A DNA stretch of 64,000 nt from a bacterium (GTDB taxonomy: Bacteria > Orphanbacterota > Orphanbacteria > JBJXGV01). Positions within the stretch are counted from its first letter, which is position 1. Every line of letters starts with the position of its first letter. The notes under the pieces are model-generated. The model was not told the DNA's origin, did not search any database, and saw nothing but the letters and a program-made list of their open reading frames with translations. Both the position numbers and the translations under genes were made by a program. The DNA is taken from positions 13,154 through 77,153 of the forward strand of contig JBJXGV010000070.1 of assembly GCA_046160485.1 (NCBI GenBank). The letters run 5' to 3'. Positions 1 to 64,000 of the stretch are shown here, piece after piece.

Positions 1-258
1 CCCGGCACCGTGATGCCGCGCGCGAACGCCGAGTAGAGGTGCAGATGCGCGTTGACGAAGCCGGGGAGGATGACGCATCCGCGTGCGTCGATTGCGGGCG
101 TCTTCGTGTGCCGCGCCGCGAGCGCCGCCGCGCCCGGAGCGCCGACCACCTCGTCGACGGCACCGTCGCGAATCGATAGCGCGCCGCCATCGAGGACGCG
201 GCCCGATTCGTCGAGCGTGACGATCGTGCCGCCCGTCACGAGCAGGTCCGCGCTCATC
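1..258 (-). CDS. Amidohydrolase-family deaminase/chlorohydrolase (MtaD/guanine-deaminase-like), N-terminal 86 aa only; 3' end lies beyond window start
   Basis: Reverse-strand translation from ATG at 256-258 reads MSADLLVTGGTIVTLDESG...ILPGFVNAHLHLYSAF, the classic amidohydrolase N-terminus with metal-binding HxH. Short unlisted frame found by hand. Confidence 0.6.
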
Positions 259-270
259 GCCGCATCGCCT

Positions 271-1431
271 CTACTGAAACGTCGCCTTCTCTTCGAGGTA
301 GGAATCGTCGTCGAGGTCGAAGTACTCGCCGATCACGCGATCCATCTCGACGATCGCCTTCTTGAGCAGCTCGCGCTTCTCCTGATAGCGCAGAAACGCG
401 CTTCGATAGCCATTGATGACAATATGCCGCAGCTCGTACGGATTCAGGTCGAACGCGCGCGTCGCCAGATGCAGTTCCTTCGTCATCGTCGTGTCGGAGA
501 TCAGCCGGTTGTCCGTGTTGAGCGTCACGCGCAATCCTGCCTCGTGGTAGATGCGAAACGGATGTTCCTCGAGGTTTTCGACGACGCGCGTGTGCACGTT
601 CGACGAGAGGCAGATCTCGAGCGGAATGCGATGGTCGCAGACGAACGCCATCAGGTCGCGATCTTCATGAAGAAGCGTGCCGTGGCCGATGCGGTGCGCG
701 CCGCAATAGTGCAGCGCCTGGTGAATCGACTTCGGCCCGAACGCCTCCCCCGCATGCACCGTCGTGTTGATGTTGTTGTTCAGGATTCGGTAAAACGCCT
801 CGCGATGCTTCTTCGCGGGGTAATCCTTCTCTTGTCCCGCGAGATCGAACGCGACGACACCGGCGTTCTTGTAAGCGATCGCGAGCTCCGCAAGCTCGAG
901 CGAAACGTCGGGCGAGATCTGGCGAATGCCGCAGATGATCACGCCGGTGCGAATTCCCGTCTCCGCCTCGGCGCGCTTGAGCCCCCGCAAAACAGCGTCG
1001 ACCGAATCCGCGGTCTCCATCTTCCGCTCGAGGTGCAAGACCGGCGAGTAGCGCACCTCCATGTACCAGATGTTCTCGGCGGCCGCGTCGATCCCGAGTT
1101 CGTACGCCGCGCGCTCGAGCCCCTCCGGCTCCTGCAGAACCTTGAGCGTGATATCGAAGATGCGCAGGTAGTCGACGAGACTCTTGCAGTCGTCGCCGAC
1201 GAGGAGCATTCTCGCGAGCTCCGCCTGCGACCGCGCGCCGAGATCGACGCCCTGCTGCTTCGCCAGGTCCCAAATCGTCGGGATGCGCATCGATCCATCG
1301 ACGTGCACGTGCAGGTCCGTCTTCGGAATCCGCGCGATCATCTCCATCGGGAGCCCGCGCACTTTTCCGCCCGCCCCTTTCTTCGTGTTTCCTTTCTTGT
1401 CGCCGCCCGAGCGCGCTTTCTTGTCCGGCAC
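271..1431 (-). CDS. add: Adenosine deaminase
   Basis: 386-aa ORF with DLHVHVDGS metal-binding motif near N-terminus and TLNTDN motif near C-terminus, typical of adenosine deaminase. Lys-rich N-terminal 28 aa; true start may be the internal Met near 1347. Confidence 0.8.
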   Translation of the reverse strand: MPDKKARSGGDKKGNTKKGAGGKVRGLPMEMIARIPKTDLHVHVDGSMRIPTIWDLAKQQGVDLGARSQAELARMLLVGDDCKSLVDYLRIFDITLKVLQEPEGLERAAYELGIDAAAENIWYMEVRYSPVLHLERKMETADSVDAVLRGLKRAEAETGIRTGVIICGIRQISPDVSLELAELAIAYKNAGVVAFDLAGQEKDYPAKKHREAFYRILNNNINTTVHAGEAFGPKSIHQALHYCGAHRIGHGTLLHEDRDLMAFVCDHRIPLEICLSSNVHTRVVENLEEHPFRIYHEAGLRVTLNTDNRLISDTTMTKELHLATRAFDLNPYELRHIVINGYRSAFLRYQEKRELLKKAIVEMDRVIGEYFDLDDDSYLEEKATFQ

Positions 1432-1448
1432 GAATTCCTCCTCGCGGC

Positions 1449-2045
1449 CTACGCCGTGGTTCCCCGCTCCTCGATTGCCATGATCTTCGCAACGCGCCGC
1501 TCATGCCGCCCGCCCGCAAACGGCGTCTCGACGAAAATACGCGCGATCGTCCGCGCAAGCCCGCGCTGAACACTCCCCGCGCCGAGCGCCAGCACGTTCG
1601 CATCGTTGTGCTCGCGCGCGTTTCGCGCCGTACGTTCGTCGTGGCAGAGCGCCGCGCGCACGCCGCGCACCTTGTTCGCCGCCATCGTCGAGCCGATCCC
1701 CGCGCCGTCGATGAGAAGCCCGAAGCGCGCCTCGCCGCTCGCCACGGAGCGCGCGACTGCGAGCGCCAGATCGGGGTAGTCGACGGCCTCCTCGGAGTGC
1801 GTTCCGTGGTCGATCACGCGCCAGGCGAGTTCTTCCTCGAGGAATCTCCGGAGCGTCTCCTTGAGTCGGTAGCCTCCGTGGTCGGCGCCGACGGCGATCG
1901 TCTTCGCGGGCGGCGCGGACGCGGCGTGCGGCGCGCGCGCCGCGGGCGCTGCGGCGGCACCGCGGCTCGGCGCTGCGCCGGCGGCCTCGGAGAGCGCCTC
2001 GATCACGAGTCGCCGGATCTCGCCGCGGTCGATCTCGCGCGTCAT
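1449..2045 (-). CDS. rpiB: Ribose-5-phosphate isomerase B (RpiB/LacA/LacB family)
   Basis: IAVGADHGGYRLKE and GLLIDGAGIGSTMAANKVRGVRAALCHD motifs; start 5 nt from the stop of the upstream kinase gene. About 45-aa Ala/Pro-rich N-terminal extension of uncertain reality. Confidence 0.75.
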   Translation of the reverse strand: MTREIDRGEIRRLVIEALSEAAGAAPSRGAAAAPAARAPHAASAPPAKTIAVGADHGGYRLKETLRRFLEEELAWRVIDHGTHSEEAVDYPDLALAVARSVASGEARFGLLIDGAGIGSTMAANKVRGVRAALCHDERTARNAREHNDANVLALGAGSVQRGLARTIARIFVETPFAGGRHERRVAKIMAIEERGTTA

Positions 2046-2049
2046 CGCT

Positions 2050-2688
2050 CTACGTCCTCGCCTCGGGCGCGCGCACGCTGCGCGGCAGCGCCGCCGCGAT
2101 CCAATGCCACGCCGTCTTGTTCGTCAGGAAATCGACCTCCTCCGCGGGAACGTGCACGACGTGCGTCTCGCGAGCGACGCGCTCAATCCACGTGTCGTAC
2201 GCGTCACCGAGCCGCGCGAGGTAGTCGCGATCGATCCGCTTCTCGTAATCGCGTCCGCGCGAACGCACACGCTCGAGCAGGAACTCCGGAGAGGCGCGCA
2301 GGTAGACGATCATGTCCGGCCGCTTCAAGTGACTCGTCAGAATCGCGTAGAGCCGCTGATACATCTGGTGGTCGACGTCGCTTAAGAGCCCCTGCGCGTG
2401 GAGCGCCGTCGCGAAGATCTCGCCGTCTTCGTAAATCGTCCGGTCGACGATGTAAAAACGCTCCTCGCGGCCGAGTTGTTCGAGCGCCTCGTAGCGCCGC
2501 GTGAGGAAGTAGATCTGCGAGTGAAACGCCCAGGCCTTCGGGTCGGCGTAGTACTTCTCCAAATACGGGTTCTCGATCGTCGGCTCCAGATAAGCGCGCC
2601 AACGGAGATTCTCCTCGAGGATCCGCGTGAGAGTCGACTTGCCCGCGCCGATGTTGCCCGCGATGCCGAGGAAGAAGCCGGAAGCCAT
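2050..2688 (-). CDS. Deoxynucleoside kinase (dAK/dGK/dCK family)
   Basis: Start placed at internal Met (MASGFFLGIAGNIGAGKSTL P-loop); conserved E-P and DRTIYED motifs. The listed 261-aa ORF carries an Arg-rich shadow extension. Confidence 0.8.
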   Translation of the reverse strand: MASGFFLGIAGNIGAGKSTLTRILEENLRWRAYLEPTIENPYLEKYYADPKAWAFHSQIYFLTRRYEALEQLGREERFYIVDRTIYEDGEIFATALHAQGLLSDVDHQMYQRLYAILTSHLKRPDMIVYLRASPEFLLERVRSRGRDYEKRIDRDYLARLGDAYDTWIERVARETHVVHVPAEEVDFLTNKTAWHWIAAALPRSVRAPEART

Positions 2689-2696
2689 CGGCCGCC

Positions 2697-3149
2697 TCAG
2701 CCCGGGCTCTTGAATCGGAAGCTGTCTGGGAGCAGTACGTCGAGTGTTTGCACGTCCACACGGCCCGCAAGATCGGACATGATCACGCGCAGCGCGCCGC
2801 CGAACTCGGAGAGCGCCTGGCGGCAGAGCCCGCACGGCCGGACGGGGCCGTCCGTGTCCGCGACGATCGCGATGGCGTCGAACTCGAGTTCGCCCGCTGT
2901 CACCGCCGCGAAGAGCGCCGCGCGCTCGGCGCAGACTGTCACGCCGTACGATGCGTTCTCGACGTTGACGCCGCGATACACACTGCCGGATCGCGCCAGA
3001 AGCGCCGCGCCGACAGGGAATCGTGAGTATGGCGCGTAGGCGTTCGCCCGAGCCGCCGCCGCCGCCGAGACGAGCGCGTTGTCATCCAACGGAGGCGCTC
3101 GCGTCGATCGGCTGAAAGCACGCGCGGCAGCGCGGCTCGTAGATCGCAC
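2697..3149 (-). CDS. cdd: Cytidine deaminase
   Basis: [11 protein letters not shown] and PCGLCRQ zinc-binding motifs. Maximal ORF overlaps tdk; the true start is probably a non-ATG codon near 3090. Confidence 0.75.
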
Positions 3150-3663
3150 CGCCGCCGATGACGACGCGCTCGTGCGATTCGATGAGGCGCTGCGATTTCG
3201 TCGCGGGGCGCCCGCACACGACGCATATCGCCGTCACCTTCGTGATCGAGTCGGCGATCGCGAGGAGCTGCGGAATCGGTTCGAAGGGCTTGCCGAGGTA
3301 ATCCTGGTCCAGTCCGGCGACGATGACGCGCACGCCGCGCGCGGCGAGCGCTTCGCAAACCTGCACGAGCGGCCCCGCGAGAAACTGCGCCTCGTCGATT
3401 CCGACGACGCGCGTGTCGGCGTCGACGAGATCGAGAAGTTCGTCAGCCCGCGAAACGGCGACGGACTCGACGGAGCGCGCATCGTGCGAGACGATCGTGT
3501 CCTTGGAGTAGCGCGTGTCGATCGCCGGCTTGAACGCCTGCACTTTTTGCCGCGCGATCGCGGCGCGGCGAAGGCGCCGGATCAGTTCCTCGCTCTTCCC
3601 GCTGAACATGCATCCGCAGATCACCTCGATCTGCCCGGACGACGAATCGATTCCTTCGATCAT
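3082..3663 (-). CDS. tdk: Thymidine kinase
   Basis: [17 protein letters not shown]-loop, VIGIDEAQF, and C-terminal CxxC...CxxC zinc ribbon (CVVCGRPA...PRCRAC). Confidence 0.85.
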
Positions 3664-3747
3664 GCGGCGATGCTATCAACCGCGGGCGCGCGGTGCAATC
3701 GCGAAGCCCGCGCCCTCGCCCGGGGATCTTCCGCGGATGCCCGCGAC

Positions 3748-5418
3748 TCACCTCTGCCGCGCCGCGGCCTTGTAGAGCTGCACGAAACCCGTTCCCGGCG
3801 AGACGAAGATCCTCTCGTACCCATACGAAAGCTGCTTGAGAATCCCCTTCGCGGCCAAGTTGTGCTCGTGCTCGGGGCCGAAGCCGCTGACGAGAATGTA
3901 GTCGACGCTCGCTCCGGTGCGCTTCGCGTAGTTGATGAAATCGACCCGCGGCGGCTCCGCCTCCATGTCGGGATCGGACCCGAATGCGCGGAACGGGTTC
4001 CGCTCGAACCGGTATCGGACCGGGAATACCGAGGTGTTCGCTTCGTAGTTGCGCACGTCGATTGCGCCTCGCTCCGCTGCGATGGCGGCGCCGGTGTGGA
4101 GAAATGGCTTGATGCGAGTCGAGAGCGGGCTTCCGTCCGCCGAGCGTCCGCGATGCGAGAAGCCGAGCGAGAGAATCGTTGAGTTCGGCGCAACCAGAGG
4201 CGCTGCGGTCAGACTCTCCGCGAGCAACTCGCCGGCGGCGAGGATCGTCGGCTGCCGCGCCAGCAAGAAGGCGATCCCGAACGCGAAGCCCGAGACGGCG
4301 GCGGTGCGCGCTATCCACGGCCGTAACGGCGCGCTTCCGATCGCGATGATGAGGGCCAGGACGGCGAACACCAGGATGCGGCCATTGACGTACCAGCATC
4401 CTCCGACTCCGGACGGCGCCGCGAAGTAGAGAGCGAAAAGGCTCGCCGCCGCCGCGAACAGACCCGCCGAGGGGACGCTGTCGGAATCCCGGCGGCGGAC
4501 GATCAACGCGAGTGCGAAGAGAAGCGCGAGGCAGGCTGCGTACGCAATTCCGAAGGGACGCTCGTTTTCGTTGAGCGCCACGAGCGGATCCATCGTCATG
4601 AGCTCTCGCGTCAGTTTCGCCGTTGAGACCCAACCCACTCCATGCGACTCTCCGTTGCGCTGATAGATGGCGAAGAGGGCGATCGCAGGGAGTGCTGCGA
4701 CGAGTGGCGCCAAAAGCCGGGCGCGCAGCGATCCGGGCGGCGAAGTTTCCGCGGCCCCGTTCGCCGGCCGGCCCCGATGCCGGATGCGATCAGACACCGT
4801 TGTCCAGAGGGTGACCGCTCCGATCACGAGGCCGAGCGCCCCGAGCGCGATGAGATGGCTCGCGTAGAGAAGCAGGCAGAACACCATGAACAGGCCGATC
4901 TGCCGCCAGGTCCGAAGGCCGCCGCGACGGAGCCAATAACCGAACGCCACGCACCAGACGACCACGCCGAGGCAGAAGTTGTAGAAGCCCATCTGTAGGT
5001 GCCAGCTCAGAATGAACGGGGTCGACAGAAGCGCTAGCGACGCGGCGCTCGTCCGTGTCGAGCCCAGGGCGAACCGCACTGCGAGCGCGAACGCGATGAC
5101 GTAGGTCGAGAGGAATACTTTTTCGGCGACGACCGGGGAGAACATCGTCAGAAGAAACGCCAGTGTGGCGTGGCCGAGCCAATTCGGACTTGGCGTGGCG
5201 TTCACCTCGTAGTACTCCCCGAACGCTGGCGATTCCGGATCTGAGATTCGAAGCAGGGCATCGGCGTTGTGAAGGTGCGCGGGCCCATCTTGGGTTGGGA
5301 AGCGCGCAGGCCACCAGATCAGCGCCACGTGAAGCAGGATGATCGTCGCAAGGCCGATGTCCGGCAGGGCGAGGAAGCGACTCGCCCCCCGGGGGTTCAC
5401 GGACTCACTTCCATTCAT
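3748..5418 (-). CDS. Polytopic membrane protein of unknown function embedded in the nucleoside operon
   Basis: Many hydrophobic helices ([26 protein letters not shown] etc.) and a C-terminal soluble domain. Start set at internal ATG 5416-5418 (MNGSESV) to avoid deep overlap with deoB. Confidence 0.5.
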
Positions 5419-6628
5419 CGAGAAAGCTGCGCCCTGGGCCGGGGTTCCTGACGGCAAAGAAGTCCGCGATGGTCGCAGCCAGGTCGGCGAACGTGTCGCG
5501 CAAACCGAGGTCGCGCCCGATCGGCGTCGAAGCGCGTGCGCTCCCATCCTCGATTCCTCGCGGCGTGGCCGCTCCGCCTATGAAAAGCAGCGGCACGAGT
5601 TCGCGCGAATGGTCCGTCGACGGCGTCGTGGGATCGCAGCCGTGGTCCGCGGTAAAGACAAGGCGGTCGCCGGGGCCGAGCGCGTCGATGAGCGCGGGAA
5701 CACGCGCGTCGATCTCCTCGAGAGCGCGAGCGTAGCCGGCGGTGTCGTTGCGATGGCCCCACAACATGTCGGTCTCGACGAGATTCGTGAAAAGAAATCC
5801 GCGCTCGAGTTCGGCGAGCCCGTCGAGCGTCGCGTCGAGGCACTCGGCGTTCGACTTCCCTCCGAGCGAACACGTTATGCCGCGCCCCGCGAAGATGTCG
5901 GGAATCTTGCCGACGCCCCAGACGGGAACGTGTGCCGCCTCGAGGACCTCGCAGATCGTCGGCGAAAGCGGCGGGAGCGAGAAGTCGTGGCGCCGCGGCG
6001 TGCGCGCGTACGCGCCGCTCTCCCCCGCGAAGGGCCGCGCGATCACACGGCCCACGGCGTGCGGGCCGGTGAGAATGCCGCGCGCCGTCTGACAGATCGC
6101 GTACAACTCCTTGACGGGAATCACCTCTTCGTGAGCTGCGATCTGGAAGACGCTGTCCGCCGACGTGTAAACGATCGGCTTGCCGGTGCGGCGATGTTCG
6201 TCGCCGAATTCCTCGATGATCGCGGTGCCTGACGCCGCGCGGTTCGCGAGCACGCCGCGGCCGATCGCCGCCTCGAACGGCTCGAGCACCTCGCGCGGAA
6301 ATCCGTTCGGGTACGTTGGAAACGCGCGATCCACGACGCACCCCGCCATCTCCCAATGCCCGCTCGTCGTGTCCTTCCCGTGGCTCCGCTCGCGCATCCG
6401 GCCGAACGAAGCACGCGGCGCGAGCGACGGCGGAACGCCCGCGATGTCGAGCAGATTCCCGAGCCCGAGCGATTGAAAGTTTGGAAGCCGCAGCCCGCCG
6501 ACAACGCGCGACAAATTACCGAGCGTGTTCGATCCGAGATCGCCGTACTCCGCCGCGTCGGGCGCCGCTCCAGCGCCGACTCCGTCGAGGACGATCACGA
6601 CGAACCGAACAGGAGGGCGCGAACTCAT
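5405..6628 (-). CDS. deoB: Phosphopentomutase
   Basis: N-terminal [13 protein letters not shown] and C-terminal TADHGCDPT motifs of the DeoB/alkaline-phosphatase superfamily; 407 aa. Confidence 0.85.
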
Positions 6629-7383
6629 CGGCGCGCGCTCCGTGCGGCGTCGACGAGCCGCCGCACGCGCGCCGCATCGACGGGGTTCGATGTGATGCCA
6701 CCCTGCTTCACGCTCGTGCCGACGATCGCCGCGTCGACGAATGGCGCGAGCGCCGCGGCATTCCCTTCGGCGAGGCCGCTTCCGAGGACGAGGCGCGCGC
6801 CGGGCGCGGCGTGACGAACCGATGCAAGGTACTCCGCGTCAGGCGCCGAGCCTGTGGCGGCGCCGGAGACGACGATCGCATCCGCGCCGGCGCGCCCCGA
6901 CAGCTCGGCGAGTTCCACCTTCGCATCGCGCTCGCCGAGCGGCGCGGCGTGCTTCGCGCGAAAGTCGGCCCACACCTCGACTCGGGCGCCGATCGCGCGG
7001 CGCCGCCTCATGATGGCGTGCGACTCGCCGCGCAGAAGCCCCTCGCCCGCTACCGCCAGCCCCGCGAACACGTTGACTCGAATAAACCGCGCACCCGTCG
7101 CCGCTGCGATGGCGAGCGCGGAGAGCGCGTCGTTCCGAAGCACCTGCACTCCGACCGGCGCCGGGCTCAGCGCGACGATGCGCGCGACGATCACCGACAT
7201 CGCTGCGACGGTGATTGCGTCGACGCGCCGCGGAACGAACGGCGTGTCGCCGTAGTTCTCGACAAGAAGCGCCGCGACGCCGCCGTCCAACAAGGCGCGG
7301 GCGTCCGCCACAGCAAGCTCGGCGATCTCGTGCACGGAGTGTTCAGCGCGCGGGCTTCCCGGCAGCGGTGCCAGGTGCACCAT
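6625..7383 (-). CDS. BtpA/SgcQ-family TIM-barrel protein
   Basis: Start at internal Met ([11 protein letters not shown]..., ATG at 7381-7383); the upstream 228 codons of the listed ORF are Arg-rich shadow. 4-nt overlap with the deoB start. Confidence 0.65.
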
Positions 7384-7436
7384 CCCGATGATCGGAAACA
7401 CCTCGGCGTCGAGTGACCACGGCGTCGCGTGCGCCA

Positions 7437-8696
7437 CTACGCCCGCTCCCCATCGCCGGCGCCGTCGCACCGAGATCCACGCAGCGCCGCCCCTTCGCCG
7501 CGCCCGCGCGGTGCCGCCGCGATCCCCTTCGTCTGCGCAAGAGACGCCGCGATGGCCGAGTGCGCGCGCCGTTTGACCGCGATCATCTCGGCGACGATCG
7601 ATACGGCGATCTCTTCGGGCGTCACGGCGCCAATATCGAGCCCGATCGGTGCGTGAAGCGCCAAGAGCCGCGCTTCGGGAATACCGCGCGCGAGCAACTG
7701 CGCCGCGGCGCGCTCGTGCTTTCTGCGGCTGCCGATTACGCCGAGGTAGCGAGTCGGCGGCAAGCGCAAGAGTCCCTCGAGCACCTGCTCGTCGTACTGG
7801 TGGCCGCGCGTTGCAAGAACGACGAAGTCGTGCGGCGCGAAGTCGACGCGCTCCGAAAGCTCCGCATAACCGGGAAGGACGATGCGGCGCGCGCCCGGAA
7901 AACGCTCGGCGGCGACGTACTTCTCGCGGTCGTCGACGACTGTGACTTGAAATCCCGCAGCGGTCGCGGCGGCGTGCACCGCGCGCGATACGTGCCCGGC
8001 GCCGATCAAGACAACGCGCGGGCGACCCACGACCGGTTCGAGATAGATCGCGCCGCCCGCCGCCCATGCAGAGCGTTCGTCGCGCACGGCGCTCATGGCA
8101 GTCGAGTGCAGCGCTTGCGGAAGCACCGCCAGACCGAGCAGGGGTTCGCCCTCTTCGCCGAGAACGATCCGCGCGGGAGCAGACGCGCCGCTCGCGCGAT
8201 CGCGCGGTGCCGCCGGTTCCGCGCGTGTTCCGATGAGCGGCGGCCCGCCATCGGAGAAAATTCGCGCGAGCACGCTCGTCGTTCCCAACTCGGTGCGGCG
8301 CTCGAGCAACTCACAAAGCGCGATGTCGCCCAATTCGAGCCGTTCCAGGAGAATCTCGACGGTTCCTCCGCAAACCATCCGCAATTCTTCTTCGGTTTCG
8401 GTCAATGTGAACACAACGCGCGCCCACCCTCCGGCCGCGCGCAGCTTCTGCGCCTCGCGCTGCACCTCCGCTTCGAGACAGCCGCCGCCAACGGTACCAA
8501 TCGCTTCGCCCGTATCGGAGACGAAGAGGCGCGACAGCACGGGCGCGGGCGTCGAGCCATGCACCGACGCGATCGTCGCCATCACGCCGCCGCCACACCG
8601 CGCCAATTGTTGCGCGCATTCACCAAAATGATTTCGAGAAGACACCGCGTCGCACTCCTCTCTGACGAGATCTGGTATCATGATATCACTTCGCAC
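7437..8696 (-). CDS. XdhC/CoxI-family accessory protein
   Basis: N-terminal VMATIASVHGSTPAP...TVGGGCLEAEV and central Rossmann-like VVLIGAGHVSRAV motifs typical of XdhC. Start may be 8681 or 8696. Confidence 0.65.
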   Translation of the reverse strand: MRSDIMIPDLVREECDAVSSRNHFGECAQQLARCGGGVMATIASVHGSTPAPVLSRLFVSDTGEAIGTVGGGCLEAEVQREAQKLRAAGGWARVVFTLTETEEELRMVCGGTVEILLERLELGDIALCELLERRTELGTTSVLARIFSDGGPPLIGTRAEPAAPRDRASGASAPARIVLGEEGEPLLGLAVLPQALHSTAMSAVRDERSAWAAGGAIYLEPVVGRPRVVLIGAGHVSRAVHAAATAAGFQVTVVDDREKYVAAERFPGARRIVLPGYAELSERVDFAPHDFVVLATRGHQYDEQVLEGLLRLPPTRYLGVIGSRRKHERAAAQLLARGIPEARLLALHAPIGLDIGAVTPEEIAVSIVAEMIAVKRRAHSAIAASLAQTKGIAAAPRGRGEGAALRGSRCDGAGDGERA

Positions 8697-8745
8697 AGTG
8701 CGAAGATCGACCCCCGTCGAACGCCATCAACCTCGGAGTCACAAG

Positions 8746-10995
8746 ATGAGCTGCACGCGCACCGCTTGCTTTGCATCCGCTCTCGTCTTCGCCGTACTGC
8801 TTGCGCCGTCCACCCCGAGCGCGCAGGTCGTCCTCAACGAAATCCTACCGAACCCCGCCGGCGACGACGTCGGCACAGAACGCATCGAAATCGTGAATGC
8901 TGGGCCGACATCCGTCGACGTGACGGGATGGGCCATCGATGACGCCGCGACGATCGATGAAGTGGGCGTGCGCTGCCGGATCCCTGAAGACTTCGACACC
9001 TCGGTCTGCTCGGGAAGTGCCATCCTCGCGCCGGGAGAGTTTCGCGTCGTGAAGGGAACATCCACGGCCGCGTTTCTCAACAACAGCGGTGACGACGTCT
9101 ACCTCATCAAAGATCGCACGCTCGCGCCGGTCGTCGCCGACCTCGTTACGTATCCGAGCGCGGCTCTGCAAGTCGACATGACGTGGGGCGCGATTCCGAA
9201 CGGGTCCGAGAACTTCGCGTGGCGAACGAAGACGCTCTGCGGGTCGAACGGCGGAGCGGGCGACTTCATCGCGCCCTCGACGATCGCGGATCTCGCCGCG
9301 GTGTCGGGTGCGTACTCCGGCGAAGTGCGCCTCACGTGGACCGCGCCCGGCGACGACGGCATGACCGGCACCGCGAGCGCATACGAATTCAAGGTTGCCC
9401 TCTCGTCGATCAACGCGGGGAATTTCGACACCGCGACCGATCTCGAATTTTGGATCAACGCGCCGCTGCCGCAGGCCGCGGGCACCGCGGAAACGCTTGT
9501 TGTCTTCGGGCTCGATCCCGCGTTCACGTGGCACTTCGCGGTGAAGGCGGTCGATGACGCGGCGAACCTCGGCGCCGTCTCGAACAGCCCGAGCGCGCTG
9601 CCGCTTGCAGGCGCGCTCCCCGATCCGAATCTTGGCGGCAACGTCTACTTCGGAAATCTGCATGCGCACACCGGATACTCGGACGGGCAGCTCACGCCCG
9701 CCGACGCCTACAGCTTCGCGCGGAACACGGCGCCGACGCCGCTCGACTTCCTCGCGGTAACCGATCACAACCACGCCGGCGCGGGAATGTCGCTGCCGAA
9801 CTATTCGCTCGGGCTCGCGCAAGCTGCCGCGGCGAACGATGACGGCAACTTCGTCGCGATCTACGGGCAGGAGTGGGGATTCGCTTCGAACGGACACGTC
9901 AATATTCTGGAAGCGCCCGTGCTCTTCGGCTGGGAGGCCGGCAACTACGACGTATTCGTCGCGGAAGGCGACTACCCGAGCCTCTACACCGCCGCGCTCG
10001 CGAACCCGCCCGCTTCCTATCCGGTGGTTCTGCTCTGGTGTCATCCTGCGGCGAGCGACTTCGACAACCTCGCCGTCACGAGCGATGGATTGGCGGCGGT
10101 TCATCTCATGTGTCTTGTGAACGGTCCCGCGTTCTCGACCGCGACCGACGAAACCGACGTCGGCAACACGGGCTTCGACGATGTTTTCCACGAAGCGCTC
10201 CGCAAGGGATACCGCGTTTCGCCGACCGCCGACCAAGATAATCACAACGTTACGTGGGGTGCGTCGTCGCAGAGTCGTACCGCGGCGCACGCGAGCACCA
10301 AATCGAAGGCCGCGATTCTCGGCGCGCTCGCGGCCGGCAACAACTACGCGACTCAGGATCACAACGCGCGTGTCGACTTCACCGCGGACGGGCACGGAAT
10401 GGGCGAGGCGTTCACGGCGACGAGCGGCGTGCGAATCGCGGTGCGCGTGACGGACCCGGATGTCGGCGAGACGGTGTCGCTCATCGAACTCTTCCGCGGT
10501 ATCCAAGGTGTTTCATCCGCGGTCCGCGTCGCGTGGAACGCCGACAACAACGAGCTGCATTGGCGCGAGCTCGAAGAGTTCGCCGACGGGACCGAGGTGC
10601 ACTACACGCTGCGGATCCGTCAGGGCGACAATCACAGCATTTGGACCGGACCCGCGTACATCACCTATCAATCCGCGACGGGCGTTGCGGACGGAGCGAG
10701 CGCTCCGGCGTCGGCCATTCGCCTCGCTTCCCCCACGCCGAATCCGACGCGCGGCGCAACGCGCATGGCGTTCGCCTTGCCGCGCGACGTCGCCCGCGTG
10801 CGCGCGACGTTGTTCGACGTCGAGGGACGGTTGACGCGTGTCCTTCTCGACCGGCCGCTCGGCGCGGGCAATCACGAGGTCAGGTGGGACGGCGGCCTCG
10901 CGTCGGGCCGCCAGGCGCCGCCGGGCATCTACCTGCTCCGGCTCGATGCGGGCGACGAAGGATCCGCCACCGCGAAGATTCACCTGCTTCGCTAA
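8746..10995 (+). CDS. Secreted multidomain protein: signal peptide, lamin-tail domain, Fn3-like domain, PHP phosphoesterase domain, C-terminal FlgD-like/sorting-type beta-sandwich tail
   Basis: Start at internal Met (MSCTRTACFASALVFAVLLAPSTPSAQ signal). LTD motif VVLNEILPNPAGDD...ERIEIVN...VDVTGWAIDD; PHP motif YFGNLHAHTGYSDGQ...VTDHNH; C-terminal tail PPGIYLLRL. Confidence 0.75.
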   Translation: MSCTRTACFASALVFAVLLAPSTPSAQVVLNEILPNPAGDDVGTERIEIVNAGPTSVDVTGWAIDDAATIDEVGVRCRIPEDFDTSVCSGSAILAPGEFRVVKGTSTAAFLNNSGDDVYLIKDRTLAPVVADLVTYPSAALQVDMTWGAIPNGSENFAWRTKTLCGSNGGAGDFIAPSTIADLAAVSGAYSGEVRLTWTAPGDDGMTGTASAYEFKVALSSINAGNFDTATDLEFWINAPLPQAAGTAETLVVFGLDPAFTWHFAVKAVDDAANLGAVSNSPSALPLAGALPDPNLGGNVYFGNLHAHTGYSDGQLTPADAYSFARNTAPTPLDFLAVTDHNHAGAGMSLPNYSLGLAQAAAANDDGNFVAIYGQEWGFASNGHVNILEAPVLFGWEAGNYDVFVAEGDYPSLYTAALANPPASYPVVLLWCHPAASDFDNLAVTSDGLAAVHLMCLVNGPAFSTATDETDVGNTGFDDVFHEALRKGYRVSPTADQDNHNVTWGASSQSRTAAHASTKSKAAILGALAAGNNYATQDHNARVDFTADGHGMGEAFTATSGVRIAVRVTDPDVGETVSLIELFRGIQGVSSAVRVAWNADNNELHWRELEEFADGTEVHYTLRIRQGDNHSIWTGPAYITYQSATGVADGASAPASAIRLASPTPNPTRGATRMAFALPRDVARVRATLFDVEGRLTRVLLDRPLGAGNHEVRWDGGLASGRQAPPGIYLLRLDAGDEGSATAKIHLLR

Positions 10996-11004
10996 CGTAT
11001 CGCG

Positions 11005-12519
11005 TTGCCGCCGCTCGACACCATCACGCGCGAGCCGAAGGCGTCCGATCTCGACGCGGGCGCCGCGGGGCTCGTCCAGCGGATGCACGCCGTGATCGAG
11101 CAGCTTCACGTCGCGCGCGCGGAGCTCTCGCCCGATGCCGTGCACGACCTCCGCGTTGCGCTTCGCCGATGCCGATCGATCGCCGAAGGCGCCGGGGCGA
11201 TCGACTCGCATCGAAGCTGGCGGCGCCTTCGCCGTGCGAGCCGGTCGCTCTTCCGGCAGCTCGGCGCGCTGCGCGACGCTCACGTGATGGCGGAGTGGAT
11301 CGAGAAGCTTGCGCCCGCCGGCGATACCGCGCGCGAACGCCTCTCCGCGCAGATTCACGCACGCGAAGCCCAGCTCGCTCGGTCGGCGCGCGACGCCGTG
11401 TTCGAGTTCGACGACGCCGCGTGGCGCGCGCTCGCCGCGGTGGTCGCCGCGCGCGCGGAGAGGCTGCGCCCTGGCAGCGCCGTCTTCCGCCACCTTGCGC
11501 TCGAGCGCTGGACCGAGGCGCGTGCGCTTCACGATGCCGCCCTCGAAAGCGGCAGCGGTGAGGCGTTCCACGCGCTGCGCATCGGCGTGAAGCGATTTCG
11601 CTACACCGTCGAAAACTTTCTTCCTCGGAAATACGAGGTGTGGGCGAAGCAGTTCAAGCGCGTTCAGGACTCCCTCGGCGAGATGCACGACCTCGACCTG
11701 CTCTGGGGCGCCATCGCCGCCGCCGAGCCGCCGCTTTCCGACGAGGAGCTGGCCGAGTGGCGCGACGTGCTCAGCAACGAACTCGAATCGCGTCTCTCCG
11801 ACTACCACGAACGCATGAGTGGCGATGATTCTCTCTGGGCGGAGTGGCGGGACGGGCTGCCGGACGAAGGCGCGCTTCCCGCCGTTTCGTTCGCGCGCGT
11901 TGCGGCCTGGGCCGCGCTCCGCGACCCGGCTCCGCGCCACGCGCGCCGTGTCGCGAGGCTCGCCGTGGAAATCTTCGACGGCCTCGGCGCGCTCGAGCGA
12001 GCACATCCGTTCGGCGATCGACGATCCCGGCGGTCTCTGCGCGGGGCGGCGCTCGCGCATCACATCGGACGCGCGGGCGGCCGCAGCCGCCGCCACAAGC
12101 GCACCTATCGATTGCTCACCGAACTGCGCGCACCGCTCGGTTGGGAAGAAGATGAGATTCGCGCGGTGGCGATCATCGCGCGCTACTATCGCGGGTCAGA
12201 GCCGCATGCGTCCCATGCGGGCTTTCGCGATCTCGACGCCGCGGGCCGCACGGCGGTCTCCGCACTCGCGGGCGTCCTGCGCATCGCAGACGCGCTCGAC
12301 AGCCGGCACGACGGCGCGGTCGCGCATGTGCGCGTCGAGTCGGCGCCCCCCGCGATTCTCGTTCGAGCGTTCGGATACGAAGAGGACCAACGCACCGCGG
12401 CTCGCATGGGCGGCAGAAAGCGACTTCTCGAGTCCGTTCTCGGCCGTCCGATCGTGGTCTTGGGCGCGCAGCGCGACGAGTCGCCTGCCATTCGCGCCGG
12501 AGCGCGCCCTCCGCGCTAA
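11005..12519 (+). CDS. CHAD domain protein fused to a Ppx/GppA C-terminal (HD-like) domain
   Basis: CHAD signatures (VHDLRVALRRCRS; FHALRIGVKRFRY). C-terminal 200 aa align block by block with the C-terminal domain of the neighbouring Ppx (HARRVARLAVEIFDGL vs HAEHVRSLALSLFDQL; AIIARYYRGSEP vs ACLVRYHYKAEP). Confidence 0.75.
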   Translation: MPPLDTITREPKASDLDAGAAGLVQRMHAVIEQLHVARAELSPDAVHDLRVALRRCRSIAEGAGAIDSHRSWRRLRRASRSLFRQLGALRDAHVMAEWIEKLAPAGDTARERLSAQIHAREAQLARSARDAVFEFDDAAWRALAAVVAARAERLRPGSAVFRHLALERWTEARALHDAALESGSGEAFHALRIGVKRFRYTVENFLPRKYEVWAKQFKRVQDSLGEMHDLDLLWGAIAAAEPPLSDEELAEWRDVLSNELESRLSDYHERMSGDDSLWAEWRDGLPDEGALPAVSFARVAAWAALRDPAPRHARRVARLAVEIFDGLGALERAHPFGDRRSRRSLRGAALAHHIGRAGGRSRRHKRTYRLLTELRAPLGWEEDEIRAVAIIARYYRGSEPHASHAGFRDLDAAGRTAVSALAGVLRIADALDSRHDGAVAHVRVESAPPAILVRAFGYEEDQRTAARMGGRKRLLESVLGRPIVVLGAQRDESPAIRAGARPPR

Positions 12520-13013
12520 CGCGCCAACGCGCGCAGCATCTTTCCGGTAAGCAGCCAACCGATCGTCGCCTGCGGCGGGACGGCGGATTTCATTTCGAGG
12601 CACGCGATGCCGGCTTTCTTCAACGCGGTCGCCGCGCCCTTGGCACCCAGCGCGAGGGAGATCATCTCGTCGAGGTGCGTGGCATGGCCGAAACACGCGA
12701 CATCCTTGCCGTTGAGCTTCGCGATCTCCTGAAAGATCGCGCGCGGATTCGCGCACGGCTTGAGCGCCGCGGTCTTGCGAAGTGCCGACTTCGAAACGTC
12801 GAAGGCTGCGGCGAAAAGCTCGGCCGTCTCGAGCGCGCGCGTGTAGGGACTCGTAAGAAAGACCTCGGGCGCCGCGCCGAGCGCGCGGAAGCCGCGCGCT
12901 GCGGCTTGCGTTTTGAGGATTCCGTCCGCCGTCAACGCACGCGCCGGATCGGCGGGCGAAGCGGGGTCGTTCCGATCGATCGCGATTCCATGCCGCACGA
13001 CGTAGAGCCTCAT
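12516..13013 (-). CDS. sixA: Histidine phosphatase family protein (SixA-like phosphohistidine phosphatase)
   Basis: MRLYVVRHGIA N-terminal RHG motif, about 165 aa, conserved late His (CFGHATH). Confidence 0.7.
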   Translation of the reverse strand: MRLYVVRHGIAIDRNDPASPADPARALTADGILKTQAAARGFRALGAAPEVFLTSPYTRALETAELFAAAFDVSKSALRKTAALKPCANPRAIFQEIAKLNGKDVACFGHATHLDEMISLALGAKGAATALKKAGIACLEMKSAVPPQATIGWLLTGKMLRALAR

Positions 13014-13037
13014 GATTTCTGAAAATCCCCCTCGAGC

Positions 13038-14579
13038 CTAGTGGGCCGCCGCCGACTCGACGCGCACGACCACGCCGAATTCTTCTTCGAAGAGGCTCGC
13101 ACGCCGCGCAGCCTCATCGATCGATCGCCTTTCGGCTTTCGCCGGCGTCACGCGAATGACCACTTCGCCGCGAACGAACGCGACGTCGACCCGGCGAACG
13201 GCGCGACCCATGTCGACGTCGAGCGCGGACGCGAGGCGAAGAATCGCGGTGAGCCCGCGCACCTGATGTTGCCGCTCCGTATCGAGCCCTCCGTACACCT
13301 TGTGATCGGGCACCGGTTCCGCTTTGTAGTGATAGCGCACAAGACACGCGAGCATGTCGCGCCGCCATCCGTTGATGCCATCGATCTCGCCGTGGCGCAC
13401 GAGATATTCGCCGTGTTTGTGATGATCGCGATGGTTGACGAAGTGCCCCGCGTCGTGAAGAAGCGCGCCGAGCGACAAAACGACGCGCTCGTCGCGGCCC
13501 ATTCCGTGCAGCGGGCGGAGCTGATCGAAAAGCGAAAGCGCGAGCGATCGCACGTGCTCGGCGTGTTTCATGTCGCAGTGAAGCCGCCGCCCGAAGGCGC
13601 GCGCCTTCTCGAGAAGCAACCGCGAACGCGCGTCGTCCGGCCCGATCGCCGGCAGCGCGAAGTGGCCGCTTACGAGGTCGTCGAGCACGCCTTCGCGAAC
13701 GCCGACGCCGGGCACGAGCAACTCGCGCAGCGAGAGCATCCGCCCGAGAGTCGTGAATATGATCGCGGCGATTCCCATCACCTCGGCGCGGTCGCGGCGC
13801 ACATCGAAGAGCCGCATCCGTCCGCGAACGTCGTTCGAGAGAATCTGCGGGAGGCGGTTCGTCAGCACGCGAAGGCTCAGCGACGGGATGCCGTGCGGCC
13901 GCCGGCCCGGCGCGATCTGCGCGAGCGCTTCCGCGTTTCCGCCGCAGGCCACGACGACGGCGCGCGACAGGTCGCCTGCGCGAGAAAGATTGCGTCCGAT
14001 CTTCGCGACGATGCGGCGCTCGAGCGCGGCTCGCATCGCCGCGTCGATTTTGCCGGACACGTCGAACGTTTCCATAAGGCGCACGGTCCCGACCGGAAGC
14101 GTGACGCTCCGCTCGACGTCGCCGCCGCGCATCAGGTTCAGCTCCAAGCTCCCGCCGCCGAGATCCACGATCAATCGCGGCGCAAGATCTTCCCCCAGGC
14201 TCGCGCGCACGGCCGCGCGCACCAGGCGTGCTTCGTCATTGCCGCCGATGACCGTAAGCCGGATGCCCGACTCGCGCTGAATCCGGCGTAGGAGCGCGGC
14301 GCGATTCTTCGCCTCGCGCGTCGCCGAGGTCGCCACCGCGCGGTACTTCGTGACGTGATACCGGTTCATGAGCGCGCGGAAGTGGCAAAACGCCTTCGCT
14401 GCCGCGGCGATCGTCGCGCGGTCGAACGCACCATCCGTGAAGACGTTGTGCCCGAGCCGAACGGGGACGCGCTCCGTCTCGAGCACGCGGACGCGAAGCG
14501 GCGACTCGGCGCGGGCGATCAACAAGCGAATCGCGTTCGATCCGGCGTCGATCGTCGCGAACTGAACCGGTGCGTTCAC
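13038..14579 (-). CDS. ppx: Exopolyphosphatase / guanosine pentaphosphate phosphohydrolase (Ppx/GppA)
   Basis: GTG start at 14577-14579 (VNAPVQFATIDAGSNAIRLLIA); IVDLGGGSLEL actin-like fold motif; C-terminal LLHDAGHFVNHRDHHKH HD-like domain. The listed 747-aa ORF has a long shadow N-terminus. Confidence 0.8.
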   Translation of the reverse strand: MNAPVQFATIDAGSNAIRLLIARAESPLRVRVLETERVPVRLGHNVFTDGAFDRATIAAAAKAFCHFRALMNRYHVTKYRAVATSATREAKNRAALLRRIQRESGIRLTVIGGNDEARLVRAAVRASLGEDLAPRLIVDLGGGSLELNLMRGGDVERSVTLPVGTVRLMETFDVSGKIDAAMRAALERRIVAKIGRNLSRAGDLSRAVVVACGGNAEALAQIAPGRRPHGIPSLSLRVLTNRLPQILSNDVRGRMRLFDVRRDRAEVMGIAAIIFTTLGRMLSLRELLVPGVGVREGVLDDLVSGHFALPAIGPDDARSRLLLEKARAFGRRLHCDMKHAEHVRSLALSLFDQLRPLHGMGRDERVVLSLGALLHDAGHFVNHRDHHKHGEYLVRHGEIDGINGWRRDMLACLVRYHYKAEPVPDHKVYGGLDTERQHQVRGLTAILRLASALDVDMGRAVRRVDVAFVRGEVVIRVTPAKAERRSIDEAARRASLFEEEFGVVVRVESAAAH

Positions 14580-14581
14580 CC

Positions 14582-15349
14582 CTAGCGCCAAAGAGGAGCG
14601 AGCGCGGCCGAAGGCTGGTAGCGTGTTCTGCGAATGCCGAGGTGCTGCGCGATGCGGCGGCGAAGCCCGTTGTTGATCGCGCGAATCCCCAGCTCGCCGT
14701 CCATCTCCTCGAACTTGTGGCGCCGCGAGAGCGACTGGAACTGCGTGCGGACCAACTGCTGGTAACGGATAAACGAGCGATACAGATCGTTCGAGAGCGA
14801 CATATCGCGCCCCGCTTCCCAATAGCTGATGACGCTCGACTTCTTGAACTCGCGTTCGAACGCGGCTTGCGGGCCGACCTTGAGCCAGAACGTCAGGTCG
14901 GGGCGAAGCGCCATCGCGTAGAGGCCGTGCAGGTATTCGCGCGAAAGCCCGCGCACCGCGCTCCGCGCGATCAGCGAGTAGATGTAGCGGTCGGCGAGCA
15001 CGACCATTCCCGATCGAAGGGCCGGAATGATGCGGTGCTCGAGCTGATCGAAGAAGTCGGTGGCGTACATGAGCGCGAGCGTCAGGCGCGTGACGGCGTT
15101 TTCCGCGAGAAGGTTGTCGATGTCGCGCGCCACGAGATTCGAGCGCCGCAGTCCCATCGTCTGGACTGGAAACCCCTCGGACTCGAGCCACTCTTTCAGA
15201 AGCGCGATCTGGGTCGACCGCCCGGAGCCGTCCGTCCCTTCGATGACGATCAGAGAGCCCGACAGCTCTTCGGGTGCGCACCCGGGAAGCACGGTTCCGT
15301 AGAAGCGTGTCGCCTCGACCGACGCCGCCTTTCGCTTTCGCGTCGTCAT
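14582..15349 (-). CDS. Thymidylate kinase-like P-loop kinase (paralog 1)
   Basis: Start at internal Met (MTTRKRK); LIVIEGTDGSGRSTQ P-loop and VLADRYIYS (DRY) motif. Confidence 0.7.
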   Translation of the reverse strand: MTTRKRKAASVEATRFYGTVLPGCAPEELSGSLIVIEGTDGSGRSTQIALLKEWLESEGFPVQTMGLRRSNLVARDIDNLLAENAVTRLTLALMYATDFFDQLEHRIIPALRSGMVVLADRYIYSLIARSAVRGLSREYLHGLYAMALRPDLTFWLKVGPQAAFEREFKKSSVISYWEAGRDMSLSNDLYRSFIRYQQLVRTQFQSLSRRHKFEEMDGELGIRAINNGLRRRIAQHLGIRRTRYQPSAALAPLWR

Positions 15350-16077
15350 CGGCGCGGACCGAACCGGCTCAGATCGATTCGCGTTGCGACCTTCGCCCGC
15401 ATATCTTCTTGCAGTTTGTTCACGGGCAACGTGCCGTCCATCAGCACGAAATTGTCGGTTGCGATCATCTGCTCGTACTCGTCCATGATCATTCCCTGGA
15501 AGCGGCGGAAACTTTCGCCGGGATCGAACGACAATCCCAAGTCCATCCCCGCCTCGTAGTGTTTGAGTTTCGGGCGCCCGCCGAGGATGCGATTGACCGC
15601 GACGTCGAGCGGCGCGCGGAAATAGAACGTGATATCGGGAATCGGCGCGAAGCCGTAGAGATTGCGAAGCCACGCCGTCGAGCAGCCGCGAGCCGAGTCG
15701 CGCGCGAACGCCGTGTAGATGTAGCGGTCCGCGAGCACGAGGTAGCCGCTCTGCAACAGCGGGAGAATCTGCCGCTCGCACCGGTCCGCGAAATCGGCGG
15801 AGTGCAGAAGCGAGAACGTGACGGGCGTCAGGAGCCGGCGGCGTTTTCCGCGCCGCGTCGCCGCCTTGACGAGCAGCGACGAATTCCACTCGGTGAAGTG
15901 AATCCGGTACCCCGAGATCTCGAGCCAGCGCTTCAGAAGATAAAGCTGCGTGCTCTTCCCGGAGCCGTCGATTCCTTCGACGACGATGAGCGCGCCAGGA
16001 TAGTCGCGGCCGCCCGTGTTCCGCGCACTGGCGCGGAGCGCCGCCGCGCGCGGCTCTTTTGCGAGGACGCGTGTCAT
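15346..16077 (-). CDS. Thymidylate kinase-like P-loop kinase (paralog 2)
   Basis: LIVVEGIDGSGKSTQ P-loop and LVLADRYIYT motif; 4-nt overlap with paralog 1. Confidence 0.7.
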   Translation of the reverse strand: MTRVLAKEPRAAALRASARNTGGRDYPGALIVVEGIDGSGKSTQLYLLKRWLEISGYRIHFTEWNSSLLVKAATRRGKRRRLLTPVTFSLLHSADFADRCERQILPLLQSGYLVLADRYIYTAFARDSARGCSTAWLRNLYGFAPIPDITFYFRAPLDVAVNRILGGRPKLKHYEAGMDLGLSFDPGESFRRFQGMIMDEYEQMIATDNFVLMDGTLPVNKLQEDMRAKVATRIDLSRFGPRR

Positions 16078-16213
16078 GACGGTGAGATTACACGCTGCAC
16101 AGCGAACGAGGGAAGCGATGAACGCGCCCCGAGTGTGACAATTCCGTGGTGGTGCGTGGCACCACGAGTGTGCAGAGGAATCGCGACGCGAGCGGCCATG
16201 GAGGCGAGCGCGG

Positions 16214-17419
16214 CTAAAGGCCGACGCGCGCGCGCTTGGCGAGAACGGATTCGGAAAGACACGGGCAATCTTGCAGGACCGAAAGCGTCACGGTCCTCCC
16301 GGAAGCAATCGTCGCAACGACCGTCACGGGCGCGCCGCTCCCGAGCTCGCGCGCCAGCTCCACGTCGCCTGTGGCCGTCGGCCGGAACGTCAGCGTCGCA
16401 ACGCCGCCGGAGAATCGCCCCTCGTCGATCGGGATCGGGCCATAGCGGATGTCGTCGTTCTCGAGTGTCACGCTGCCGTCGAGGATCGAACCTTCCTGCT
16501 CCGTGGCGATTCTCAGATCGTAGCTCTCGCCGGCGATCGTCGCGGGAATCGTGATCTCGAATTCGTCGTAGACACGCGCGGCCGTCCAGGACGTTCCGCC
16601 GGTGAAGCAGGTATCGATCACTCCGGCAACGTTCGTCTCCTGCCAGATGAAGAAGCGCACGACGCTCCCCTGATCGAGACGACCCGCGTAGCGAATCGGC
16701 GCGGCGCAACCGAGCGACTCCGCGAGCGCGCCCGTCGGATCGTCGGCGGGATCGACGATGAAGAAGATGGTGCTCGTGTCGGAGACGCCGCCTGTGACCA
16801 GCGGGAGCGTCGGCCCGATCGTCCCGCCCTGCGCGTTCCCGTACGTGATCTGAATGTTCCCGGTAAGCGACGCACCGTCTTGGATGAGGGAGAGCTCGCC
16901 GAGCATTCGCGAGCGCCCGAGCGGGCGGTCGAGCGGGCCCCGCGCGGTGAAGACCGGCGTTTCCAACGCCGCCGCGCCCGAGGCGACGAGGCACTGCTCG
17001 CTCGCGCAGTTCTGCGACACGCTCAAGAGCATCGTTTCGCGGTTCACGAGCGCGCCGTCGAATCGAACGGGCGCCGCGTTGCCGAACGCGTCGATCACCG
17101 CGACGATCGGCGGCGAGAACGGATCGATCGTGAACGAGAACCCAGCATCCGAGAGCGAACCCTGCGCGAGCGCGTACTCGCCGACCGGTTCGCGATTCTC
17201 GAGGACGATCAGTCGGCCGCCGATCGAGGTGTCGCGTTCCTCGAGCTCGAGGATCGCCTCCGTGCCATCGAGGTCCGTGATTTCCCAGCGGCCGGTGATG
17301 GAGTTCGAGGACTGCAGCGGGTCGCCGCTCTCGCCGCAGCCGAAGAGAAGCATGGCGACCGAAAGGACGAGAGGCGCGCGGATCGATCGCGCATTCGATG
17401 AGGACGCTCGCCAGATCAC
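16214..17419 (-). CDS. Hypothetical lipoprotein
   Basis: N-terminal signal with lipobox (LVLSVAMLLFGCGES); Thr/Gly/Ser-rich non-shadow composition; no recognised catalytic motif. Confidence 0.5.
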   Translation of the reverse strand: MIWRASSSNARSIRAPLVLSVAMLLFGCGESGDPLQSSNSITGRWEITDLDGTEAILELEERDTSIGGRLIVLENREPVGEYALAQGSLSDAGFSFTIDPFSPPIVAVIDAFGNAAPVRFDGALVNRETMLLSVSQNCASEQCLVASGAAALETPVFTARGPLDRPLGRSRMLGELSLIQDGASLTGNIQITYGNAQGGTIGPTLPLVTGGVSDTSTIFFIVDPADDPTGALAESLGCAAPIRYAGRLDQGSVVRFFIWQETNVAGVIDTCFTGGTSWTAARVYDEFEITIPATIAGESYDLRIATEQEGSILDGSVTLENDDIRYGPIPIDEGRFSGGVATLTFRPTATGDVELARELGSGAPVTVVATIASGRTVTLSVLQDCPCLSESVLAKRARVGL

Positions 17420-17481
17420 GGCGGCAGTCTACAAGGCGGGCGCGCCGCCCGCAATAACGAAGGTGCGCGCGCCGGGCCGAA

Positions 17482-19023
17482 CTAACCCGGAAGCTTCACG
17501 TCGATCATGAGGAGGCTCCCCTTTGCAACGAGCGAGAACGCGAATTGGAGCGCGAGAATCGCGATGAGGCCGCGCGTGCCGCCGGGCACGCCGCCGCGCG
17601 TCGCGGCGATCACCACGGGCGCAACGAGAAAGAGCCACACGCGCGAAGTCTCCGCGGGGATGAGTCCCGAGAGGTCGAGCACCGCGAGGAACGCGAGCAC
17701 CGCGAGCGTGAAAGGCGCCTCGATGCGGCGTGCGCGAAGGTCGCGAACGGCCGCGAACACCTCGCGCGCGAAAAGCACCGCCACGGCGGGCCCGAGGAAA
17801 ATGAAGAAGTCGGGGAGATTCCAGAAGACCCACGTGAGCCACTCGCGCCGCTGCTCCGGAATCAGAACCTCGTGCTGGATCTTGTAGGCGGCAAGGAAGA
17901 CGCGCGGAATCGAGCAGCCCGTCGCGAGCTGGAACAGCGCGAGGACCGAGGCGAATCCAGCGCCGAGGGCGAGCAGACGCCGCAGGCGCCAGCGCGGCGG
18001 CGGCCGCGTCCCCGCGTCGTCCGCCCGAGCAAATCGCGTGATCGTAATATCCACAATGCCAACAAGTAACAGAAAGAAGCTCGCCACGAACGTAAAGAGG
18101 CAGAGCACCCCGCACAGCGCGCCGGCGGCCACGAGCGACCGGAGTCCGCGCCCGCGGCCGACAAGGAGGAACGCAGCGAGGATCAGAAGCGGATACGCGG
18201 CATCGAACTCCCCGGCGAAGAGGAGGTGCGACGGGATCACGGCTAGGAGGAGCACGGCGGCGCGAGCAGCCGGCGCGCCGCTCAGTCGACGCGCGAAGAA
18301 GAACGCGGGAATCAGCGCCAGGCGCGAGCAGATGACGACGGCGAGCCCAACGATGATCAGGCTCGCGAGCTCGGCCGGAGCCGCGCCCGGAAGATCGCCC
18401 TCGGAGATCCCGAACGCGCGCGCCACGCCGAGCACGCCATCGGTCGCGCCCGCCGACCCGCGGAAGAACTCGAGAATCTGGTGATTGACCGCAACGAGTC
18501 CCGGCGGATGCGTGCGCGCGTGATGCGGCAGTCCCGCCACGATTTCGTGGAACGACGTCAGCATCTCGGGCAGCGACGTGACGGAGCGCGCGGTCCAGAA
18601 GTAGCCGGTCACCCATGGCACGACGTGAATGAGCGGCAGCGTCACGGGCCCGAGCGGCGAGAGTCCGAGAAACGACAGCTCGAGCGCGATCGCGATCAGA
18701 ACGACGAGTGCGAGCATCGCCGCGTCGCCGCGAGGGCGCGAGTCGCGCCGGCGAGTCCACGTCGCGGCCGCCCCCGCGAGCAGGGCGAAGAGGAGTGTCG
18801 TCCCGAGCGCACGCGGCCAAAGCGACGTCGCGACGTACGGCCATCGCCAAGAAGGCGGGCCGACGATCCACGGGAACCGGACCAGAAGAAGAATCGCAAT
18901 CGCCACGGTCGCGGCCGCGGCAGCGATCAGAACGCGCCGGTCGCCGCGAGCGCCGTCGTGCGTCGCGTTCGCGCCATCCTCGCTCACGGTGCGTCCCCGA
19001 TCATGCCGTTGCGCGAAATCCAA
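17482..19023 (-). CDS. Polytopic integral membrane protein, unknown function
   Basis: More than 10 hydrophobic segments (LIAAAAATVAIAILLLV, FTFVASFFLLLVGIV etc.). Start uncertain: the listed start overlaps the upstream SGNH gene by 40 nt. Confidence 0.5.
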   Translation of the reverse strand: MDFAQRHDRGRTVSEDGANATHDGARGDRRVLIAAAAATVAIAILLLVRFPWIVGPPSWRWPYVATSLWPRALGTTLLFALLAGAAATWTRRRDSRPRGDAAMLALVVLIAIALELSFLGLSPLGPVTLPLIHVVPWVTGYFWTARSVTSLPEMLTSFHEIVAGLPHHARTHPPGLVAVNHQILEFFRGSAGATDGVLGVARAFGISEGDLPGAAPAELASLIIVGLAVVICSRLALIPAFFFARRLSGAPAARAAVLLLAVIPSHLLFAGEFDAAYPLLILAAFLLVGRGRGLRSLVAAGALCGVLCLFTFVASFFLLLVGIVDITITRFARADDAGTRPPPRWRLRRLLALGAGFASVLALFQLATGCSIPRVFLAAYKIQHEVLIPEQRREWLTWVFWNLPDFFIFLGPAVAVLFAREVFAAVRDLRARRIEAPFTLAVLAFLAVLDLSGLIPAETSRVWLFLVAPVVIAATRGGVPGGTRGLIAILALQFAFSLVAKGSLLMIDVKLPG

Positions 19024-20018
19024 TCGAAGATGGCGCGCGCCGCGATCGCGTGGCCGGCGGCGTTCATGTGGTTATCGAGCGGCGTGACGGAGAGCGCCGA
19101 GGCGGACTTGCCGAGGAAGGCCGGGAGAAGGTCGAGATGCTCGATAGCCGCGCTCGCGCAGAACGCGACGACTTGCTCGTGCGCCGCGCGAAGCGGATAC
19201 GAATCGTCGAGGCTCACAATAAACGGGAGGACGACGACGCCGAAGCGGCCGCCGCTTGCGCGCACGTCGGTGGCGAGCGTACGAATCCCCGCTTCACACG
19301 CGAGCCAGCCCGGGGCGCGCGCGGCGAAGGTGTCCGCGTAGCGCCCGACGGCGGAACCGCGCGGGGCGATCCCGAATCGCCGCGCGAGCGCCGCGCCGCG
19401 CGACTTGACGAACTGCACCGTGCGGAGGGGCGGAACCCGAAGCCGAGACGCGCGCCGCGGCGCGGGCGCGATCCCCGCGGCCGGAGCGGCCGTTTTCGCC
19501 GCGGCCGCGAGCACCGGCGGATCGACGTCGTTCATGAAGAATCCGACAAGCACCAGATCAGGCGCGCGGGGCGCGACATCGAGCGCGAATGCCTCCGCTT
19601 GCTGCGCCGTATTCGACCCGATCATCGCGAAATTCTCGACCTCCCAGCGGCGATCCGGAAACGCGTCGGCTAGCATTTCCGCGAGCTGCACCGCGAAGGT
19701 TTCCTCATCGCGCACGCCCCAACCGAATGTCATCGAGTCGCCGAGGAGCGCGATTCGAAAGGTGCCGGGCGCCTTCGCGACGTCGAGTTCTGCGCCGCGA
19801 TAGCCCGAGGCGTTCGTGCGCACCGGAACGCCGGCGATCACACCCGTCGCGCTCGGCGGCAAACACGCAAGCCGCGGCGAAGCGGGGTGCGGCACGAGCG
19901 CCATCCCCCACGGGCGGTCGAACGAGCGGAGCCAGAGTTCGCAGCACGCGAGCGCTACGATGAGCGACAGCGCGATGAGCAGTAGGCGTGCGGCCCACTC
20001 GCGAGAGCGTGATATCAT
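18984..20018 (-). CDS. Membrane-anchored SGNH/GDSL-like hydrolase family protein
   Basis: N-terminal TM helix; block I FRIALLGDSMTFGWGV; block V-like DNHMNAAGHA. Confidence 0.7.
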   Translation of the reverse strand: MISRSREWAARLLLIALSLIVALACCELWLRSFDRPWGMALVPHPASPRLACLPPSATGVIAGVPVRTNASGYRGAELDVAKAPGTFRIALLGDSMTFGWGVRDEETFAVQLAEMLADAFPDRRWEVENFAMIGSNTAQQAEAFALDVAPRAPDLVLVGFFMNDVDPPVLAAAAKTAAPAAGIAPAPRRASRLRVPPLRTVQFVKSRGAALARRFGIAPRGSAVGRYADTFAARAPGWLACEAGIRTLATDVRASGGRFGVVVLPFIVSLDDSYPLRAAHEQVVAFCASAAIEHLDLLPAFLGKSASALSVTPLDNHMNAAGHAIAARAIFDWISRNGMIGDAP

Positions 20019-20026
20019 CCGGCGCG

Positions 20027-22141
20027 ATGACCGCCGCGAAAACCTCGGCCGCCGCGCGCGCCGCGCTGATACTCGTCGGCCTTCTTCTCTTCGCGGCGCT
20101 CGAAGGGTTGCTCGCGCTCGCCGGTCTCGGCGGTGCGCGCGATCGCGGCGACCCGTTCCTCGGGTTCAGCCAGGAGTACGCGATCTTCGTTCCCGATGCG
20201 ACGGGCGCGAGGCTCGTCACCGATCCCGCGAAGCGCGAGTCGTTCAACGAGCAGGCGATCGCGCGCACGAAGGCCGAGGGGACGATTCGCATCTTCTGCC
20301 TCGGCGGCTCGGCGACGTACGGGTTTCCGCGCGGCGCGGCCGGCGCGTTCCCCGCGATCCTCGGCGAGAAACTCGCGCGCGCGTTCCCCGCGCGGCGCTT
20401 CGAGGTCGTCAATCTCGGCGGGCTCTCGTACGCGGCGTTTCGCTGCGTCAACGTCGCGCGCGAGGTCGCGCGTTACGAACCCGACGCGATCCTCTACTAC
20501 GACGGGAACAACGAGTACGTCGAGCGGCGCTTCTTCGCGGAGATGCTCGCCGAACCCGCGTGGAGGCGAAACCTGCGCGCGCAAGCGAGCCGCCTTCGAA
20601 CGTACACGCTGCTGAAGAAAGCGATCGATCGCGGCCGCCCCCAGCGCTGGAGCGGCGACGAGTCGGAACTCTTCGGCGTGCGCGTTCTGCGCGAGGACAA
20701 CGAGTCCCTTCCGAGAAGCGATGCGGAGGATCGGGTCATCGAGGAGAGTTTCGCGGCGTCGCTCGCGCAGATGCGCGCGATCGCGCGCGAGGCCGGCGCG
20801 GCCTTCGTCGTCGGCGTCGCCGCTGTGAACGAAGCCGATTGGCCGCCGGGACTTTCGCTTCACGATCCCTCCAAGGACTCGGCGGCGATCGCCGCGTTCG
20901 ACGGGCGCATGCAGGAGGCCGCGCGGCTTCGCGCCTCGGGCGACATCGCGGGCGCCGCGCGCGCGTTCGAGGCCGCGATCGCAATCGATTCGCGTTACGC
21001 AGCCGCTCACTTCGAACTCGGCGGATGCTATCACGCGCTCGGAGAGAGTCACAAGGCGCGCGCGGCGTTCCGCGCGGCGATCGCGTCGGACGGGCTGCCG
21101 ATTCGCGCGACGCCGCGCATTCAGAATGCCGCGCGCGCGTTTGCGGACGCGTCCGGCACGCCGCGCGTCGACATCGACAGCCTCTTCGCGAGCATCTCAC
21201 CGGGCGGCATCATCGGCCGCGAGTTGTTCATCGACTATTGCCACCCGACGCGCGATGGCCACGAGCGGATCGCGGACGCGTTCTTCGCGGTAATCGCACG
21301 CGATCTGCTCGACGCGCCGGGCGCGCCGCCGCCCGCGATCGGCCCGGACGAAGCGCCGAGCGATACGTCGTCCGCGTTCGGCATCGCGTGGGAGGGGCAG
21401 ATGTTCATTCGGCAGGGACGATTCGCTGAGGCCGAGGAGCGCTTTCGCGCCGCGCTCGCGCTCGACGCGGAGCTCTCCTACGCGCTCGAGGGAATGGGCC
21501 GCTGCCTGATCGCGCGCGGCGACTCCGCGGGCGCGGTTTCGTTCTACGAGAGCGCCGCTCGCGTGAACCCGGGCAATCCGACGATCCTCACGAATCTCGC
21601 GAACACATATCTCGCGGTGGGACGCATGGCGGAGAGCGAAGCGGCGATACGCAAAGCAATCGACGCGGATCCGAACTCGGCGAGCGCGCGGCTACTCCTC
21701 GCGCGGCTCCTCGCGCGCAGCGGGCGCGCGCCGGAAGCGCGCACCACGCTCGAGGCCGCGGTCGCGGCGAGCCCGGCGAACGCGGACGCGCGCAAGCTCC
21801 TCGCGCGCCTCCTCGCGGACGCGGGCGAGACCGCCGCCGCCGAGGCGCACTATCGCGAAGCGCTTCGCCTCGACCCGAGCGACGGAGCCGCCGGCTACGC
21901 GCACGCGATTCTCTTGATCAAGCTGGAGCGACCCGACGAAGCGCTCGCGATACTCGACGCGGCGATCGCGCGGAATGCCGACTTCTACCCCGCCATCGGA
22001 GCGGCCGGAGTTCTGCGCATGAACCGCGGAGAGCGCGACGCCGCCGTGCGCCACTTCCGGCGCGTGCTCGAGCTTCACCCTGGCGATCAACTCGCCTCGC
22101 GCTATCTCGCGGTACTCGAGAGTCCGGGGGGCGTGCCGTAA
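20027..22141 (+). CDS. SGNH-like domain protein with C-terminal TPR repeats
   Basis: Start at internal Met (MTAAKTSAAARAALILVGLLLFAAL). IRIFCLGGSATYGF block I variant, DYCHPTRDGH block V; C-terminal half is TPR-like (AEAEERFRAALALD, AEAHYREALRLDP). Divergent from the 18984-20018 gene. Confidence 0.7.
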   Translation: MTAAKTSAAARAALILVGLLLFAALEGLLALAGLGGARDRGDPFLGFSQEYAIFVPDATGARLVTDPAKRESFNEQAIARTKAEGTIRIFCLGGSATYGFPRGAAGAFPAILGEKLARAFPARRFEVVNLGGLSYAAFRCVNVAREVARYEPDAILYYDGNNEYVERRFFAEMLAEPAWRRNLRAQASRLRTYTLLKKAIDRGRPQRWSGDESELFGVRVLREDNESLPRSDAEDRVIEESFAASLAQMRAIAREAGAAFVVGVAAVNEADWPPGLSLHDPSKDSAAIAAFDGRMQEAARLRASGDIAGAARAFEAAIAIDSRYAAAHFELGGCYHALGESHKARAAFRAAIASDGLPIRATPRIQNAARAFADASGTPRVDIDSLFASISPGGIIGRELFIDYCHPTRDGHERIADAFFAVIARDLLDAPGAPPPAIGPDEAPSDTSSAFGIAWEGQMFIRQGRFAEAEERFRAALALDAELSYALEGMGRCLIARGDSAGAVSFYESAARVNPGNPTILTNLANTYLAVGRMAESEAAIRKAIDADPNSASARLLLARLLARSGRAPEARTTLEAAVAASPANADARKLLARLLADAGETAAAEAHYREALRLDPSDGAAGYAHAILLIKLERPDEALAILDAAIARNADFYPAIGAAGVLRMNRGERDAAVRHFRRVLELHPGDQLASRYLAVLESPGGVP

Positions 22142-22180
22142 CGAACGTCGCCGTGCGGATCGCGCAGCGGCCCGGCGCGA

Positions 22181-23329
22181 CTAGCGAACGCGGCGGCGGC
22201 GGTTCTCGACGAAGTCCATGAGGATGTATTCGCCGAGCTTGTTGAGCGAGGAGAAGTACGCGCGGCCGCGATTGAGCTCGGTGAGTTGCGTGACGAAATC
22301 CTGGAAGTGCGCGTCGCGCGTCACCATGAACGTCGTGATCGGAATCCGCTTGCGCCGGCAGACGACGGCTTCGTCGAGCGTGCGATTGATGATCTTCGGA
22401 TCGAGGCCGAACGTGTTGCGGTAGATCGTGCCGTCGCTCTCGCGAATCACGGTCGGCTTGCCGTCGGTGATGAGAAAGATCTGCCGGTTCGCCGCCTTCC
22501 GCCGTTCGAGAATCTTGCGCGCCATTTGCAGCGCGGCCTTCGTATTCGTGTGGTACGGCCCGACCTCGAGGTACGGGATGTCGCCGATGGCGATCTCGAA
22601 CGCGTCGTCGCCGAACGCGATCACGTCGAGCGTGTCCTTCGGGTACTTCGTCAGAATCAGTTCCGTCAGCGCAAGCGCGACACGTTTCGCCGGCGTGATC
22701 CGGTCCTCGCCGTAGAGAACCATGCTGTGCGAGATGTCGATGAGGAGCGCGGTCGCGCACGACGACGAGTGTTCGGTCTCGAAGACCTCGAGGTCTTCCT
22801 CCTTCAATCCGCCGCCGAGTAGTCCCGTGCCTTCGAGGCCCGTCAAACTCACCTGCGTTTCGTCGGCGCCGGTCGCGCTCGCGCGCCGAAACGAATTCAG
22901 GAGCGACCCCCTAAAGTCGATGTTGTTGACCTCGTCGCCGAAGCGCCACGGCCGCCGCTCCGAGAGCATCTCGCGGCCATCGCCTTCGCGCGGAACGCGG
23001 TGGTCCCCCGACTCGCCTTTGCGCAGCGCCGAAAACACGTACGAAAGCGCGCTCTTGCGAATGCCGCGCTCCCCTTTTCGCGTCAGCCGCGCGCCGTCGT
23101 CGGAGACCTCGATGTACTCCTCTTCCTCGAGACGCTTTGCAAACTTTTCGACGTCGAAGCCATCGGGGAGATAGCCCTGCTTCGCGAGATAACGCAGCAT
23201 CTCGAGCGCCTCGTCGACATCGCCGTCGCTTTGCAGCAGCAGATGATTGAACAGATCGAGGACGTTCTGGAATTCGGCGAGATCGCGCAGAAGCGCTTCG
23301 TCGAACCGGAAGTAGCGAAAGCGCGACAC
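22181..23329 (-). CDS. VWA domain protein (partner of the ChlI-like ATPase)
   Basis: MIDAS motif LLIDISHSM (DxSxS) followed by a typical von Willebrand A fold region ending FLITDGKPT; about 170-aa N-terminal domain of unknown function. Confidence 0.75.
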   Translation of the reverse strand: MSRFRYFRFDEALLRDLAEFQNVLDLFNHLLLQSDGDVDEALEMLRYLAKQGYLPDGFDVEKFAKRLEEEEYIEVSDDGARLTRKGERGIRKSALSYVFSALRKGESGDHRVPREGDGREMLSERRPWRFGDEVNNIDFRGSLLNSFRRASATGADETQVSLTGLEGTGLLGGGLKEEDLEVFETEHSSSCATALLIDISHSMVLYGEDRITPAKRVALALTELILTKYPKDTLDVIAFGDDAFEIAIGDIPYLEVGPYHTNTKAALQMARKILERRKAANRQIFLITDGKPTVIRESDGTIYRNTFGLDPKIINRTLDEAVVCRRKRIPITTFMVTRDAHFQDFVTQLTELNRGRAYFSSLNKLGEYILMDFVENRRRRVR

Positions 23330-23338
23330 GAGAGCCGG

Positions 23339-24811
23339 CTAGCCCTTCATGTTCTTGAACATGTTCGCGAGCATGTCGCTGTAGCGGACGCGTTGATCGA
23401 GCGCTTCCTTCGCGACGAGCGAGTTCTGGTGCAACCCGTCGAGAACGAACTCCATGACCGTCGCCATTTCTTCTTCGTCCGCGGGCCGCATTTGCTTCTT
23501 CGCGATCGCCTTGAGGCCCGGCACCTTCGACAGCTCCGCGTAGTAGTCCGCAAACGGCATCTCGTCGCTGATCTCGATCCGGCCGCCGCCCGCGAAGTGA
23601 TCGGAGATTTCCTTGTACGGCCCGGGCCCCTTCCCCGGCTCCTCTTTTCCGTCCTTCGACTTGTAGACCGCCGGAAAATGCCGCTGGAAGACCTTGTTGA
23701 TCGCCTTGCCGATGAGCGTGAGCGAAACGATCGTCGGTCCCTCCTGCTCGCCTTCGTAGACCAGCTCGATCTTTCCGGTGATCGCGGGGAGCGCGGAGTA
23801 GAGATCGCACATGCGCGGCGTCCAGCGTTCCTCGCCGGTCAGCAAGACGCGCCGCTCGATGTTCGAGAGCAGGTTCTCGTATGCGGAGATCGGAAGCCGC
23901 GCCGAAACGCCGCTCGATTGATCGACGAACTCGCTCTTCCGCGCCTCGAACGCGATCTCCTCGACGATCTCTTGGATGAAACGCGGCATGCGAAACGGCT
24001 GGCCGCGATCGACCCACGCCTCTTGAGCGGTGATCGCGATCGCGTCGTCGACCGTCTGCGGGTAGTGCGTGATGATCTGCGAGTCGATGCGGTCTTTGAG
24101 CGGCGTGATGATGTTCCCGCGATTCGTGTAGTCCTCGGGATTCGCCGTGAAGACGAGCAACAGATCGAGCGGCAGCCGAATCGGAAATCCGCGAATCTGC
24201 AGATCCTTCTCCTCGAGGATGTTGAGGAGCCCGACCTGAATGCGCGGCTGAAGATCCGGCAGCTCGTTGAGCGCGAAAATCCCGCGATTCGTGCGCGGCA
24301 CGATGCCGTAGTGGATGACGCCTTCGTCGGAGAGGTCGAGCCTCTCGCGCGCGGCCTTGATCGGGTCGATGTCGCCGATCAGGTCCGCCATCGTCACGTC
24401 GGGCGTCGCGAGCTTCTCCTGATACCGCTCCTCGCGCGTGATCCATCGAATCTCGATCTGCTCGCCGAGTTCGGAGGCGAGCCGCCGGCAACGCGAACAG
24501 ACGGGATGAAGCGGATCGTCGTTGAGCGCGCAACCCTCGATCGCGGGAACGCGCTCGTCGAGAAGCGACGTCAGCGCGCGAATGATGCGCGTTTTCGCCT
24601 GACCGCGAAGGCCGAGGAGGATCAGGTCGTGTTTCGCGAGCAGCGCGTTTTCGATTTGAGGAATCACGGTCCGGTCGTAGCCGACGATTCCGGGGAAGAC
24701 CGGCTCCTTGGCGCGGATCTTCCGCGCGAGGTTGCGCCGGATCTCATCCTTTACGGAGAGCGCGGCATAACCGGTCTTCTTCAGTTCTCTAAGCGTCTTC
24801 GGGTGAGGCAT
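23339..24811 (-). CDS. Mg-chelatase ChlI-like AAA+ ATPase
   Basis: FPGIVGYDRTVIPQIENALLAKHDLILLGLRGQAKT Walker A-region variant typical of ChlI/BchI-like ATPases; GIFALNELPDL Walker B-like. 10 nt upstream of the VWA gene. Confidence 0.75.
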   Translation of the reverse strand: MPHPKTLRELKKTGYAALSVKDEIRRNLARKIRAKEPVFPGIVGYDRTVIPQIENALLAKHDLILLGLRGQAKTRIIRALTSLLDERVPAIEGCALNDDPLHPVCSRCRRLASELGEQIEIRWITREERYQEKLATPDVTMADLIGDIDPIKAARERLDLSDEGVIHYGIVPRTNRGIFALNELPDLQPRIQVGLLNILEEKDLQIRGFPIRLPLDLLLVFTANPEDYTNRGNIITPLKDRIDSQIITHYPQTVDDAIAITAQEAWVDRGQPFRMPRFIQEIVEEIAFEARKSEFVDQSSGVSARLPISAYENLLSNIERRVLLTGEERWTPRMCDLYSALPAITGKIELVYEGEQEGPTIVSLTLIGKAINKVFQRHFPAVYKSKDGKEEPGKGPGPYKEISDHFAGGGRIEISDEMPFADYYAELSKVPGLKAIAKKQMRPADEEEMATVMEFVLDGLHQNSLVAKEALDQRVRYSDMLANMFKNMKG

Positions 24812-24945
24812 TCACGACTCCAAGGGGGCGAGGACGATGTTCTGTTCGGCGATTTTGTCGGCGAATGATAGCAGCGCAAGGGAAGCCGGGCAAACAGGGC
24901 GCGCACGGGAGCGCGACGACGCGCGATCCGGCGATGCTCGCGCTG

Positions 24946-24975
24946 TTGACGCGGCGGCGCGACGCTGTCTACTCT
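24946..24975 (+). promoter_or_regulatory. Candidate sigma70-like promoter for PolX (TTGACG-N18-TACTCT); implies a leaderless or near-leaderless transcript
   Basis: -35-like TTGACG at 24946-24951 and -10-like TACTCT at 24970-24975, 9 nt upstream of the ATG at 24984. Hexamer matching by eye in GC-rich DNA is weak evidence. Confidence 0.3.
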
Positions 24976-24983
24976 GTCGCTCG

Positions 24984-26780
24984 ATGAGCGACGCCCGGCC
25001 GCAACCGATCGACAAGACGAACGTCGCGCGGATTCTGCGTGAGATCGCGGCGCTTCTCGAAATCCGCGGCGAGAATCCGTTCAAGGCACGCGCCTACGAG
25101 AACGCGGCGCGCGCGATCGAGGGAACGACCGAGGAGTTCGGCGCGCTCGTCGCGAGCGGCGCGTACAAAGAGATCGCCGGCATCGGCCCTGCGCTCCGCG
25201 AAAAACTCGAGGAGTTGGCCGCGACGGGGCGGCTCGAATACTACGATGCGCTGCGTGCCGAGCTTCCCGCGACGATTCTCGAACTGACGGCGATTCCCGG
25301 CCTTGGGCCGAAGAAGATCCACTCGCTCCACACGAAGCTCGGCATTGCATCGATCGAAGCGCTCGAAGCGGCCGCGCGCGACGGCCGTCTCACGACGCTT
25401 CCTGGCTTCACCGCGAAGACCGCGGCGAAAATACTCGAGGGGATCGAGTTTCTCCGCGCGAACGCAAGCCGCAGGCTCCTCGTCGAGGGCCTCGATGAAG
25501 CCGCGCGGGTCGTCGCCGCGCTCGGACACGTCGTTGCGCTCCCGGGCGCAACCGCGCCCGCGGGAAGGGCGCTCCCGGTCGTGACATCGTTCGCCGTCGC
25601 GGGGAGCCTGCGCCGTTTCAAGGAGACGGTGAAGGACGTCGACATGGTCGGTTGCAGCGACGAACCCGAAGCCGTGATGACGGCGTTCCAATCGCTGGGG
25701 CTCGCGGCGCGCGTCGTCAATCGCGGCGCGACGAAATCGACGATCGTTCTCGACTCCGGCATGCAGGTCGACCTGCGGCTCGTCGCGCCCGAAGAGTTCG
25801 CGTACACGCTTCTCCATTTCACGGGAAGCGCCGAGCACAACACGGCGATGCGGGCGCGCGCGAAGGAACGCGCGCTGAAGCTCAACGAGTACGGTCTGTG
25901 GAGCGGCGAAGAACGGATTCCCGCCGCGAGCGAGGAGGAGATCTTCGCGACGCTCGGGCTCGCCCCGATCGCGCCGGAGCTGCGCGAGGCGATGGGCGAG
26001 ATCGAGGATGCCGAGGCCGGCGCCATTCCACGGCTCGTCACCGCGTCGGATCTTCGCGGGGTCCTTCACTGTCACTCCACCTGGAGCGATGGACGCAACA
26101 CGATCGCCGAGATGGCGGAGGCGGCGCGCGACGCCGGCTACGAGTACATCGGCATGAGCGATCACAGCCGCACGGCCGCGTACGCGGGCGGCCTCACGCC
26201 CGAGCGGGTCCGCGCGCAGTGGGACGAGATCGACGCGCTCAACGCGCGCCTCGCGCCGTTTCGCATCTTCAAGGGAATCGAATCGGACATTCTCGGCGAC
26301 GGCGCGCTCGACTACGACGATGAACTTCTCGCAGGTTTCGATTTCGTCGTCGCGTCGGTGCACTCGCGAATGACGATGGAGCTCGAGGAGATGACGGCGC
26401 GAATCGTGCGCGCCGTCGAACACCCGCGCACCACGATTCTCGGGCATCCGACGGGGCGGCGGCTTCTCACGCGCGACGCCTACGCCGTCGACATGACTCG
26501 AGTCATCGACGCGGCTCTGGCGAACCACGTCGTCGTCGAACTCAATTGCAACCCGGAGCGGCTCGACATCGACTGGCGCGTGTTGCGCGGCGCGCTCCCC
26601 CGCGGACTGACGACGAGCATCAATCCCGACGCGCACGCGACGGCGCACTTTCGGTTCTTGGAGATCGGCGCGGGCGTCGCACGGAAGGCGCGCACCGAAG
26701 CGCGTCACGTTCTGAACACGCGATCCGCGAGCGAGATCGCCGACTACTTCGCGGAGCGGAAGCGCCGTGCCGCGCGCTAG
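24984..26780 (+). CDS. polX: DNA polymerase X family protein with C-terminal PHP domain
   Basis: Start at internal Met (MSDARPQPIDK). Helix-hairpin-helix motifs (IAGIGPALREKL; IPGLGPKKIHSL), pol-beta-like palm (VAGSLRRFKETVKDVDMV), C-terminal PHP (GVLHCHSTWSDG). Confidence 0.8.
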   Translation: MSDARPQPIDKTNVARILREIAALLEIRGENPFKARAYENAARAIEGTTEEFGALVASGAYKEIAGIGPALREKLEELAATGRLEYYDALRAELPATILELTAIPGLGPKKIHSLHTKLGIASIEALEAAARDGRLTTLPGFTAKTAAKILEGIEFLRANASRRLLVEGLDEAARVVAALGHVVALPGATAPAGRALPVVTSFAVAGSLRRFKETVKDVDMVGCSDEPEAVMTAFQSLGLAARVVNRGATKSTIVLDSGMQVDLRLVAPEEFAYTLLHFTGSAEHNTAMRARAKERALKLNEYGLWSGEERIPAASEEEIFATLGLAPIAPELREAMGEIEDAEAGAIPRLVTASDLRGVLHCHSTWSDGRNTIAEMAEAARDAGYEYIGMSDHSRTAAYAGGLTPERVRAQWDEIDALNARLAPFRIFKGIESDILGDGALDYDDELLAGFDFVVASVHSRMTMELEEMTARIVRAVEHPRTTILGHPTGRRLLTRDAYAVDMTRVIDAALANHVVVELNCNPERLDIDWRVLRGALPRGLTTSINPDAHATAHFRFLEIGAGVARKARTEARHVLNTRSASEIADYFAERKRRAAR

Positions 26781-27435
26781 CTCAACGCGGAAGCGCGCTG
26801 CGGCCGCGGAGATTCTCGAGCGCCTGCGCCGCGCGATCCCCGACGCGACGATCGCGCTCGACTTCGCCGACCCGCTGCAGTTGACCGTCGCCACGATCCT
26901 CGCCGCGCAATGCACGGACGCGCGCGTCAACATCGTCACGAAAGATCTCTTCCGGCGCTACAAGACCGCGGCGGATTTCGCGGCGGCGGATCCCGCGCGG
27001 CTCGAGAAAGAAGTTCACTCGACGGGATTCTTCCGCGCGAAGACGAAGTCGATCCTCGGAATGGCGAACGCGCTCGTCGAACGCCACGGCGGCGAGGTGC
27101 CGCGCACGATGGAAGAACTCACGGCGCTACCGGGAGTCGGGCGCAAGACGGCGAACGTCGTGCTCGGAAATGCATTCGGCATTCCGGGAATCATCGTCGA
27201 CACGCATTTCCTGCGCGTGACGCACCGGCTCGGGCTCACGAAGCATTCCGAGCCCGAGAAGGTCGAAGCGGACCTCGCCGCACTCGTGCCGCAACCCGCG
27301 TGGACCGAGTTCTCGCATCTCATCACGCATCACGGCCGCCGCACGTGCGACGCGCGCAAGCCGAAGTGCGATGCGTGCGCGCTTCTCGATCTCTGCCCCG
27401 CGGGGACGCGGTGGGCGAAGCTCGCACGCGCGTAG
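26767..27435 (+). CDS. nth: Endonuclease III
   Basis: HhH-GPD motif LTALPGVGRKTANVVL, catalytic region, and C-terminal 4Fe-4S cluster loop CDARKPKCDACALLDLC. Confidence 0.85.
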   Translation: MPRASSTRKRAAAAEILERLRRAIPDATIALDFADPLQLTVATILAAQCTDARVNIVTKDLFRRYKTAADFAAADPARLEKEVHSTGFFRAKTKSILGMANALVERHGGEVPRTMEELTALPGVGRKTANVVLGNAFGIPGIIVDTHFLRVTHRLGLTKHSEPEKVEADLAALVPQPAWTEFSHLITHHGRRTCDARKPKCDACALLDLCPAGTRWAKLARA

Positions 27436-27445
27436 AGCCTTCGCG

Positions 27446-29251
27446 CTACCGGCGCGACGCCGCGACGTGCGCGCGAATCGCATCGATCGCGGGGTCGGTC
27501 CCCGACTCCCAGGCCTCCATCGTCGGCGGCGCGGCAATGTGCGGCCCGATCCAAGTCCGCGTATCGGTTGATTCCGTGTTCTGGTGGTACCGCGACGAGA
27601 TACTGACGCGAACGCGGCTGTACGGAAGTGTGACGGGCGAAGACTCTCCGACGAAATTCGGCCGCGAGCCGGTGGGTTCCCCGACGAAGAGCGCGTTTGT
27701 TCGAGCCTCGAGTTCGGCGGCGCCGCACATCGCCGCGGAGAACGTGCGGCGCCCGATGAGTACGAAGAGATGATCGCGACGATTGAGGCGCTCGGATCGA
27801 GCGATCCCGTCGACGAGCGCTCCGAAGAGCGCCTTGTTCCCTCCAGGATTGTTGCGCAGATCGATGATGAGACCCTCGGACGCGTCCGACGAGGCGGCCG
27901 CCAGCACGCGCGCGCAGAAATCCGCGAACGGCTCTGCGGGGTCGTCTCGAGTCTGATTGAATTGGAGGTAAACAAGGGGCGGCTCGTCGAGTGTCGCGAA
28001 CCAGTACGGCCGATTCCGGTCGCGAAGCGTCGGCGCCAGCGCATCGCGCTGCGGTTCGACAGATACCCATTCGGAAGCGTGGCCCTCGGTCGCGAGCGCG
28101 CTGATCCGCGCGTGCACCGGGCGACCATCGCGATCGCCGGCGAATTCCACGACTCCGGCGGAATCGGCGAGCCCCGTGACTCGGAGTACCTCGGGACACC
28201 CGAGGAGCCACGCGTTCCAGAGCAGCTCGCCCATCGCGTTGTCGACCGAGCGAAACGGCGCCAGGCGCGCGACCGCGTCGTCGATGGGTATTCCGCCAAC
28301 CCGTGTAAGACGCGCACCGAGAATGTCGGCCGAAGCGGAGGACGCGCGCACGACGTAGTACCCGCCTTCCGCGACCGCGATCGCGATGGGAAGCCGCGGC
28401 GAACTCGCACCGGCGTGCCCGGCTGCGGACAATCCCGTCAACGGATCCTCGAGCACCGCGCCAGCGTCCACGCCGAGGAGAGTGTGCCCGGCACCAAGCT
28501 CGGCAAGGAGGCGCCGCAGCTCGACGAGAATCGCGTCATCCGAGAGCGACTCCGCGCTTGCGGCAAGCGTATTGAACGAGTCCAAATATTGGGCGCGATC
28601 AACGATGGCGAATGGACTCCAATGCGTTGCGACGATCCGATCGCGAAGGAACAGGATATCGCGGCGCCAGCGCTCGGAACGCGAGCCGACCGGCGCGAGG
28701 CCGACTCCGGTGATCTCCGCGAACCGTGCGTCGGCGCGAAGCGGCGCCAGATCGGCGTCCTCCGCGAACGCGGTCTCGTCCCAGTAGCCGTGTTCGATCG
28801 CCGTTCGGAGATGATCGAACGCGCGATCGACGCGCCCTAGGGCCGCGTCGGCGCAAGCGCAATTGAAGTAGCAGTCCGCGCGCCGGTGCCCGAGCCGCGC
28901 GCATTCCATCCAGATTTCAATCGCCTCTTCGTCACGCCCGACGTGGTGAAGCGAGTACGCGTACAGATCGAGATGGCTGCCGCGGCTGCGATTGACGCTC
29001 ACGGCTTTCTCGTAGTGGCGGACGGCGCCCTCCCAATCCTTCGCGTTGTAGGATTCGATGGCCAGCCGCGCTTCGGCGAACGCGGCTGCACCCGGCGACA
29101 CCGCCGGCGGCGACGCCGCGCCCGCATCGACGACGGGAACGGTGCCGAACGCGACGAGCGCCGCGACGAGCGCCCCGCGAAGATCAGCCCGGTAACGCAA
29201 GCCACGCCACCCGCTCGGCGCCACCTCACTCGCAATGCGATTCCTAACCAC
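27446..29251 (-). CDS. S41-family peptidase (C-terminal processing/tail-specific protease-like) with N-terminal TPR-like region
   Basis: LIIDLRNNPGGN and IGRRTFSAA S41 active-site region motifs; N-terminal signal-like segment. Confidence 0.7.
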   Translation of the reverse strand: MVRNRIASEVAPSGWRGLRYRADLRGALVAALVAFGTVPVVDAGAASPPAVSPGAAAFAEARLAIESYNAKDWEGAVRHYEKAVSVNRSRGSHLDLYAYSLHHVGRDEEAIEIWMECARLGHRRADCYFNCACADAALGRVDRAFDHLRTAIEHGYWDETAFAEDADLAPLRADARFAEITGVGLAPVGSRSERWRRDILFLRDRIVATHWSPFAIVDRAQYLDSFNTLAASAESLSDDAILVELRRLLAELGAGHTLLGVDAGAVLEDPLTGLSAAGHAGASSPRLPIAIAVAEGGYYVVRASSASADILGARLTRVGGIPIDDAVARLAPFRSVDNAMGELLWNAWLLGCPEVLRVTGLADSAGVVEFAGDRDGRPVHARISALATEGHASEWVSVEPQRDALAPTLRDRNRPYWFATLDEPPLVYLQFNQTRDDPAEPFADFCARVLAAASSDASEGLIIDLRNNPGGNKALFGALVDGIARSERLNRRDHLFVLIGRRTFSAAMCGAAELEARTNALFVGEPTGSRPNFVGESSPVTLPYSRVRVSISSRYHQNTESTDTRTWIGPHIAAPPTMEAWESGTDPAIDAIRAHVAASRR

Positions 29252-29360
29252 GATGCCTCCTCAGTTTGATTGTCCCGATTCATAGACGCGTCAGAGCGCC
29301 GCCGCGTTCACGTGATACGGCGCCGGCGTCGCACGGTTACGGAGATCGTGGAGAGAGCCC

Positions 29361-31251
29361 CTAGAGAAGCGGCTTGCCGTCGAGGTCTGGCGGTATCGGC
29401 ACGCCCAACAACTTCAAGATCGTCGGCGCCAGATCCATGATCGACGGCGTCGCACCCGCGAGCGGCAGCGCACGGTTGCAGAGCAGCGTTCCGCACGTGA
29501 TCTCGGGGTCGAACGAGCAGTGATCCCCGCTCCACTTGCGCGCGTTGTCGGTGAAAACCTCGGACGGGATTCCGCCGAGCGCCGTCTGCCAAGAGACGCG
29601 GTAGCCGTCGACAAAGCCGACAATCAGATCGCCCGATTTGTGGACGTACTCGCCGGAGAAAATTTCCTCGGGGCGATAGACCTTGCGCACGACGTTCTCG
29701 GGCGGGCGCCCGTTCGGCGTGTCCTTCAGACCGTAGATTGCCTTCTCGATCGACTCGCGCAACTCGCGCGCTTCCTTCCCGTGCCCGACGATCCCCTCGG
29801 CTTCGCGTCCCGCGAGATTGAGATAGACCTTGCCGAGCCCCATCGAGTACGCGCGCGTCTTCGACCAGTCGACGTTCGGCCAAAACGTGCCGCCGCCCGT
29901 CAGATCAGAAAGCGTGAATTCCTTGTCGGCCACGCCCGGATTCTTAAGCGCAAGCCAACCGTTCTGGTGCAGCCACGTGTTGATGTTGACCGCGCGCCGG
30001 AACGAATGGAATCCGTGATCCGAGAGCACGAACAACGTCGTGTCCTCGCCCATGAACTTCATCACTTCGCCGAGGAGGCGATCGAACTTTTGATAGACCT
30101 TGAGAATCTCGCCGCCCCAGAGCCGCTCTCCGTCGGCGGAGTAGAGCGGGTGCTCGCGATCGAGGAAGCGCCAGAACATGTGCTGCACGCGATCCGTCGA
30201 GTTCATGACCGAGATCACGAGATCGGAATCCATTTTGCGCAGCGCCGAGAGCGTGATGTCGATCCGCTTGTCGAACGCGTAGTGCAAATCTTCGAGGAAC
30301 GCCTTCTCGTCGAGGCGCCCTTCGTTCAGGCCCCACGTGTCGGTCGCCCAGCCGAGCGTCTTGAACAATCCGATCTCGTCGGCAAGTTCGCCGGACCATC
30401 CCGCGGGATACGTGATCGCAAACGGCGGGTTCTTCGGATGAAAGTTGATCGCGCTCTGGTAGACGCGCAGATGCGGGCGGATTGCACGCGGGTAAAAGCG
30501 AACGATCCCGCGCGCCGAGAAGAGCGGATTGACGGGGAACGCGACCTCGAACCACTCGCTCCACGTTTCGAGCGCGACAACGCGATCGGTTCCGCCCGCC
30601 GAAATGCGAATATGCGTATCGTCCACGACCTCGAAACGAAGCCCGAGCGTGATCTCGCGCGGCCCGAGGAGCTTCAGCTCCGCGCGCCCGTCGTTGAGCA
30701 CGAGGCGCACGTTGCGCCCGCCGAGCTCCGTCGACGAGTCGGACTCGAGGTCGGTCGCATAGTAGAAAGACGTCCCCCACGAACCGCGCAGATCCGGAAC
30801 GCCGAGCCCCGACATCATTCGGCCGCGCACCTTCTCCGGCGGAAACGTGACGGGTACTTGGATGATCGACACGGTGCGGCCGGCGCGGCTTAGGTAATCC
30901 CACAACGCGCCGCCTTTGCGGTTGTTGATCACCTCAGGCTTGCCGATCGCGGACGGCTTTACCGACGTGATCGACAGCCGCGGCAGATAATCCTCCGGCG
31001 ATCGCTCGAGGAAATCGAAGATCGACGTCTTCCCCGGATTCTTGCCCGAGATAAACGACGACCACGCGACGGGAGATTCGGCGGGCACGGTGGTGCCGAG
31101 ATGCGAGTGGTGCCCCGAGGCGCGCAGGCGCGCGAAGTTCGGCAGATCGCCGGACGCGATCCACTTCTCGACGAGGCTCGGCTCCATGCCGTCGCCGCCG
31201 AGGACGATCACCTTCGGGTGGCGCTTTCCCCAGCGGCCGAAGAGCTTCACG
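29361..31251 (-). CDS. Type I phosphodiesterase / nucleotide pyrophosphatase (alkaline phosphatase superfamily) protein
   Basis: GTG start at 31249-31251 preceded by GGGAG. KVIVLGGDGMEPSLV N-terminus and LFVLSDHGFHSF motif of the Phosphodiest family. The listed 918-aa ORF is extended by an Arg-rich shadow. Confidence 0.7.
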
Positions 31252-32269
31252 CGAGTAACTCCCGCGATCGAGCCATCAGGTCCGATTCGAGCTGCTTGGC
31301 GGACGCGCCGTTCGGTATCGGCACTTTGCCTCCGGCCATCGTTCCGTGTCCGCCGGCCTTGCCGTGCGCGCCGACGATTCGACGAACCATCTGGCCCGCG
31401 CCGCGCGCGCGCGTCGTTCGCACGGAAAGGTAGATCGCGCCCTCGAAGCGTCCCATCACGACGACCCATTCGACCCCTTCGAGGCGGATCGCCATATCGG
31501 CGTATTCCGCGACGCGATCGGGATAGTCGAGATCGCCGAGCCGCGCGAGCGCAAGCCGTCCCTCGAGCGATGTCCCCGTTATCGCGGTCTTGAGCCACTC
31601 GAGGTAGTCGCGCGACAGAGGCGCGTTCTCGATACGCGACAAGAGCACGCGATCGACGCGATCGAACAGCGAGCGATGAAACGCGATGTCGCGCGCGGTG
31701 GCTTCGCGCGAAAAGTCGAGCGTCTCCGATTTGATGCCGAGGAAGAGCGCGGTCGCGAGAGGCCGTTCGATGCGGATCTTCGCGGCGTCGAGGTACTCGC
31801 CGACGATCGTCGCCGTCGCGCCGATCGTCGGGCGGACATCGTAGTACGCGACCGCGCGTGTCTCGTCGCGCAGCGGGTGATGATCGATCACGACGTCGGG
31901 AACACGGTCGGCGGGTATCGAGTTGTTCCCCGTCTCCGGCTGGGAGTCGACGAGCGCGAGCCGCTCGTAGCGCTCGAACGCGATCTGGTCGAGCGGTACG
32001 AGCGGATACCCGACCAGCGTCGCCATCGCGCGATTCTCCGGGCGTCCGATGATGCCGCCGTAGGCGACGTCGACGACGCGGCGCGTGCCGGCCTTGAAGA
32101 GCGCGCGAAGAGCCCAAGCACTCGAGAGCGCGTCCGGGTCGGGATTGTCGTGCGTAATGACGAGGATGCGCTTCGCGTTGCCGAGAGCGCGCGCAAGGCG
32201 CGCGAGCCGCTGCCGCGCGGCGTTGCCACTCACCGGCACGCCGCGCTCCCAGTCGCGCGCGAGCGCCAC
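31247..32269 (-). CDS. nrnA: DHH-family phosphoesterase (NrnA-like oligoribonuclease / pAp phosphatase)
   Basis: ILVITHDNPDPDALSS and VVIDHH DHH motifs, C-terminal DHHA1-like GGGHxxAAG (GGHGTMAGG). Confidence 0.75.
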   Translation of the reverse strand: MALARDWERGVPVSGNAARQRLARLARALGNAKRILVITHDNPDPDALSSAWALRALFKAGTRRVVDVAYGGIIGRPENRAMATLVGYPLVPLDQIAFERYERLALVDSQPETGNNSIPADRVPDVVIDHHPLRDETRAVAYYDVRPTIGATATIVGEYLDAAKIRIERPLATALFLGIKSETLDFSREATARDIAFHRSLFDRVDRVLLSRIENAPLSRDYLEWLKTAITGTSLEGRLALARLGDLDYPDRVAEYADMAIRLEGVEWVVVMGRFEGAIYLSVRTTRARGAGQMVRRIVGAHGKAGGHGTMAGGKVPIPNGASAKQLESDLMARSRELLA

Positions 32270-32287
32270 CGCACTGCCGGCGGAGGT

Positions 32288-32776
32288 TTAGCCTTCACCC
32301 AGTCGAGAGAGCTCGCCGCGAAGCCATGAGGCGTGCTTCCGCTCCTGCTGGATGAGTTCGTCGATCGCCCGGCGTGCTTCTTCCCGCTCGGCGAACGGCA
32401 AGAGCCCTTCATAGAAGCGAATGGCGTCCTCTTCCATGCGAATCCCGAGCCGCAGTGCGTCGGCGTCGGAGGTGATCGTTGCCATCTGCTCCCGAGGAGG
32501 GTTCTTACTTCCGAAAATTGTCCCCTGATAGAGCTTCTCTAGCGCGTCGAGAGATTTCGCTTCGCCGGGAGTCTCGGGCGCGTCGCCGCGGCTCGAGAAG
32601 TAGATGTCCTCGAAATCGTGGACGTGTTTTTCTTCGTCGGCCGCGATTTCCGCGAAGACGCGCATCACCCCGGGGTTGAGGTTGAGCTCCCGCCCGCGCC
32701 GGTAAAATGCGAGTCCGTCTTGCTCGAGTTGGACGGCCACTCGAAAGACATCAGCGAATGTCCAGGCGTAACCCAA
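32288..32776 (-). CDS. Rubrerythrin/ferritin-like diiron protein
   Basis: Two E...ExxH diiron motifs (AADEEKHVHDFE; MEEDAIRFYE...QQERKHASWL). Confidence 0.6.
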   Translation of the reverse strand: MGYAWTFADVFRVAVQLEQDGLAFYRRGRELNLNPGVMRVFAEIAADEEKHVHDFEDIYFSSRGDAPETPGEAKSLDALEKLYQGTIFGSKNPPREQMATITSDADALRLGIRMEEDAIRFYEGLLPFAEREEARRAIDELIQQERKHASWLRGELSRLGEG

Positions 32777-32892
32777 CGGTCTCCTCCGGGCGATCCGTGT
32801 CCGAATCGCGTGGCGCCACTCTAGGTGGCTCGCTCTCTCGTGTCAAGTTGAAACACGGCAGCAACCGCAAGCAGCAGAAACAATTGCGAGGA

Positions 32893-33561
32893 TTACTGGA
32901 ACCTCGCGATGCCCTCCGAAAGGAACGGATTCTCGATCCGCTCGCGCCCCACCGTGGTCGCTTCCCCGTGGCCGGACAGCACCGCCGTCTCGTCCGGAAG
33001 CGCCAGAATCTTCTCGCGAATCGAACGAAGCAGAATCGCCAGCGAACCGCCGGGCAGATCGGTCCTTCCGATCGATCCCTCGAAGAGCGCGTCGCCGCTG
33101 AAGAGGAGGTGACCCGCGAGGAACGAGACGCTCCCCGGGCTGTGACCCGGCGTTTCGAGCACCCGGATCGCGTGCGAGCCAAGCGTAAACGTGTCCCCCT
33201 CCGCGAGGCCGTAGTCGACGCGCGGCGCTTCCATCGGCGGGATTCCGAGTGCGTGGCAGAACTCGCCGAGCCCATCGAGCAGGAAAGTGTCGCGCGCGTG
33301 GAGATAGAACGGGATCGCGAGTTCGCGCTGGAGCCGCGCCGCGCCGCCGACGTGGTCCGGGTGCGCGTGCGTGTTGAGGATCGCCTTCGCTGTCCACCGC
33401 TCGTTCGCGAGCAGATCGAGAATCGCGTCCTCTTCGCCGCCGGGATCGATGAGAACACACTCGCGCGTATCGCCGTCGGTTAACACGTATGTGTTCTCCG
33501 CGAACGGCTCGACGACGAACCGATGCACGAGGAGCGCGCCGCGCGGCTCATCCACCGACAT
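32893..33561 (-). CDS. MBL-fold metallo-hydrolase (glyoxalase II-like)
   Basis: NTHAHPDHVGG (HxHxDH) motif and downstream TPGHSPGS; overlaps the moaA stop by 14 nt. Confidence 0.75.
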   Translation of the reverse strand: MSVDEPRGALLVHRFVVEPFAENTYVLTDGDTRECVLIDPGGEEDAILDLLANERWTAKAILNTHAHPDHVGGAARLQRELAIPFYLHARDTFLLDGLGEFCHALGIPPMEAPRVDYGLAEGDTFTLGSHAIRVLETPGHSPGSVSFLAGHLLFSGDALFEGSIGRTDLPGGSLAILLRSIREKILALPDETAVLSGHGEATTVGRERIENPFLSEGIARFQ

Positions 33562-34528
33562 TGACGAAGCTCACCATGTTGCCCCAGCGCCCCTCGCCCA
33601 GGAAGTGCGACGGCGGCTTCTCGACGAGCGTTCGGCGAATCACCGCGGCGATCTCGCCGCGCCAATTCGGCGACGCGAGGTGCTGTGCGAGCGCCACGTT
33701 TTCCTCGGAGAAGAGGCAACTCCGCAATTCGCCGCGCGCCGTGAGGCGAAGCCGGTTGCAGTTCTCGCAGAAATTATGCGAAAGCGGGCTGATGAAACCG
33801 ACGAGGCCTTTTCCGTCGCCGCGCGAGTAGTACCGCGCCGGACCGCCCCGCTCCTCGAGAACCACCTCGCGCCACGTGCCGTTCGCGCGAAGCCGCGCCT
33901 TAATCTCTTCGTTCGAAACGAAGCGGTCGGGCTGAAAGTCGGCGTTGGCCGCCGTCGGCATCAGCTCGATGAACCGGACCATAACGGGAAGCCGCGCGGA
34001 GAGATCAGCGACGCGTTCGATGTCGTCCTCGTTGACGCCGCGCAGGATCACCGCGTTGACCTTGACCGGCGCCATTCCCGCTTCAATCGCCGCATCGAGT
34101 CCCGAGAGGACGCGTCCGAGAAAATCCTCGCCCGCCATGCGCACGAAGAGTTCGGGGTCGAGCGTGTCGATGCTGATGTTGACGCCCGAGACGCCGGCTG
34201 CCTGGAGCGGGCGCGCCAGCTTCTCGAGCAGCACCCCGTTCGTCGAGAGATGAATGGTTCGGATTTGCGGCAGCGCCCGAATCCCCGAGACGATTTCGAG
34301 GATGTCCTTGCGAAGAAGCGGCTCGCCGCCTGTCAGGCGCACGCGCTCGATCCCCATCTCGGCGAACACCGAAACGAGTCGAACGAAGTGGTCCGCGGAG
34401 AGGAAATTATCGTGCGGCGTAAAACCAGTCTTGCCGTCGGGCAGGCAATACGTGCACGCCAGATTGCAGTTCTGCGTAACCGAGACCCGCAGATACGTGA
34501 GCCGCCGGCCAATGCCGTCGATGAGCAT
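33548..34528 (-). CDS. moaA: GTP 3',8-cyclase (radical SAM, molybdenum cofactor biosynthesis)
   Basis: CNLACTYCLP radical-SAM CxxxCxxC motif, GGEPLL, C-terminal CxxCxRxR cluster (CENCNRLRL). Confidence 0.85.
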   Translation of the reverse strand: MLIDGIGRRLTYLRVSVTQNCNLACTYCLPDGKTGFTPHDNFLSADHFVRLVSVFAEMGIERVRLTGGEPLLRKDILEIVSGIRALPQIRTIHLSTNGVLLEKLARPLQAAGVSGVNISIDTLDPELFVRMAGEDFLGRVLSGLDAAIEAGMAPVKVNAVILRGVNEDDIERVADLSARLPVMVRFIELMPTAANADFQPDRFVSNEEIKARLRANGTWREVVLEERGGPARYYSRGDGKGLVGFISPLSHNFCENCNRLRLTARGELRSCLFSEENVALAQHLASPNWRGEIAAVIRRTLVEKPPSHFLGEGRWGNMVSFVNVGG

Positions 34529-34670
34529 GACACGCTCTCCTTTCCAAGAAAGGGAGGCGACGCCGTTTCCGGCGCCACCCTATCGGCCGGTCGCTCGTAG
34601 CTACACGCCGTAGAGCGACGGGCTCGGAGAGTTCAGAATAGAGCGAGGGTAGAACGGCGTGCGGACCGCG

Positions 34671-36041
34671 TCAAGACGAGGCGACAATTTCCTTCGTCGA
34701 GCGGCGCTTGACCGAAGTGAGGACTGGCAGTTCGAGATAGCGTTCGACTTCCTCAGGGCTCTTGAGCGAGTGGTCGAGGTTCTCGAAGAAGAACGCGAGT
34801 CCGATGCCGACGAGAAGCGAGAGGATCGGACCGAGCGAGAGGCGCACGAGGTCGCGCGGGTTCGACGCGCGGCCGTAGCCCGGCTCGCTGATCAAGAAAA
34901 TGTGGTAGTCGGCCATGCTGCGCGCGCTCGCGAGCGCCTGGCCCTTCATGTACGTCAGGTCGCCGAGCGACTTCTTGCTCGACTCGAGGTCCTTGTCGAG
35001 GTCGTTGAGGTCGCGGTCCATCATCGGGAGAATCCGGAGCCGCTCCTCGGCTTCGTTCATGCGGCGCTGCACGACATCGCGCTGCATCTCGATGCGCGAC
35101 AACTCGTCCTTCTTCGCAACGAGAATGCGCGCCCGCTCCGACTCGGCGAACTGTTGAAGCTCCGCGATCTCCTTGTCGACCTGTTCGACCAGCGGATGGC
35201 GATCGGTGTACGTCGCGAGAAGCCGCTCGCGCTCCAACTCGCGGACGGAGAGGTCTTTCAGAACCGAGCCGAGGATTCCCGCGTCGACCCGGCCCCACGA
35301 CATGAAACGCTGCTCGCCCCCAAGCTTGTCGATCTTCTCCTCGGCGCTGATCTCGGCGCGAAGCGCCACGATCTGCGTTTCGAAATTCACGACATCGTTG
35401 CGGAGCTGCGCCAGAACCGCGTACTGAATCCCGAGCTCGCCGGGGATATCCGCCACGTCGTTCTCTTGCTTGATCTCGAGCCGGCGGTTGAGGAGGTCCG
35501 TGACCTTCGCGCCCGTGCGCTGCAGCTCGGCATCGAAGAAGTCGGCGAGGTCCGGGACGGTGAAAAGCTCCTTGTGGTACTCGAGATACGCCGTAGTCAC
35601 GGCCTGATTCACCTTGAACGATTCTTCGGGATCCTGCGACGTGTACGAAATCGAGAGCATGCGCGACTTCGGTATCGGCGCCGGCTTGAGGTTCGCGCCG
35701 ATCACTTTGTATTTCGGCTCGCCCTTCGCGGCGGCGGAGTCGAGAAGCGCCTGAGCGCGCTCGATCACCGGGCGCGACTTGATCAACTCGCACTCGGAGG
35801 ATGACAACTCGTCGGCGTTAAGCGGAACGATGACGCGGTCGATAGCGCTGCCGCGCTGCACGCCCCAGAGCATGATCTTCGAGTCGGAGGTGTAGACGAT
35901 CGGCTGCAAGAGGAGCGCGGACCCGACGACGGTACTCGTCACGCCGACCATCGCCAGAATCAACGCCTTCCTCCGGAAGATGACCATGAGGAAGTCGCGA
36001 AGAGATATCTGTGCTTCTTGACGTTCTGTGTACTCGGCCAC
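34671..36041 (-). CDS. Polysaccharide chain-length determinant (Wzz/GumC-like) protein
   Basis: N-terminal TM and ISLRDFLMVIFRRKALILAMVG signature, long coiled-coil periplasmic region, C-terminal TM; no tyrosine-kinase domain. Confidence 0.7.
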   Translation of the reverse strand: MAEYTERQEAQISLRDFLMVIFRRKALILAMVGVTSTVVGSALLLQPIVYTSDSKIMLWGVQRGSAIDRVIVPLNADELSSSECELIKSRPVIERAQALLDSAAAKGEPKYKVIGANLKPAPIPKSRMLSISYTSQDPEESFKVNQAVTTAYLEYHKELFTVPDLADFFDAELQRTGAKVTDLLNRRLEIKQENDVADIPGELGIQYAVLAQLRNDVVNFETQIVALRAEISAEEKIDKLGGEQRFMSWGRVDAGILGSVLKDLSVRELERERLLATYTDRHPLVEQVDKEIAELQQFAESERARILVAKKDELSRIEMQRDVVQRRMNEAEERLRILPMMDRDLNDLDKDLESSKKSLGDLTYMKGQALASARSMADYHIFLISEPGYGRASNPRDLVRLSLGPILSLLVGIGLAFFFENLDHSLKSPEEVERYLELPVLTSVKRRSTKEIVASS

Positions 36042-36210
36042 GCGTTTACCTTCCAGACCCCGTAATTGACGAACGGCAGGTTCACATCGATGAAACTTCT
36101 CTGAATTGCTTATCGGGCGGGGCGGCGATCGAGATTAGGGAACATTTCGCCAGGAACGACGGAGGCCACTATAAGAGCGTCCCCATAGGCCGTCAAGGCG
36201 CGCGGAACAC

Positions 36211-38271
36211 TCAGGGCGCGGGAGCCGCCGGCGCGACCGCGTAGACGCGATACCGCGGAGACTCGTACGCCACCGGCAGATCGAGGAGCCCTCGCGCGCG
36301 CGCCGCCGGGCCCGCGGCGGCGGTTGCCTCCAAATCGTGGACGACGAACAGCGGCCCACCGCTTGCCGGGCCGGCAAGATCAGCCCGAGTCACGACGCCG
36401 CGAGCGAAGAGCGAGTCCTCGATCGCAGCGCGGCGATCGATCTCGGCGCGCGGATAGCCCCACTCGCGCGCGAGGTGATCGGCCCCGGCGAAAACGCGGC
36501 GGGGAGCCAAGACCGAGAGTCGCATCCGCTCGTGGACATCCGCGTCGCGGCACTGCAAGAAGATCGCATCGCGCGGTGTCGCGCGGCGCACCCATTCGTA
36601 GAGAGCCCGCTCCTCGGGGCCGACGCCGTAATCGTTCGGCAGCGCGAGGTAACCGAAGAGCATCGCGGCATTCGCGGGGACGAGGATCGCGGAAGCCAGA
36701 AGGAGGCGACGAGCGCCGGGGCGGAATCGCCGCGTCCAATCGGCCAGCGCCCAGCCGGCCGGAAGCGCGAGGCCGAGCACGAGGAAGTAGGGGTTCTTGT
36801 CCATCGTCTGCGCGCGCTCGCTCCCAGGAAGCCGCAGGAGCATTGCGAGAAGCACGAGCGCGACACCAGTGAACAATACGAATCGCCCCGAAGGCTCGGC
36901 GTGCCGGAAGAGATCACGGAATCGAAACGGCGCGAGTAGGAAGAAGGCGCTGCCGACGGCGGCGATGGCGACCGCACGCCGGACGTTGACGTCGAGGAGT
37001 TGAGAGAGCACCTCCTCGCGGCCGCCGACGCGCAGAAGGTACGGTGCGAAGAGCGCAGTGACCGCGACCGTCGCCAAAACCGGCAGCACGACGCGCCGAA
37101 GAGGAACGAGTCGAACGCGGGAATCGCCGAACGCGATCGTCGCGGCGAGACCGAGCCCCATTGCGGGCGCCAGGAAGAGCGCGACATCGGGATGGAATGC
37201 CCACACGCCCGCGAGCGCGATTGCGGCGAGCGGCGCAGCGGAGCGCGACTCCCCCGCCACGGCGCGAGCGAAATAGAGCATCAAGAACACGGCGAGCGCG
37301 AGGCCGATCGAGAACGCGCTCCCAACGTAGAACTTCGAGAGAAAGAACGGCTGCGCGCCGTCGAGCGGCGAGAGAAAGTCGATCCAGCGGAGAAGGTCGA
37401 TCGGGAACTGATCGTAGATGCGCGCGAGTTCGGCGCCACCCTTTTCCGAGCCGATGAGCGCGCGCACCGCTTTGAGAGGCAGGAAGAGCCAGAAGAGCGC
37501 GTTCAATCCAAGAATGCCCATCAGCACGGCGAAGCGGTTCGACGCGGCGTCCGCACGGAATCGCGCGGAGAGCAGATGCAGGCCGAGTACGAGCGCAACG
37601 AGCGCCTGCACGTTGATCAAGACGAAGAACGGGAACGGCGACGACCCGGCCAGTTGCGACAGGCCCGCGAGGTACAGGTGGAATAGCCAGAAGTAGTGCA
37701 GCGGCAGGCCGGCGAAGAACGGATCCTGGGGCGGTATTCCGAAGTCGAGAATCTCGATGGCGAAGGCGGCGTGGAACCAGGCATCGGAGCGAACCCGCCA
37801 CCATTCGCTCGCAATCGGCAGCGACGCGATGAGCGGCACGAGCGCCGCGAGCAGCGGCGCGACCGATCGCCAGTCGCGCGCGCGTTCATCCGCGGCCGGC
37901 GGCCGGATGCGGCGCGCGAGAAGCAGCGCGGCGGCGAGCGATACGGTCGTGCACGGAACAAATACCGCGCGCGGCGAGGATGCGACGGCGACGCCTGCTA
38001 CATAGAGAAGGACCGACACGACGGGGCCGAGCGCCAGGGCAATGAGGACGCCGTCGATGGAGCGCGCGTGCGGCGCGAAGAGCGCCCACAAGAGGATCCC
38101 GGGGATGACGGCCGCCAGCAGATAGGCGCCGAGTATCCGAGCCAGGACGAATGCGGGGACGAGCGTGCCCGCGCCCCAGAGGAGCAACGCCGCGAGCGAC
38201 GCAACGGTTGCGACCATGCGCGCGCTCGGAAAGCGGCGCGACTCGAGAGTTGCGTCGACGGTGCGGACCAT
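36211..38271 (-). CDS. Large polytopic membrane protein, unknown function (polysaccharide locus)
   Basis: 686 aa with numerous hydrophobic helices and a C-terminal soluble region; start 5 nt from the stop of the O-antigen-ligase-like gene. Confidence 0.5.
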   Translation of the reverse strand: MVRTVDATLESRRFPSARMVATVASLAALLLWGAGTLVPAFVLARILGAYLLAAVIPGILLWALFAPHARSIDGVLIALALGPVVSVLLYVAGVAVASSPRAVFVPCTTVSLAAALLLARRIRPPAADERARDWRSVAPLLAALVPLIASLPIASEWWRVRSDAWFHAAFAIEILDFGIPPQDPFFAGLPLHYFWLFHLYLAGLSQLAGSSPFPFFVLINVQALVALVLGLHLLSARFRADAASNRFAVLMGILGLNALFWLFLPLKAVRALIGSEKGGAELARIYDQFPIDLLRWIDFLSPLDGAQPFFLSKFYVGSAFSIGLALAVFLMLYFARAVAGESRSAAPLAAIALAGVWAFHPDVALFLAPAMGLGLAATIAFGDSRVRLVPLRRVVLPVLATVAVTALFAPYLLRVGGREEVLSQLLDVNVRRAVAIAAVGSAFFLLAPFRFRDLFRHAEPSGRFVLFTGVALVLLAMLLRLPGSERAQTMDKNPYFLVLGLALPAGWALADWTRRFRPGARRLLLASAILVPANAAMLFGYLALPNDYGVGPEERALYEWVRRATPRDAIFLQCRDADVHERMRLSVLAPRRVFAGADHLAREWGYPRAEIDRRAAIEDSLFARGVVTRADLAGPASGGPLFVVHDLEATAAAGPAARARGLLDLPVAYESPRYRVYAVAPAAPAP

Positions 38272-38275
38272 GCGA

Positions 38276-39730
38276 TCAGGCCGCGGCGCGCTTCCGCCGG
38301 CGTTCCTCGTCGACGAGGCGCATGCAGACGAGTGTGAGCCCGAAGATTACCCACATCATGTAGACGTAGCTCGGCGATCGCTGATAGTCGGTGCGGAGCT
38401 GGACCACGACGAATGTCGCGATCTGAACGTGCAACACCGTGAGCAATCCGGACGCGAAACCTCCTCGTTCCAGATTTCCTCGCATCCGCTTGCCGCTCTC
38501 CCAAAGCAGTTTGATCAGAATAAGGACGAATGGAATTGTCCCCAATATGCCGACCGTGATCAGCGACCAGAGATAGCCGTTGTGCGGCTGCGCGATGACC
38601 CGGTAGTCGAAATAGAGTCCGTGACCGACGAAGATGTGCTCCTTAAACGCCGCCCATCCGAGCGCCCACACCTCGGTGCGCGTATCGGGAACCAGGTTCG
38701 TTCCGACTTCCGTCGCCGCCATTCGATTCAGAATCGAGTCGCCGTCTCTGTACGTGGATAAGTAAAAATCGAAGATCGGCAAGATCGTGAAGAGGGCCAG
38801 GAAGACGAATGTGTACCGAACGATCTTGAATTCGCGGCGCGTCAGCCACAGGAGATACCCGATGGCAATCGCCAGACCGATGAGACCCCCGCGATTCGCG
38901 GTCGAGACGAGCGCGAAGATGTCGAGAATGAGAATCGCCGTGTAGAGCACGCGTCGCGTCACCGTCGTCGCGCGGTAGAGGCGGAATAAGAGCAGAGGGA
39001 ACAAGATCGCGCACATATCCGCAAGGGAGTCGTGGCCGCCGACGACACCCGCCATACGCCGCACGCTTCCCGCGCCATATGTGTAACGCACTCCGATCCA
39101 GCCCGGAATGATCGTCGCGTACGGAAAGAAGACCTCGACGATCACCGTGACGAAAACAAGAAGCCCCATGATCGTCAGCGCGAAGGTCACGCGATCGAGG
39201 TCGCGTTCGTCGTTGACGAGGTTGTAGGTGAGGTACATCACCATGTAGGCGCTGATGTAGAAGAACATGTTCAGCATCCCTTCGCGGAACCACTGCACGT
39301 TGGGAGCGTTGTACTGCGAAACCACAAGCGTGATCACCGTCGCCACCAAGAGTCCGTCGAGCATCGTCTTGCCGCGAACGCGCAACTCGCCCGTCGAGAT
39401 TCGCAAGAACCAGAACATCGTGATGAGGAACACGATCATCGTGTTCGTGCTGCCGAAGCTCGTGTACGCGGGGAACGGGAACATGATGATGAAGAACGAG
39501 AGACCGAACGCCGGAGGCGCAAGCAGAAGAAGCGTCACGAGCCCCACGCCGAGAAGGCCCTTGATGCCGCGTTTATTCGGACTGACGATTTGCCCGCCGA
39601 GGATGTAGGCGACAGCGAGCCCGACGAGCCAGAAGACGTGAGTGCGAAGAAACTCGACGCCGCTCGACACGCCGGCGAGGGCGCGCCGCACCGGCGACCG
39701 TGGCGGACGTGTGGCGATCGCCCGGTCCAT
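38276..39730 (-). CDS. O-antigen ligase/polymerase family (Wzy_C-like) membrane protein
   Basis: Start at internal ATG 39728-39730 (MDRAIA), overlapping the upstream stop by 1 nt (TGATG). STANRGGLIGLAIAIG and FVGHGLYFDYRVIAQPHNGYLWSLI motifs. Visibly lower GC than flanks. Confidence 0.7.
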   Translation of the reverse strand: MDRAIATRPPRSPVRRALAGVSSGVEFLRTHVFWLVGLAVAYILGGQIVSPNKRGIKGLLGVGLVTLLLLAPPAFGLSFFIIMFPFPAYTSFGSTNTMIVFLITMFWFLRISTGELRVRGKTMLDGLLVATVITLVVSQYNAPNVQWFREGMLNMFFYISAYMVMYLTYNLVNDERDLDRVTFALTIMGLLVFVTVIVEVFFPYATIIPGWIGVRYTYGAGSVRRMAGVVGGHDSLADMCAILFPLLLFRLYRATTVTRRVLYTAILILDIFALVSTANRGGLIGLAIAIGYLLWLTRREFKIVRYTFVFLALFTILPIFDFYLSTYRDGDSILNRMAATEVGTNLVPDTRTEVWALGWAAFKEHIFVGHGLYFDYRVIAQPHNGYLWSLITVGILGTIPFVLILIKLLWESGKRMRGNLERGGFASGLLTVLHVQIATFVVVQLRTDYQRSPSYVYMMWVIFGLTLVCMRLVDEERRRKRAAA

Positions 39731-40947
39731 CAGCGACTCGCCGCCGGCAACGCCGCCGCGCTCGCACCGTTTGTCGCGACGCCTTCGGCCTCGCGCGCAT
39801 CGAACGCGATGAGCGATTCCGGGAGCGCGGCCGCGACGAAACGCGCCATCTTCGCCGCGCCCTCGTCGGTCCAGTGACAGTAGTCCGCGAAATCGGTGTC
39901 CGCGGTGGCCAGATTCGCGGCGACATCGACAAGAGGCGCTTCGAGCGAGTCGGCGACCTCGCGAGTGATTGCGTTGTATCGCGCCATGCCGGCGATCATC
40001 CCATCCACCGTCAAGTAGGGCAACCAACGATGCGCGGAGATGGAATCCGCGAGTGTGATCGGGCGATCCGGTCCGAAGCGAATCTGCTGCGTCACGAAGA
40101 CGACGTCGGCGCCGCGCGCGCGAGCGACGCGAGCGATCTCTCCTAAGCGCTCCCGGTAGACGGCTTCGGCTTCGGGAAGCGTGCGATCGCTGCGCGGCGT
40201 ATCCGGCATCTCGGGCGGCGTGTCGCCGAGCTTCGCGTGGATCTTCGCGAGGAGAAGGCTGCGTGCAAGCAACGCGGGAGGCCTCGATTCGAAACCGAGG
40301 AATCGCCGCTGAATTTCCGCGTGTCCAACGGTGTAGTCGGCGCGAAACCCGGGCGCCGCGCTCGGCTGAAGGTCGTTGAGTCCGGCGAACACGACGACGA
40401 CATCGGGCTGCACGATGTCGAGGTCGATGATCTGAAGTTTCAAGAGCATCTCGATCGTCGTGTAGCCGGGGTGGCCGCCGTTGACGACCTCGATCGTCGT
40501 CCCGGGAAATCGCTGCGCGAGAAATTTCTCGAGCTGGCGCGGCCACATCGCGTCGTCGTTGGTCACGCAAACATCGAACGTCGTGGAGCCGCCGATCGCG
40601 AGAACGCGAACGACGCCGGGCGGCTTCGGGCTCGCGAACTCGGCGCCGCGATAACCGTGCGAGTTGACGCCCGCGCCGCGGCCGCGAGCCGCCGTCGCAC
40701 CGCCGGGCCGCAGCACGCCGATCAGATACGGATGCGGCATGACAATCTCCAGGAGCCTTCGCGCTTCCACGTAGCGTTCGACGGCGGGCGTGACCATCCA
40801 GCGGCCGAAGCGAATGCGATCGCGCACTCGCACCGCGGCTTCGAGAACGCCGAAGAGCGCCAACGCGATCGCGAACATCGCGGCCGCGGTCGCAACTCGT
40901 CTCATGAGAGTCCGGCTCCCCTGCTCACTCCGCGGCGTCGCTGGCAT
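39730..40947 (-). CDS. Membrane-anchored SGNH-like hydrolase family protein (paralog of the 20027-22141 N-domain)
   Basis: RVLAIGGSTTFDV block I variant, GGHPGY block II, NDL block III, DYCHWTDEGA block V. Start may be the internal Met at about 40905. Confidence 0.65.
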   Translation of the reverse strand: MPATPRSEQGSRTLMRRVATAAAMFAIALALFGVLEAAVRVRDRIRFGRWMVTPAVERYVEARRLLEIVMPHPYLIGVLRPGGATAARGRGAGVNSHGYRGAEFASPKPPGVVRVLAIGGSTTFDVCVTNDDAMWPRQLEKFLAQRFPGTTIEVVNGGHPGYTTIEMLLKLQIIDLDIVQPDVVVVFAGLNDLQPSAAPGFRADYTVGHAEIQRRFLGFESRPPALLARSLLLAKIHAKLGDTPPEMPDTPRSDRTLPEAEAVYRERLGEIARVARARGADVVFVTQQIRFGPDRPITLADSISAHRWLPYLTVDGMIAGMARYNAITREVADSLEAPLVDVAANLATADTDFADYCHWTDEGAAKMARFVAAALPESLIAFDAREAEGVATNGASAAALPAASR

Positions 40948-40996
40948 CCGACCAGATCATCGGCCAGCCGGAGCGATTTCGCGATGCCGGGGCGCG

Positions 40997-42181
40997 CTAG
41001 ATGATCCCAAGCTGGCTTCCGGCGCGCTGGAACGCGTCGAGCGCGCGCTCGACATCGGCGCGCGTGTGGGCCGCCGAGAGCTGGACGCGGACGCGCGCCT
41101 CACCCTTCGGAACAACCGGGAACGAGAAGCCGATGACGTAGATCCCCTCGCCGAGCAAAACGCGCGCAAGCTCCGCGGCGAGGCGTGCGTCGCCGATCAT
41201 CACCGGTACGATCGGGTGCGATCCGGGCTTGAGTCGAAACCCGCGTTCGGCCATGCCTTCGCGGAAGAGGCGCGCGTTGTCGTTGAGGCGCTGGCGCAGA
41301 TCGTTGGAACCGGCGATGAGTTCGATCGCCTTGCGCGCGGCGGCGACGACCGCCGGTGCGAGCGAGTTCGAGAAGAGATAGGGCCGCGATCGCTGGCGGA
41401 GAAACTCGACGACCTCGCGCGCACCCGTTGTGAAACCGCCGAGCGCCCCACCCATCGCTTTGCCGAGCGTAGACGTGATGATGTCGACGCGCCCCTCGAC
41501 GCCGAGAAGCTCCGGCGTGCCGCGACCCGACGTGCCGACGAACCCGGTCGCGTGCGAATCGTCGACCATCACGATCGCGTCGAACGTCGCCGCGAGGTCG
41601 CAAATGCGGCCGAGCTTCGCGAAATCGCCGTCCATCGAGAAGACGCCATCGGTTGCGATCATGCGAAGGCGCTTACCGCGCGTCGCCGCAAGGTGCCGCT
41701 CGAGTTCGTCCATATCGCCGTGCGCGTAACGGAGCCGCTCGGCTTTGCAGAGCCGCACACCATCGATGATGCTCGCGTGGTTGAGCGCGTCGGAGATGAT
41801 CGCGTCCTCTTCCGTGAGCAGCGTTTCGAACAGGCCGCCGTTCGCGTCGAAGCACGACGAGTAGAGAATCGCGTCCTCCATCCGAAGAAAGCTCGCGACC
41901 TCGGCCTCGAGGCTCTTGTGGATGTCCTGCGTGCCGCAGATGAACCGCACGCTCGACATACCGAAGCCTCGCTCGTGCAACCCCGCCGACGCGGCCTCGA
42001 CGATCGCCGGATGACTCGAAAGCCCCAGATAGTTGTTCGCACAGAAATTGAGAACATCGCGGCCGCCGACGTGAATCGACGCGCCCTGCGGCGACGCGAT
42101 GACGCGTTCCTCCTTGTAGAGCCCGGCGTCACGAATCTCCGCCACAGCCTTCGTCATGATCTCGCGAAGATTGCCGTTCAT
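40997..42181 (-). CDS. kbl: Glycine C-acetyltransferase (2-amino-3-ketobutyrate CoA ligase)
   Basis: PLP-dependent alpha-oxoamine synthase motifs ([10 protein letters not shown]; TLGKAMGG Schiff-base Lys region); adjacent to tdh. Confidence 0.85.
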
Positions 42182-42218
42182 CGCGCTTCGACCTCCCGCC
42201 GCACGCCTTCCACGAAGG

Positions 42219-43409
42219 CTAGAACTTGATGAGGAGTTTCGGATGCTCGAGGAGCTTCTCCTCGAATCGCGCGGGGTCGAAGCTGTCGGCCTCGACGACC
42301 GTGTCCGTGGCCCCGCGAAGAATCACGTCGTAGATCTTCTGCTGAATGCCGTTCGAGCGATCCTCGAGAAGACCGCGCGTCACATACCACGTACGGAAAA
42401 CCTGTCGCCCGATCACGGAGTGCATCGTGATGCCGTTGACGATCACTCGATCGAATCCTTCGACGGTGAAGTCGCCGCTCTTCAGGCCGAAGAGGACGAC
42501 GTCGCCGCCGCGCCGGACCGATTGAATTGCGCTATTCACCGACGAGTTGTAGCCCGCCATCTCGACGGAGACGTCGACGCCCGTTCCACCAGTCGCCCCG
42601 CGCAGCGCCTTGACGACTTCGCGATCGGCCGCCCACGTCGCCGCGTGCGCCGCGGCGTCTGGGCGCGCGGTTCCCGGCGCGAAGACTTCGTCGGCGCCGA
42701 GTGTCATCGCCATTTCACGCTTCGCCGCGTCGGGCTCGATCCCGAACACGCGCGATGCCCCGAGCACGCGCGCGATCAGAATCGTGAAGAGGCCGATCGG
42801 CCCGCAGCCGAAAACCGCGACCGTCCGCCCGCGCATGTCGACCTTCGTGCACGCATGGACGGCGTTTCCGAACGGTTCCTGCACGGCCGCGACCTTCAGG
42901 CTGATCTTCTTCTCGTCCGTCGGCCAGAGGACGCGCGCCGGCAGCTTGATGTATTCGGCGAAGCACCCGTCGCGCGAGATGCCGATGATGCGGTCGTCGT
43001 CGCAAACGTGCGTCTCGCCGAGGCGGCACTGATAACACCGGCCGCAGATGATGTGCGACTCGGCGGCGACGATGTGCTTCTCGCGAAAACCGTAGTGGCT
43101 GCGCGCGTACGATCCGAGCGCGACAATCTCCCCCACCATCTCGTGGCCGATGACGCGGCACGTTTTCTTCTCCGCGCGAAGCGACTCGAAGATCATTCCC
43201 TTGAACGACTGCCGAAACCAGATCCCGCGATCGGAGCCACAAACGCCGGCGTAGATCACTTTGACGATCGTCGCGGCGGCGTCCTCCGGATCGGACTCCT
43301 GCTTGAGCACGGGCCGCGGCACCTCCATCTTGCGGAAGCCCTTCGTGGTATCCCAGTCGTCGCGGGCCTTGTCGTAGACGAGGGCGAGCATGCCGTCGCC
43401 AGAACTCAT
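42219..43409 (-). CDS. tdh: L-threonine 3-dehydrogenase-like zinc-dependent dehydrogenase
   Basis: Start at internal ATG 43407-43409 ([14 protein letters not shown]); GVCGSD zinc motif, GHEMVGEIV, Rossmann GCGPIGL. Upstream 66 codons of the listed ORF are shadow. Confidence 0.8.
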
Positions 43410-44383
43410 GTCGGTTCCTCCAGGAGAAATCGTGCGTTGCGGCGAAGTCCGTCGCGGCGCGCGCGTGTCAGCGCGGTGCCGGCGAATCGGTCGCGATATT
43501 CGTCTTTCGTCAGATGGGCAACAGCCTCGAGCGCGAGCCCCGATAGGCCCGGGCGCGGCAGAAAATCGTCGGTCGACGTCTCTTGCTCGAAGCGATTCCA
43601 CGGGCAAACCTCTTGGCAGATGTCACAGCCGAAGAGCCACCCTTCCATTTTTCCGCGGAACGCGTCGGGAATCTTGCCGCGATGCTCGATGGTCGCGTAC
43701 GAGATGCAGCGCGTGGCATCGAGCTCGTACGGCGCGGTGATCGCCTGCGTGGGACACGCCTCGATGCACCGCACGCAGGTGCCGCAGTAGTCGAACGCGA
43801 ACGGCTCATCGAAATCGAGCGGGATAGTCAAGAGGATCTCGCCGAGCAGAATCCAGGAGCCGTACGACTGCGTGATGAGGTTCGTGTGTTTGCCGATCCA
43901 ACCGATCCCCGCGCGCTCGGCGATCGCTTTCTCGAAGAGCGGGACCGCGTCGGCGGAGACGCGACCCTCGCACCCCGGCGACATCTCGATGATCGCCCCG
44001 AGAAGAGAGGTGAGCCGCTCGCGCAGGACGGCGTGGTAGTCGCGCCCCCACGCGTACCGCGCGACCGCCCCGCCCGCGGGCCCGACATCCGACGCGTCGC
44101 GCTTCCCGGTAAAATAGTTCATCGCGACCGAGACGATCGTCCGCGCGCCCGGAAAGAGCGTGCGCGGATCGCGCCGCGCGTCGGCGGCGTCCGCCATGTA
44201 GCGCATCGTGCCGTGGCGCCCGGCGGCAATCCACTCGGAGAGCCGCGCCGCCTCCGCGTCGAACGGGTCGGCACTCGTCACGCCGACGCAATCGAATCCG
44301 AGCGCGAACGCGCGTTCCTTCACGCGCCGCGTCAACTCCGACTGCGAGATCACGAACTCAGAGGTTGACGTACTTGGGGCCAT
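43406..44383 (-). CDS. queG: Epoxyqueuosine reductase
   Basis: Two 4Fe-4S ferredoxin-type motifs (CGTCVRCIEACP; CDICQEVCP) in the QueG arrangement. Confidence 0.8.
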   Translation of the reverse strand: MAPSTSTSEFVISQSELTRRVKERAFALGFDCVGVTSADPFDAEAARLSEWIAAGRHGTMRYMADAADARRDPRTLFPGARTIVSVAMNYFTGKRDASDVGPAGGAVARYAWGRDYHAVLRERLTSLLGAIIEMSPGCEGRVSADAVPLFEKAIAERAGIGWIGKHTNLITQSYGSWILLGEILLTIPLDFDEPFAFDYCGTCVRCIEACPTQAITAPYELDATRCISYATIEHRGKIPDAFRGKMEGWLFGCDICQEVCPWNRFEQETSTDDFLPRPGLSGLALEAVAHLTKDEYRDRFAGTALTRARRDGLRRNARFLLEEPT

Positions 44384-46049
44384 CGCCGCCTTCGGGCGTC
44401 GTCCATGTGATCAGCTCGTACGGATCCATGACGTCGCACGTCTTGCAGTGAACGCAATTCGAGAAGTTGATTTGGAGCTTCTTTCCGCCCCGCGCGTCGT
44501 CGTCGACCATTTCGTAGACGGCCGCGGGGCAGAAGTGCTGGCACGGGTTGCCGAACTCTTCGGCGCAGCGCGTGCGGCAGACGTCGAGGTCGGCGACCTT
44601 CAGGTGCGACGGCTGGTGCTCGTCGTGCGTCGTCCCCGAATGAAACACGTCGGTGAGTTTGTCGACGGTCAGCTTCCCGTCGTACGCGGAGAGATGGCGC
44701 ACCGGCTCGCCCGCGTCGCGGCGTTTCCGCATGTGCGTGAAATCCGGAGTGAGCTTCGAGTCGACGCCGGGCGCCCAGCCGCCCGTAACAAGCCCGATAC
44801 CCGCGTAGACCAACCCCGGGTACATCCCCTTCGCGAATCCCTGGCGGAAGTTTCGCACCTTGTAGAGTTCGTCGCGCACGTACGACTTCTCGACTCGCGC
44901 CTCGAATCCGGCGAGCGACGCGTCGCTCGTGTCGCCGCGCACGAGCGCCTCGAAGATCGTCTCGGCGGCGAGCATGCCGGTCTTGATCGCGAGGTGAATT
45001 CCCTTCAGCCGCTGGGCGTTGAGGTACCCGCCCGAATCGCCGACGACGAGGAAACCGTCCCCGTGGTTTTTCGGGATCGAGTACCAACCGCCCTCGGGAA
45101 GCGTCTTCGCGCCGTAGTGAAGCAGCTCACCGCCCTCGAGCGCGCGCGCGACAAACGGATGCGCCTTCCATTCCTGAAACGAGCGATGCGGATCGAACGC
45201 AGGATTGCGGTAGTCGAGGCCGACGACGAATCCGAGCGAGAGCAGATCGTCCTTCATCGGGTAGATGAAACCACCGCCGTACTCGCGGCTCGAGAGCGGG
45301 TAGGCCATCGTGTGGACCACGCGCCCGGCCGGCCATGAGCCCGGCCGAACTCGCCACACTTCCTTCACGCCGGTGGCGTAGATTTGCGGGTTCTTCCCGT
45401 CCGCAAGGCCGAGGCGCGCCGTGAGTGCCTTCGCGAGGCTCCCGCGCGGCCCTTCGGCGAATACGGTGACGTCGGCCTTTACGTCCGGTCCGGGCTCGTA
45501 ATTCGCCTTCGGACTCCCGTCCTTGTCGACGCCGCGATCCATCGTGCGAACGCCGGCGACGCGGCGTCCGTTAAGAAGCGTCTCGCTCCCGGGAAAGCCC
45601 GTGAAGACCTCGACTCCGCGGGCCTGCGCCTGGGCTCCCATCCAACGCACGACCTTGTGGAGCGACACGATATGATTCCCGTCGTTGCGCAGGGGCGGCG
45701 GCGTGAACGGAAACGGGATCGTGCCGGTTCGAGTCATCATGAGGAGCGCTTCCGAATGAACCTTGCCCTCGGAGGGAAACCCTTGCGCCTCGAAGTCCGG
45801 GATCAGTTCGGTGAGCGCGACCGGGTCCATCACCGCGCCGGAGAGCGTGTGAAAACCGAGTTCGGCGGCCTTTTCGATCACGACGATCCCGGACTCGCAG
45901 ACGGGCTTGCCTCCCGGCACGAGCCCAGCGGAGACGCGCTCGTTGTGCGATTTACAGAGATCGGAGAGGCGGATCGCCGCGGCGAGTCCGGCGGGCCCGG
46001 CGCCGACGATGCAGACGTTCACGTCGAGTGTTTCGCGCTCGCGCGGCAT
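44358..46049 (-). CDS. Electron transfer flavoprotein-ubiquinone oxidoreductase
   Basis: Start at internal Met (MPRERETLDVNVCIVGAGPAGLAAA FAD-binding GxGxxG); C-terminal 4Fe-4S region (CQHFCPAAVYE...CVHCKTCD). Confidence 0.8.
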   Translation of the reverse strand: MPRERETLDVNVCIVGAGPAGLAAAIRLSDLCKSHNERVSAGLVPGGKPVCESGIVVIEKAAELGFHTLSGAVMDPVALTELIPDFEAQGFPSEGKVHSEALLMMTRTGTIPFPFTPPPLRNDGNHIVSLHKVVRWMGAQAQARGVEVFTGFPGSETLLNGRRVAGVRTMDRGVDKDGSPKANYEPGPDVKADVTVFAEGPRGSLAKALTARLGLADGKNPQIYATGVKEVWRVRPGSWPAGRVVHTMAYPLSSREYGGGFIYPMKDDLLSLGFVVGLDYRNPAFDPHRSFQEWKAHPFVARALEGGELLHYGAKTLPEGGWYSIPKNHGDGFLVVGDSGGYLNAQRLKGIHLAIKTGMLAAETIFEALVRGDTSDASLAGFEARVEKSYVRDELYKVRNFRQGFAKGMYPGLVYAGIGLVTGGWAPGVDSKLTPDFTHMRKRRDAGEPVRHLSAYDGKLTVDKLTDVFHSGTTHDEHQPSHLKVADLDVCRTRCAEEFGNPCQHFCPAAVYEMVDDDARGGKKLQINFSNCVHCKTCDVMDPYELITWTTPEGGDGPKYVNL

Positions 46050-46120
46050 TGGCTGGCTCCCTAATGGCTTACGATTTCGGGCGGGCGGCGCGGGCGCGCC
46101 GTCCGCCGAGGTATCTCGGC

Positions 46121-46154
46121 AAAAAAAACACCCTGCGCAAGATAGCACAGGGTG
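46121..46154 (-). terminator. Rho-independent terminator (7-bp GC-rich stem, 12-nt loop, T8 tail) on the minus strand
   Basis: Minus-strand read: CACCCTG-tgctatcttgcg-CAGGGTG-TTTTTTTT. Lies 30 nt downstream of the small zinc-ribbon ORF stop; the only clean intrinsic terminator seen in the window. Confidence 0.6.
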
Positions 46155-46184
46155 GGTACCGCCTCAACGAAGAGGCTCGAAGGC

Positions 46185-46349
46185 TTAAACGCGCAGACTC
46201 GGCGCGTGCCGGGCGATCTTCGAACAACAATGCTCGGCGTAATTCTTCACGTTGTAGCGCATTCCGCAGATCGGACATGGGAACCGCCCATCCGGCACGG
46301 AGAACTTCTCAACGTCGGGAAACAGGAGCGCGATCTTCTTCTTCATCAT
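46185..46349 (-). CDS. Small (54 aa) zinc-ribbon-like protein, unannotated in the ORF track
   Basis: ATGATG start preceded by GAGGT RBS. Translation MMKKKIALLFPDVEKFSVPDGRFPCPICGMRYNVKNYAEHCCSKIARHAPSLRV has CPxCG...HCC Cys/His spacing and Lys/Ile/Tyr-rich non-shadow composition; followed by the terminator. Confidence 0.45.
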   Translation of the reverse strand: MMKKKIALLFPDVEKFSVPDGRFPCPICGMRYNVKNYAEHCCSKIARHAPSLRV

Positions 46350-46567
46350 CCGCCTGACCTCGCTTACGGCACTGTTCGTAGGACAATTTTCCCAGGGGCC
46401 TCGGGCAACAACCTTGATTCGTTTTTTCGTTCGGGGGTCCGTCGACTCACGCGTCGTAGGTGAATTGGCAACGCCGACATGGTAACCGAATCCGGCGCGT
46501 GCTTCAAGGAAACTCTTAGGGTCGGAAGCTGTTGCCGCCGGTCCGCCGGGGGTGGTAGCGTCGCCCC

Positions 46568-47368
46568 GTGTCCGCGTCCCCCAACCGCCCGAAAATCATT
46601 GCGGTTATGCCGGCGTACAACGCCGCCGCAACACTCCGCGCCACGGTCGCCGACATCCCCCCGGGAACGGTCGACGAAATCATCCTCGTCGATGATGCGA
46701 GCCGCGATGCGACGGTCGCTATCGCGGAGGAACTCGGCCTCGTCGTGATCCGGCACCCGAAAAACCGAGGCTACGGCGGCAATCAAAAAACCTGCTACGA
46801 CGAGGCGCTCCGCCGGGGCGCCGACATCGTGGTGATGATCCACCCGGACTACCAGTACGACAGCCGACTCGTACCGTACGTGATCGGGTTCATCCGAGAC
46901 GGCGTCTGCGACATGGTTCTCGGGTCGCGCGTTCGCACGCGCCGCGAGACGATCGACTCCGGCATGCCGATCTGGAAGTACGCCGCGAATCGCTTTCTCA
47001 CACTCGTCGAGAACATCGTGCTCGGGCTCAACCTCTCCGAGTTGCACACAGGCTACCGCGCGTATTCGCGTCGCCTACTCGAAACGATCCCCTATCACCG
47101 GAACGCCGACGGCTTCGTGTTCGACTCGCAAGTGATCGCTCAAGCGGCGCGGTTCGGGTTTCGTATCGGCGAGGTTCCAGTGCCGTGCCGCTATATGAAA
47201 GAGGCGTCGTCGGTGAACTTGAGCCAGGGGATCGCCTATGGGCTCGGGACACTCGGCGTACTCGTGAGGTTTATGCTGCACGGGATCGGCGTCTCGCAGG
47301 AACTCTTCGCGCCGAAGCCAGAAGCGCCGCCCGGCGCAGCGAATGCGAGCGAGCCCCGCGTTTCTTGA
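46568..47368 (+). CDS. Family 2 glycosyltransferase (dolichyl-phosphate mannose/glucose synthase-like)
   Basis: [11 protein letters not shown]...[11 protein letters not shown] (DxD region) and GT2 fold motifs. Confidence 0.8.
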
Positions 47369-47401
47369 CCGCGCACGCACGCCCCTGATAGTCTGCGGCC
47401 C

Positions 47402-48775
47402 ATGTCGTCGATCGCCCCAGTTCTTGCGCGCGCCGCGTCGCAGCGCGACCGCCACGTCGCCGAGCTAATCGAGTTTCTGCGAATCCCGAGTGTCTCCGCG
47501 GATTCGCGGCGGCGCGACGACATGGGGCGTTGCGCGGAGTTCGTCGCGGCGAAGCTGACGGCGGCTGGAATGGCCGCGCGCGTCTTCGCGACCGATGGGC
47601 ATCCGATCGTCTACGGAGAGCTGCTCGGGGCGCCAGGCCGCCCCACCGTCCTCGTCTACGGCCACTACGACGTACAGCCGCCCGATCCGCTCGAGCTGTG
47701 GACGAGTCCGCCGTTCGAGCCGCGCATCGACGGCGAAAACGTCTACGCGCGCGGCGCCGCGGACGACAAGGGCCAGGTCTACACGCATATCAAGGCCGTC
47801 GAGGCCTACCGCGATGCGGGCATCCCGCTCCCCGTGAACGTGAAGTTCCTCATCGAGGGCGAAGAAGAGGTCGCGAGTGTGCATCTCGACGACTTCCTCG
47901 AGCGCGAAAAGAAGCGGCTGGCTTGTGATGTCGTCGTCATCTCCGACACCAATCAGTTCGCGCCGGGTATTCCCGCGATCACCTACGGGCTCCGCGGCCT
48001 GACGTACATGGAGATGCGCGTCGACGGCCCCGAGAGAGATCTTCACTCCGGCGCGTTCGGCGGGGCGCTCGTCAACCCCGCGACGGCACTCGCCGCGATA
48101 CTCACGTCGCTCAAAGACGCAGGGGGCCGCATTCTGATTCCCGGCTTCCACGACGACATCGTGCCGCTCGCGAAGTGGGAGCGCGAGATGTGGGCCACGC
48201 TTCCGTTCGACGAAGAGGAGTTTCGGAAGATCGCCGGTTCGCCGCGGCTCACGGGCGAAACGGGGTACTCGACGCTCGAGCGGCGCTGGGCGCGGCCGAC
48301 GCTCGAGATCAACGGGATCTACGGCGGTTACCAGGGCGAAGGCGCGAAGACAGTGATCCCCGCTTGGGCCGGCGCGAAGATCAGCATGCGGCTCGTTCCG
48401 AATCAAGACCCGACGCGGATCGCGGAGCTTTTCGAGCGCGCCGTCGCGGATCGTTGTCCGGAGGGCGCGCGCGTGTCGACGACACGCCTCTCGGGGGGCA
48501 AGCCAGTGTTGGTCGCGGTCGACAGCGCCGAAATGCGCGCCGCAAGCCGCGCGATCGAACGCGGCTTCGGAAAGAAACCCGTCCTCATTCGAACGGGTGG
48601 CTCGATCCCCGTGGTCGCGAGCTTCAAAGAAACCCTGGGCGCCGACTCGCTGCTCGTCGGGTGGGGCCGGCCAGATGACAACTGCCACTCACCGAACGAG
48701 AAATTTCACCTTGGCGACTTCCAAAAAGCGATCGAAACCTCAGCCATCCTCTTCGCGGAACTCGGCGAAGCGTAA
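47402..48775 (+). CDS. M20-family metallopeptidase (dipeptidase-like)
   Basis: VYGHYDVQPP, ARGAADDKG, and C-terminal metal-ligand region of the M20/ArgE/DapE family; 457 aa. Confidence 0.8.
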   Translation: MSSIAPVLARAASQRDRHVAELIEFLRIPSVSADSRRRDDMGRCAEFVAAKLTAAGMAARVFATDGHPIVYGELLGAPGRPTVLVYGHYDVQPPDPLELWTSPPFEPRIDGENVYARGAADDKGQVYTHIKAVEAYRDAGIPLPVNVKFLIEGEEEVASVHLDDFLEREKKRLACDVVVISDTNQFAPGIPAITYGLRGLTYMEMRVDGPERDLHSGAFGGALVNPATALAAILTSLKDAGGRILIPGFHDDIVPLAKWEREMWATLPFDEEEFRKIAGSPRLTGETGYSTLERRWARPTLEINGIYGGYQGEGAKTVIPAWAGAKISMRLVPNQDPTRIAELFERAVADRCPEGARVSTTRLSGGKPVLVAVDSAEMRAASRAIERGFGKKPVLIRTGGSIPVVASFKETLGADSLLVGWGRPDDNCHSPNEKFHLGDFQKAIETSAILFAELGEA

Positions 48776-49427
48776 GGGCTGGGTTCGCTCGTCCGGCAGC
48801 GAGCCCTCGTCCGACGCTTGGGCCGGCGACTATCGCTTCTGCCCCGCTTGCGGCGGGCGTCTGACGATGGCGACCGCATCCGCGTCTGCGACCGCGAAAA
48901 CGACCGGGCCGTCGCGGCCGACGTGCAAAGCGTGCGGATTCGTCCACTGGAGCGAGCCCAAGTTGGCGGCGTGCGCGGTCGTTATCCTCGGCGGCCGCGT
49001 GCTTCTCGCGCGGCGCGGCATCGAGCCATCGATCGGCAAGTGGGTGATCCCGGGCGGGTTTGTCGAGCGCGGTGAGACGGTCGAGACTGCAGCCGTCCGC
49101 GAAACGCGCGAGGAGACAGGGCTCGACGTCAACCTCGTTGCGCTCCTGAACGTCTATTCGTATCACGGCGTCGGCGTCGTGCTTGTCGTGTTCGTCGCCG
49201 AGCCCACAAACGACAAACCCCCTGAGGCGCTCGACGAGACTCTCGAGGTGCGTTATTTCGCGTTCGACGAAATCCCGTGGGATGAAATCGGATTCTCGAG
49301 TTCGCACGACGCGCTGCGCGAGATCATCGAACTGGGCGTACCAGCTCGGGAACCGTTCCACTCCTCGATCTCGTCACAACCGCGTGCGAGGCGCTCTCGG
49401 CGCCTGGCGCGTTCCGGGAGCCGCTAA
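48675..49427 (+). CDS. Nudix hydrolase with N-terminal zinc ribbon (NudC-like)
   Basis: Zinc ribbon FCPACGGRL...CKACGF followed by Nudix box GGFVERGETVETAAVRETREETGL. Start uncertain: first in-frame ATG at 48675 overlaps the M20 gene by 100 nt. Confidence 0.65.
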   Translation: MTTATHRTRNFTLATSKKRSKPQPSSSRNSAKRKGWVRSSGSEPSSDAWAGDYRFCPACGGRLTMATASASATAKTTGPSRPTCKACGFVHWSEPKLAACAVVILGGRVLLARRGIEPSIGKWVIPGGFVERGETVETAAVRETREETGLDVNLVALLNVYSYHGVGVVLVVFVAEPTNDKPPEALDETLEVRYFAFDEIPWDEIGFSSSHDALREIIELGVPAREPFHSSISSQPRARRSRRLARSGSR

Positions 49428-49429
49428 CC

Positions 49430-50269
49430 GTGCTGGCTGATCTGCCCAATCTGAAAATCGTTCCGACGGCGAGCATTCACTTGCACGAGGAGTTCGACGA
49501 ACAGCGCGCCGTCGGACTCGGCGCCAAGATGCGAAAGGCCGGCATCCTGACGAATCCGCCGATCGTCGCGGCGATTCCGCGTAAACGCGAGTATGTCGTG
49601 CTCGACGGCGCGAACCGCGTGACGGCGGCGGCGCGAATCCGCCTGCCGACCTTGCTCGTTCAACTCGTCGACTACGACGACGCGGAGATCGTGCTCTCGA
49701 ATTGGGCGCACGTCGTGAGGGGATTTCCCGCGGCGAAGTTTTTCAGCGAGGCGCAGGCGCTCTACGGCGCGCGAATCGACGCCGCACCCTTCGCCGACGC
49801 GCGCCGCGAACTGGCGAATCGCCGCATTTCGTGCTTCTTCCATCACAAAGATCGCGGCACGTTCGTGCTGCGCCGCGTCACGACGCGTGGCTCGGATGCC
49901 ACCGAGGTGAAAGCCCTTCGCGACATCACGGGAATCTACAAGGACCGCGCGTCGATCGTCAGAATCCCGCTCACGGCGGAAAACGCGAAAGACCTGGCCG
50001 TGTACGACGGATTCGTGGTCGCGTTTCCGACGTTCTCGAAGGCGGACATCGTGCGCTGCGCGGTGCGTCCGGACGACCGCCTCCCGACCGGCATTTCGCG
50101 CCACACGATTCCGCTGCGCGCGCTGCGTGTGAATCTCCCGCTGTCGGTGCTCCGCTCGTCGAAGCCGCTCACCGAGAAGAATCGTATCCTCGATGCGTTC
50201 ATCGCGCGCAAGGCGCGCACGAGTTCGATCCGCCTCTACAACGAGCCGACGTTTATCTACGACGATTGA
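49430..50269 (+). CDS. ParB/Srx-fold protein of unknown function (DGxxR motif)
   Basis: N-terminus KIVPTASIHLHEEFDEQR...ILTNPPIVAA...YVVLDGANRVTAA matches the ParB N-domain/sulfiredoxin pattern; starts 3 nt after the Nudix stop. No DNA-binding HTH recognised. Confidence 0.5.
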   Translation: MLADLPNLKIVPTASIHLHEEFDEQRAVGLGAKMRKAGILTNPPIVAAIPRKREYVVLDGANRVTAAARIRLPTLLVQLVDYDDAEIVLSNWAHVVRGFPAAKFFSEAQALYGARIDAAPFADARRELANRRISCFFHHKDRGTFVLRRVTTRGSDATEVKALRDITGIYKDRASIVRIPLTAENAKDLAVYDGFVVAFPTFSKADIVRCAVRPDDRLPTGISRHTIPLRALRVNLPLSVLRSSKPLTEKNRILDAFIARKARTSSIRLYNEPTFIYDD

Positions 50270-50303
50270 TCGCGGTGCCCCACCGCGCGCGGCGGGCGAG
50301 GCG

Positions 50304-51167
50304 TTATGCGCGCGCGCGCGGCGGCGTCTCGACGACGCTGATGAGCCGCGTGAGTCGATCGGCGCGCCCCTTGTCGTTCCCTTCGCGGCAGATGTGCACG
50401 AGGTTGCGGAGCATGCGGCAGAGGATTTCCCGCGGCGGCGACGGAACGAAATGTTCGGGGCGCGGCTCGAATCCCGCCGCCGTAAGAAACCGCGCACAGT
50501 CACTCCGCGAAAGAATGCGGCCGCGGCTGAACGCGTCGACGAAATGCTCTTCGTCGGAGCACGAGAAACGCACGACGAAATGCCCGGGGAAACCGACGCC
50601 TTCCATCTTGAGCCCAACTCGCCGAGCGAGGAACAAGTAGACGAGCGACAGCGTAATCGGAATTCCCGTGCGGCGATCGAGCACGCGGTTCATGTACGAG
50701 TTGTCCGCGTCGTAGTAGTCGAGACTGTTGCCGGAGAATCCGAACTCGTCGAAGAGGGTTTGCGCGAACGCGCCGAGGATATCGCGGCCGCGCCGCAGCC
50801 CGGCGAGCCGTTCGCGCAACGTCGCCGCCATCTCGGCGAGAAGGCGGTCGCAGTGCTCGCGATCGAGATCGGGATACCCGATGCGCGATATCAGGAACGC
50901 GCCCGTCTCGAGGCCCGCCGCGTCGATCGGCGAGCGCGCGAAGACTTCGATGGCGGCTTCCGCTTCGTCCATCGTGATCTCGTCGAGAATCGAGCGGGCG
51001 CGCACGCGGACCGGCTCGATCTGACTCTCGAGCGCGACGGCCAGAAACGGCTTCGCCTCGGGGCCGGCCTCGAGAATTCGTTCGCGAACGATGCGAGCGA
51101 CCTTCTGATTCTCGTCGTCGAGGAGAGAGACCAGCGCCTTCAGCGCGCTTTCCGAAACGGCTTTCAT
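50304..51167 (-). CDS. SirB1/UPF0162-like transglutaminase-like family protein
   Basis: Start at internal Met (MKAVSESALKAL). ITLSLVYLFLARRVGLKMEGVGFPGHFVVRF matches the conserved core of the SirB1-type transglutaminase-like family. Confidence 0.55.
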   Translation of the reverse strand: MKAVSESALKALVSLLDDENQKVARIVRERILEAGPEAKPFLAVALESQIEPVRVRARSILDEITMDEAEAAIEVFARSPIDAAGLETGAFLISRIGYPDLDREHCDRLLAEMAATLRERLAGLRRGRDILGAFAQTLFDEFGFSGNSLDYYDADNSYMNRVLDRRTGIPITLSLVYLFLARRVGLKMEGVGFPGHFVVRFSCSDEEHFVDAFSRGRILSRSDCARFLTAAGFEPRPEHFVPSPPREILCRMLRNLVHICREGNDKGRADRLTRLISVVETPPRARA

Positions 51168-51396
51168 CGATGCCCTCCACTTCGATCCGTCGCGTCGGGG
51201 CGTTGACCAATGACGACGGCGACAAGGATAAACCTCGCTCCGCGACGCGACAAGTGCGGCGGGCGCCCCGCGCGGCGTTCGCGCGCTTGCCGCGCCTTGA
51301 GGGCGTCGAGTAAGATGCGGCCCGCGAGCGATGCGCCACGCGCTCGCGAGAACGAGAAGCGTGCCGCAGCGAGGCACCGCAAGAGGGTAATCCGGA

Positions 51397-51975
51397 ATGG
51401 CCATCGAGCCGTGGAAGACGATTCACCAGAGCGAGCGCGAGTCGTACCGCATCTTTTCGGTGCGGCGGGAGACGGCGGTCTCGCAGACGAGCGGAGTCTC
51501 GCACGAGTTTATCGTGATCGAGGCGCCGACGTGGGTGAACGTGATTCCGATCACGCCGGAAGACGACGTGGTGTTCGTGCGCCAGCACCGTCAGGGGACG
51601 CGAAGCGTGACGCTCGAGATTCCGGGCGGCATGGCCCATCGCGGCGAAACGCCGGAGGAGGCGGGCGCGCGCGAGTTGCTCGAGGAAACCGGCTTCCGCG
51701 GAGACCGCGTCGTGAGCATCGGTAGCGTCTACCCGAACCCGGCGATCCAGAACAACATCTGCCACACCGTGCTGGTCGAGGGCGCGCGCCGCGTCGCGGA
51801 TCCGACGCCCGATCCGTCGGAAGAACTCGAGACGCAACTCATCCCGCTTGCGGATATTCCGCGCCGCATTCGCGACGGCGAGATCACGCACGCGCTCGTC
51901 GTCGCCGCGTTTCATCACCTCGCGATCTTGCGGCCGCCGAATGCTGCGGCCGCGACCGAAACCGGCCGCGCGTGA
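51397..51975 (+). CDS. Nudix hydrolase (ADP-ribose pyrophosphatase-like)
   Basis: Nudix box GGMAHRGETPEEAGARELLEETGF; 192 aa. Confidence 0.75.
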   Translation: MAIEPWKTIHQSERESYRIFSVRRETAVSQTSGVSHEFIVIEAPTWVNVIPITPEDDVVFVRQHRQGTRSVTLEIPGGMAHRGETPEEAGARELLEETGFRGDRVVSIGSVYPNPAIQNNICHTVLVEGARRVADPTPDPSEELETQLIPLADIPRRIRDGEITHALVVAAFHHLAILRPPNAAAATETGRA

Positions 51976-53192
51976 TCCGCGGCGGCAACGGCGCAAGAGG
52001 AGATTCGCTCGCGATCGAGAACTCGATCGTGCGCTCCGCGCGCCATCTCCGCCGCGTCTTCGCGATCCTCGCCACGTTCGCCGCCGCCGTCGGATGCGCC
52101 GACACGCCGCGCGGCGCGGCGAGCGCGAACACGACGCGACCGGGCTCCGCGGCAGCCACATCGGGCGCCGCCGTGGAGTCCGCGCCTCCGGCGCCAGCGC
52201 GCGCGCCTGCGCCCGTAGCGCCGCGCGCACCGGGCTCCGCACTCGAGCCCGAACCCGGTTGGCCGCGCTGGCTCGAAGCGCGAGACCGTCACGCGGACCA
52301 AACCTCCGGGCTCGCATTCGTCGGCCGCGACGCCTCCGGAGCGCGCGTCTTCCTCGTCGCGGACGATGTCGGCGATCTCTGGCGGCTTCGCGTCTTCGGC
52401 TCCGCAGACTCCTTCGCACTCAGCCCGATCGCGTTCGAAGGCGCCGCGGCGGAAACGCTCGCGCGATTCCCAAAGAGCGACCTCGAAGAGATTTCGTTCT
52501 GCCCGATCACGCACCGCGTGATCCTGTCGATCGAGGGGAACGGCCCGAAGGAAGACCCGGCGGACACGACGTTTCGCGAGTGGCTCGGAGTCTTCGAGCT
52601 CGCCATGGCGCCCGACGCGCTCACCGCGACGCGCGTGACGTCGATCGCCCGGCTCGATCTGCCGGAGTGGGCGGCGGCCACGCGCCTTGCGACCAAGAAC
52701 GTGGGCTTCGAGGCCGCTTCGCTCTGCGGCGACACTCTCCTACTCGGCCTCGAAGGCGTCTCGAGCGGCGAGGGGCTCTTCGCCGACTCGACGCTCTTCG
52801 AGGTTTACGACATCGCACGCGGAACACGGCGCGAGATCAGCACGCACGGCCTCTCGATCATGACGGCGACCGGGTTTGCACGGGCGGCCGACGGGCGCTA
52901 CTTCGGAATCGATCGAAATAGTTACCGACTCTTCGCCTTCCGCATCGAACACGGCACGCTGTCGCATCTGCAATCGATTCCGCTTTCGATGCCCGGCGTG
53001 GGAGGCGTCGCGTACCTGATCCCCTCCGCCGAGGCGGTCGCGGTCGACGACGAGGGCTTTGTCTGGGTCGTCGTCGATCCGTGGAAGTACGAGCCGATCA
53101 CGCGCGAGGGACTTTCACCGCGCGACATCTCGAACTACAAGCAGAAGGTGCCGCTCATCTACAAATATCGCGATCCGTTCACATCCGGATAG
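51972..53192 (+). CDS. Hypothetical lipoprotein
   Basis: Signal with lipobox (FAILATFAAAVGCAD), Ala/Pro-rich linker, then a non-shadow C-terminal domain (KVPLIYKYRDPF). No catalytic motif recognised. Confidence 0.5.
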   Translation: MIRGGNGARGDSLAIENSIVRSARHLRRVFAILATFAAAVGCADTPRGAASANTTRPGSAAATSGAAVESAPPAPARAPAPVAPRAPGSALEPEPGWPRWLEARDRHADQTSGLAFVGRDASGARVFLVADDVGDLWRLRVFGSADSFALSPIAFEGAAAETLARFPKSDLEEISFCPITHRVILSIEGNGPKEDPADTTFREWLGVFELAMAPDALTATRVTSIARLDLPEWAAATRLATKNVGFEAASLCGDTLLLGLEGVSSGEGLFADSTLFEVYDIARGTRREISTHGLSIMTATGFARAADGRYFGIDRNSYRLFAFRIEHGTLSHLQSIPLSMPGVGGVAYLIPSAEAVAVDDEGFVWVVVDPWKYEPITREGLSPRDISNYKQKVPLIYKYRDPFTSG

Positions 53193-53211
53193 CAGAATTA
53201 GGAGAGGCTCG

Positions 53212-54246
53212 ATGACACAGGCTGTAACACATCGAATTACGGAGCTCTTGGGCGATGGCATCGGGCCGGAGCTTTCGGACGCGCTTCACACGCTCGCGTC
53301 GGCGCTGCCGGTGCGGATCGAGTTCGTCCCGGTCGATCTCTCGCTCGAAGGCCGCCGAAGCACCGGACACGCCGTCTACAACGAGGCGCTCGCGTCGATC
53401 CGCGCGACGCGTTACGCCGTCAAACATCCGACCGTGACGGCCGAGGAGAGCCCGAACGCCGTGCTCCGCGGTCTCTGCAAGTTCAGCGTCATTCACCGTC
53501 CGGTCGTCTCGATACCGGGCGTGCGCACGAATTTCAACGCACACGTCGATCTCGACATCGTTCGCATCGCGACCGGCGGGACGTACGATGATCCGGGCCG
53601 CATGATCGGTCACGAGGCGGCGGTGTCGCTGCGCATCGTCGAGCGCCGCCCCAGCCGCGACGCGGCGATCTTCGCGTTCGAACTCGCTCGAAAACTCGGC
53701 AGATCCGTGACCTCGTCGTCGAAGTACACGATCCAAAAGGTCACCGACGGTTTGTTCGAAGGGATCGTCAACGACATCAGCCAGTCGTATAAAGACGTCG
53801 CGCACCACAAGGAATTGTTCGACGCGCTACTGGCGAAGCTCGTGATGCATCCGGAGCGGTTTCAGGTCGTGCTCGTGTTGAACGAGTACGGCGACTTCCT
53901 CTCCGACATGGCGTGCGGCCTCGTCGGCTCGATCGGCATCGGCGCAAGCGCGTCGTACGCGTTCGATGAGAATCACGAGATTACGCTCGGGTTGTTCGAC
54001 CCCGTCGGCGGCTCGGCGCCCGACATCGCCGGCAAAGGCGTCGCGAATCCGACCGCGACGTTCCTGTCGTTCTCGCTTCTCTTGGCGCAGATGGACCTCG
54101 TCGCCGAGTCGGCCGCCGTGCGGGAGTCGACGCTCGGGCTCCTCGCGTCGGGGCGGCTCACGCCCGATCTCGGAGGAACGCTGACGACGCGCGAGTTCAC
54201 CACGCTCGTCGCGGGATCCGTGAAGCAGCGGCTCGCGTCCGCGTAG
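53212..54246 (+). CDS. Isocitrate/isopropylmalate dehydrogenase family protein
   Basis: ATG at 53212 preceded by AGGAGAGG RBS; ITELLGDGIGPE N-terminal motif and family-typical length (344 aa). Substrate cannot be assigned by eye. Confidence 0.75.
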   Translation: MTQAVTHRITELLGDGIGPELSDALHTLASALPVRIEFVPVDLSLEGRRSTGHAVYNEALASIRATRYAVKHPTVTAEESPNAVLRGLCKFSVIHRPVVSIPGVRTNFNAHVDLDIVRIATGGTYDDPGRMIGHEAAVSLRIVERRPSRDAAIFAFELARKLGRSVTSSSKYTIQKVTDGLFEGIVNDISQSYKDVAHHKELFDALLAKLVMHPERFQVVLVLNEYGDFLSDMACGLVGSIGIGASASYAFDENHEITLGLFDPVGGSAPDIAGKGVANPTATFLSFSLLLAQMDLVAESAAVRESTLGLLASGRLTPDLGGTLTTREFTTLVAGSVKQRLASA

Positions 54247-54264
54247 CGCGCGTCCGTTGCGCCG

Positions 54265-55308
54265 CTAGACGCGCGCGATCTCGGCGTAGATCGCGGAAAG
54301 ACGCTCGCCGAGAGCTGCGCGCCCGGAATCTTCGCCGGCAATCCCGCCGACTCGCTTCGGCGACTTCATCGCGTAGAGAAGCGCGGCTCCGAGGCCGATC
54401 GCATCGGTCGCGCCGACGTAGTGCGCCGCGTCCGCGAACAGCGCGCGCGCGTACTCGCTCTCGACCGCGACGAGGCGAGTGCGCGACGCAAGAGCCAGAA
54501 GCGCGTACGGCTCGATCGCGCCGGGGTCGGGCACCGCGAAGAACGCCCCGCGCGCGCGATCCATCTGCTCGGCGAGAAACGCAACCGGAGGATGGCCGCC
54601 GAACGTGACGCGCGGCACGAGTCCGCGCGCCGAAACCGCCTTGAGGGCATCCTTCCCGATCGGGTGTCCCATGATGAGCAGGTGGAGCCGCGCGTTGGAG
54701 GCGATCGCGGTATCGAGGCCCGCCAGGCACGCGTCGAGGTTTCCCTCCGCGAGCGGCGCGAAGACGAGGAGAAAATCGCGATCCGCGGGAAGCATGATCG
54801 TCTCCCCCGGCGCCGGGGCGAGGTCGTCGTGATCGAGCGATCCGCGGAGGTGAACGATGCGTCGCGTGTCGCCGCCGAGTGTGGCGAGCTGCGCGGCAAC
54901 CGATGCGGCCGGCGTAACGATACGATCCGCAAGGGAGAGCACGTTCGCATCATGACGTCCGCGCGCAAACGGCTCGATCACTTCGACGACAAGCGGCGCG
55001 CCGATATCCTTCGCGACCGCGTGGCCGGTGCGAATCGCATCCCACCCGTGCGCGTGAATCACGGAAGGCCGGGCCTTCGACGCCGCGGACATGACGCGAT
55101 CCGCCAGACTCGCGCCGGAAAACACGGCGAGCGGCCCACGGCCGCGCGCAGGGCCGGCGTCGGCGCCGCCGAACTCGGCGAGCCCAGGCGCGCCGAAAAC
55201 AAGCGACGGATGCCCAGCGTCGCGCAGCGCGAGCAGTTCTTCGCGGATTCGATGTTCGGCGAGCCCGCCGGATGCGATCGTGCCCGATGTGATGTGAAAC
55301 GAAATCAT
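54265..55308 (-). CDS. Putative GT-B fold glycosyltransferase-like protein
   Basis: Weak resemblance to GT4 N- and C-terminal regions (VIHAHGWDAI...; C-terminal E-x7-E-like region). Divergent. Confidence 0.45.
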   Translation of the reverse strand: MISFHITSGTIASGGLAEHRIREELLALRDAGHPSLVFGAPGLAEFGGADAGPARGRGPLAVFSGASLADRVMSAASKARPSVIHAHGWDAIRTGHAVAKDIGAPLVVEVIEPFARGRHDANVLSLADRIVTPAASVAAQLATLGGDTRRIVHLRGSLDHDDLAPAPGETIMLPADRDFLLVFAPLAEGNLDACLAGLDTAIASNARLHLLIMGHPIGKDALKAVSARGLVPRVTFGGHPPVAFLAEQMDRARGAFFAVPDPGAIEPYALLALASRTRLVAVESEYARALFADAAHYVGATDAIGLGAALLYAMKSPKRVGGIAGEDSGRAALGERLSAIYAEIARV

Positions 55309-55386
55309 AGGAGGGTGTCCGTGGCCGCTGCACTCGTTGGCGTCACGAGCGAAGTTCGCGCAAAGTAGCAGACGCCTCCGTGCGCG

Positions 55387-55899
55387 TCAAGGAAGCGGGC
55401 GCTGAGCGAGCTGGCGCGCCGCGAGCGCGATCGCGGCAGCGACCACGACGATGACGATCGCGAAGACGCCAAACCGGCCGCGAGCGGACGGCGAAGCGTG
55501 CGGCGGCTGCATCGGAGGCGCGGACGAAGGCGAAGGCGCCTGATGGCTCGCGCCCGGGGCGGCGTAGGGACGCGGCGCCTCACCCTTCAATCCGCCCGCC
55601 CAGAATTGGAAAAGCGCACCGCCGAATGCGACCTGGTCGCCGTCGTTGAGCAACCCGCCCGGGAAGTCTCGGCGGTTGACGACGACTCGCGCCCCCGGCA
55701 TCGGCGCAAGACGGAACGTGGCCCCCTCGCGCCGCAGCTCCGCGTGGCGCTCGAGAATATCGGGAGCATCGATCGCAATGTCCGGAGCCGCGCCGGCGCT
55801 CGGTCGCCCCACCACGAGCGAATCGCCTTTCAAGACGTACTCGCGGCGCCCCTCGAGACCGCGGAGGACGATGAGCCGCATCGCTTCTTCATGAGCCAT
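55387..55899 (-). CDS. FHA domain protein with C-terminal transmembrane anchor
   Basis: ATG at 55897-55899 preceded by GGAG. FHA core (LKGDSLVVGRPSAGAAPDIAIDAPDILERHAELRREGATFRL...NGT-like) and C-terminal hydrophobic helix FGVFAIVIVVVAAAIALAA. Confidence 0.65.
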   Translation of the reverse strand: MAHEEAMRLIVLRGLEGRREYVLKGDSLVVGRPSAGAAPDIAIDAPDILERHAELRREGATFRLAPMPGARVVVNRRDFPGGLLNDGDQVAFGGALFQFWAGGLKGEAPRPYAAPGASHQAPSPSSAPPMQPPHASPSARGRFGVFAIVIVVVAAAIALAARQLAQRPLP

Positions 55900-56026
55900 G
55901 TTTTCTCCGTGACGAGTCTGGCGGGGAGCGTGTTCGCCGCTTAGGTATACCGGAGCGCACGCGCCATTGCAATTGTCCGCTCGCGCCGATAAGGTTGCGC
56001 TCGTGCCGCGGCCCATCGCCACATTC

Positions 56027-57172
56027 ATGAGAACTGCCTTCGTCGCCGCGATTCTTCTCGCCGCGTTTGCCGGTTGTTCCGACCAAGACCCGATCGACAC
56101 GCCGCCCCCCGACACGAAATCGCTCTGGACCGTACGCGCGAACGGCGGCGGAGACTTCACCGACTTGCAAGAGGGGATCAACGCAGCGGGCGACGGCGAC
56201 ACCGTGATCGTGGGCCCGGGCCGCTACGCGACGATTGGACAACGCATCGTCGGCGGCATCCCTCGCGTCTACGCACTCCACATCGGCGCGTCCACGCGTT
56301 CGAACGCGAAGTCGCTGACGATTCGCTCGGAAGCGGGGCCCGACTCCACGATCATCGGCGACGAAACGATCGTCGACTTCGCCGTCGTACTCCAGAACAC
56401 GCCCGGCGTCACGATCGAAGGATTCGAGATCCGCGGCGGCGGTAACCGCGGCGTGTTTCTATACCGGGCCGACGCGACGCTCACGCGCAATCGCATCACG
56501 GGCTCGACGTTCGCCGTCCGCGCCGAGGAGAGCGAGATCACGCTGCGCTCGAATCACATCATCGAGAACCAGACCGGCCTCGAGGCGAACGCATCGACGA
56601 TTACGACGATCGAAAATCTCTTCGATGAAAACACGAGCGACGGCATCGTGCTGATCTCCGCGACGACCGCGACGCTGCGAGGCGACACGATTCGCGCAAG
56701 CGGCGCGACGGGGATCGTGCTCGCGCTCTCGGGCGCGACGGTCGAGCGCGCGCTCATCTCGCATTCTGCTGGACCCGCGTGCGACCTGACCGACTCGCGC
56801 CTGTCGATTCGCGAAAGCACTCTCGTCTCCAACGGCCGCCCGGCGATCGGCGCGTTTCGCGACGCTATCAGCGTGACGGGAGTTTCGTCGGTGCTCAACG
56901 CGGAGCGCGTCATCATCGCGTATTCCGGCGGGTGCGCGGTGCGCAATCGCCAAGGCGCCGTAACGCTCTCGTGCTGCGATTTGTGGGAGAACCTCGGCGG
57001 TGACGGAGGGGCCGATTGCTCGGCCCCTGGAACCAACGGCACCTTCGCGATCAATCCATCGTTTTGTAATCTCGACACGCGCGACTACTCGCTCCGCGCC
57101 GATTCCCCGTGCGCGTCCGAAAACTCCGGAGCGTGCGGCCTCGTCGGCGCGTTCCCCGTTCGCTGCGAATAG
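56027..57172 (+). CDS. Right-handed parallel beta-helix repeat lipoprotein
   Basis: Start at internal Met with lipobox (MRTAFVAAILLAAFAGCSD); repeated beta-helix motifs (NRGVFLYRADATLTRNRITGS; ITLRSNHIIENQTG). Confidence 0.65.
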   Translation: MRTAFVAAILLAAFAGCSDQDPIDTPPPDTKSLWTVRANGGGDFTDLQEGINAAGDGDTVIVGPGRYATIGQRIVGGIPRVYALHIGASTRSNAKSLTIRSEAGPDSTIIGDETIVDFAVVLQNTPGVTIEGFEIRGGGNRGVFLYRADATLTRNRITGSTFAVRAEESEITLRSNHIIENQTGLEANASTITTIENLFDENTSDGIVLISATTATLRGDTIRASGATGIVLALSGATVERALISHSAGPACDLTDSRLSIRESTLVSNGRPAIGAFRDAISVTGVSSVLNAERVIIAYSGGCAVRNRQGAVTLSCCDLWENLGGDGGADCSAPGTNGTFAINPSFCNLDTRDYSLRADSPCASENSGACGLVGAFPVRCE

Positions 57173-57202
57173 CCGGCACTCGCAAACCGACCGCGGCGTT
57201 CT

Positions 57203-57727
57203 CTACGAAACGAGCTTCTTAAGCGCCGCGATCACCGCGTCGTAGTTCGGCTGGTCCGGCATGTCCAGTACGTACTCGACGTGCCGAATCACGCCGCCTG
57301 CGTCGACTACGAAGACCGCGCGCGAGTCGACTCCCAACTCCTTGACGTACGCTCCGTACGCGCGCCCGAAGTTGGCGTCGACGTGGTCGTGGAGCGTCGT
57401 CACGGTCGTAAGACCCGCATCGGCGCACCAGCGCTTCGCGGCGTACGGCAAATCACGGCTGAACGTGTAGAACGCGACCCGGTCTTCGAACTTCACCGCC
57501 TCGTCATTGAAGCGCTTCGTCTGCGCGGAGCAGACGCCGGTATCGAGCGACGGCACGACGGAGAAGAGCCGCACGCGGTTCCCGGTCGCTGCGAGATTTA
57601 CGGGCGAAAAAGTCTGGTCGAGGACGGTGAAGTCCGGTGCGCGATCGCCGGCCTTCAGTTCCGGCCCGACGAGAGTGAACTGTTTGCCACGCAGCGTAAA
57701 AGCATTGGCGCGTTCGATGGCTGACAT
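57203..57727 (-). CDS. tpx: Thiol peroxidase
   Basis: ATG at 57725-57727 preceded by GGAGG RBS. MSAIERANAFTLRGKQFTLVG N-terminus, peroxidatic Cys context (PSLDTGVCSAQT), resolving Cys (AAKRWCAD). Confidence 0.85.
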   Translation of the reverse strand: MSAIERANAFTLRGKQFTLVGPELKAGDRAPDFTVLDQTFSPVNLAATGNRVRLFSVVPSLDTGVCSAQTKRFNDEAVKFEDRVAFYTFSRDLPYAAKRWCADAGLTTVTTLHDHVDANFGRAYGAYVKELGVDSRAVFVVDAGGVIRHVEYVLDMPDQPNYDAVIAALKKLVS

Positions 57728-57761
57728 GAAGACTGCCTCCATACTGGGAGCGTTGCCCCGC

Positions 57762-57787
57762 GTGTGATTTGTCGTGATGTGATCGTG
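57762..57787 (-). promoter_or_regulatory. Triple GTGAT (ATCAC on the coding strand) direct repeat 35-60 nt upstream of tpx; candidate operator
   Basis: GTGAT at 57764, 57774 and 57779 within tgtgatttgtcgtgatgtgatcgtgg, in the tpx/hypothetical divergent intergenic region. No known box matched with confidence. Confidence 0.25.
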
Positions 57788-58024
57788 GAAGAACGTAGAG
57801 TTTGCGAACCCGAGCCCCGCCAATCTAGCAGAGCGGGCGAAAAAGAAAAGGGCGCCGCAAGAGCCGCGCCGGTCGCCGCGTCCTTCGCTCGACGAGCACC
57901 CGGCCCCGCGTCGCGTATGCGCCCTGGACCGCGCCCGCACGGCACGTTATCCTCTACGCTCGACACGGAATGCGCGCCGTCGTACCGCCGCACGCGCCGC
58001 GAAAGCTGACCGAAGAGGAGTGCG

Positions 58025-58441
58025 ATGCCCTGCGAAGAGATCAGCGCCGTCGTGACCGTCGTTCTCGACAAGGACGAGCGCCTGCGCTACTACACGTTCG
58101 AAAAAATCACGTGCGGGAAGATCATCCCCCTCTCGCAAACGCTACAGGCCCACTGTAAGGGGATGACGCTCGACGCGCTCGCGTCGCTTCGACTCGAGGA
58201 ACTCGTGCGTGCCTTCGACGTTCGCGACGAAGACTCGTTCTTCGTGCTCGACAAGGAACTCGACGCGTTGCAGAGCGCGGTCGCGAACTACCGCGGCTCC
58301 GACGCCGGGCTCGACTTCGAGCGATACAAGATCGAGAGCATCGAGTACGGCGACGACTCGATCCGCATTCAACAAGTCATTCTCGAGCCAAAGCCCGACG
58401 CGGCAGTTCCGTCGTGCCGGGTCGTCTTCAAGTCGCGGTGA
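58025..58441 (+). CDS. Hypothetical protein (138 aa)
   Basis: Preceded by GAGGAG RBS; Lys/Ile/Glu/Tyr-containing composition (MPCEEISAVVTVVLDKDERLRYYTFEKITCGKIIPL) unlike Arg-rich shadow ORFs. No family recognised. Confidence 0.5.
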   Translation: MPCEEISAVVTVVLDKDERLRYYTFEKITCGKIIPLSQTLQAHCKGMTLDALASLRLEELVRAFDVRDEDSFFVLDKELDALQSAVANYRGSDAGLDFERYKIESIEYGDDSIRIQQVILEPKPDAAVPSCRVVFKSR

Positions 58442-58466
58442 CGCGCGCGCGCCACGACGGCCGGCG

Positions 58467-60083
58467 ATGACGCGGTTCTTTCTCGTTGGAGCCGAGCGCG
58501 ACGTCCCGATGCGTTTCGCACTGCGCGAAGGCCCGCAGACGATCGGCCGCGCCTCCGATTGCGACATTACCCTCGCGAGTTCCTCGGTGTCGAAACGCCA
58601 CGCCGAGATCGACGTCTCCGGCATGGATGTCGTCGTTCGCGACCTCGGCAGCAAGAACGGAACGTTCGTCAACAAGACGCCGGTCAACAAGACCACCCCG
58701 CTCGTGCACGGCGACTCGCTCGCGCTCGGCAGCCTCCAGCTTCAGCTCGTCGACAACCAGGATCGCCCCTCCACGCGGCTCACACCCGAGGACAACGTCC
58801 GCACGCCCTACAGCACGTCGTTCGTCGAGGCGTGGACGGCGATGGAGTCGCGCCAACCGAAGCGCGCGCTCGAGGCCGTGCACGAGGCGGGGCAAACGCT
58901 CGCGCAGACGCTGACGCTCGACGGCCTCTACGAAAGCGTGCTCGCGCTCTTGGCGCGCCATTTCACGGCCGATCGCATTCTCATCCTCACGCACGGCGTC
59001 GCCGGGAGCGAACCGGTCGTCGTCGCGTCGCATCTTCAGGGGCGATCCGCGACGGACCCGCTTCACCTCAGCCAAACCCTGCTTCAAGAAGTGCTCGTCA
59101 AGGGCCGCTCCCTTCTGACCGAAGATGCAGCAGCGGACGATCGATTCGCGGGCCATCAAAGCATCATCATGTCGGGCATTCACTCCGCGATGGCCGCGCC
59201 GCTTCTCGACAAGGGCGTCATCCTCGGAATGATCTACCTCGACTCGCTGCGGCGCGCGATCGTCTACTCGCACGACGAGCTGCGCCTCCTGACGCTGCTT
59301 GCCAACATGACCGCGGTGAAAGCGACGACGTGCCGTCTCGACGAGGTCGAGAAGGAGCGCGCACGGCTACGCGGCGAACTCGATCTCGCGTCGCGGATCC
59401 AGCGGCGCCTCGTGCCCGACGAAATTCCGCACATTCCCGGCTACACCGTTTTCGCGGAGATGACGCCGTGCCACGAAATCGGCGGCGACCTTTTCGACAT
59501 ACGGCCGCGCTCGGACGGACGCGTTTGGCTGGCGGTCGGCGATGTCACGGGGAAAGGCGTCGCCGCGGCGCTTCTCATGTCGAACGTGATGGCCGCGCTC
59601 CGCTTTCTCGAGGACGACGTCGACGATGTGCTCGTCCTCGTCGACCGGCTGCAGGCGCGGCTCCTGCAGAACCTCGACATCGGGCAGTTCCTCACGCTAT
59701 TCGTTGGGCTGCTCGACCCGGCGACGGGGCGGCTCACGTACGTCAACGCGGGGCACGCACCGCCGCTCTGGATCGGCGTCGATTCTTGCGAGTCGCTGGC
59801 CTCGACGGCGCCGCCCGTCGCGCTCGTGCCGTCGATCGTGCCCGAGGTCGCAGAGATCGTTCTCGCGCCGAACGAGACGATCGTGATCTTCAGCGACGGA
59901 CTCAGCGAGGCCTCCGAAACGGACGAGCAATACGACGAAAAGCGGCTGGGCGATTTCGTCGGCGCACACCGGGGCGAGAGTGCCGAAGTTCTCGGGCGAG
60001 GACTGCTCGCCGACGTCGAGGCGTTTCGCGGTGCGTCGCCCGTTGCCGACGACCTGACGATTCTCATCGTTCAGCGACTGTAG
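58467..60083 (+). CDS. FHA-GAF-PP2C (SpoIIE-like) serine phosphatase
   Basis: Start at internal ATG 58467 (MTRFFLVGAE). N-terminal FHA (QTIGRASDCDITL...SKRHAEI...RDLGSKNGTFVN), central GAF-like region, C-terminal PPM/SpoIIE motifs (GGDLFDI; AVGDVTGKGVAAALLM; IFSDGLSEA). Confidence 0.8.
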   Translation: MTRFFLVGAERDVPMRFALREGPQTIGRASDCDITLASSSVSKRHAEIDVSGMDVVVRDLGSKNGTFVNKTPVNKTTPLVHGDSLALGSLQLQLVDNQDRPSTRLTPEDNVRTPYSTSFVEAWTAMESRQPKRALEAVHEAGQTLAQTLTLDGLYESVLALLARHFTADRILILTHGVAGSEPVVVASHLQGRSATDPLHLSQTLLQEVLVKGRSLLTEDAAADDRFAGHQSIIMSGIHSAMAAPLLDKGVILGMIYLDSLRRAIVYSHDELRLLTLLANMTAVKATTCRLDEVEKERARLRGELDLASRIQRRLVPDEIPHIPGYTVFAEMTPCHEIGGDLFDIRPRSDGRVWLAVGDVTGKGVAAALLMSNVMAALRFLEDDVDDVLVLVDRLQARLLQNLDIGQFLTLFVGLLDPATGRLTYVNAGHAPPLWIGVDSCESLASTAPPVALVPSIVPEVAEIVLAPNETIVIFSDGLSEASETDEQYDEKRLGDFVGAHRGESAEVLGRGLLADVEAFRGASPVADDLTILIVQRL

Positions 60084-60142
60084 ATCGCGCCGCGCCGAAA
60101 CTCGTCCGCCGTGCTGAATCCTCCGCGGGCTATAATCGCGGC

Positions 60143-62980
60143 GTGACACTGCAACGTGACCATCACGAAGCACACCGTGTCCTAACCCGGCTTCGCACAC
60201 GCAGACACGCCGCGGGCCTCGCCGCGATTTCCGTGTCGGCATCGCTTCTTCTCTCATTCGCCGGCCCCGCGTTAGCGCACGAAGAACCAGGCGCGCAAGT
60301 TCACGCGCTCTCGGAAGCGATCGCAAGCAGCCCCGGGGACGCCGGGCTCCTCCTCCGCCGCGCCGCGCTCTACCTCCTCGATCATGAGTGGGACGCGGCC
60401 GGAATCGATCTCGATCGCGCGGAGCGGATCGCTCCTGGGCTCGACGGGGTCGCGGTTGCGCGCGCCCAGCTTCACCTCGGCACCGGCGACCCCGCGCGGG
60501 CGGTTGCGAGCGCGAATCAGCACCTTGCGCGTCACCCCGGGAGTGCCGAAGCACTGCGGCTGCGCGCCCGTGCGCACCTGGCGCTCGGCGACGCGAACGC
60601 GGCGGTGCGCGATCTGGGCGCCGCGATCGACGCGTCGCCTCGGCCGGCGCCCGAGATCTACATCGAGCGCGCGAACGCGATCCTCACCGCAGATGCGAAC
60701 GACGCGCACGACGCTCTTCGAACGCTCGACGAAGGCGAGGAACGTCTCGGTGTCAGCGCTCCGTTGTCACTTCGTGCGATCGAAATCGAACTCGCGCGCG
60801 GCGACACGGCGGCGGCGCGCCGGCGCGCCGATCGGCTCGACGAGGCACCGTCGCGCGCCGTTTCCGCGGGATCGCGAATGGACGCGTCGAGCGTGTCCGT
60901 CGCCGCCCCCGGGGCGCAATCCTCCGCCGCCGACCCGGTCTTCGTGCCCGCGGGCGCCGTGTGGCGCTACAACGCGACCGGCACCGACCTCGGCATCGCG
61001 TGGCGCGATCCTGCGTACGATGACGCCGCGTTGCCCGCGGGCGCCGCGCCGCTCGGATACGGCGAGCCCTACATCGTTACGACCATCCCCTCCGGCTCGC
61101 CGGCGCGCTATCCGACGAGTTACTTCCGCACCGAATTCACGCTCCTCAACGCGACCATCGACGTCGGCCGGTTGACGCTGCGCGCGAACTACGACGACGG
61201 CTTCGTCGCGTACCTCAACGGCCGCGAGATTCTCCGGCGCATGATGCCGGATGGGGAGATCACCTACGCGACGTTCGCGGCGGGCCAACACGAGGGCGGC
61301 GCTCTCGAGACTTACGACCTCTCGCAGTTCGTCGGATACCTCTCCGCCGGAACGAACGTCCTCGCGGTCGAAGCGCACCAGGTCAACGCGACGAGCAGCG
61401 ATCTGGTGATGGACATCGAACTCTCGGGTTCGACGGAATCGGCGGTCGTCACGCGCGGCCCGTATCTGCAAGTCGGCACCCCGACGAGCGTCGCGGTTCG
61501 CTGGCGCACGGATGCGGCGGTCGTCGGACGCGTGCGATACGGCGCAAGCCCGAACGCACTCGATGCTTTCGTCGAGGAGGCGGGCGCGACGACGGAGCAC
61601 ATCGTCACGCTCGCCAACCTCTCCCCCGACACCAAGGTGTACTACGCCGTCGGAACGGGAAATGAAATCCACGCGGGCGGCGACGCCGATCACTTCGTCG
61701 TGACGCCGCCCGCGCCCGGCGCCGCGCGGAGCGCGCGCATCTGGGTCATCGGCGACTCCGGGCGCGGCAACGCCGGTGCGCGCGCCGTGCGCGATGCGTA
61801 TTTCGATTTCGCGGCGGATCGCGACACGGATCTATGGCTCATGCTCGGCGACAACGCCTACAACAGCGGGACCGATGCCGAGTACCAAGCGGGCGTCTTC
61901 GACGTCTACGGCGATATTCTGCGCAACTCGGTGCTCTGGCCGACGCGCGGCAATCACGACGGCGTCTACCCCGGCCCGAACAACGACTACTACGACATCT
62001 TTTCGATGCCGACAGGCGCCGAAGCCGGCGGCGTGCCATCCGGAAGCGAGGCGTACTACTCGTTCGACTTCGGACGCGTCCACTTCGTGTGCCTCGACTC
62101 CGAGGGCTCCGACCGTTCTCCGAGCGGGGCGATGCTCACGTGGCTCGATGCGGACCTCGCCGCGAACACGCAAGACTGGACGGTCGCGTTCTGGCATCAC
62201 CCGCCCTACACGAAGGGCTCTCACGATTCCGACAACCCGTTCGACAGCGCCGGACGAATGAAAGACATGCGCGAGAACGCACTGCCGATTCTCGAGGAGC
62301 ACGGAGTCGATCTCGTCCTGACCGGGCACAGCCATTCCTACGAGCGATCGTTCCTCATCGACGGACACTACGGGACATCGGACACGTTCGCGGACTCGAT
62401 GACGATCGACGGCGGCGACGGAAGCATCCTCGGCGATGGCGCGTACACGAAGCCGACGCTCGGACCGGGTGCGCACGAGGGCTCGATCTTCGCGGTCGCG
62501 GGAAGTTCAGCGACAATCAGCGGCGGCTCGCTCGATCATCCGGTCATGATTACGTCGCTCAACATTCTCGGATCGATGGTCGTCGACGTGAACGGCAATC
62601 AACTCGACGCGATCTTCCTCAGCGACACAGGCGCGATCCTCGACGAGTTCACGATCGTCAAAGACGCGATGACCGGAGTCGCCGCGCCGGTGCGCGGCGC
62701 GGGTGCGCTCGCGATCCGATCGATCGAGCCCAACCCGGCGCGCGACACCGCGCGCATTCACTACACGATTCCCTCGACGGGGCCGGTGACGGTCACGGTG
62801 CACGATACGTCGGGGCGGCTCGTCGCCACGGTCGAGGATGGCGTGCGCGGTGCGGGCGCGCATGTGGCGACCTGGGATGGCCGCGGCGCCGATGGCCGGC
62901 AAGCGGCTGCCGGCGTCTACGTCGGCCGCGTCCGGTTCCTCGGCGCGGAGCGCGCGCACAAACTCGTCATCATGCGATGA
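60143..62980 (+). CDS. Secreted TPR / purple-acid-phosphatase-like metallophosphoesterase with C-terminal FlgD-like/sorting-type tail
   Basis: C-terminal part of a 1473-aa shadow-extended ORF; GTG start proposed at 60143. Signal-like AAISVSASLLLSFAGPALA; metallophosphatase motifs (WVIGDSG; LMLGDNAYN; TRGNHD; LTGHSHSYER); tail ends GVYVGRVRF. Confidence 0.7.
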   Translation: MTLQRDHHEAHRVLTRLRTRRHAAGLAAISVSASLLLSFAGPALAHEEPGAQVHALSEAIASSPGDAGLLLRRAALYLLDHEWDAAGIDLDRAERIAPGLDGVAVARAQLHLGTGDPARAVASANQHLARHPGSAEALRLRARAHLALGDANAAVRDLGAAIDASPRPAPEIYIERANAILTADANDAHDALRTLDEGEERLGVSAPLSLRAIEIELARGDTAAARRRADRLDEAPSRAVSAGSRMDASSVSVAAPGAQSSAADPVFVPAGAVWRYNATGTDLGIAWRDPAYDDAALPAGAAPLGYGEPYIVTTIPSGSPARYPTSYFRTEFTLLNATIDVGRLTLRANYDDGFVAYLNGREILRRMMPDGEITYATFAAGQHEGGALETYDLSQFVGYLSAGTNVLAVEAHQVNATSSDLVMDIELSGSTESAVVTRGPYLQVGTPTSVAVRWRTDAAVVGRVRYGASPNALDAFVEEAGATTEHIVTLANLSPDTKVYYAVGTGNEIHAGGDADHFVVTPPAPGAARSARIWVIGDSGRGNAGARAVRDAYFDFAADRDTDLWLMLGDNAYNSGTDAEYQAGVFDVYGDILRNSVLWPTRGNHDGVYPGPNNDYYDIFSMPTGAEAGGVPSGSEAYYSFDFGRVHFVCLDSEGSDRSPSGAMLTWLDADLAANTQDWTVAFWHHPPYTKGSHDSDNPFDSAGRMKDMRENALPILEEHGVDLVLTGHSHSYERSFLIDGHYGTSDTFADSMTIDGGDGSILGDGAYTKPTLGPGAHEGSIFAVAGSSATISGGSLDHPVMITSLNILGSMVVDVNGNQLDAIFLSDTGAILDEFTIVKDAMTGVAAPVRGAGALAIRSIEPNPARDTARIHYTIPSTGPVTVTVHDTSGRLVATVEDGVRGAGAHVATWDGRGADGRQAAAGVYVGRVRFLGAERAHKLVIMR

Positions 62981-62990
62981 CGCCCCGCGC

Positions 62991-63932
62991 CTAAGACGGC
63001 GGGGTGAATAGAAACGGCGTCTTGAACGTCACGCTGCCTTCCGGGATGGCGGGGAACTTCCAGCCGCGCACTTGAGTCAGCACACACGTCGCGAGGACCG
63101 GCGAGCCGACCGTGTCCTGCATGATCTTCGCGTCGGTCACTTCGCCGCCCGGCGCAACGGTCATGCTCACGACGAGCCGCCCGCCGAGCCCACCGCTTTT
63201 TGCCAGTTCGTTCTCGTAGCAGAACTGAATGCCTGTGGCGTAGCGGCGTATCACAGCGAGGAGCGACGCGTTGCTGCGCGCATCCGACGCGAGCGCGATG
63301 CGATCCCCCGTCGCGACGCCTTCTCCCGCTACGCCGTCCCAGATCGCGCCGCCGGCGGAGCCGCCGCGAACGCCGCGTCCGCGCGAACCCGCCTCCCCGC
63401 CGCCGCCCACGGGCGCCAATTCCGCCGACGCGAGGAGCGGCGCGCTGCCGGCCCCCGCGCCACCGCTCGCGCTATGCGCCGCGGCGGGCATCGCGCCGAT
63501 CTCGTCGCCCGTGCGCGCGGAGCGCACGCTCGCGCCGCGCGCGCTCGCGGTGCTTCGCGATGACGGCGCGGAACTCGTCGTTCGCGTTTCCGTCGCGGAG
63601 GCGAGGCCGCCGAGAACATCGTCGAGCGACGACGTGATTCCGGCGAGCGATTCCGAGACCTTCGCGCGGGCGGCGCTCGCCTCCGCGTCTCGTGCCGCTT
63701 GCGCGCGCGCGGCGGCGGCCTCGGCCAGCGCGGCCTGCGCGGCGCGAGCGTCTTCCGCGGAAACTTCGGCCACGACCACCGGCGCGGGTGCTTCGCGCAC
63801 GGCGCGCGCCGGCGCCGGTGCCGCGGTCGGCGGCGCCTCGACGCGCGCGGGCAATGCGACCGGTCCCGGCGCCGGAGGCTCGGGGGTTTCGATTCGCGCG
63901 GCGATGCGCGCCTCGGGCTCGATTCGCGGCAA
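62991..63932 (-). CDS. Pro/Ala-rich protein with TonB-C-like (AgmX/PglI-type) C-terminal domain; 5' end may lie beyond the window
   Basis: C-terminal IRRYATGIQFCYENELAKSGG...ATCVLTQVRGWKFP resembles TonB C-terminal/AgmX-PglI domains (Cys pair); N-terminal low-complexity linker. Start not established. Confidence 0.45.
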   Translation of the reverse strand: MPRIEPEARIAARIETPEPPAPGPVALPARVEAPPTAAPAPARAVREAPAPVVVAEVSAEDARAAQAALAEAAAARAQAARDAEASAARAKVSESLAGITSSLDDVLGGLASATETRTTSSAPSSRSTASARGASVRSARTGDEIGAMPAAAHSASGGAGAGSAPLLASAELAPVGGGGEAGSRGRGVRGGSAGGAIWDGVAGEGVATGDRIALASDARSNASLLAVIRRYATGIQFCYENELAKSGGLGGRLVVSMTVAPGGEVTDAKIMQDTVGSPVLATCVLTQVRGWKFPAIPEGSVTFKTPFLFTPPS

Positions 63933-64000
63933 CTCGACAACGACCGGCGTCGCATCTTCACGTGCGAGTTTGCCCGGCGCATCGAGACCGCCGGCCCCAG

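Follow-up and report, generated by a model that had tools for sequence, protein, structure and literature searches.

The question raised by this locus was whether a gene in the 64-kb window (the whole stretch of DNA analysed, 64,000 nucleotides) encodes an exported enzyme, and on which substrate such an enzyme would act. The full open reading frame spans 8680..10995 on the + strand, and the best start is the ATG at 8746 rather than 8680, supported by a GGAG 7 nt upstream. The N-terminus beginning MSRTR is common to the two closest orthologs. Over its 749 aa, the encoded protein has 100% identity to NCBI MFN0152308.1, which is named "CehA/McbA family metallohydrolase" by NCBI. More than 120 full-length orthologs with 55-88% identity were found, and with few exceptions their hosts are MAGs of Candidatus Eisenbacteria, a phylum known from metagenomes only. 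The host of the gene is probably an uncultured soil or sediment bacterium. The reading frame at 8746-10995 is a real, strongly conserved, single-copy-like gene, and its product adds one more ordinary member to a large, already known, secreted PHP family. The following features were assigned to the gene:

8735..8738, + strand: GGAG, a ribosome-binding-site-like motif read from the sequence, 7 nt 5' of the ATG at 8746
8746..10995, + strand: whole gene for the LTD-Fn3-PHP-Fn3-CTD protein of 749 aa, with the stop codon at 10993-10995
8746..8823, + strand: predicted Sec-type signal peptide, residues 1-26, MSCTRTACFASALVFAVLLAPSTPSA followed by Q (from hydropathy and n/h/c layout; putative cleavage site)
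8824..9240, + strand: lamin tail domain (LTD), residues ~27-165 (Pfam PF00932), with Cys88 and Cys165 invariant
9286..9621, + strand: Fn3-like domain 1, residues ~181-292, with an LTWTAPGDDG motif (from ortholog segments and the model)
9631..10365, + strand: PHP-fold metallohydrolase barrel, residues ~296-540, with putative metal ligands
10366..10677, + strand: Fn3/Ig-like beta-sandwich 2, residues ~541-644, always joined to the PHP barrel, with which it forms the "cassette"
10678..10719, + strand: disordered linker, residues 645-658 (pLDDT <50; 29% identity among orthologs)
10720..10992, + strand: C-terminal FlgD_ig / putative T9SS type-A-like sorting domain (CTD), residues 659-749 (from Pfam, hhalign and a PDB profile)

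A signal peptide had been proposed in an earlier sequence-only reading of this DNA, and it was borne out by heuristic hydropathy and layout analysis and by the orthologs. In the heuristic n/h/c analysis, an n-region Arg is followed by the h-region FASALVFAVLLA and then by PSA directly before Q, and residues 1-30 are the sole hydrophobic stretch of the protein. The same n/h/AxA-Q layout stands directly before the LTD in all 47 aligned orthologs. The signal peptide was modelled with a pLDDT of <50 and is the least conserved segment, with 24% identity across orthologs; low conservation of both the signal peptide and the CTD is expected of sorting signals that get removed. A lipoprotein signal was rejected because no lipobox is present and Cys3 and Cys8 precede the h-region. 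The 749-aa protein is predicted from these features to be exported via a Sec-type signal.

The lamin tail domain of the earlier reading was recovered by its Pfam profile, with PF00932 matching residues 22-126 at 44 bits (gathering score, 34.3). The segment from residue 28 to residue 161 is all-beta in the model (pLDDT, ~75-85), and its mean identity across orthologs, 67%, is exceeded only by that of the catalytic domain. The two invariant cysteines are compatible with a disulfide and with an oxidising compartment. The segment of this protein assigned to Fn3-like domain 1 had no Pfam match. PF00041 (fn3) was matched by 8 of 12 orthologous segments, a profile of the orthologous segments matched the Fn3 domain of chitinase A1 (1k85, E 2.6e-5), and the domain was modelled as a beta-sandwich with a pLDDT of ~90, all of which upholds the Fn3-like domain described previously.

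The claim of a PHP-type phosphoesterase domain, which had been tied to a Pfam match, failed in this literal form because the Pfam PHP profile (PF02811) gave no match to the protein at E <= 1, but the domain itself stood on other evidence. PF02811 was matched by one ortholog (P0014) and one distant homolog, and DUF3604 was matched by the protein at 18.5 bits, under its gathering score of 20.4. The only curated family profile passed by the catalytic region was NCBIfam NF038032 (CehA/McbA), which scored 84.3 bits (cutoff, 80) and aligned residues 301-605 with profile positions 3-283 of 315. Because NF038032 is a model of the "domain" type, this match indicates membership without implying carbamate-ester hydrolase activity. 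In a profile alignment, the barrel aligned to the PHP domain of the PolX encoded in the same window, including motifs I-III (HxH..D / DH / E), and its fold is the distorted (beta/alpha)7 barrel of PHP proteins. The putative metal ligands are H306, H308, D313, H341 (H343), E376, H384, H433, D498, and H500, and all nine positions are invariant in the 47 orthologs and in 34 homologs at 32-40% identity. The complete PHP ligand set (HxH + D/H, H, E, H, H, DxH) is present, as judged from the alignments. The nine residues map onto the metal ligands established for YcdX and HPP; in characterised PHP enzymes, these residues hold a trinuclear Zn/Mn/Fe centre. The barrel is also the most conserved domain of the protein, with 72% identity across orthologs. 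Searches of the PDB with phmmer and with a profile returned FlgD and CTD matches only, and no PHP chain was found with the cassette sequence profile. In Foldseek, the whole model matched Ig/Fn3-rich receptors only. The second Fn3-like sandwich, residues 541-644, was missing from the earlier reading. Altogether, the catalytic domain belongs to the PHP superfamily, in the CehA/McbA/TM0559 branch.

The C-terminal beta-sandwich predicted earlier was confirmed and refined, since it is probably a T9SS type-A-like sorting domain and not a generic sandwich. It reaches the last residue of the protein and carries the motifs PNP, GIYLLRL, and a terminal K-x-x-L-L-R. Pfam FlgD_ig (PF13860) matched residues 668-735 with 35.7 bits against 27, and TIGR04183 scored 15.2 bits, under its cutoff of 23. 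In hhalign, the CTD aligned with the Por_Secre_tail CTDs of Bacteroidota cassette homologs (probability, 98%; E 2.7e-13), and, among PDB entries, the CTD profile matched the CTDs of PorU and RgpB. Precomputed PF18962 matches were present in 10 of 120 orthologs, and Por_Secre_tail (Pfam) was present in 24/34 and 21/42 members of two sets of distant cassette homologs. On this evidence, the CTD is assigned as a homolog of T9SS type A sorting domains. The T9SS type A cargo of Bacteroidota (RgpB and PorU) likewise combines a Sec signal with a C-terminal beta-sandwich of ~90 residues and shares with this CTD the PNP, GxY, and terminal K-x-x-hydrophobic motifs; unlike those cargo CTDs, this CTD scores better on FlgD_ig than on Por_Secre_tail. 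An identity as the FlgD hook-capping protein was rejected, because only the Ig-like part matches, NF005176 reached 33.6 bits against a cutoff of 230, and flagellar neighbours are absent. A second secreted phosphoesterase in the window, which is purple-acid-phosphatase-like, bears the same CTD. No PorK/L/M/N, SprA/Sov, PorV, or PorU was found among the scanned genes of the window, and our literature search found no report of T9SS in Candidatus Eisenbacteria and nothing specific on a PHP domain combined with T9SS. Reviews describe T9SS as restricted to Bacteroidota.

The cassette of PHP barrel and sandwich defines a family of ~2,700 clusters in FCB-group bacteria. Its partner domains are Fn3, PKD, Big, and cadherin-like domains, with a nucleic-acid-binding domain in none, and the LTD recurs alongside it in 7 of 42 distant multidomain relatives. 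Nothing specific on DUF3604 or "McbA family metallohydrolase" was found in the literature. The top structural matches of the cassette were TM0559 (2anu) and the Bacteroides two-domain PHP-like protein 3e38, which have only 15-17% identity to the protein and were missed by the sequence profile. Both are structural-genomics entries of unknown function, described without an LTD, Fn3 module, or sorting domain. Further PHP structural neighbours were EndoQ (5zb8), RNase AM (9etk), 3o0f, the PHP domains of PolX and PolC, and YcdX (1m65). Those with a known function (EndoQ, RNase AM, 3o0f, PolC, and PolX) are nucleases or nucleotide phosphatases. All of these neighbours, YcdX included, are cytoplasmic, are less similar to the cassette than TM0559 and 3e38, and have no attached beta-sandwich, LTD, or secretion signals.

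CehA and McbA resemble the protein in export and in the NF038032 match, which is barely above threshold. McbA, an exported enzyme that hydrolyses carbaryl, requires its PHP-like His residues, and the only CehA/McbA-type enzymes that have been characterised cleave carbamate esters, not phosphoesters (PMC8292978). They act in a xenobiotic pathway and are without the LTD, Fn3, and CTD modules of the protein, and their genes lie on catabolic plasmids or transposons, whereas the PHP gene here is a chromosomal core gene. ExeM of Shewanella and Xds of Vibrio, whose role is extracellular DNA degradation, have the same order of parts as the protein: signal peptide, N-terminal LTD, and then a metal-dependent phosphoesterase domain. 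Deletion of the LTD lowers the in vitro DNase activity of the extracellular nuclease ExeM (PMC6085458), and an LTD is also found on a candidate protein of a DNA-degradation locus (PMC8289736). However, the catalytic domain of ExeM and Xds is an EEP domain with OB-fold regions and not a PHP domain, and neither EEP (Exo_endo_phos) nor OB-fold matches were found in the protein with Pfam and NCBIfam. The C-terminus of ExeM is a hydrophobic region, in contrast to the T9SS-like CTD here. Because only the signal peptide and the LTD are common to them, the protein is an analogue of ExeM and Xds and not a member of their group.

The gene is flanked by two gene groups that had been noted from the sequence, a nucleoside operon and a polyphosphate module, and both were confirmed by Pfam:

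271..8696, - strand: divergent nucleoside salvage/catabolism operon (Pfam)
11005..12519, + strand: CHAD + HD (Ppx-GppA domain III) gene (Pfam), starting 9 nt past the stop codon of the PHP gene

The operon encodes Add, RpiB, dNK, Cdd, TK, an unknown membrane-like ORF, DeoB, BtpA, and an XdhC-like protein. Downstream, no terminator-like site lies between the PHP gene and the CHAD-HD gene, and the distance of 9 nt suggests that the two are probably co-transcribed; Ppx/GppA, SixA, and two Tmk-like genes follow. Conservation of this context was examined across 59 loci by clustering their six-frame ORFs. Many antisense ORFs were spurious owing to the high GC content, and the only neighbourhoods that could be recovered were those of deoB/cdd and of DUF5916/MazG/DUF1844. 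The nucleoside operon was directly divergent from the PHP gene only in the three closest genomes (the window, L002, and L003). In five further loci, cdd and deoB were 5-7 kb away, and both were missing in ~19 of the ~26 loci having at least 7 kb of upstream flank. Genes for alr, DUF4126, a DUF5916-like protein, MazG, and DUF1844 intervene between the gene and cdd/deoB, so that their closeness may reflect inherited synteny and not a functional link. The polyphosphate module was present only in the window and in its 84% relative L002; it was absent from L003 and all other loci and appears to be a lineage-specific insertion of five genes relative to L003. Thus, the contextual case for a nucleic-acid or phosphoester role is weaker than it looks. 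The gene neighbourhoods of two cassette homologs from Bacteroidota gave no information, and no relevant sigma-70 promoter or intrinsic terminator came out of a scan for such sites. A possible shared operator, a perfect palindrome with 8-bp arms at 8689-8705, was rejected as a chance occurrence, because none of the 59 loci has it and its sole near-copy lies inside an unrelated coding region.

An extracellular role in scavenging nucleic acids or phosphoesters is plausible, and the reading that we favour, at about even chances of being right, is that of an exported modular PHP metallohydrolase which cleaves phosphoesters of extracellular nucleic acids or organophosphates and feeds nucleoside pathways. 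The precursor would cross the inner membrane through Sec, and the CTD, by analogy with Bacteroidota T9SS cargo, may direct the protein across or onto the outer membrane. There, the LTD would keep the enzyme attached to its substrate, a polymer that is probably anionic, and a metal-bridged hydroxide in the PHP site would cleave phosphoester bonds. The most likely substrates would be extracellular DNA, RNA, oligonucleotides, or nucleotide-like organophosphates, from which the released phosphate and nucleosides could enter pathways such as that encoded by the adjacent deoB-cdd-tk-dNK-add operon. Export is supported by the signal peptide in 47/47 orthologs, the invariant Cys pair, the T9SS-homologous CTD, the sharing of this CTD with the second phosphoesterase, the Por_Secre_tail matches of many distant cassette homologs, and the low conservation of the signal peptide and the CTD. 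Catalysis is supported by the NF038032 score above cutoff, the alignment with PolX motifs, the invariant ligands, and the conservation of the barrel. The substrate class is suggested by the PHP neighbours of known function, the LTDs of ExeM and the DNA-degradation-locus candidate, the recurrence of the LTD with the cassette together with its conservation near that of the catalytic domain, and the nucleoside operon that is divergent in the window, L002, and L003, with cdd/deoB no more than 7 kb away in five others.

Among characterised PHP enzymes are small-molecule phosphatases (for histidinol phosphate and pAp, for example), and the protein could instead scavenge phosphate in general, as a phosphomonoesterase, diesterase, or polyphosphatase that acts on small organophosphates or polyphosphate, not nucleic acid, and is tied to the CHAD/Ppx/SixA module. 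The close, terminator-free junction with the CHAD-HD gene, the Ppx/GppA, SixA, and Tmk-like genes beyond it, weak NCBIfam motif matches to small-molecule phosphatases, and the second CTD-bearing protein, which suggests a secreted phosphatase repertoire, point this way. We nevertheless consider it unlikely: the module is confined to the window and L002 whereas the enzyme is conserved phylum-wide, CHAD, Ppx, and SixA are cytoplasmic whereas the PHP protein is exported, and the presence of an LTD and two Fn3 modules points to a substrate that is polymeric or lies on a surface. Similarly doubtful is a non-phosphate hydrolase (esterase, amidase, or carbamate-type, CehA/McbA-like) that would act on an extracellular organic or a cell-envelope/EPS substrate by carbonyl chemistry at the PHP site. 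CehA/McbA is the sole curated family model above threshold, the exported McbA depends on its PHP-like His residues (PMC8292978), and the partners in the wider family are adhesion- and carbohydrate-type modules. However, the NF038032 score is barely over its cutoff, CehA and McbA specialised on xenobiotics recently, in contrast to the ancient, phylum-wide cassette enzyme family, phosphoesterase PHPs typically have the full nine-ligand trinuclear set, and LTDs are associated with nucleases and phosphatases.

The modular composition of the protein, in which 4/6 modules are adhesion-type beta-sandwich domains, together with the receptor matches of the whole model, would also suit a structural protein or adhesin of the periplasm or cell surface, with a PHP domain that is catalytically inactive or only binds a ligand. 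This is very improbable, given nine metal-ligand positions that are invariant even in homologs at 32-40% identity, in the most conserved domain of the protein.

At present, the PHP gene is a correctly annotated, uncharacterised hydrolase gene. The widest form of the favoured phosphoester-cleaving reading, which we regard as a long shot, is that the protein is the first PHP-fold extracellular nuclease or phosphodiesterase, a phylum-wide Eisenbacteria core enzyme with T9SS-like, CTD-dependent export outside Bacteroidota, and that the family of ~2,700 clusters is a major, so far overlooked class of environmental exoenzymes that degrade DNA and organophosphates. If the inferred function is right, the better-known exoenzymes through which extracellular DNA and organic phosphorus are recycled in soils and sediments (EEP, EndA/NucA-type, and metallophosphatase) would gain a PHP-fold counterpart, and T9SS-type cargo proteins of a very large family that lacks annotation would acquire a function. 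The operation of CTD-dependent secretion in Candidatus Eisenbacteria would also gain indirect support. In practical terms, the analysis provides a well-defined construct and a list of mutants for assaying the cassette family.

The gene at 8746-10995 (+), in a window of about 66% GC, is enclosed in a longer reading frame (8680..10995, +). A GGAG motif at 8735-8738 stands ahead of its ATG at 8746, the closest orthologs have matching N-termini, and the encoded protein of 749 aa has 100% identity to NCBI MFN0152308.1, "MAG: CehA/McbA family metallohydrolase [bacterium]". These results confirmed the gene and its start, and the gene already carries the correct family name in the database.

Domains of the LTD-PHP protein, with mean identity to the window protein across orthologs
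Residues 1-26: signal peptide (heuristic call), with an n-region Arg, a hydrophobic core of 12 residues and PSA followed by Q; 24%
Residues about 27-165: lamin tail domain (LTD), Pfam PF00932, 44 bits (gathering score 34.3); 67%
Residues about 181-292: Fn3-like domain 1, ortholog segments matching PF00041; 60%
Residues about 296-540: PHP barrel, assigned from NCBIfam NF038032, structural neighbours and ligand set; 72%
Residues about 541-644: beta-sandwich 2; 58%
Residues 645-658: linker, disordered
Residues 659-749: C-terminal domain (CTD), Pfam FlgD_ig, 35.7 bits against 27; 44%

This gradient of conservation is what would be expected of a catalytic core, a binding module that matters to function, and sorting signals that are cleaved off. 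The signal peptide is the sole hydrophobic segment of the protein and contains no lipobox, and its layout, with AxA and Q immediately ahead of the LTD, was repeated in 47 of 47 aligned orthologs. The Pfam score places the protein in the LTD family, and Cys88 and Cys165 of this domain are invariant among orthologs. The window's own Fn3-like segment gave no Pfam match; PF00041 was matched by 8 of 12 orthologous segments, and a profile of such segments matched the Fn3 domain of chitinase A1 (1k85, E 2.6e-5). Thus, the signal peptide, LTD and Fn3-like domain proposed in the sequence-only reading were all supported.

The proposed PHP domain was supported by evidence other than its Pfam profile. Pfam PF02811 (PHP) gave no match in the protein, and DUF3604 alone appeared, below threshold; however, NCBIfam NF038032 (CehA/McbA family metallohydrolase domain) matched residues 301-605 at 84.3 bits against a cutoff of 80. 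By this profile, the protein belongs to the CehA/McbA domain family, by a narrow margin over the cutoff. Modelling of residues 290-650 from 34 distant homologs gave a pLDDT of 91.4.

Structural neighbours and their scores
2anu, TM0559, PHP family: 17.1
3e38, two-domain PHP-like protein: 16.8
7rty, PsfC: 13.2
5zb8, EndoQ: 12.2
3o0f, putative metal-dependent phosphoesterase: 11.4
9etk, RNase AM: 10.3
3f2b, 9qpc, 3au2, 2hpi and 1m65, PHP domains of PolC, PolC-type Pol III, PolX, Pol III alpha and YcdX: 8.6-10.1

The in-window PHP reference was the PHP domain of the PolX gene. This gene (24837-26780, +) encodes a family X DNA polymerase with HHH_8, HHH_5, DNA_pol_B_thumb and a C-terminal Pfam PHP domain. 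In hhalign, a profile of the PHP barrel and attached sandwich (the cassette) matched it at E 2e-5, with HxH..D, DH and E aligned. H306, H308, D313, H341, E376, H384, H433, D498 and H500 are invariant in orthologs and in homologs of 32-40% identity; we take these nine residues to be the full ligand set of the trinuclear PHP site, going by YcdX and histidinol-phosphate phosphatase, and the metal site is complete. Fold and ligand set thus place the protein in the PHP superfamily, although the Pfam profile does not.

The expected C-terminal beta-sandwich was recovered as the FlgD_ig match, and identity of the protein with FlgD was rejected. TIGR04183 scored 15.2 bits on this CTD (cutoff 23). The Eisenbacteria CTD profile matched the CTDs of Por_Secre_tail-positive Bacteroidota homologs with 98% probability (E 2.7e-13) as well as, in the PDB, the CTDs of PorU and RgpB, and the alignment contains PNP, GIY-x-x-RL and terminal K-x-x-L-L-R motifs. 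On these profile comparisons, the tail is a homolog of the type A CTDs found on Bacteroidota T9SS cargo, and the protein is a putative cargo here. Such type-A-like sorting domains occur on Candidatus Eisenbacteria proteins at 10720-10992 and 62700-62977 of the window and in loci L004-L049. The second window copy ends another phosphoesterase-like, large and exported-looking ORF (stop-to-stop 58442-62977, +; gene about 60100-62980) with TPR repeats, Pur_ac_phosph_N, calcineurin-like Metallophos and the FlgD_ig/T9SS-like tail, which scored 63.8 bits against a CTD HMM made from LTD-PHP orthologs. An ORF at 58467-60083 (+), starting MTRFFLVGAERDVPMRFALREGPQTIGRASDCDITL..., is FHA-domain-like by eye and overlaps this long ORF in another frame.

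Upstream, on the minus strand, lie XdhC-like, BtpA, DeoB, a 599-aa ORF, TK, Cdd, dNK, RpiB and Add genes. This divergent nucleoside operon, as described from sequence alone, also stands beside the 84% ortholog (locus L002) and the 67% ortholog (L003). In L019, L030, L033, L037 and L041, cdd and deoB are 5.5-7 kb upstream on the opposite strand, with alr, DUF4126, a large conserved ORF, MazG and DUF1844 intervening. Of roughly 26 loci whose upstream flank was long enough, about 19 had neither arrangement, the closed chromosome OZ245046.1 among them, so the nucleoside-salvage link is recurrent, not general; the cdd/deoB proximity could be inherited synteny.

Within the operon, the 599-aa ORF (3748-5547, -, between TK and DeoB) has no Pfam match, is rich in hydrophobic stretches and has no equivalent in the operons of L002 and L003, which are collinear in other respects; about 140 nt at its 5' end overlap the 3' end of deoB, and its start is therefore probably further in. 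The unusual BtpA and XdhC/CoxI-like pair (6625-8696, -) at the promoter-proximal end is kept in L002 and L003; the BtpA ORF as mechanically called has 480 aa, and the relatives' called genes have 265-269 aa. In the 50-bp intergenic region between the XdhC-like and LTD-PHP genes is a perfect palindrome, CTTCGCAC-A-GTGCGAAG (8689-8705), absent from all 59 related loci, with a sole near-copy (58515-58529) inside a coding region; it is probably a chance occurrence. In 13 orthologous loci, LTD-PHP is preceded, at a distance of one or two genes, by a large same-strand gene (6250-8922 in L001, with DUF5916; 6136-8403 in L037, clustering with the L001 gene, no Pfam match), and in one clade MazG and DUF1844 genes sit between the two. 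The clustered part of the window, 1-21000, has no member of this DUF5916-type cluster.

Downstream, a CHAD + HD gene begins 9 nt past the LTD-PHP stop codon with no terminator-like site between them, and is followed by SixA, Ppx/GppA and two tandem Tmk-like genes (block 11005-16077), so the polyphosphate module does adjoin the gene. The five-gene block is confined to the window and L002. In L003, LTD-PHP is directly followed by two unknown ORFs and then GDSL, TPR, VWA and AAA_5, which are window genes beyond 16 kb; because the module is absent there and the flanking genes are otherwise syntenic, it appears to be a lineage-specific insertion. Between this close spacing and this narrow occurrence, a general phosphatase or polyphosphatase tied to the module seems unlikely.

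The precursor is of exported type, with an LTD and a homolog of T9SS-type CTDs. In the proposed mechanism, Sec export would be followed by CTD-dependent passage to the surface or medium; the LTD would bind a polymeric substrate, a metal-bridged hydroxide would hydrolyse its phosphoester bonds, and phosphate and nucleosides would be released. We consider it an even chance that the protein is a nucleic-acid or organophosphate-scavenging phosphoesterase. A nucleic-acid or nucleotide-like substrate is preferred because, among the PHP structural neighbours, those of known function are nucleases and nucleotide phosphatases, because an LTD is present on the extracellular nuclease ExeM, whose in vitro DNase activity falls when the LTD is deleted (PMC6085458), and on a candidate DNA-degradation-locus protein (PMC8289736), and because the nucleoside operon is a recurrent neighbour. 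The protein shares the logic of signal peptide, LTD and metallo-phosphoesterase with ExeM and Xds, but is not a member of that group, since it has no EEP or OB domain.

Against the nucleic-acid reading, the nearest relatives have no known substrate, and every CehA/McbA-type enzyme characterised so far is a carbamate esterase (PMC8292978). A non-phosphate esterase or amidase seems unlikely. CTD-dependent export faces reviews that confine T9SS to Bacteroidota (PMC10515386, PMC5445135), and the literature gave no paper connecting Eisenbacteria with T9SS. An extracellular nuclease of PHP fold that leaves a non-Bacteroidota cell by a T9SS-like route is an unlikely reading. A non-catalytic adhesin is highly implausible. 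The extracellular scavenging role first proposed is plausible.

This architecture is widespread within a phylum. Full-length orthologs (55-88% identity) formed more than 120 clusters, and a scan with one genome per species gave 56 loci, the titled ones nearly all from Candidatus Eisenbacteria MAGs, with one Latescibacterota locus at 49% identity; distant relatives (29-31%) occur in Anaerolineae. On this distribution, an Eisenbacteria MAG is almost certainly the source of the window. The barrel and sandwich form a conserved, widespread cassette, with 2,711 matches at E <= 1e-3 and 174 at E <= 1e-30 among 1.84 billion cluster representatives, in proteins of 365 to 3,319 aa. Of 118 near-full-length matches, 61 have the cassette directly behind a signal peptide. 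Members with names are from Chitinophagaceae, Ferruginibacter, Ignavibacteriales and Acidobacteriota, under the titles "T9SS type A sorting domain-containing protein", "CehA/McbA family metallohydrolase" or hypothetical; no paper on the cassette family or DUF3604 was found. Among 42 multidomain members, the partners are Por_Secre_tail (21), fn3 (20), LTD (7) and PKD/Big/cadherin-like modules, with no recurrent second catalytic domain. On the Bacteroidota contig L061 (3804-6428), a separate double-LTD protein that ends in a CHU_C/FlgD_ig tail lies about 1.6 kb upstream of the cassette homolog P0137 (Por_Secre_tail), with a PfkB sugar/nucleoside kinase on the other side.

Follow-up and report, generated by a model that had tools for sequence, protein, structure and literature searches.

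The window, that is, the whole 64-kb stretch of DNA that was analysed, carries two genes for phosphoesterases which are predicted to be exported and which end in related C-terminal tails (Table 1). The start of gene 1 is the ATG at position 8746, which lies within the enclosing open frame 8680..10995 and is preceded by GGAG 7 nt upstream; on inspection, its predicted signal peptide opens with a few polar residues, continues with a hydrophobic core, and closes with a cleavage region of small residues. Gene 2 starts with the GTG at position 60143, directly past the stop of the upstream gene, and its N-terminus includes a segment (...RLRTRRHAAGLAAISVSASLLLSFAGPALA) that, likewise on inspection, is predicted to be Sec-signal-like. 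A previous sequence-only reading had described the two proteins as LTD/PHP and TPR/purple acid phosphatase enzymes, which agrees with the Pfam and NCBIfam domains, and had located the shared tails correctly, since both stretches are the extreme C-terminus of a long ORF.

Table 1. Features of the two tail-bearing genes in the window
Feature	Position	Strand	Basis or remark
Gene 1: LTD + PHP/CehA-McbA metallohydrolase with C-terminal tail, predicted exported, 749 aa	8746..10995	+	ORF and Pfam/NCBIfam domains
Gene 1, predicted Sec signal peptide MSCTRTACFASALVFAVLLAPSTPSAQ	8746..8826	+	sequence inspection
Gene 1, lamin tail domain (LTD)	8809..9123	+	PF00932, 44 bits (cutoff 34.3), E 3.2e-11
Gene 1, PHP-type CehA/McbA family metallohydrolase domain, phosphoesterase core, LHAHTGYSDG motif	9646..10560	+	NF038032, 84.3 bits (cutoff 80), E 1e-23
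Tail 1: T9SS type A-like/FlgD_ig-like C-terminal domain (probable)	10702..10992	+	last residue adjoins stop 10993-10995
Gene 2: TPR + purple-acid-phosphatase-type metallophosphoesterase with C-terminal tail, predicted exported, 945 aa	60143..62980	+	ORF frame and domains
Gene 2, predicted signal peptide	60143..60277	+	sequence inspection; long basic n-region, hydrophobic AAISVSASLLLSFAGPALA, then HEE
Gene 2, TPR repeats	60302..60862	+	several TPR Pfam models, E 1e-5 to 1e-3, all below gathering scores
Gene 2, purple acid phosphatase N-terminal (Fn3-like) domain, Pur_ac_phosph_N	61463..61666	+	PF16656, 36.5 bits (GA 30)
Gene 2, calcineurin-like metallophosphoesterase domain (Metallophos)	61736..62341	+	PF00149, 60.2 bits (GA 21.5); GDSG, GDNAY, GNHD, WHH, and GHSH motifs in the translation
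Tail 2: T9SS type A C-terminal domain (probable)	62678..62977	+	0 aa from stop (62978-62980); profile scores

The window is assigned to Candidatus Eisenbacteria. Orthologues of gene 1 with 56-64% identity are found on eight contigs, five of which bear the title Candidatus Eisenbacteria and the other three "uncultured bacterium", and the tail is kept in all eight. More distant homologues of the PHP core (34-35% identity) occur on one Bacteroidota and one Ignavibacteria contig; the Ignavibacteria homologue carries a canonical Por_Secre_tail at the same position (33.9 bits, GA 27). An orthologue of gene 2 is present on contig L005, with 63% identity over the catalytic part and 39% over the TPR region, and it is adjacent to an orthologue of gene 1 on the same strand. 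The window neighbours of gene 1 (XdhC, CHAD/PPX, and others) are not conserved beside its orthologues, and no function is therefore deduced from operon context.

The last 99 amino acids of the two proteins align in BLASTP with 31 of 79 residues identical (39%), one gap, and an E value of 4e-16. Outside the tails (640 and 839 residues, respectively), BLASTP reveals no similarity between the proteins, the best E value being 1.1. The proposal that two otherwise unrelated enzymes share one C-terminal pattern is thus borne out, including the quoted motifs, all of which are present: NPTRG.., FDVEGRL, WDG, and GIYLLRL in tail 1 correspond to NPARD.., HDTSGRL, WDG, and GVYVGRV in tail 2. The aligned C-terminal stretch comprises about 97-100 residues, for a tail of about 95 residues. 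With a profile built from both tails, no third copy is detected in any of the six reading frames of the window, the next match having an E value of 0.05. The idea that the domain was recently exchanged between the two genes was dismissed, because the tails, at 34-39% identity, are about as distant from each other as from any other tail of the family.

Concerning the family to which the tails belong, the best-scoring Pfam family is FlgD_ig (PF13860), with 32.9 bits for tail 1 and 45.1 bits for tail 2, both above the gathering score of 27. TIGR04183, the model that defines T9SS type A sorting domains (PMC11205867), has a cutoff of 23 bits and is passed by tail 2 (30.1 bits alone, 25.1 bits in the whole protein), while tail 1 stays just below it (19.4 and 15.2 bits, respectively). 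Por_Secre_tail of Pfam (PF18962) remains below its gathering score of 27 for either tail (13.1 and 19.1 bits). As to T9SS type B, whose C-terminal domain (CTD) is also a C-terminal T9SS signal, the tails are not of this type: CHU_C (PF13585)/TIGR04131 yields 13.4 bits for tail 2 (GA 27) and no match for tail 1. The original suggestion of a FlgD-Ig-like or T9SS-type sorting domain is hence upheld by FlgD_ig for both tails and by TIGR04183 for tail 2, but not by TIGR04183 for tail 1 nor by Por_Secre_tail for either. In the family alignment, which holds 25 tails (23 of them complete), FlgD_ig is matched by 23, TIGR04183 by 22 (E<=1e-3), the CTD part of the PorU model by 15, and Por_Secre_tail by 11 (E<=1e-3).

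The AlphaFold2 model of tail 1 is a small beta-sandwich (pLDDT 93.7), and the tail has the compact Ig-like 3+4 beta-sandwich of seven strands that resembles solved CTDs (PMC11285876). A Foldseek search of the PDB alone does not tell CTD, FlgD, and Fn3 folds apart. When the profile of the 25 tails is compared with PDB sequences, FlgD Ig domains rank best (E 3e-10), followed by the CTDs of PorU, RgpB, and PorZ (E 1e-4 to 3e-3). From this ranking the tail can be placed, in sequence, between FlgD Ig domains and classical CTDs, with a core that is FlgD-Ig-like, including a WDG loop. The pattern v-x-i-x-D-x-x-G-r-x-V ... aG-x-h-x-x-x-WDG-x-d-x-x-G ... G-x-Y aligns with FlgD of Salmonella and Pseudomonas (E 3e-10 to 9e-9).

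Such likeness raises the question of a flagellar origin, according to which the tails would belong to hook-assembly proteins or misannotated FlgD fragments. The solved FlgD Ig domains are indeed the best PDB sequence matches, NCBIfam FlgD equivalog models match the tails with E values of 1e-8 to 1e-9, and some fragments are labelled "flagellar hook assembly protein FlgD" by JGI. Against the equivalog cutoffs of 230-383 bits, however, the tails reach only 31-36 bits, and they match the FlgD models solely in the Ig-like portion (positions 83-156 of 197). Searches with Pfam and NCBIfam on essentially all ORFs of the 64-kb window yield no flagellar genes. Furthermore, the tail follows phosphoesterase catalytic domains in proteins with predicted signal peptides, and by this domain architecture the flagellar reading is effectively refuted. 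In comparison with the FlgD hook cap, the tails are also extended by a PNP strand at the N-terminus and a basic strand at the C-terminus, neither of which is aligned by FlgD or by internal FlgD_ig repeats.

Conserved across the 25 tails are the PNP strand and the motifs F-x-LP, V-Y-D-x-x-G-R, A-G-x-H, W-D-G, and G-V-Y-F-x-R-L; the tail then ends with [KR]-h-x-h-h-[RK], directly followed by the stop. The glycine G54 (DVEGRL and DTSGRL in the window tails), which is located in the beta3-beta4 turn and corresponds to motif Lbeta3beta4, is invariant in all 25. At six residues from the end, both window tails (KIHLLR, KLVIMR) have a lysine or arginine; of the 23 complete tails, 20 have it at this position, and in the other three it is shifted by one. 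Both the beta3-beta4 glycine and the basic residue of the last strand (motif C-t.) are CTD motifs that are important for secretion in P. gingivalis (PMC11285876); CTDs are also known to be incompatible across species (PMC11285876). The tails are preceded by a linker of small residues (GVADGASAPASA and GVAAPVRGAGA, respectively).

Whether such a domain is a sorting signal or a mere Ig module should be reflected in its position and in the proteins that carry it. In the window and 12 further loci (the first ~240 kb), all 24 stop-terminated ORFs with a tail end 0-17 residues before the stop, at a density of about one tail gene per 17 kb. For 71 further metagenome loci (453 kb), which were found by a scan with the HMM consensus sequence of the tail, the same applies to 93 of 93 stop-terminated ORFs (0-18 residues), and multi-copy ORFs number zero. 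Taken over the ~690 kb of window and related contigs, the search for further tail-bearing proteins that had been recommended thus gives 117 of 117 stop-terminated ORFs in which the tail is present once and ends 0-18 residues from the stop. One Eisenbacteria contig (L002) contains five tail-bearing genes within 17 kb. The cargo comprises phosphoesterases, a glucoamylase, a glucose/sorbosone dehydrogenase, CBM96, TIG, WD40, and beta-helix proteins, as well as HExxH metalloproteases. Strict terminal position together with such heterogeneous cargo is the pattern predicted by a C-terminal sorting signal and not by a structural module.

This bears on the possibility that the tail is a generic FlgD_ig Ig module serving as structural spacer, stabiliser, or in adhesion, terminal by chance and devoid of a sorting role. 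In an exhaustive search, the tail profile matches 458,042 representative proteins, headed by giant proteins in which up to 29 copies stand internally in tandem, from which it follows that the Ig core also serves as a structural repeat; in many giant proteins it is used in this way. In the 117 stop-terminated ORFs of the lineage studied here, however, the domain is never internal or repeated. Moreover, the internal copies break off ahead of the last strand: of 896, only 1.7% extend to the final position of the model, compared with 92% of 24 terminal copies. Terminal copies have this extra strand with its conserved basic residue and usually also the PNP strand, features that are missing from most internal repeats. 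Since, in addition, the putative sortase PorU itself bears the tail, as it does in P. gingivalis, the generic-module explanation is considered highly improbable.

Components of the T9SS are absent from the 64-kb window according to Pfam and NCBIfam searches on essentially all ORFs. On contig L086, a 1329-residue PorU matches NF033707 over its full length (595.7 bits, cutoff 420, E 1.5e-178). Its gene is located 3.4 kb upstream of a PorV-like gene, and the tail is again present at the end of the protein, two residues from the stop; PorU of P. gingivalis likewise keeps its own CTD. A second protein combining Peptidase_C25 and FlgD_ig occupies the same neighbourhood position on a 2.0-Mb contig. 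The protein encoded at L049:3264-4316 is a member of the PorV/PorQ family (NF033709, 109.6 bits, cutoff 90), and PorV/PorQ-family proteins of Eisenbacteria-type contigs score 110-115 bits with this model. The best model for the L049 protein is the NCBIfam "putative type IX sorting system protein PorV2" (157 bits, below the cutoff of 325), the canonical PorV model giving only 25-31 bits; NCBI names its homologues [quoted passage not shown]. The genes are embedded in a conserved neighbourhood of the order (PorU) - HU - RNase R - PilZ - PorV-like - TPR - PEGA - tail-bearing metalloprotease - ComEC. SprA/Sov and PorK/L/M/N were not found in the Eisenbacteria DNA examined, which is a small part of any genome. 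An open ORF of 2450 amino acids on contig L026 was considered as SprA candidate and rejected, as it has no SprA match. Other ORFs with an aromatic last residue were also dismissed, being unrelated proteins or without family match, with the exception of the PorV-like one.

This inventory leaves some room for the tail being a sorting or anchoring signal of a non-canonical pathway, such as a reduced or variant PorU/PorV-type system with another translocon, or S-layer/LPS anchoring. Such a pathway would be in line with the recovery of PorU and PorV/PorQ-family genes only, with the preference of the PorV-like protein for PorV2 over canonical PorV, with the FlgD-typical WDG loop that is absent from Bacteroidota and Ignavibacteria tails, and with the lack of a link between Eisenbacteria and T9SS in the literature searched. 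On the other hand, PorU fits the canonical equivalog model over its full length and well above the cutoff, and the missing SprA and PorKLMN would reflect the small DNA sample. In L002, some tails have the WDG loop and others lack it, and their presence in one genome favours a single family. Altogether, a non-canonical route is judged improbable.

A related proposal, which is speculative and rated as unlikely, would be that Candidatus Eisenbacteria possess a variant type IX sorting in which a PorV2-like barrel and PorU read a FlgD-Ig-like CTD subclass, defined by PNP strand, WDG loop, and basic last strand, possibly without the canonical Bacteroidota translocon and motor. If this were true, the tail family would be a living intermediate indicating that T9SS CTDs and the Ig domain of the flagellar hook cap share ancestry.

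The explanation preferred here, to which a probability of roughly 80% is assigned, is that both tails are T9SS type A CTDs of a FlgD-Ig-like flavour common outside the Bacteroidota. Since two unrelated enzymes share this sorting tail, a single known pathway probably delivers both to the cell surface. The claim of a common sorting signal, made initially from the letters of the window, is in this respect supported at sequence level by the strict position, the diverse cargo, the CTD motifs, the Por_Secre_tail of the Ignavibacteria homologue, and the occurrence of PorU together with PorV/PorQ.

In the T9SS scenario, as deduced from the sequence of the N-terminal signal peptides, each enzyme would be moved across the inner membrane by Sec and would subsequently fold in the periplasm. 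For the following steps, the homologous systems of P. gingivalis and F. johnsoniae serve as the model. The C-terminal seven-strand beta-sandwich would be recognised by the T9SS translocon together with a PorV-family shuttle, and the PorU sortase would cut the small-residue linker before the PNP strand. Thereafter, the enzyme would be either released or attached to the cell surface. As a result, a lamin-tail PHP-type metallohydrolase and a purple acid phosphatase would be displayed outside the cell, where harvest of phosphate from extracellular organophosphates or nucleic acids, or scavenging of nucleotides, is a plausible role.

Known examples of T9SS type A CTDs (TIGR04183/PF18962) are those of RgpB, PorU, and PorZ of P. 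gingivalis, mirolase of T. forsythia, and NucA of F. johnsoniae. Like these, the tails occur in single copy at the extreme C-terminus of cargo with a predicted Sec signal peptide; unlike the Bacteroidota and Ignavibacteria tails, they include an additional W-D-G-x-d-x-x-G loop of about six residues. The same tail family is found in uncultured FCB-group phyla (KSB1, Krumholzibacteria, Cloacimonadota, Bacteroidota MAGs) with E values of 1e-22 to 1e-30 to the profile. These relatives are named by NCBI either "FlgD immunoglobulin-like domain containing protein" or "T9SS type A sorting domain-containing protein", and FCB relatives in the databases are annotated with both PF18962 and PF13860; the database relatives found with tail queries are short fragments of less than 200 amino acids. 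The window proteins are the same in kind as the FCB-group relatives, to which they add further members with phosphoesterase cargo.

Thus, the tails belong, as further members, to the established class of T9SS type A CTDs, and within it to a FlgD-Ig-like variant that is widespread in FCB-group MAGs. Two points only are new, namely a probable T9SS of Eisenbacteria, absent from the literature searched, and the intermediate character of the tail between FlgD Ig domains and classical CTDs. No paper in the literature searched treats Eisenbacteria together with the T9SS or type IX secretion, and none deals with C-terminal secretion by a "FlgD Ig-like" domain; one paper on Eisenbacteria and secretion systems leaves the T9SS unmentioned.

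By virtue of the tails, two phosphoesterases of an uncultured soil/sediment phylum can be assigned to an export route and would probably reside outside the outer membrane, and PorU together with PorV/PorQ adds evidence for T9SS-type sorting in Candidatus Eisenbacteria. The tail would provide a reliable marker of the secretome of this group. The finding leaves the knowledge of how the T9SS works unchanged and is unsurprising, but useful for annotation: a C-terminal "FlgD Ig-like domain" in FCB-group MAGs should probably be read as a T9SS sorting domain and not as a flagellar one. Names of this machinery have already entered the databases, as the NCBI annotation lists PorV/PorQ proteins in Eisenbacteria.

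An indication of a link between the two tail-bearing phosphoesterases comes from a related contig of Candidatus Eisenbacteria (L005). There, an orthologue of the purple acid phosphatase, with 63% identity to the catalytic part of the TPR/purple acid phosphatase gene (gene 2), is located directly upstream of the orthologue of the LTD/PHP gene (gene 1), on the same strand. Since the orthologues adjoin in this way, a joint action of the two enzymes is suggested; in the window, the genes are about 50 kb apart. Gene 1 is enclosed there by a run of nucleotide-salvage and polyphosphate genes, surroundings that are not kept beside its orthologues.

Gene 2 has a perfect TATAAT box ending 7 nt upstream of its GTG start, before which no Shine-Dalgarno sequence is visible; its mRNA may be leaderless. 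Between the TPR and phosphatase parts, the protein contains a segment of about 190 residues without a Pfam match and without a counterpart in the L005 orthologue; this segment resembles a jelly-roll or carbohydrate-binding-like domain.

Further tail-bearing proteins are found elsewhere. In Candidatus Eisenbacteria RBG_16_71_46, five of their genes within 17 kb form a "secretome island" (L002), where the WDG loop is missing from one tail, which matches Por_Secre_tail with a higher score than FlgD_ig. The same FlgD_ig-like core occurs in up to 29 tandem internal copies in giant proteins of up to about 7800 amino acids (P0009-P0158, e.g., P0117 and P0062); the internal copies are devoid of the last strand, whereas terminal copies possess it.

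A cluster including the sortase PorU, a barrel of the PorV/PorQ family and ComEC is kept across Eisenbacteria-type contigs, and its PorU is a C25 peptidase carrying the same tail as the products of genes 1 and 2. The TPR and PEGA proteins of this cluster could be further, unrecognized components of the sorting system. Directly upstream of gene 2, the window contains an FHA-GAF-PP2C (SpoIIE) gene; on a 2.45-Mb contig (L090), a homologue with identical domain order, sharing 37.5% of 578 aligned amino acids, is located directly downstream of a PorV-like gene.

Two long ENA contigs (L011 and L012, 136-159 kb) contain many short, fragmented gene calls, for instance small tail-only ORFs that stand apart behind S8 peptidases; this pattern looks like frameshift errors of long-read assemblies. 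Fragmentation of this type would account for the many "tail-only" database proteins of 90-200 amino acids. The tail fragment P0272 bears the label [quoted passage not shown]; it probably entered this archaeal MAG as contamination during binning.

Coordinates of features in the window and in related contigs (L numbers)
Feature	Location	Strand	Content
Run enclosing gene 1	271-16287		adenosine deaminase; RpiB; deoxynucleoside kinase; thymidine kinase; metalloenzyme-superfamily (phosphopentomutase-like) protein; XdhC; CHAD + PPX domain III; histidine phosphatase; Ppx/GppA; thymidylate-kinase-like gene
FHA-GAF-PP2C gene	58167-60083	+	
TATAAT box and GTG start	60131-60145		
Extra segment, gene 2	60833-61411		
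Phosphatase pair	L005:7136-12098		
Secretome island	L002:3-12115		glucoamylase; gene 1 orthologue; small protein; CBM96; GSDH
PorU cluster	L086:2631-11053; L091:2952-11008		PorU, RNase R, PilZ, PorV/PorQ-family barrel, TPR/PEGA proteins, tail-bearing HExxH metalloprotease, ComEC (in order)
FHA-GAF-PP2C homologue	L090:11130-12887		
Moco riboswitch	34521-34641	-	Rfam RF01055, 87.2 bits
Radical-SAM MoaA-like gene	33551-34579		
PolX region	22184-26780		pol beta thumb + HhH + PHP domain

Elsewhere in the window, a molybdenum cofactor (Moco) riboswitch precedes a radical-SAM MoaA-like gene, and a PolX-type DNA polymerase gene adjoins genes for a MoxR-like AAA+ protein and a VWA protein.

Follow-up and report, generated by a model that had tools for sequence, protein, structure and literature searches.

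We found that a five-gene cluster from a bacterium is probably an operon for a family-3 polyphosphate kinase (PPK3), a reading to which we assign a probability of about 0.8 on the basis of sequence comparisons. The cluster lies in a stretch of 64,000 nucleotides, hereafter the window, and its two thymidylate kinase-like (Tmk-like) genes, adjacent to ppx, very probably encode the catalytic (c) and regulatory (r) subunits of the enzyme. Höfmann et al. (J Biol Chem 2026; PMC12995831; bioRxiv 10.1101/2024.08.28.610084) characterized the SaPPK3 operon of Sulfolobus acidocaldarius, saci_2017-2021, which comprises sixA, ppx, cPPK3, rPPK3 and CHAD. Saci_2019 and Saci_2020 constitute a heteromeric PPK3 that forms ATP from ADP and polyphosphate (polyP) and lacks dTMP kinase activity, and bacterial PPK3 operons with PPX, SixA and CHAD neighbours were predicted in the same work (Fig. 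5 and Fig. S19; PMC12995831). Since PPK3 was first described in Sulfolobus in 2024-2026, the five-gene cluster would be a bacterial copy of the published operon and not a new system. The original prediction had regarded the Tmk-like genes as being outside any classical polyP operon, a statement now outdated because the pair has been published in the PPK3 operon (PMC12995831). Our literature search on PPK3 returned the Sulfolobus study alone, and no bacterial enzyme assay was found. The cluster is organized as follows.

11005 to 12519, plus strand: CHAD and Ppx domain III fusion gene, 504 aa
12516 to 13013, minus strand: sixA-like histidine phosphatase gene, 165 aa
13038 to 14579, minus strand: ppx, exopolyphosphatase gene, 513 aa, with an alternative TTG start at 14591
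14582 to 15349, minus strand: rPPK3-like gene for the predicted regulatory/scaffolding subunit, 255 aa, Tmk-like
14984 to 14992, minus strand: retained DRY motif of the r-subunit, D120-R121-Y122, with the DRX Arg in 76 of 77 r-type sequences
15212 to 15238, minus strand: GTDGSGRST, the Walker A of the r-subunit in a variant form in which Arg44 replaces the invariant Lys; Arg in 73 of 77 r-type sequences
15346 to 15349, minus strand: ATGA, in which the stop of c and the start of r overlap, a signature of translational coupling
15346 to 16077, minus strand: cPPK3-like gene for the predicted catalytic subunit of family-3 polyphosphate kinase, 243 aa, Tmk-like
15721 to 15729, minus strand: DRY (DRX) motif of the c-subunit, D117-R118-Y119; D and R invariant in 81 of 81 c-type sequences
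15949 to 15975, minus strand: GIDGSGKST, the P-loop (Walker A) of the c-subunit, in which the canonical Lys41 is present; Lys in 81 of 81 c-type sequences
16078 to 16213, minus strand: intergenic spacer of 136 nt preceding the c gene, where the promoter of the c-r-ppx-sixA unit is presumed to lie

Five genes had been proposed at these coordinates, and profile searches with Pfam and NCBIfam confirmed all of their families. The two Tmk-like genes had also been described as coupled to ppx by 4-nt overlaps. This is correct for the c/r ATGA, which gene calling also placed, independently, on two related contigs, but not for the r/ppx junction, where ppx may start either at the GTG at 14579, 2 nt past the TAG of the r gene, or at the TTG at 14591, which gives a 10-nt overlap. 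The sixA gene starts 24 nt past the ppx stop, behind a Shine-Dalgarno-like GAGGGGG sequence, and is convergent with the CHAD gene, their stop codons overlapping (CTAA). No sigma-70-like promoter or enriched terminator was recognised within 10800-17600, so we infer the c-r-ppx-sixA operon structure only from the spacing of the genes.

Both P-loop proteins match the Thymidylate_kin profile PF02223 of Pfam (E 2.7e-19 for c and 1.2e-20 for r), as the original prediction had anticipated for its profile check, and they are 36% identical to each other. The c protein aligns with STK_15430 of S. tokodaii (PDB 2plr/5h70) with 213 bits (E 3e-62) and about 50% identity over 209 residues, whereas the best canonical Tmk gives only 55 bits. 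For the r protein the scores are 129 bits (E 2.4e-36) against STK_15430 and 52 bits against canonical Tmk. The catalytic PPK3 subunit and the window c protein are both orthologous to STK_15430, which has been crystallised. In the databases, STK_15430 was deposited as 'probable thymidylate kinase', which is a point against the PPK3 reading, and the NCBI record with the exact r-protein sequence is labelled 'MAG: dTMP kinase [bacterium]'.

The two proteins also differ in their basic residues. We considered as c-specific those positions that carry a basic residue in 70% or more of the c-subunits and in under 50% of the r-subunits; there are eleven or more, including K71, R75, R76, R79, R80, R99, R102, R168, K172 and R191, and every one of these named positions is basic in the window c protein. 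Overall it is basic at 10 of 11, the exception being the position of M196, and the window r protein is non-basic at all of them but one (K157). These residues, found in c and not in r, may form a polyP cleft.

The family-wide signature of the r-subunit is the Walker-A Lys to Arg replacement (73/77), which is present in the window protein and occurs in r-type sequences of both bacteria and archaea, including Metallosphaera and Nitrososphaerales. The inactivity of the archaeal r-subunit was explained by its authors through the loss of the DRX arginine (PMC12995831). This replacement, a stated feature of rPPK3 (PMC12995831), is not found in the window r-subunit, and among the 77 r-type sequences the arginine is missing in one, the Sulfolobaceae representative L001 (DGY). 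As the other 76 keep it, its loss describes Sulfolobaceae and not the r family, and for the same reason the bacterial r-subunit may not be inert. The DRX arginine kept by the window r-subunit is also a point against the PPK3 reading.

In this sense, a possible, though tentative, alternative is a PPK3 whose r-subunit is no inert scaffold but senses a bound ligand or provides a second active site in altered form. It would bind ATP/ADP or polyP through the Arg-for-Lys P-loop, the DRY motif and the LID arginines, and would set the energy-charge threshold at which the complex turns from making polyP to regenerating ATP or back. Almost all residues of the phosphate-binding set (D40, R44, D120-R121, R129, R133 and R166) are kept in at least 97% of the 77 r-sequences, the Walker-A Arg is itself conserved with no random decay, the DRX Arg is absent solely in the Sulfolobaceae representative, and the r proteins of many MAGs share about 70% identity. 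On the other hand, P-loop kinases are normally severely impaired in phosphotransfer once Arg replaces the Walker-A Lys, r-subunits do not have the basic cleft specific to c, and Saci_2020, the sole r-subunit assayed, has no kinase activity and yields trace ADP only.

We favor a PPK3 with a non-catalytic r-subunit, whose reaction, heteromeric state and flux direction are drawn from the archaeal enzyme. The c-subunit (15346-16077) would be a P-loop kinase in which ATP/ADP occupies the customary nucleotide site of Tmk and a basic cleft for polyP replaces the former dTMP pocket, and would catalyze the reversible reaction polyP(n) + ADP <-> polyP(n-1) + ATP. The r-subunit (14582-15349), carrying the Walker-A Lys to Arg replacement and without a polyP cleft, would, by analogy with Sulfolobus, lie at the core of an alpha2-beta2 complex in which the c-subunit is activated. 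Ppx would hydrolyze polyP to Pi, and the SixA-like phosphatase and the CHAD/Ppx-domain-III protein would be accessory factors of the same operon type, CHAD probably binding the polymer or granule. The ATGA coupling, the location of c and r in the same subclade and the natural c-r fusions are indirect signs of a c-r partnership.

It is unlikely that the pair is a polyP-dependent kinase whose acceptor (AMP, GDP or (d)NMPs, for instance) differs from that of Sulfolobus PPK3, which corresponds to the broader 'nucleotide kinase' idea of the original prediction. Acceptor preference varies among PPK2 classes, GDP is also used by SaPPK3 at a reduced rate, and the window c-subunit is just about 50% identical to STK_15430. 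However, its nucleotide-site motifs (P-loop, DRY and LID R163) are identical to those of the archaeal c-subunit, the residues of the dTMP pocket have been lost, and the sequence gives no sign of a different acceptor.

It is very improbable that these proteins are genuine thymidylate kinases derived from a duplicated housekeeping tmk, as database annotation has it. NCBI and JGI call all of the homologues dTMP kinase, the window contains no other tmk, and besides the PF02223 matches one protein just reaches the cutoff of the dTMP kinase model TIGR00041 and the other falls just below (84.4 and 78.3 bits, cutoff 83.25; both borderline). Nevertheless, none of the five residues that contact dTMP in canonical enzymes, among them the thymine-stacking Phe, the O4-binding Arg and the Tyr/Gln of the pocket, is retained, each being replaced or deleted: F74, R78, T105, Y108 and Q109 of E. 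coli Tmk, in what we take to be its reference sequence, correspond to H, F, A, a gap and R in the c-subunit and to Y, F, L, a gap and R in the r-subunit. T. thermophilus Tmk, from a PDB alignment, agrees with E. coli at four of the five positions, with Ser for T105, and the same replacements are seen throughout the c and r types (about 80 sequences each). Also, one copy carries the Walker-A Lys to Arg change, the pair is embedded among polyP genes in dozens of genomes, and the archaeal homologues have no dTMP kinase activity, which resides in a separate canonical paralogue. In a neighbour-joining tree the c protein sits in a monophyletic group of 82 c-type sequences and all 159 c and r sequences are set apart from canonical dTMP kinases; with two canonical outgroups and no bootstrap, the tree alone is weak support. 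Neither protein matches the PPK2 family of Pfam (PF03976), and the PPK2-type model TIGR03708 gives the r-subunit 15.5 bits (cutoff 547.65), a weak match to the P-loop only. A PPK3 host would be expected to encode a canonical dTMP kinase at another site of its genome and usually to lack PPK1/PPK2; within the 64-kb window no third Tmk paralogue, PPK1 or PPK2 was found (about 45 ORFs against Pfam; tblastn for Tmk-like sequences). The proposal that the Tmk-like pair are polyP-linked nucleotide kinases and not housekeeping enzymes is thus supported: they are far closer to STK_15430 than to canonical Tmk, both have lost the dTMP-binding residues, and their homologues Saci_2019/2020 are a heteromeric polyP:ADP phosphotransferase devoid of dTMP kinase activity (PMC12995831).

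We also examined the remaining proteins of the cluster. Ppx, which carries a DLGGGS motif, has an N-terminal Ppx-GppA domain (PF02541, 1.5e-43) and an HD-like domain III (PF21447, 4.4e-26) according to Pfam; it scores 207 bits with the exopolyphosphatase model TIGR03706 against 100 bits with the GppA model, and among PDB entries it matches the exopolyphosphatase 8jgo best (E 1.9e-34, aa 6-472). A (p)ppGpp module, with the Ppx/GppA homologue as pppGpp phosphohydrolase and the kinases acting on guanine nucleotides, is hardly credible: Ppx and GppA are a single family and GppA structures occur among the PDB matches (6pc0, 2.7e-31), but exopolyphosphatase models and structures score higher, the module contains a CHAD protein, CHAD being known to bind polyP, and the characterised homologous operon works on polyP. 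The SixA-like protein matches His_Phos_1 (PF00300, E 6e-8) and reaches 57.3 bits with the SixA model TIGR00249 (cutoff 74.5); it has the RHG catalytic motif at aa 7-9 and GH at aa 108-109, and its PDB matches are 3f2i (1.3e-7) and E. coli SixA 1ujb (8.5e-3). The CHAD fusion protein contains CHAD (PF05235, 3.6e-31, aa 37-235), with weak matches to 6qv7/3e0s, and Ppx-GppA_III/HD (PF21447, 1.9e-10, aa 311-442), and its C-terminal part aligns with residues 359-482 of 8jgo (6e-13). This architecture is common to all 120 best homologues. The His of its HD motif is invariant and the next residue is H here, D or N in homologues. We predict that it is a polyphosphate-binding or granule-associated protein.

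In order to describe related loci we took the best 80 of a GTDB scan, all with E <= 5e-58, of which 62 are bacterial, with labels from roughly ten phyla. The c gene has an adjoining second Tmk-like (r) gene in 76 of these 80, and in the paired loci r lies directly downstream of c on the same strand, with L068 as the sole exception. Ppx lies near the c-r pair in 59 of the best 80 loci, SixA in 38 and CHAD in about 18, the CHAD figure being a lower bound from tblastn. The order c-r-ppx-sixA with a convergent CHAD gene is found in one clade, made up of about 18 MAGs, most of them Acidobacteriota, into which both the c and r proteins of the window fall. In agreement with the neighbourhood conservation that had been proposed as a check, a dozen or more independent genomes without common flanking genes show this order, and the arrangement is not due to chance. 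None of the 14 flanking genes is common to any related locus, and hence the five genes are the unit. Natural fusion proteins join c with r (P0241 and others) or c, r and Ppx domain III, and mean identity is 46% among r and 56% among c proteins. The Metallosphaera locus L001, with His_Phos_1, Ppx-GppA, c, r and a weak CHAD, reproduces the archaeal PPK3 operon and thus constitutes a direct sequence bridge to the window. The preprint mentioned 'few bacterial homologues' and 'members of the Acidobacteriota' (bioRxiv 10.1101/2024.08.28.610084). Compared with these 'few', the PPK3 family looks much more widespread in bacteria. Our analysis therefore adds to the published picture a broader bacterial range and an r signature that is the Lys to Arg replacement and not the loss of the DRX arginine; of the window Tmk-like proteins, only the upstream c looks catalytic, and the downstream r has a regulatory-subunit profile.

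The window and the SaPPK3 operon share the same five gene families, with c immediately before r, a c-subunit with Lys P-loop, DRY and basic cleft, and loss of the dTMP site in both subunits; the Walker-A Arg of the window r-subunit is shared with the Sulfolobaceae representative. They differ in gene order, which is c-r-ppx-sixA with convergent CHAD in the window and collinear sixA-ppx-c-r-CHAD in Sulfolobus. Unlike in SaPPK3, the window r-subunit keeps the DRX arginine and is extended by basic tails, about 25 aa at the N-terminus and about 20 aa at the C-terminus, and domain III occurs a second time as a fusion partner of CHAD. Domain III is part of the window Ppx, whereas the Ppx of Metallosphaera (420 aa) shows the N-terminal Ppx-GppA domain only. 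The host, unlike Sulfolobus, is a mesophile-type high-GC (66%) bacterium, and its enzyme is a predicted one. It represents an unclassified lineage, its ETF-QO being at most 58% identical to any match that carries a phylum or class name. The window belongs to the predicted bacterial PPK3 set; the MAGs most closely related to it are Acidobacteriota (Ca. Acidoferrum/Acidiferrales), with identities of 72-79% in the c protein and about 70% in the r protein.

Among solved structures, STK_15430 of Sulfurisphaera tokodaii (PDB 2plr, 4nzy, 4rzx, 5h70), a single archaeal subunit crystallised without partner, is the nearest to the c and the r protein of the window. It aligns end-to-end and essentially without gaps with the window c-subunit, sharing the P-loop, DRY, the H/F replacements and the basic stretch, and is about 35% identical to r. 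Two-domain class II PPK2 (P. aeruginosa PA3455) likewise combines an inactive and an active P-loop kinase module into a polyP-dependent nucleotide kinase, but it is of the PF03976 and not the Tmk lineage, its domains are fused in one chain and its acceptor is AMP/GMP. Canonical dTMP kinases (E. coli Tmk; T. thermophilus Tmk, 5x7j) have in common with the window proteins the fold family, P-loop, DRX and one LID arginine, at 24-32% identity and with the thymine and deoxyribose contacts replaced in the latter, which, unlike them, are a predicted heteromeric paralogue set inside a polyP gene cluster.

The stretch 11005-16077 of the window holds five clear genes and, since the GC content of the window is high (~66%), most of the listed ORFs are spurious. 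The families that the original prediction had assigned to all five genes were each borne out by Pfam and NCBIfam searches.

Genes of the module (coordinates, strand, product and profile matches)
11005-12519, plus strand: CHAD and Ppx-GppA_III protein, 504 aa (CHAD 3.6e-31; Ppx-GppA_III 1.9e-10)
12516-13013, minus strand: SixA-like protein, 165 aa (His_Phos_1 6e-8; SixA model 57 bits, with a cutoff of 74.5)
13038-14579, minus strand: Ppx, 513 aa (Ppx-GppA 1.5e-43; domain III 4.4e-26)
14582-15349, minus strand: r, the downstream Tmk-like protein, 255 aa (Thymidylate_kin 1.2e-20)
15346-16077, minus strand: c, the upstream Tmk-like protein, 243 aa (Thymidylate_kin 2.7e-19)

Two 4-nt overlaps had been proposed in this run, of which the one between c and r (ATGA) is present but that at the r/ppx junction is not, as ppx starts either at GTG 14579, 2 nt past the TAG of r, or at TTG 14591, with a 10-nt overlap. 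The start of sixA lies 24 nt past the ppx stop and is preceded by a GAGGGGG motif, while sixA and the CHAD gene are convergent with overlapping stop codons. Scans of 10800-17600 found no sigma-70-like promoter site, and terminator-like matches only at the level expected from shuffled sequence.

When c was compared with all PDB sequences, the top match was STK_15430 of Sulfurisphaera tokodaii, a protein of solved structure with ~50% identity (2plr/5h70; 213 bits, E 3e-62, residues 28-236), versus 55 bits for the best canonical thymidylate kinase. The same comparison gave 129 bits (E 2.4e-36) versus 52 bits for r, which shares 36% identity with c. STK_15430 is a homologue of the catalytic subunit of PPK3, the heteromeric polyphosphate kinase formed in S. 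acidocaldarius by the products of saci_2019 and saci_2020, both annotated as thymidylate kinases (Höfmann et al., J Biol Chem 2026, PMC12995831; preprint 2024). In that system catalysis resides in Saci_2019 (cPPK3); Saci_2020 (rPPK3) shows no activity by itself and raises that of cPPK3 roughly ten-fold when the two form an alpha2-beta2 complex. The enzyme works in both directions, with ATP formation from ADP and polyP strongly favoured (PMC12995831). Both genes share an operon with sixA, ppx and the gene of a CHAD protein, and the authors explicitly predicted PPK3 operons in bacteria, again next to PPX, SixA and CHAD genes; the preprint names Acidobacteriota (PMC12995831). Because the pair matches PPK3 and the operon genes agree, the cluster in the window is of the published operon type. 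In this sense, the suggestion made from the sequence, that these are polyP- or NTP-linked kinases rather than housekeeping dTMP kinases, was correct and foreshadows the published finding, although the system is no longer an unknown one (PMC12995831).

We give a probability of about 0.8 to the module being a PPK3 system that works as follows. ATP or ADP would bind at the P-loop of c, with polyP lying in a basic cleft that stands in for the dTMP pocket, and the terminal phosphate would be transferred reversibly. The translationally coupled r would form the oligomeric core and activate c, Ppx would take phosphate off by hydrolysis, and the CHAD/domain III protein may tether to the polymer. Family assignments, motif states and synteny are observed here, and we infer the reaction, its stoichiometry and the direction of flux from SaPPK3. 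Our literature search returned no assay of any bacterial PPK3. Other uses of the name "PPK3" in the literature seem, judging by titles and abstracts, to mean an unrelated PPK2-type biocatalysis enzyme.

Each GTDB species, represented by a single genome, was scanned for related loci with patterns derived from the alignment of STK_15430 with c of the window. As the pattern EGIDGSGK can occur in canonical thymidylate kinases too, the 528 stretches confirmed by tblastn were not taken as family size, and all counts rest on the best 80 loci, the weakest of which still has E 5e-58. These comprise one from Sulfolobaceae (Metallosphaera, L001), 17 from Nitrososphaerales or other Thermoproteota and 62 from bacteria. 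About 34 of the bacterial loci are labelled Acidobacteriota, and the labels come from about ten phyla, including Planctomycetota, Thermodesulfobacteriota and other "delta" groups, Gastranaerophilales, Dormiibacterota, Bacteroidota, Binatia, Hydrogenedentota, Chloroflexia and proteobacteria, besides unclassified MAGs. PPK3-like proteins (E <= 1e-30) fall into 331 clusters at 50% identity. The distribution of PPK3 in bacteria is thus much wider than "a few bacteria".

The neighbours in the 80 loci were found by tblastn with the five proteins of the window. A second Tmk-like gene adjoins the first in 76 of the 80, directly downstream and on the same strand in all paired loci except L068, where an r-like gene lies upstream and ppx is between it and c. 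Within 8 kb of the pair, 59 loci have Ppx, 38 have SixA and at least about 18 have CHAD. The arrangement is conserved in related genomes: about a dozen loci have the exact order c-r-ppx-sixA with a convergent CHAD gene (among them L024, L025, L028, L032, L036, L037, L044, L047, L050, L051, L061 and L063; c 72-79% and r ~70% identical to the window), and this order, again with 4-nt overlaps, is seen in two metagenome contigs that have independent gene calls and precomputed Pfam annotation. No homologue of the 14 genes flanking the module in the window occurs in the 80 loci, so the conserved unit is exactly the five genes. The Metallosphaera locus repeats the archaeal operon, with His_Phos_1, Ppx-GppA, c, r and a weak CHAD match. 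Two loci of a single Thermoproteota MAG (L010 and L012) have sixA-ppx-c without a detectable r gene downstream, and the r gene of L078 is matched in fragments, suggesting a frameshift or a pseudogene.

The two subunits carry distinct signatures. In c the Walker A motif is G.DG[SA]GK[ST][ST], with the lysine in all 81 sequences, while in r this lysine is replaced by arginine in 73 of 77, including Metallosphaera and all Nitrososphaerales (GTDGSGRST in the window); the four r-type genes with lysine belong to Gastranaerophilales-type loci. The DRX motif has D-R in 81 of 81 c sequences (DRY in 80, DRF in one), and its arginine is kept in 76 of 77 r sequences, the Sulfolobaceae representative alone having DGY. 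The inactivity of rPPK3 was put down to replacement of the DRX arginine (PMC12995831), whereas r of the window keeps it as D-R-Y. The mark of r across the family is therefore the change of lysine to arginine in Walker A, which the main text of PMC12995831 does not mention, and Sulfolobaceae appear to have lost the DRX arginine secondarily. At least eleven positions carry a basic residue in 70% or more of the c-subunits and in less than half of the r-subunits. They include K71, R75, R76, R79, R80, R99, R102, R168, K172 and R191, ten positions at which c of the window is basic throughout and r at almost none, in agreement with the statement that polyP-cleft residues are conserved in cPPK3 only (PMC12995831). 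In the clade of the window, r also has a basic N-terminal tail (residues 1-30) with a conserved RFYG..LPG motif and a conserved C-terminal tail, HLGIR.T.Y.PS.ALA.LWR (residues 235-255), whereas the Metallosphaera r-subunit (210 aa) lacks both.

The main rival keeps the same PPK3 model and makes the bacterial r a ligand sensor. In its favour, r retains nearly all the phosphate-binding residues, and these are strongly conserved; the activating role that we prefer for r follows Saci_2020. A bolder form, which we regard as rather unlikely, is that r of bacteria and Nitrososphaerales is no dead scaffold but a conserved pseudokinase, with Arg for Lys in the P-loop and with the arginines of DRY and LID intact, reading ATP/ADP or polyP and gating c, and that PPK3, over PPK1 or PPK2, would be the main polyphosphate kinase across much of the soil Acidobacteriota and in several further phyla. 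If so, surveys based on ppk1/ppk2 markers would systematically miss polyP-cycling capacity.

That the pair are true dTMP kinases, as current database annotation has it, is poorly supported. Neither SaPPK3 subunit has dTMP kinase activity, which is present in a third paralogue, Saci_0893 (PMC12995831). Throughout the c and r groups the canonical dTMP contacts (E. coli Tmk numbering) are replaced: F74 by H in c and Y in r, R78 by F in both, T105 by A in c and L in r, Y108 by a gap in both and Q109 by R in both. T. thermophilus Tmk, in the PDB alignment, has the E. coli residue at four of the five, with Ser for T105. A neighbour-joining tree places the 82 c sequences in a monophyletic group, and c and r together exclude two canonical outgroups; as the tree has only these two outgroups and no support values, the bit-score gap to canonical Tmk is the stronger evidence. 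Both c and r of the window fall in the same subclade (~18 members), consistent with co-inheritance. A search of ~45 ORFs of the window turned up neither PPK1 nor PPK2 nor a third Tmk paralogue.

A (p)ppGpp role of the module is poorly supported as well, exopolyphosphatase models and structures outranking GppA for the Ppx protein (TIGR03706 207 bits versus ~100 bits for the GppA model), which aligns with PDB 8jgo over residues 6-472 (E 1.9e-34). The SixA-like protein has the RHG motif, and its similarity to E. coli SixA is weak. The C-terminal domain of the CHAD protein resembles Ppx domain III (8jgo residues 359-482, 6e-13), and this architecture recurs in all of the best 120 database matches, indicating a common fusion. 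The aspartate of its HD motif is not conserved (H in the window, D or N in others), and binding or dimerisation seems more likely than catalysis.

Domains like cPPK3 also occur in natural fusions (P0241, P0248, P0254, P0266, P0301, P0315, P0329, P0350 and P0363 of the protein library). The types are c-r (460 aa), two Tmk domains with Ppx domain III/HD (650-700 aa), an MFS transporter with Tmk-like and DUF2252/APH domains (771-1237 aa), and inorganic pyrophosphatase (InPase) with a Tmk-like domain (1610 aa). A physical coupling of the parts finds support in the fusions of c with r and of c-r with Ppx domain III. A DUF2252 gene (12267-13352) is also found in the locus L081, ~7 kb from its PPK3 module. 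The Gastranaerophilales-type loci L026 (6998-9313), L043, L057, L064 and L070 have two tandem PPK3-like genes, the second with the Walker A lysine in the first four and arginine in L070, whose second gene nevertheless groups with the others in the tree. Neither ppx nor sixA nor a CHAD gene was found within 8 kb of these pairs, the L043 and L070 contigs being ~3-4 kb and so offering less flank. The pair may represent two active subunits or have another function. In L026, a 277-aa HD-domain protein is encoded directly upstream of the pair and an MFS transporter nearby.

The basic understanding reached by the 2024/2026 PPK3 work is unchanged by these results. What is added to the published picture is the bacterial breadth, the Walker A change rather than DRX loss as the mark of r, and the natural fusions. 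Calling the pair PPK3 also corrects the annotation of the locus: both subunits are still named "dTMP kinase" at NCBI and JGI, and a PPK3 model is missing from NCBIfam release 20, so that a capacity for polyP synthesis and ATP buffering is invisible in many environmental bacterial genomes. For ATP regeneration driven by polyP, a PPK3 from a mesophilic bacterium would also be convenient.

The host belongs to a sparsely sampled lineage: the ETF-QO encoded at 44358-46148 (minus strand) shares 74-85% identity with a few MAG proteins, and no match that has a phylum or class label (Acidobacteriota, Terriglobia, Planctomycetes) exceeds 58%. Identity to Acidobacteriota is 70-79% for c and r and 36-54% for Ppx, SixA and CHAD, the latter comparable to ETF-QO. 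Transfer of the module from Acidobacteriota was considered and set aside: as Ppx, SixA and CHAD behave like a housekeeping gene, high conservation of c and r accounts for the pattern equally well.

On the CHAD side, a 771-aa secreted protein (8680-10995, plus strand) with lamin-tail, PHP/CehA-McbA-type metallohydrolase and C-terminal FlgD-Ig-like domains ends 10 nt ahead of the CHAD gene; it is not conserved beside PPK3 modules elsewhere. Directly upstream of c, 16214-17419 (minus strand) encodes a 401-aa protein with a hydrophobic, lipoprotein-like N-terminus and no Pfam or NCBIfam match. No such gene precedes c in the 80 GTDB loci, and the closest related contig (P0006, r 78% identical) has an unannotated 404-aa gene at this position. 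A nucleoside-salvage cluster (271-3663, minus strand) lies 7 kb from the module, with no canonical thymidylate kinase alongside it.

Other genes of the window (coordinates, strand and product)
271-1431, minus strand: adenosine deaminase
1449-2045, minus strand: RpiB
2050-2835, minus strand: deoxynucleoside kinase
3082-3663, minus strand: thymidine kinase
22181-24811, minus strand: VWA and AAA_5 (MoxR-like) pair
24837-26780, plus strand: PolX-type DNA polymerase with PHP domain
31247-32269, minus strand: DHH/DHHA1 phosphoesterase
51397-51975, plus strand: NUDIX hydrolase
58209-60083, plus strand: FHA-GAF-SpoIIE (PP2C) phosphatase

Phosphoanhydrides are possible substrates of DHH and NUDIX enzymes, and the two genes of these families lie 15-35 kb from the module.

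Follow-up and report, generated by a model that had tools for sequence, protein, structure and literature searches.

Which substrate do two adjacent kinase genes act on, when both carry the signatures of thymidylate kinase (Tmk) and lie beside an exopolyphosphatase gene? The question is raised by a 64-kb stretch of DNA (the window) from a high-GC (about 66%) bacterium, in which an earlier note had described a tandem duplication of thymidylate-kinase-like genes. By homology and by analogy with an archaeal enzyme, we consider it roughly 85% probable that the locus encodes a bacterial form of PPK3, the recently described family-3 polyphosphate kinase, with gene A specifying the catalytic and gene B the regulatory subunit, within an operon of polyphosphate (polyP) metabolism. 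Most likely, then, the enzyme formed by A and B is of a kind that is already known and has been wrongly annotated. The basis in this analysis is homology, motifs, synteny and fold; PPK3 activity, stoichiometry, the inactivity of B and its nucleotide binding are what we infer from the Sulfolobus enzyme and from what is generally known of P-loop proteins, and a single archaeal enzyme is the source from which we extrapolate the activity of A/B, its direction and an a2b2 assembly.

Two paralogs of the dTMP-kinase fold

The two genes are adjacent on the minus strand and overlap, as had been reported, by an ATGA that combines the stop codon of A with the start codon of B (15346..15349, minus, read from sequence), suggesting translational coupling. 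Gene A (16077..15346, minus) begins with ATG and encodes 243 aa, the size given before; by homology it is a c-type (catalytic) PPK3 subunit, while its public annotation is "dTMP kinase". Gene B (15349..14582, minus), by homology an r-type (regulatory) PPK3 subunit, encodes 255 aa, not the 256 aa given in the earlier note. Reading of the translations recovered the other features ascribed to the pair: the P-loop is EGIDGSGKSTQ in A and EGTDGSGRSTQ in B, ADRY is present in both, and at its N terminus each protein extends ~27-30 aa beyond the homologs from E. coli and Sulfolobus. Moreover, B ends in a conserved C-terminal tail of ~15 aa. A gapless alignment of the two proteins shows 36% identity across 214 aa (E=4e-47), a similarity far beyond chance. 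Both match Pfam PF02223 (dTMP-kinase fold; 70 and 74 bits for A and B respectively), and by sequence they are dTMP-kinase-fold paralogs.

Alignment with canonical Tmk (E. coli; TIGR00041; EC 2.7.4.9) revealed a shared fold, P-loop, DRX motif and LID arginine, the last being R149 in E. coli, R163 in A and R166 in B; at the ATP site both copies keep the glycines of the P-loop, the Asp of DRX and one LID Arg. On the other hand, A and B are ~25% identical to canonical Tmk (25% for A against the E. coli enzyme), and neither copy keeps the residues that contact dTMP in E. coli (R39, F74, R78, T105, Y108 and Q109): in A and B respectively, H92 and Y95 stand in place of F74, F96 and F99 in place of R78, T62 and M65 in place of R39, and A123 and L126 in place of T105. 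Within each type these replacements are invariant (80 c-types and 79 r-types). An insertion after the LID that is specific to PPK3 (E-A-G-x-D...) further distinguishes A and B from canonical Tmk. Retention of all Tmk substrate residues in both copies, which the earlier note had tied to a simple duplication, was thus not what the alignment gave, and A and B are probably not thymidylate kinases.

Relationship to the PPK3 subunits of Sulfolobales

In the thermoacidophilic archaeon Sulfolobus acidocaldarius, as shown by Höfmann et al. (J Biol Chem 2026; PMC12995831), Saci_2019 (cPPK3) uses ATP to make polyP, forms ATP when given polyP and ADP, and lacks dTMPK activity. Its partner Saci_2020 (rPPK3) is inactive alone and activates Saci_2019 at a 1:1 ratio, the two forming an a2b2 complex, while dTMPK activity is found in a separate protein, Saci_0893 (PMC12995831). 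The thymidylate-kinase frame of the earlier note therefore appears wrong as to substrate, the dTMP residues being gone and Saci_2019 lacking dTMP kinase activity. Its guess of a catalytic and a regulatory copy, or of a heterodimer, fared better and agrees with the experiments on the homologous pair Saci_2019/Saci_2020 (PMC12995831).

Several comparisons group A and B with PPK3 rather than with Tmk. Among solved structures, the best match of both proteins in phmmer searches of the PDB was STK_15430 (ST1543) of Sulfurisphaera tokodaii (PDB 2plr, 4nzy, 4rzx and 5h70; deposited as "dTMP kinase"): A matched it (2plr/5h70) at E=3e-62 and 213 bits, against 55 bits for the best canonical Tmk, and B matched it at E=2e-36, while canonical Tmks reached ~1e-13 for A/B. 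The identity of A was 46-47% to Saci_2019 and STK_15430, and that of B was ~30% to the archaeal reference enzyme. The AF2 model of B (pLDDT 91.6) likewise found STK_15430 chains as its best Foldseek matches (TM 0.88-0.93, normalised to target length). STK_15430 is a homolog of Saci_2019 and its crystals contain the c-type subunit alone; it binds ADP at the P-loop as in Tmk (PMC12995831), and had been described in print as an unusual thymidylate kinase, on the basis of assays that followed ADP formation only (preprint of the PPK3 study).

HMMs of the two types, built without any Sulfolobus sequence, gave the same grouping. Under the c-type HMM the scores were 372 bits for A, 269 for Saci_2019, 193 for B, 92 for Saci_2020 and 40 for E. 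coli Tmk, and under the r-type HMM they were 344 for B, 216 for A and 142 for Saci_2020. In the NJ tree Saci_2020 was placed on a long basal branch outside the r clade, so it is assigned to the r-type by its HMM scores and by motifs held in common. Those motifs are the markers that B has in common with it, namely a Tyr in place of the stacking Phe (Y95) and D-Q replacing D-R (D101-Q102). A resembles Saci_2019 (46% identity) in TEWNSS, in the Walker-A Lys (K41, codon AAG at 15955..15957, minus, read from sequence), in DRY (R118) and in its basic patches; the Walker-A position is Lys in 100% of the 80 c-type homologs. The window pair differs from SaPPK3 in the N-terminal extensions of both proteins and in the C-terminal tail of B.

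The basic residues of A set the two types apart. At ten positions K/R makes up at least 80% of the residues across the 80 c-types and less than 30% across the 79 r-types, and an eleventh, K78, is Lys in 100% of the c-types and in about half of the r-types. A has all of these c-specific residues (R50, K71, R76, K78, R80, R99, R102, R154, R168, K172 and R191), and all eleven are lacking in B. The positions were derived independently of the polyP-cleft residues listed by Höfmann et al. (Fig. S16).

Taken with the archaeal precedent, these features suggest a mechanism in which A would bind ATP/ADP at the P-loop in the manner of dTMP kinase, while its conserved basic cleft, replacing the thymidylate pocket, would hold the end of the polyP chain. 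A would then transfer the terminal phosphate reversibly: polyP(n) + ADP <-> polyP(n-1) + ATP. B, translationally coupled to A via the ATGA overlap, would be a non-catalytic partner that stimulates A, and the two would probably assemble as a2b2, as in Sulfolobus. Since B has no basic cleft and carries Arg for the Walker-A Lys, it is expected to bind nucleotide and to transfer phosphate poorly at best.

A comparable division of labor is found in two-domain, class II PPK2 (e.g., P. aeruginosa PA3455), which is likewise a P-loop polyP-dependent nucleotide kinase: there a paralogous module without catalytic activity promotes the oligomerisation of the active module and its activation, an analogy drawn by Höfmann et al. 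(PMC12995831). However, PPK2 belongs to a different P-loop family (PF03976) and is one fused chain where PPK3 is encoded by two genes, and the nucleotide and polyP sites are swapped between PPK2 and PPK3 (PMC12995831). Neither A nor B matched PF03976 at E<=0.01, and the sole trace of PPK2 was that the P-loop of B matched TIGR03708 at 15.5 bits.

The P-loop of the second subunit

The inactivity of rPPK3 has been attributed by Höfmann et al. to replacement of the DRX arginine (PMC12995831). This loss, expected of an rPPK3, was not found in B: its motif reads D120-R121-Y122, with R121 encoded by CGC (14987..14989, minus, read from sequence), and the arginine is present in 100% of 79 r-type homologs. 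With its DRX arginine intact, B does not fit the published cause, and its inactivity can be derived only from the Walker-A change and the missing basic cleft. DGY in place of the DRX arginine occurred only in the four Sulfolobales r-types examined, Saci_2020 included, and seems to be a peculiarity of the lineage to which the reference enzyme belongs, not a family-wide feature.

In sequence terms, the family-wide change of the r-type is instead Walker-A Lys to Arg. In B it is R44 (codon CGG at 15218..15220, minus, read from sequence), and Arg occupies the position in 79/79 r-type neighbours, in 120/120 close homologs and in three other Sulfolobales r-types. Among representatives of r-type 50% clusters the residue is Arg, occasionally Cys, and in natural fusions the P-loop is fully degenerate. 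Saci_2020 is the outlier: it combines GKTT with DGY, whereas B combines a Walker-A Arg with the DRX Arg; the r-type neighbour of STK_15430 has GSGRT and DGY. In P-loop NTPases, exchange of this Lys for Arg usually keeps nucleotide binding and abolishes transfer.

The site of B is otherwise intact for nucleotide, with P-loop, DRY and LID Arg in place. On this rests a reading that we put forward tentatively and hold to be rather unlikely as a whole: that the second subunit, here and in most PPK3, is a Walker-A K-to-R pseudokinase that still binds ATP/ADP, so that energy charge would steer the direction of the complex allosterically. Under that same joint reading, the explanation of rPPK3 inactivity by loss of the DRX arginine would be a peculiarity of Sulfolobales, and PPK3, far from being an archaeal enzyme that occurs in "a few bacteria", would count as a major polyP kinase in Acidobacteriota and Verrucomicrobiota of soil.

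An improbable alternative is that both subunits are catalytic, with B running a second phosphotransfer (e.g., AMP to ADP, or on another nucleotide) so that the complex would have two kinds of active site. Several residues of B would suit such a role (E37, D40, G-x-G-R-S-T, D120-R121-Y122, R129, R133 and LID R166, all ~100% across 79 r-types); B is conserved as strongly as A, being >70% identical across Acidobacteriota, and the published inactivating loss of the DRX Arg is absent from it. However, none of the r-types examined combined a Walker-A Lys with an intact DRX arginine, the Lys-to-Arg exchange would by general knowledge be expected to abolish transfer, and B is without R168 and K172, the basic residues of the LID, and without every basic residue of the c-type cleft. 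Furthermore, Saci_2020 alone is inactive (PMC12995831).

A probable polyP gene cluster and its relatives

The ppx neighbourhood, to which the earlier note had pointed, is the key clue to a polyP function. The gene for an exopolyphosphatase with Ppx/GppA N-terminal domains plus domain III/HD (13038..14579, minus; 513 aa, GTG start) begins 2 nt after the stop of B; it matched PF02541 at 1.5e-43 and PF21447 at 4.4e-26, and tblastn with E. coli Ppx gave E=4e-22, while its TIGR03706 score (207 bits) was below the cutoff. After a gap of 24 nt, ppx is followed downstream by a gene for a SixA-like histidine phosphatase (12516..13013, minus; 165 aa; PF00300), in which residues 7-9 form an RHG motif and which scored 57 bits, also below the cutoff, under TIGR00249 (sixA). 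Converging on the 3' end of these genes, with its last 4 nt overlapping the end of sixA, is a plus-strand gene (11005..12519) for a 504-aa protein in which a CHAD domain is followed by a C-terminal HD / Ppx-GppA domain III module (PF05235 at 3.6e-31, PF21447 at 1.9e-10, and PF01966). The cluster thus comprises five gene families in tight packing, a 4-nt overlap being followed by gaps of 2 nt and 24 nt, and this spacing suggests that A, B, ppx and the sixA-like gene are co-transcribed. A promoter and terminator scan of 12300-16400 gave nothing above shuffled expectation, so the operon call rests on gene spacing and synteny. The co-transcribed PPX would hydrolyse polyP, and the SixA-like phosphatase and the convergent CHAD-HD protein would be parts of the same polyP module.

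The S. acidocaldarius locus has the layout sixA-ppx-2019-2020-CHAD (PMC12995831), which we confirmed from the sequence record. Both loci thus have adjacent dTMPK-fold paralogs in the order c-then-r, clustered with ppx, sixA and a CHAD gene. They differ in gene order, which in the window is c-r-ppx-sixA plus the convergent CHAD-HD gene and in Sulfolobus is sixA-ppx-c-r-CHAD; in the PPX, which has 513 aa with domain III in the window as against 411 aa in Sulfolobus; and in the extra HD module of the window's CHAD protein.

Among relatives, 80 GTDB species-level genomes found with a c-type-only alignment were inspected, and the counts given here are restricted to these 80 loci (the GTDB scan counted 560 relatives, some of which may be canonical Tmks, one search pattern being a generic P-loop). 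An r-type gene immediately followed the c-type gene on the same strand in 79/80 of the genomes, and PPX, SixA or CHAD was encoded within 8 kb at 56/80 loci; the exact layout of the window, with the convergent CHAD in the same position, recurred at 15. Natural single-chain fusions were found as well, joining c and r or c, r and Ppx-domain-III/HD. Together with the ATGA coupling, the fusions and the c-r adjacency (79/80) give indirect support to a heteromeric assembly of A and B.

Canonical tmk and PPK1 were both absent from the 64-kb window in tblastn searches with E. coli Tmk and PPK1, and no Pfam match to PPK2 was obtained in its scanned ORFs, whose coverage is incomplete. Two candidates were rejected: an ORF at 8632-10995, upstream of the CHAD gene, is a lamin-tail/FlgD-Ig protein and not PPK1, and a weak match to E. 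coli Tmk at 2098-2322 belongs to a deoxynucleoside-kinase-like gene. PPK3 genomes are reported to have a separate canonical dTMPK and usually to lack PPK1 and PPK2 (Höfmann et al., PMC12995831).

The same neighbourhood could in principle accommodate a P-loop kinase pair that acts not on polyP but on another substrate of the polyP/alarmone network (e.g., a nucleotide or a (p)ppGpp-related compound handled by Ppx/GppA). Enzymes of the Ppx/GppA family can use pppGpp besides polyP, and the window's PPX scores below the cutoff for "exopolyphosphatase only". We regard this as very unlikely, however: A is 46-47% identical to a polyP kinase of demonstrated activity or its close homolog, its conserved basic positions (e.g., K78, R99, R168 and K172) would suit a polyanionic chain, and CHAD proteins associate with polyP granules (PMC10892726). 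A tandem duplication of genuine thymidylate kinases (dTMP + ATP -> dTDP + ADP), perhaps forming a heterodimeric Tmk, is scarcely credible: although both proteins exceed the PF02223 threshold, B passes the TIGR00041 equivalog cutoff marginally (84.4 against 83.25), public records name the homologs "dTMP kinase" and no other tmk lies in the window, A falls below that cutoff (78.3), both copies have other residues in place of the Phe that stacks on thymine, the Arg that binds O4 and the remaining dTMP contacts, the tested homolog Saci_2019 lacks the activity that Saci_0893 has (PMC12995831), and the genes whose proximity is conserved are ppx, sixA and CHAD and not holB, the usual neighbour of tmk according to the earlier note and, indeed, the gene that adjoins it in E. 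coli.

The PPK3 assignment of A and B would have consequences beyond this locus. "dTMP kinase" is the public name of both genes in every named homolog among the matches listed, and under that name the polyP metabolism of these bacteria escapes annotation. Should the assignment be correct, PPK3 is present as a polyP kinase in many uncultured bacteria of soil, among them members of Acidobacteriota, Verrucomicrobiota, Dormibacterota, Armatimonadota and Gemmatimonadota-like lineages. As PPK1 was encoded within 8 kb at only 2/80 of the related loci, a count that covers the loci only, PPK3 may be the main polyP kinase for some lineages. Moreover, the Arg-for-Lys P-loop of the partner, which differs from the feature stressed for SaPPK3, offers a concrete and testable handle on how the regulatory subunit works. 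The assignment, if it holds, would bear on phosphorus cycling and on the modelling of energy buffering.

Two adjacent thymidylate-kinase-fold genes

Genes A (16077..15346, minus strand, ATG start, 243 aa) and B (15349..14582, minus strand, 255 aa) are adjacent and overlap in the tetranucleotide ATGA, in which A ends and B begins. The proteins carry Tmk-type P-loops (EGIDGSGKSTQ in A, EGTDGSGRSTQ in B) and ADRY, share 36% identity over 214 residues without gaps (E=4e-47), and both passed Pfam Thymidylate_kin, while their scores under the NCBIfam dTMP-kinase equivalog (78.3 bits for A and 84.4 bits for B; cutoff 83.25) placed both at threshold. Thus the pair of overlapping genes with P-loop and DRY motifs described in the earlier note was confirmed, as was its size for A (243 aa), while the 256 aa given for B was wrong.

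The thymidylate-kinase frame of that note did not hold. With E. coli K-12 Tmk as the reference for dTMP contacts, the canonical set was replaced in both copies: F74 by His (A) and Tyr (B), R39 by Thr (A) and Met (B), T105 by Ala (A) and Leu (B), and R78 by Phe in both, with Y108 and Q109 gone from both. The replacements of F74 and R78 were invariant or nearly so among 80 homologs of the catalytic-subunit-like type (c-type) and 79 of the regulatory-subunit-like type (r-type). On the other hand, A and B kept elements of the nucleotide site: the glycines of the P-loop, the Asp of DRX and one Arg of the LID. Within the 64-kb window neither a canonical tmk nor PPK1 was found, and no PPK2 was seen in the window ORFs scanned; the placement of tmk beside holB, mentioned earlier as usual, was seen in the E. 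coli K-12 record.

Elsewhere in the window, a compact cluster on the minus strand (271-3663) has the appearance of nucleoside salvage: adenosine deaminase (271-1431), a ribose-5-phosphate isomerase B-like ORF recognized by eye (1449-2045), a P-loop protein resembling deoxynucleoside kinases (about 2050-2690; GNIGAGKST), a cytidine deaminase recognized by CAE...PCGxC motifs (2697-3149) and thymidine kinase (3082-3663). A weak tblastn match of E. coli Tmk in this cluster was rejected as a tmk, as it corresponds to the deoxynucleoside-kinase-like gene.

Correspondence with the polyphosphate kinase PPK3

Among all PDB sequences, the best match of both A (E=3e-62) and B (2e-36) was STK_15430/ST1543 of Sulfurisphaera tokodaii (2plr, 5h70), labelled "probable thymidylate kinase", while canonical Tmks reached ~1e-13 at best. 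In Sulfolobus acidocaldarius its orthologue, Saci_2019, was shown to be no dTMP kinase but cPPK3, the catalytic subunit of family 3 polyphosphate kinase (PPK3), whose reversible reaction strongly prefers polyphosphate (polyP) + ADP -> ATP (Höfmann et al., J Biol Chem 2026, PMC12995831; preprint 10.1101/2024.08.28.610084). The paralog next to it, Saci_2020 (rPPK3), has no activity by itself and at 1:1 activates Saci_2019 in an a2b2 complex; the operon reads sixA-ppx-2019-2020-CHAD, and the true dTMP kinase, Saci_0893, is located elsewhere (PMC12995831). This layout was confirmed in the retrieved Sulfolobus locus.

In an alignment of c-types, r-types and E. coli Tmk, A was 46-47% identical to Saci_2019 and STK_15430, with which it has TEWNSS in common, along with the Walker-A Lys, DRY and the same basic stretches, while B resembled Saci_2020 in the r-type markers (Tyr for the thymine-stacking Phe, and D-Q for D-R). 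Moreover, HMMs built from non-Sulfolobus sequences only separated the two types: A scored 372 bits with the c-type and 216 with the r-type model, and Saci_2019 269 and 197, while B scored 193 and 344, Saci_2020 92 and 142, and E. coli Tmk 40 and 51, respectively. Ten positions (R50, K71, R76, R80, R99, R102, R154, R168, K172 and R191 in A numbering) were Lys or Arg in >=80% of 80 c-types and in <30% of 79 r-types; K78 was Lys in 100% of c-types and also in about half of r-types. Of these eleven, A carries all (11/11) and B none (0/11). A polyP-binding basic cleft has been described for the catalytic subunit only (PMC12995831), and the c-type basic positions derived from our alignments would fit it.

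Downstream of B on the minus strand are a Ppx/GppA exopolyphosphatase (14579..13038, 513 aa), with a GTG start two bases past the B stop, and, after 24 bases, a SixA-like histidine phosphatase (13013..12516, 165 aa); on the plus strand a CHAD protein of 504 aa (11005..12519), with an HD/Ppx-GppA-domain-III module at its C terminus, converges on the sixA end. The same five gene families thus occur in the window and in the S. acidocaldarius operon. The CHAD protein and PPX of Sulfolobus are, in length, much shorter (206 and 411 aa). A promoter and terminator scan of the operon region found nothing above chance, so co-transcription is suggested by gene spacing. Judged by sequence, the locus is most likely a bacterial PPK3 operon of cPPK3 (A), rPPK3 (B), PPX and SixA-like genes with a convergent CHAD-HD gene. 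The earlier idea of one catalytic and one regulatory partner in a heteromer appears right, by analogy with the Saci_2019/Saci_2020 pair.

Two features of the surroundings were also observed. The HD/Ppx-GppA-domain-III module in the C-terminal half of the CHAD protein (11935-12444) is ~30% identical to PPX domain III (13074-13568; tblastn E ~1e-7 in each direction). Adjoining the operon is a cluster with weak or no family assignment (16214-22141): a 401-aa (16214-17419) and a 513-aa protein (17482-19023; hydrophobic, membrane-like by eye), both with no Pfam hit, a GDSL-like lipase (18984-20018) and a GDSL+TPR protein (19988-22141); a further GDSL-like gene lies at 39730-40956.

The probable regulatory subunit

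The inactivity of rPPK3 has been ascribed to a replaced DRX arginine (PMC12995831). Unlike in Saci_2020, DRY is intact in B and in 79/79 r-type neighbours. Instead, the Walker-A Lys is Arg in 120/120 close homologs and 79/79 r-type neighbours; among r-type representatives at 50% identity it is Arg, occasionally Cys. In S. tokodaii, Metallosphaera sedula and Acidianus sulfidivorans (L087:3626-4243, L088:3624-4256 and L089:3614-4240 in our Sulfolobales loci) the r-type carries both changes (GSGRT and DGY), and its P-loop, EGxEGSGRT, is like that of bacterial and Nitrososphaerales r-types. DGY is common to all four Sulfolobales r-types examined, while the P-loop of Saci_2020 (L001:5621-6253; GIMSSGKTT) is an outlier, making the characterised rPPK3 atypical there. 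The main text of the paper (PMC12995831) and the preprint make no mention of the r-type Walker-A Arg.

In P-loop NTPases, a Walker-A Lys-to-Arg change usually leaves nucleotide binding but abolishes transfer. By this effect, we infer that B would be a nucleotide-binding, non-catalytic partner. The AlphaFold model of B (52-sequence alignment; pLDDT 91.6, pTM 0.88) superposed best on STK_15430 (TM 0.88-0.93). Its terminal extensions, an N-terminal RFYGxxLPG segment (15260-15349) and a C-terminal tail, Y-x-P-S-x-A-L-A-x-L-W-R (14582-14630, a helix in the model), are conserved and confidently modelled (pLDDT ~87-93). They are kept in acidobacterial-type r-subunits but absent from those of Sulfolobales, and may be extra interface elements.

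Related loci and fusion proteins

With the c-type alignment as query, a scan across GTDB at one genome per species gave 80 inspected loci, from bacteria (Acidobacteriota, the closest at 73-79% identity, Dormibacterota, Verrucomicrobiota, Sumerlaeota, Armatimonadota, Bdellovibrionales, Longimicrobiales and others) and archaea (Nitrososphaerales and Nitrosopumilales). A c-type gene was followed by an adjacent r-type gene on the same strand in 79/80, the remaining locus ending at a contig edge. Within 8 kb were PPX (54/80), SixA (29/80) and a true CHAD domain (23/80), and 56/80 loci had one or more of these; the exact layout of the window recurred in 15, and PPK1 was nearby in only two. The nearest PPK3 relatives, together with operons of the same layout, suggest that the source of the window may have an acidobacterial affinity.

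Furthermore, single-chain fusions occur among cluster representatives: c+r in P0363 (460 aa), and c+r+Ppx-domain-III/HD in P0381, P0395, P0406 and P0464 (620-696 aa). In the fusions the r-type P-loop is fully degenerate (e.g., GAHHAGVTH and GADKHATAR in the long ones, where DRY is frequently lost). As Rosetta-stone evidence, these natural fusions support a physical c-r association, and the longer ones support a link between PPK3 and the HD module that the CHAD protein of the window carries. A distant relative, P0498 (1178 aa), joins a c-like module of the Tmk fold to an MFS transporter domain and a DUF2252/APH phosphotransferase-like domain.

The published account places PPK3 chiefly in archaea and in "a few taxonomically scattered bacteria" (PMC12995831); Acidobacteriota are mentioned in the preprint (10.1101/2024.08.28.610084). 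More than 120 clusters (90% identity) shared >=73% identity with A; the membership of some runs to hundreds or thousands of sequences, and the source names of the clusters, where given, were all "dTMP kinase" or "thymidylate kinase". Together, protein searches and genome scan indicate that bacterial members are many. PPK3 itself is a known, recently defined kind of enzyme; the most useful by-product of this analysis is the Walker-A Arg signature that its regulatory subunits show family-wide.
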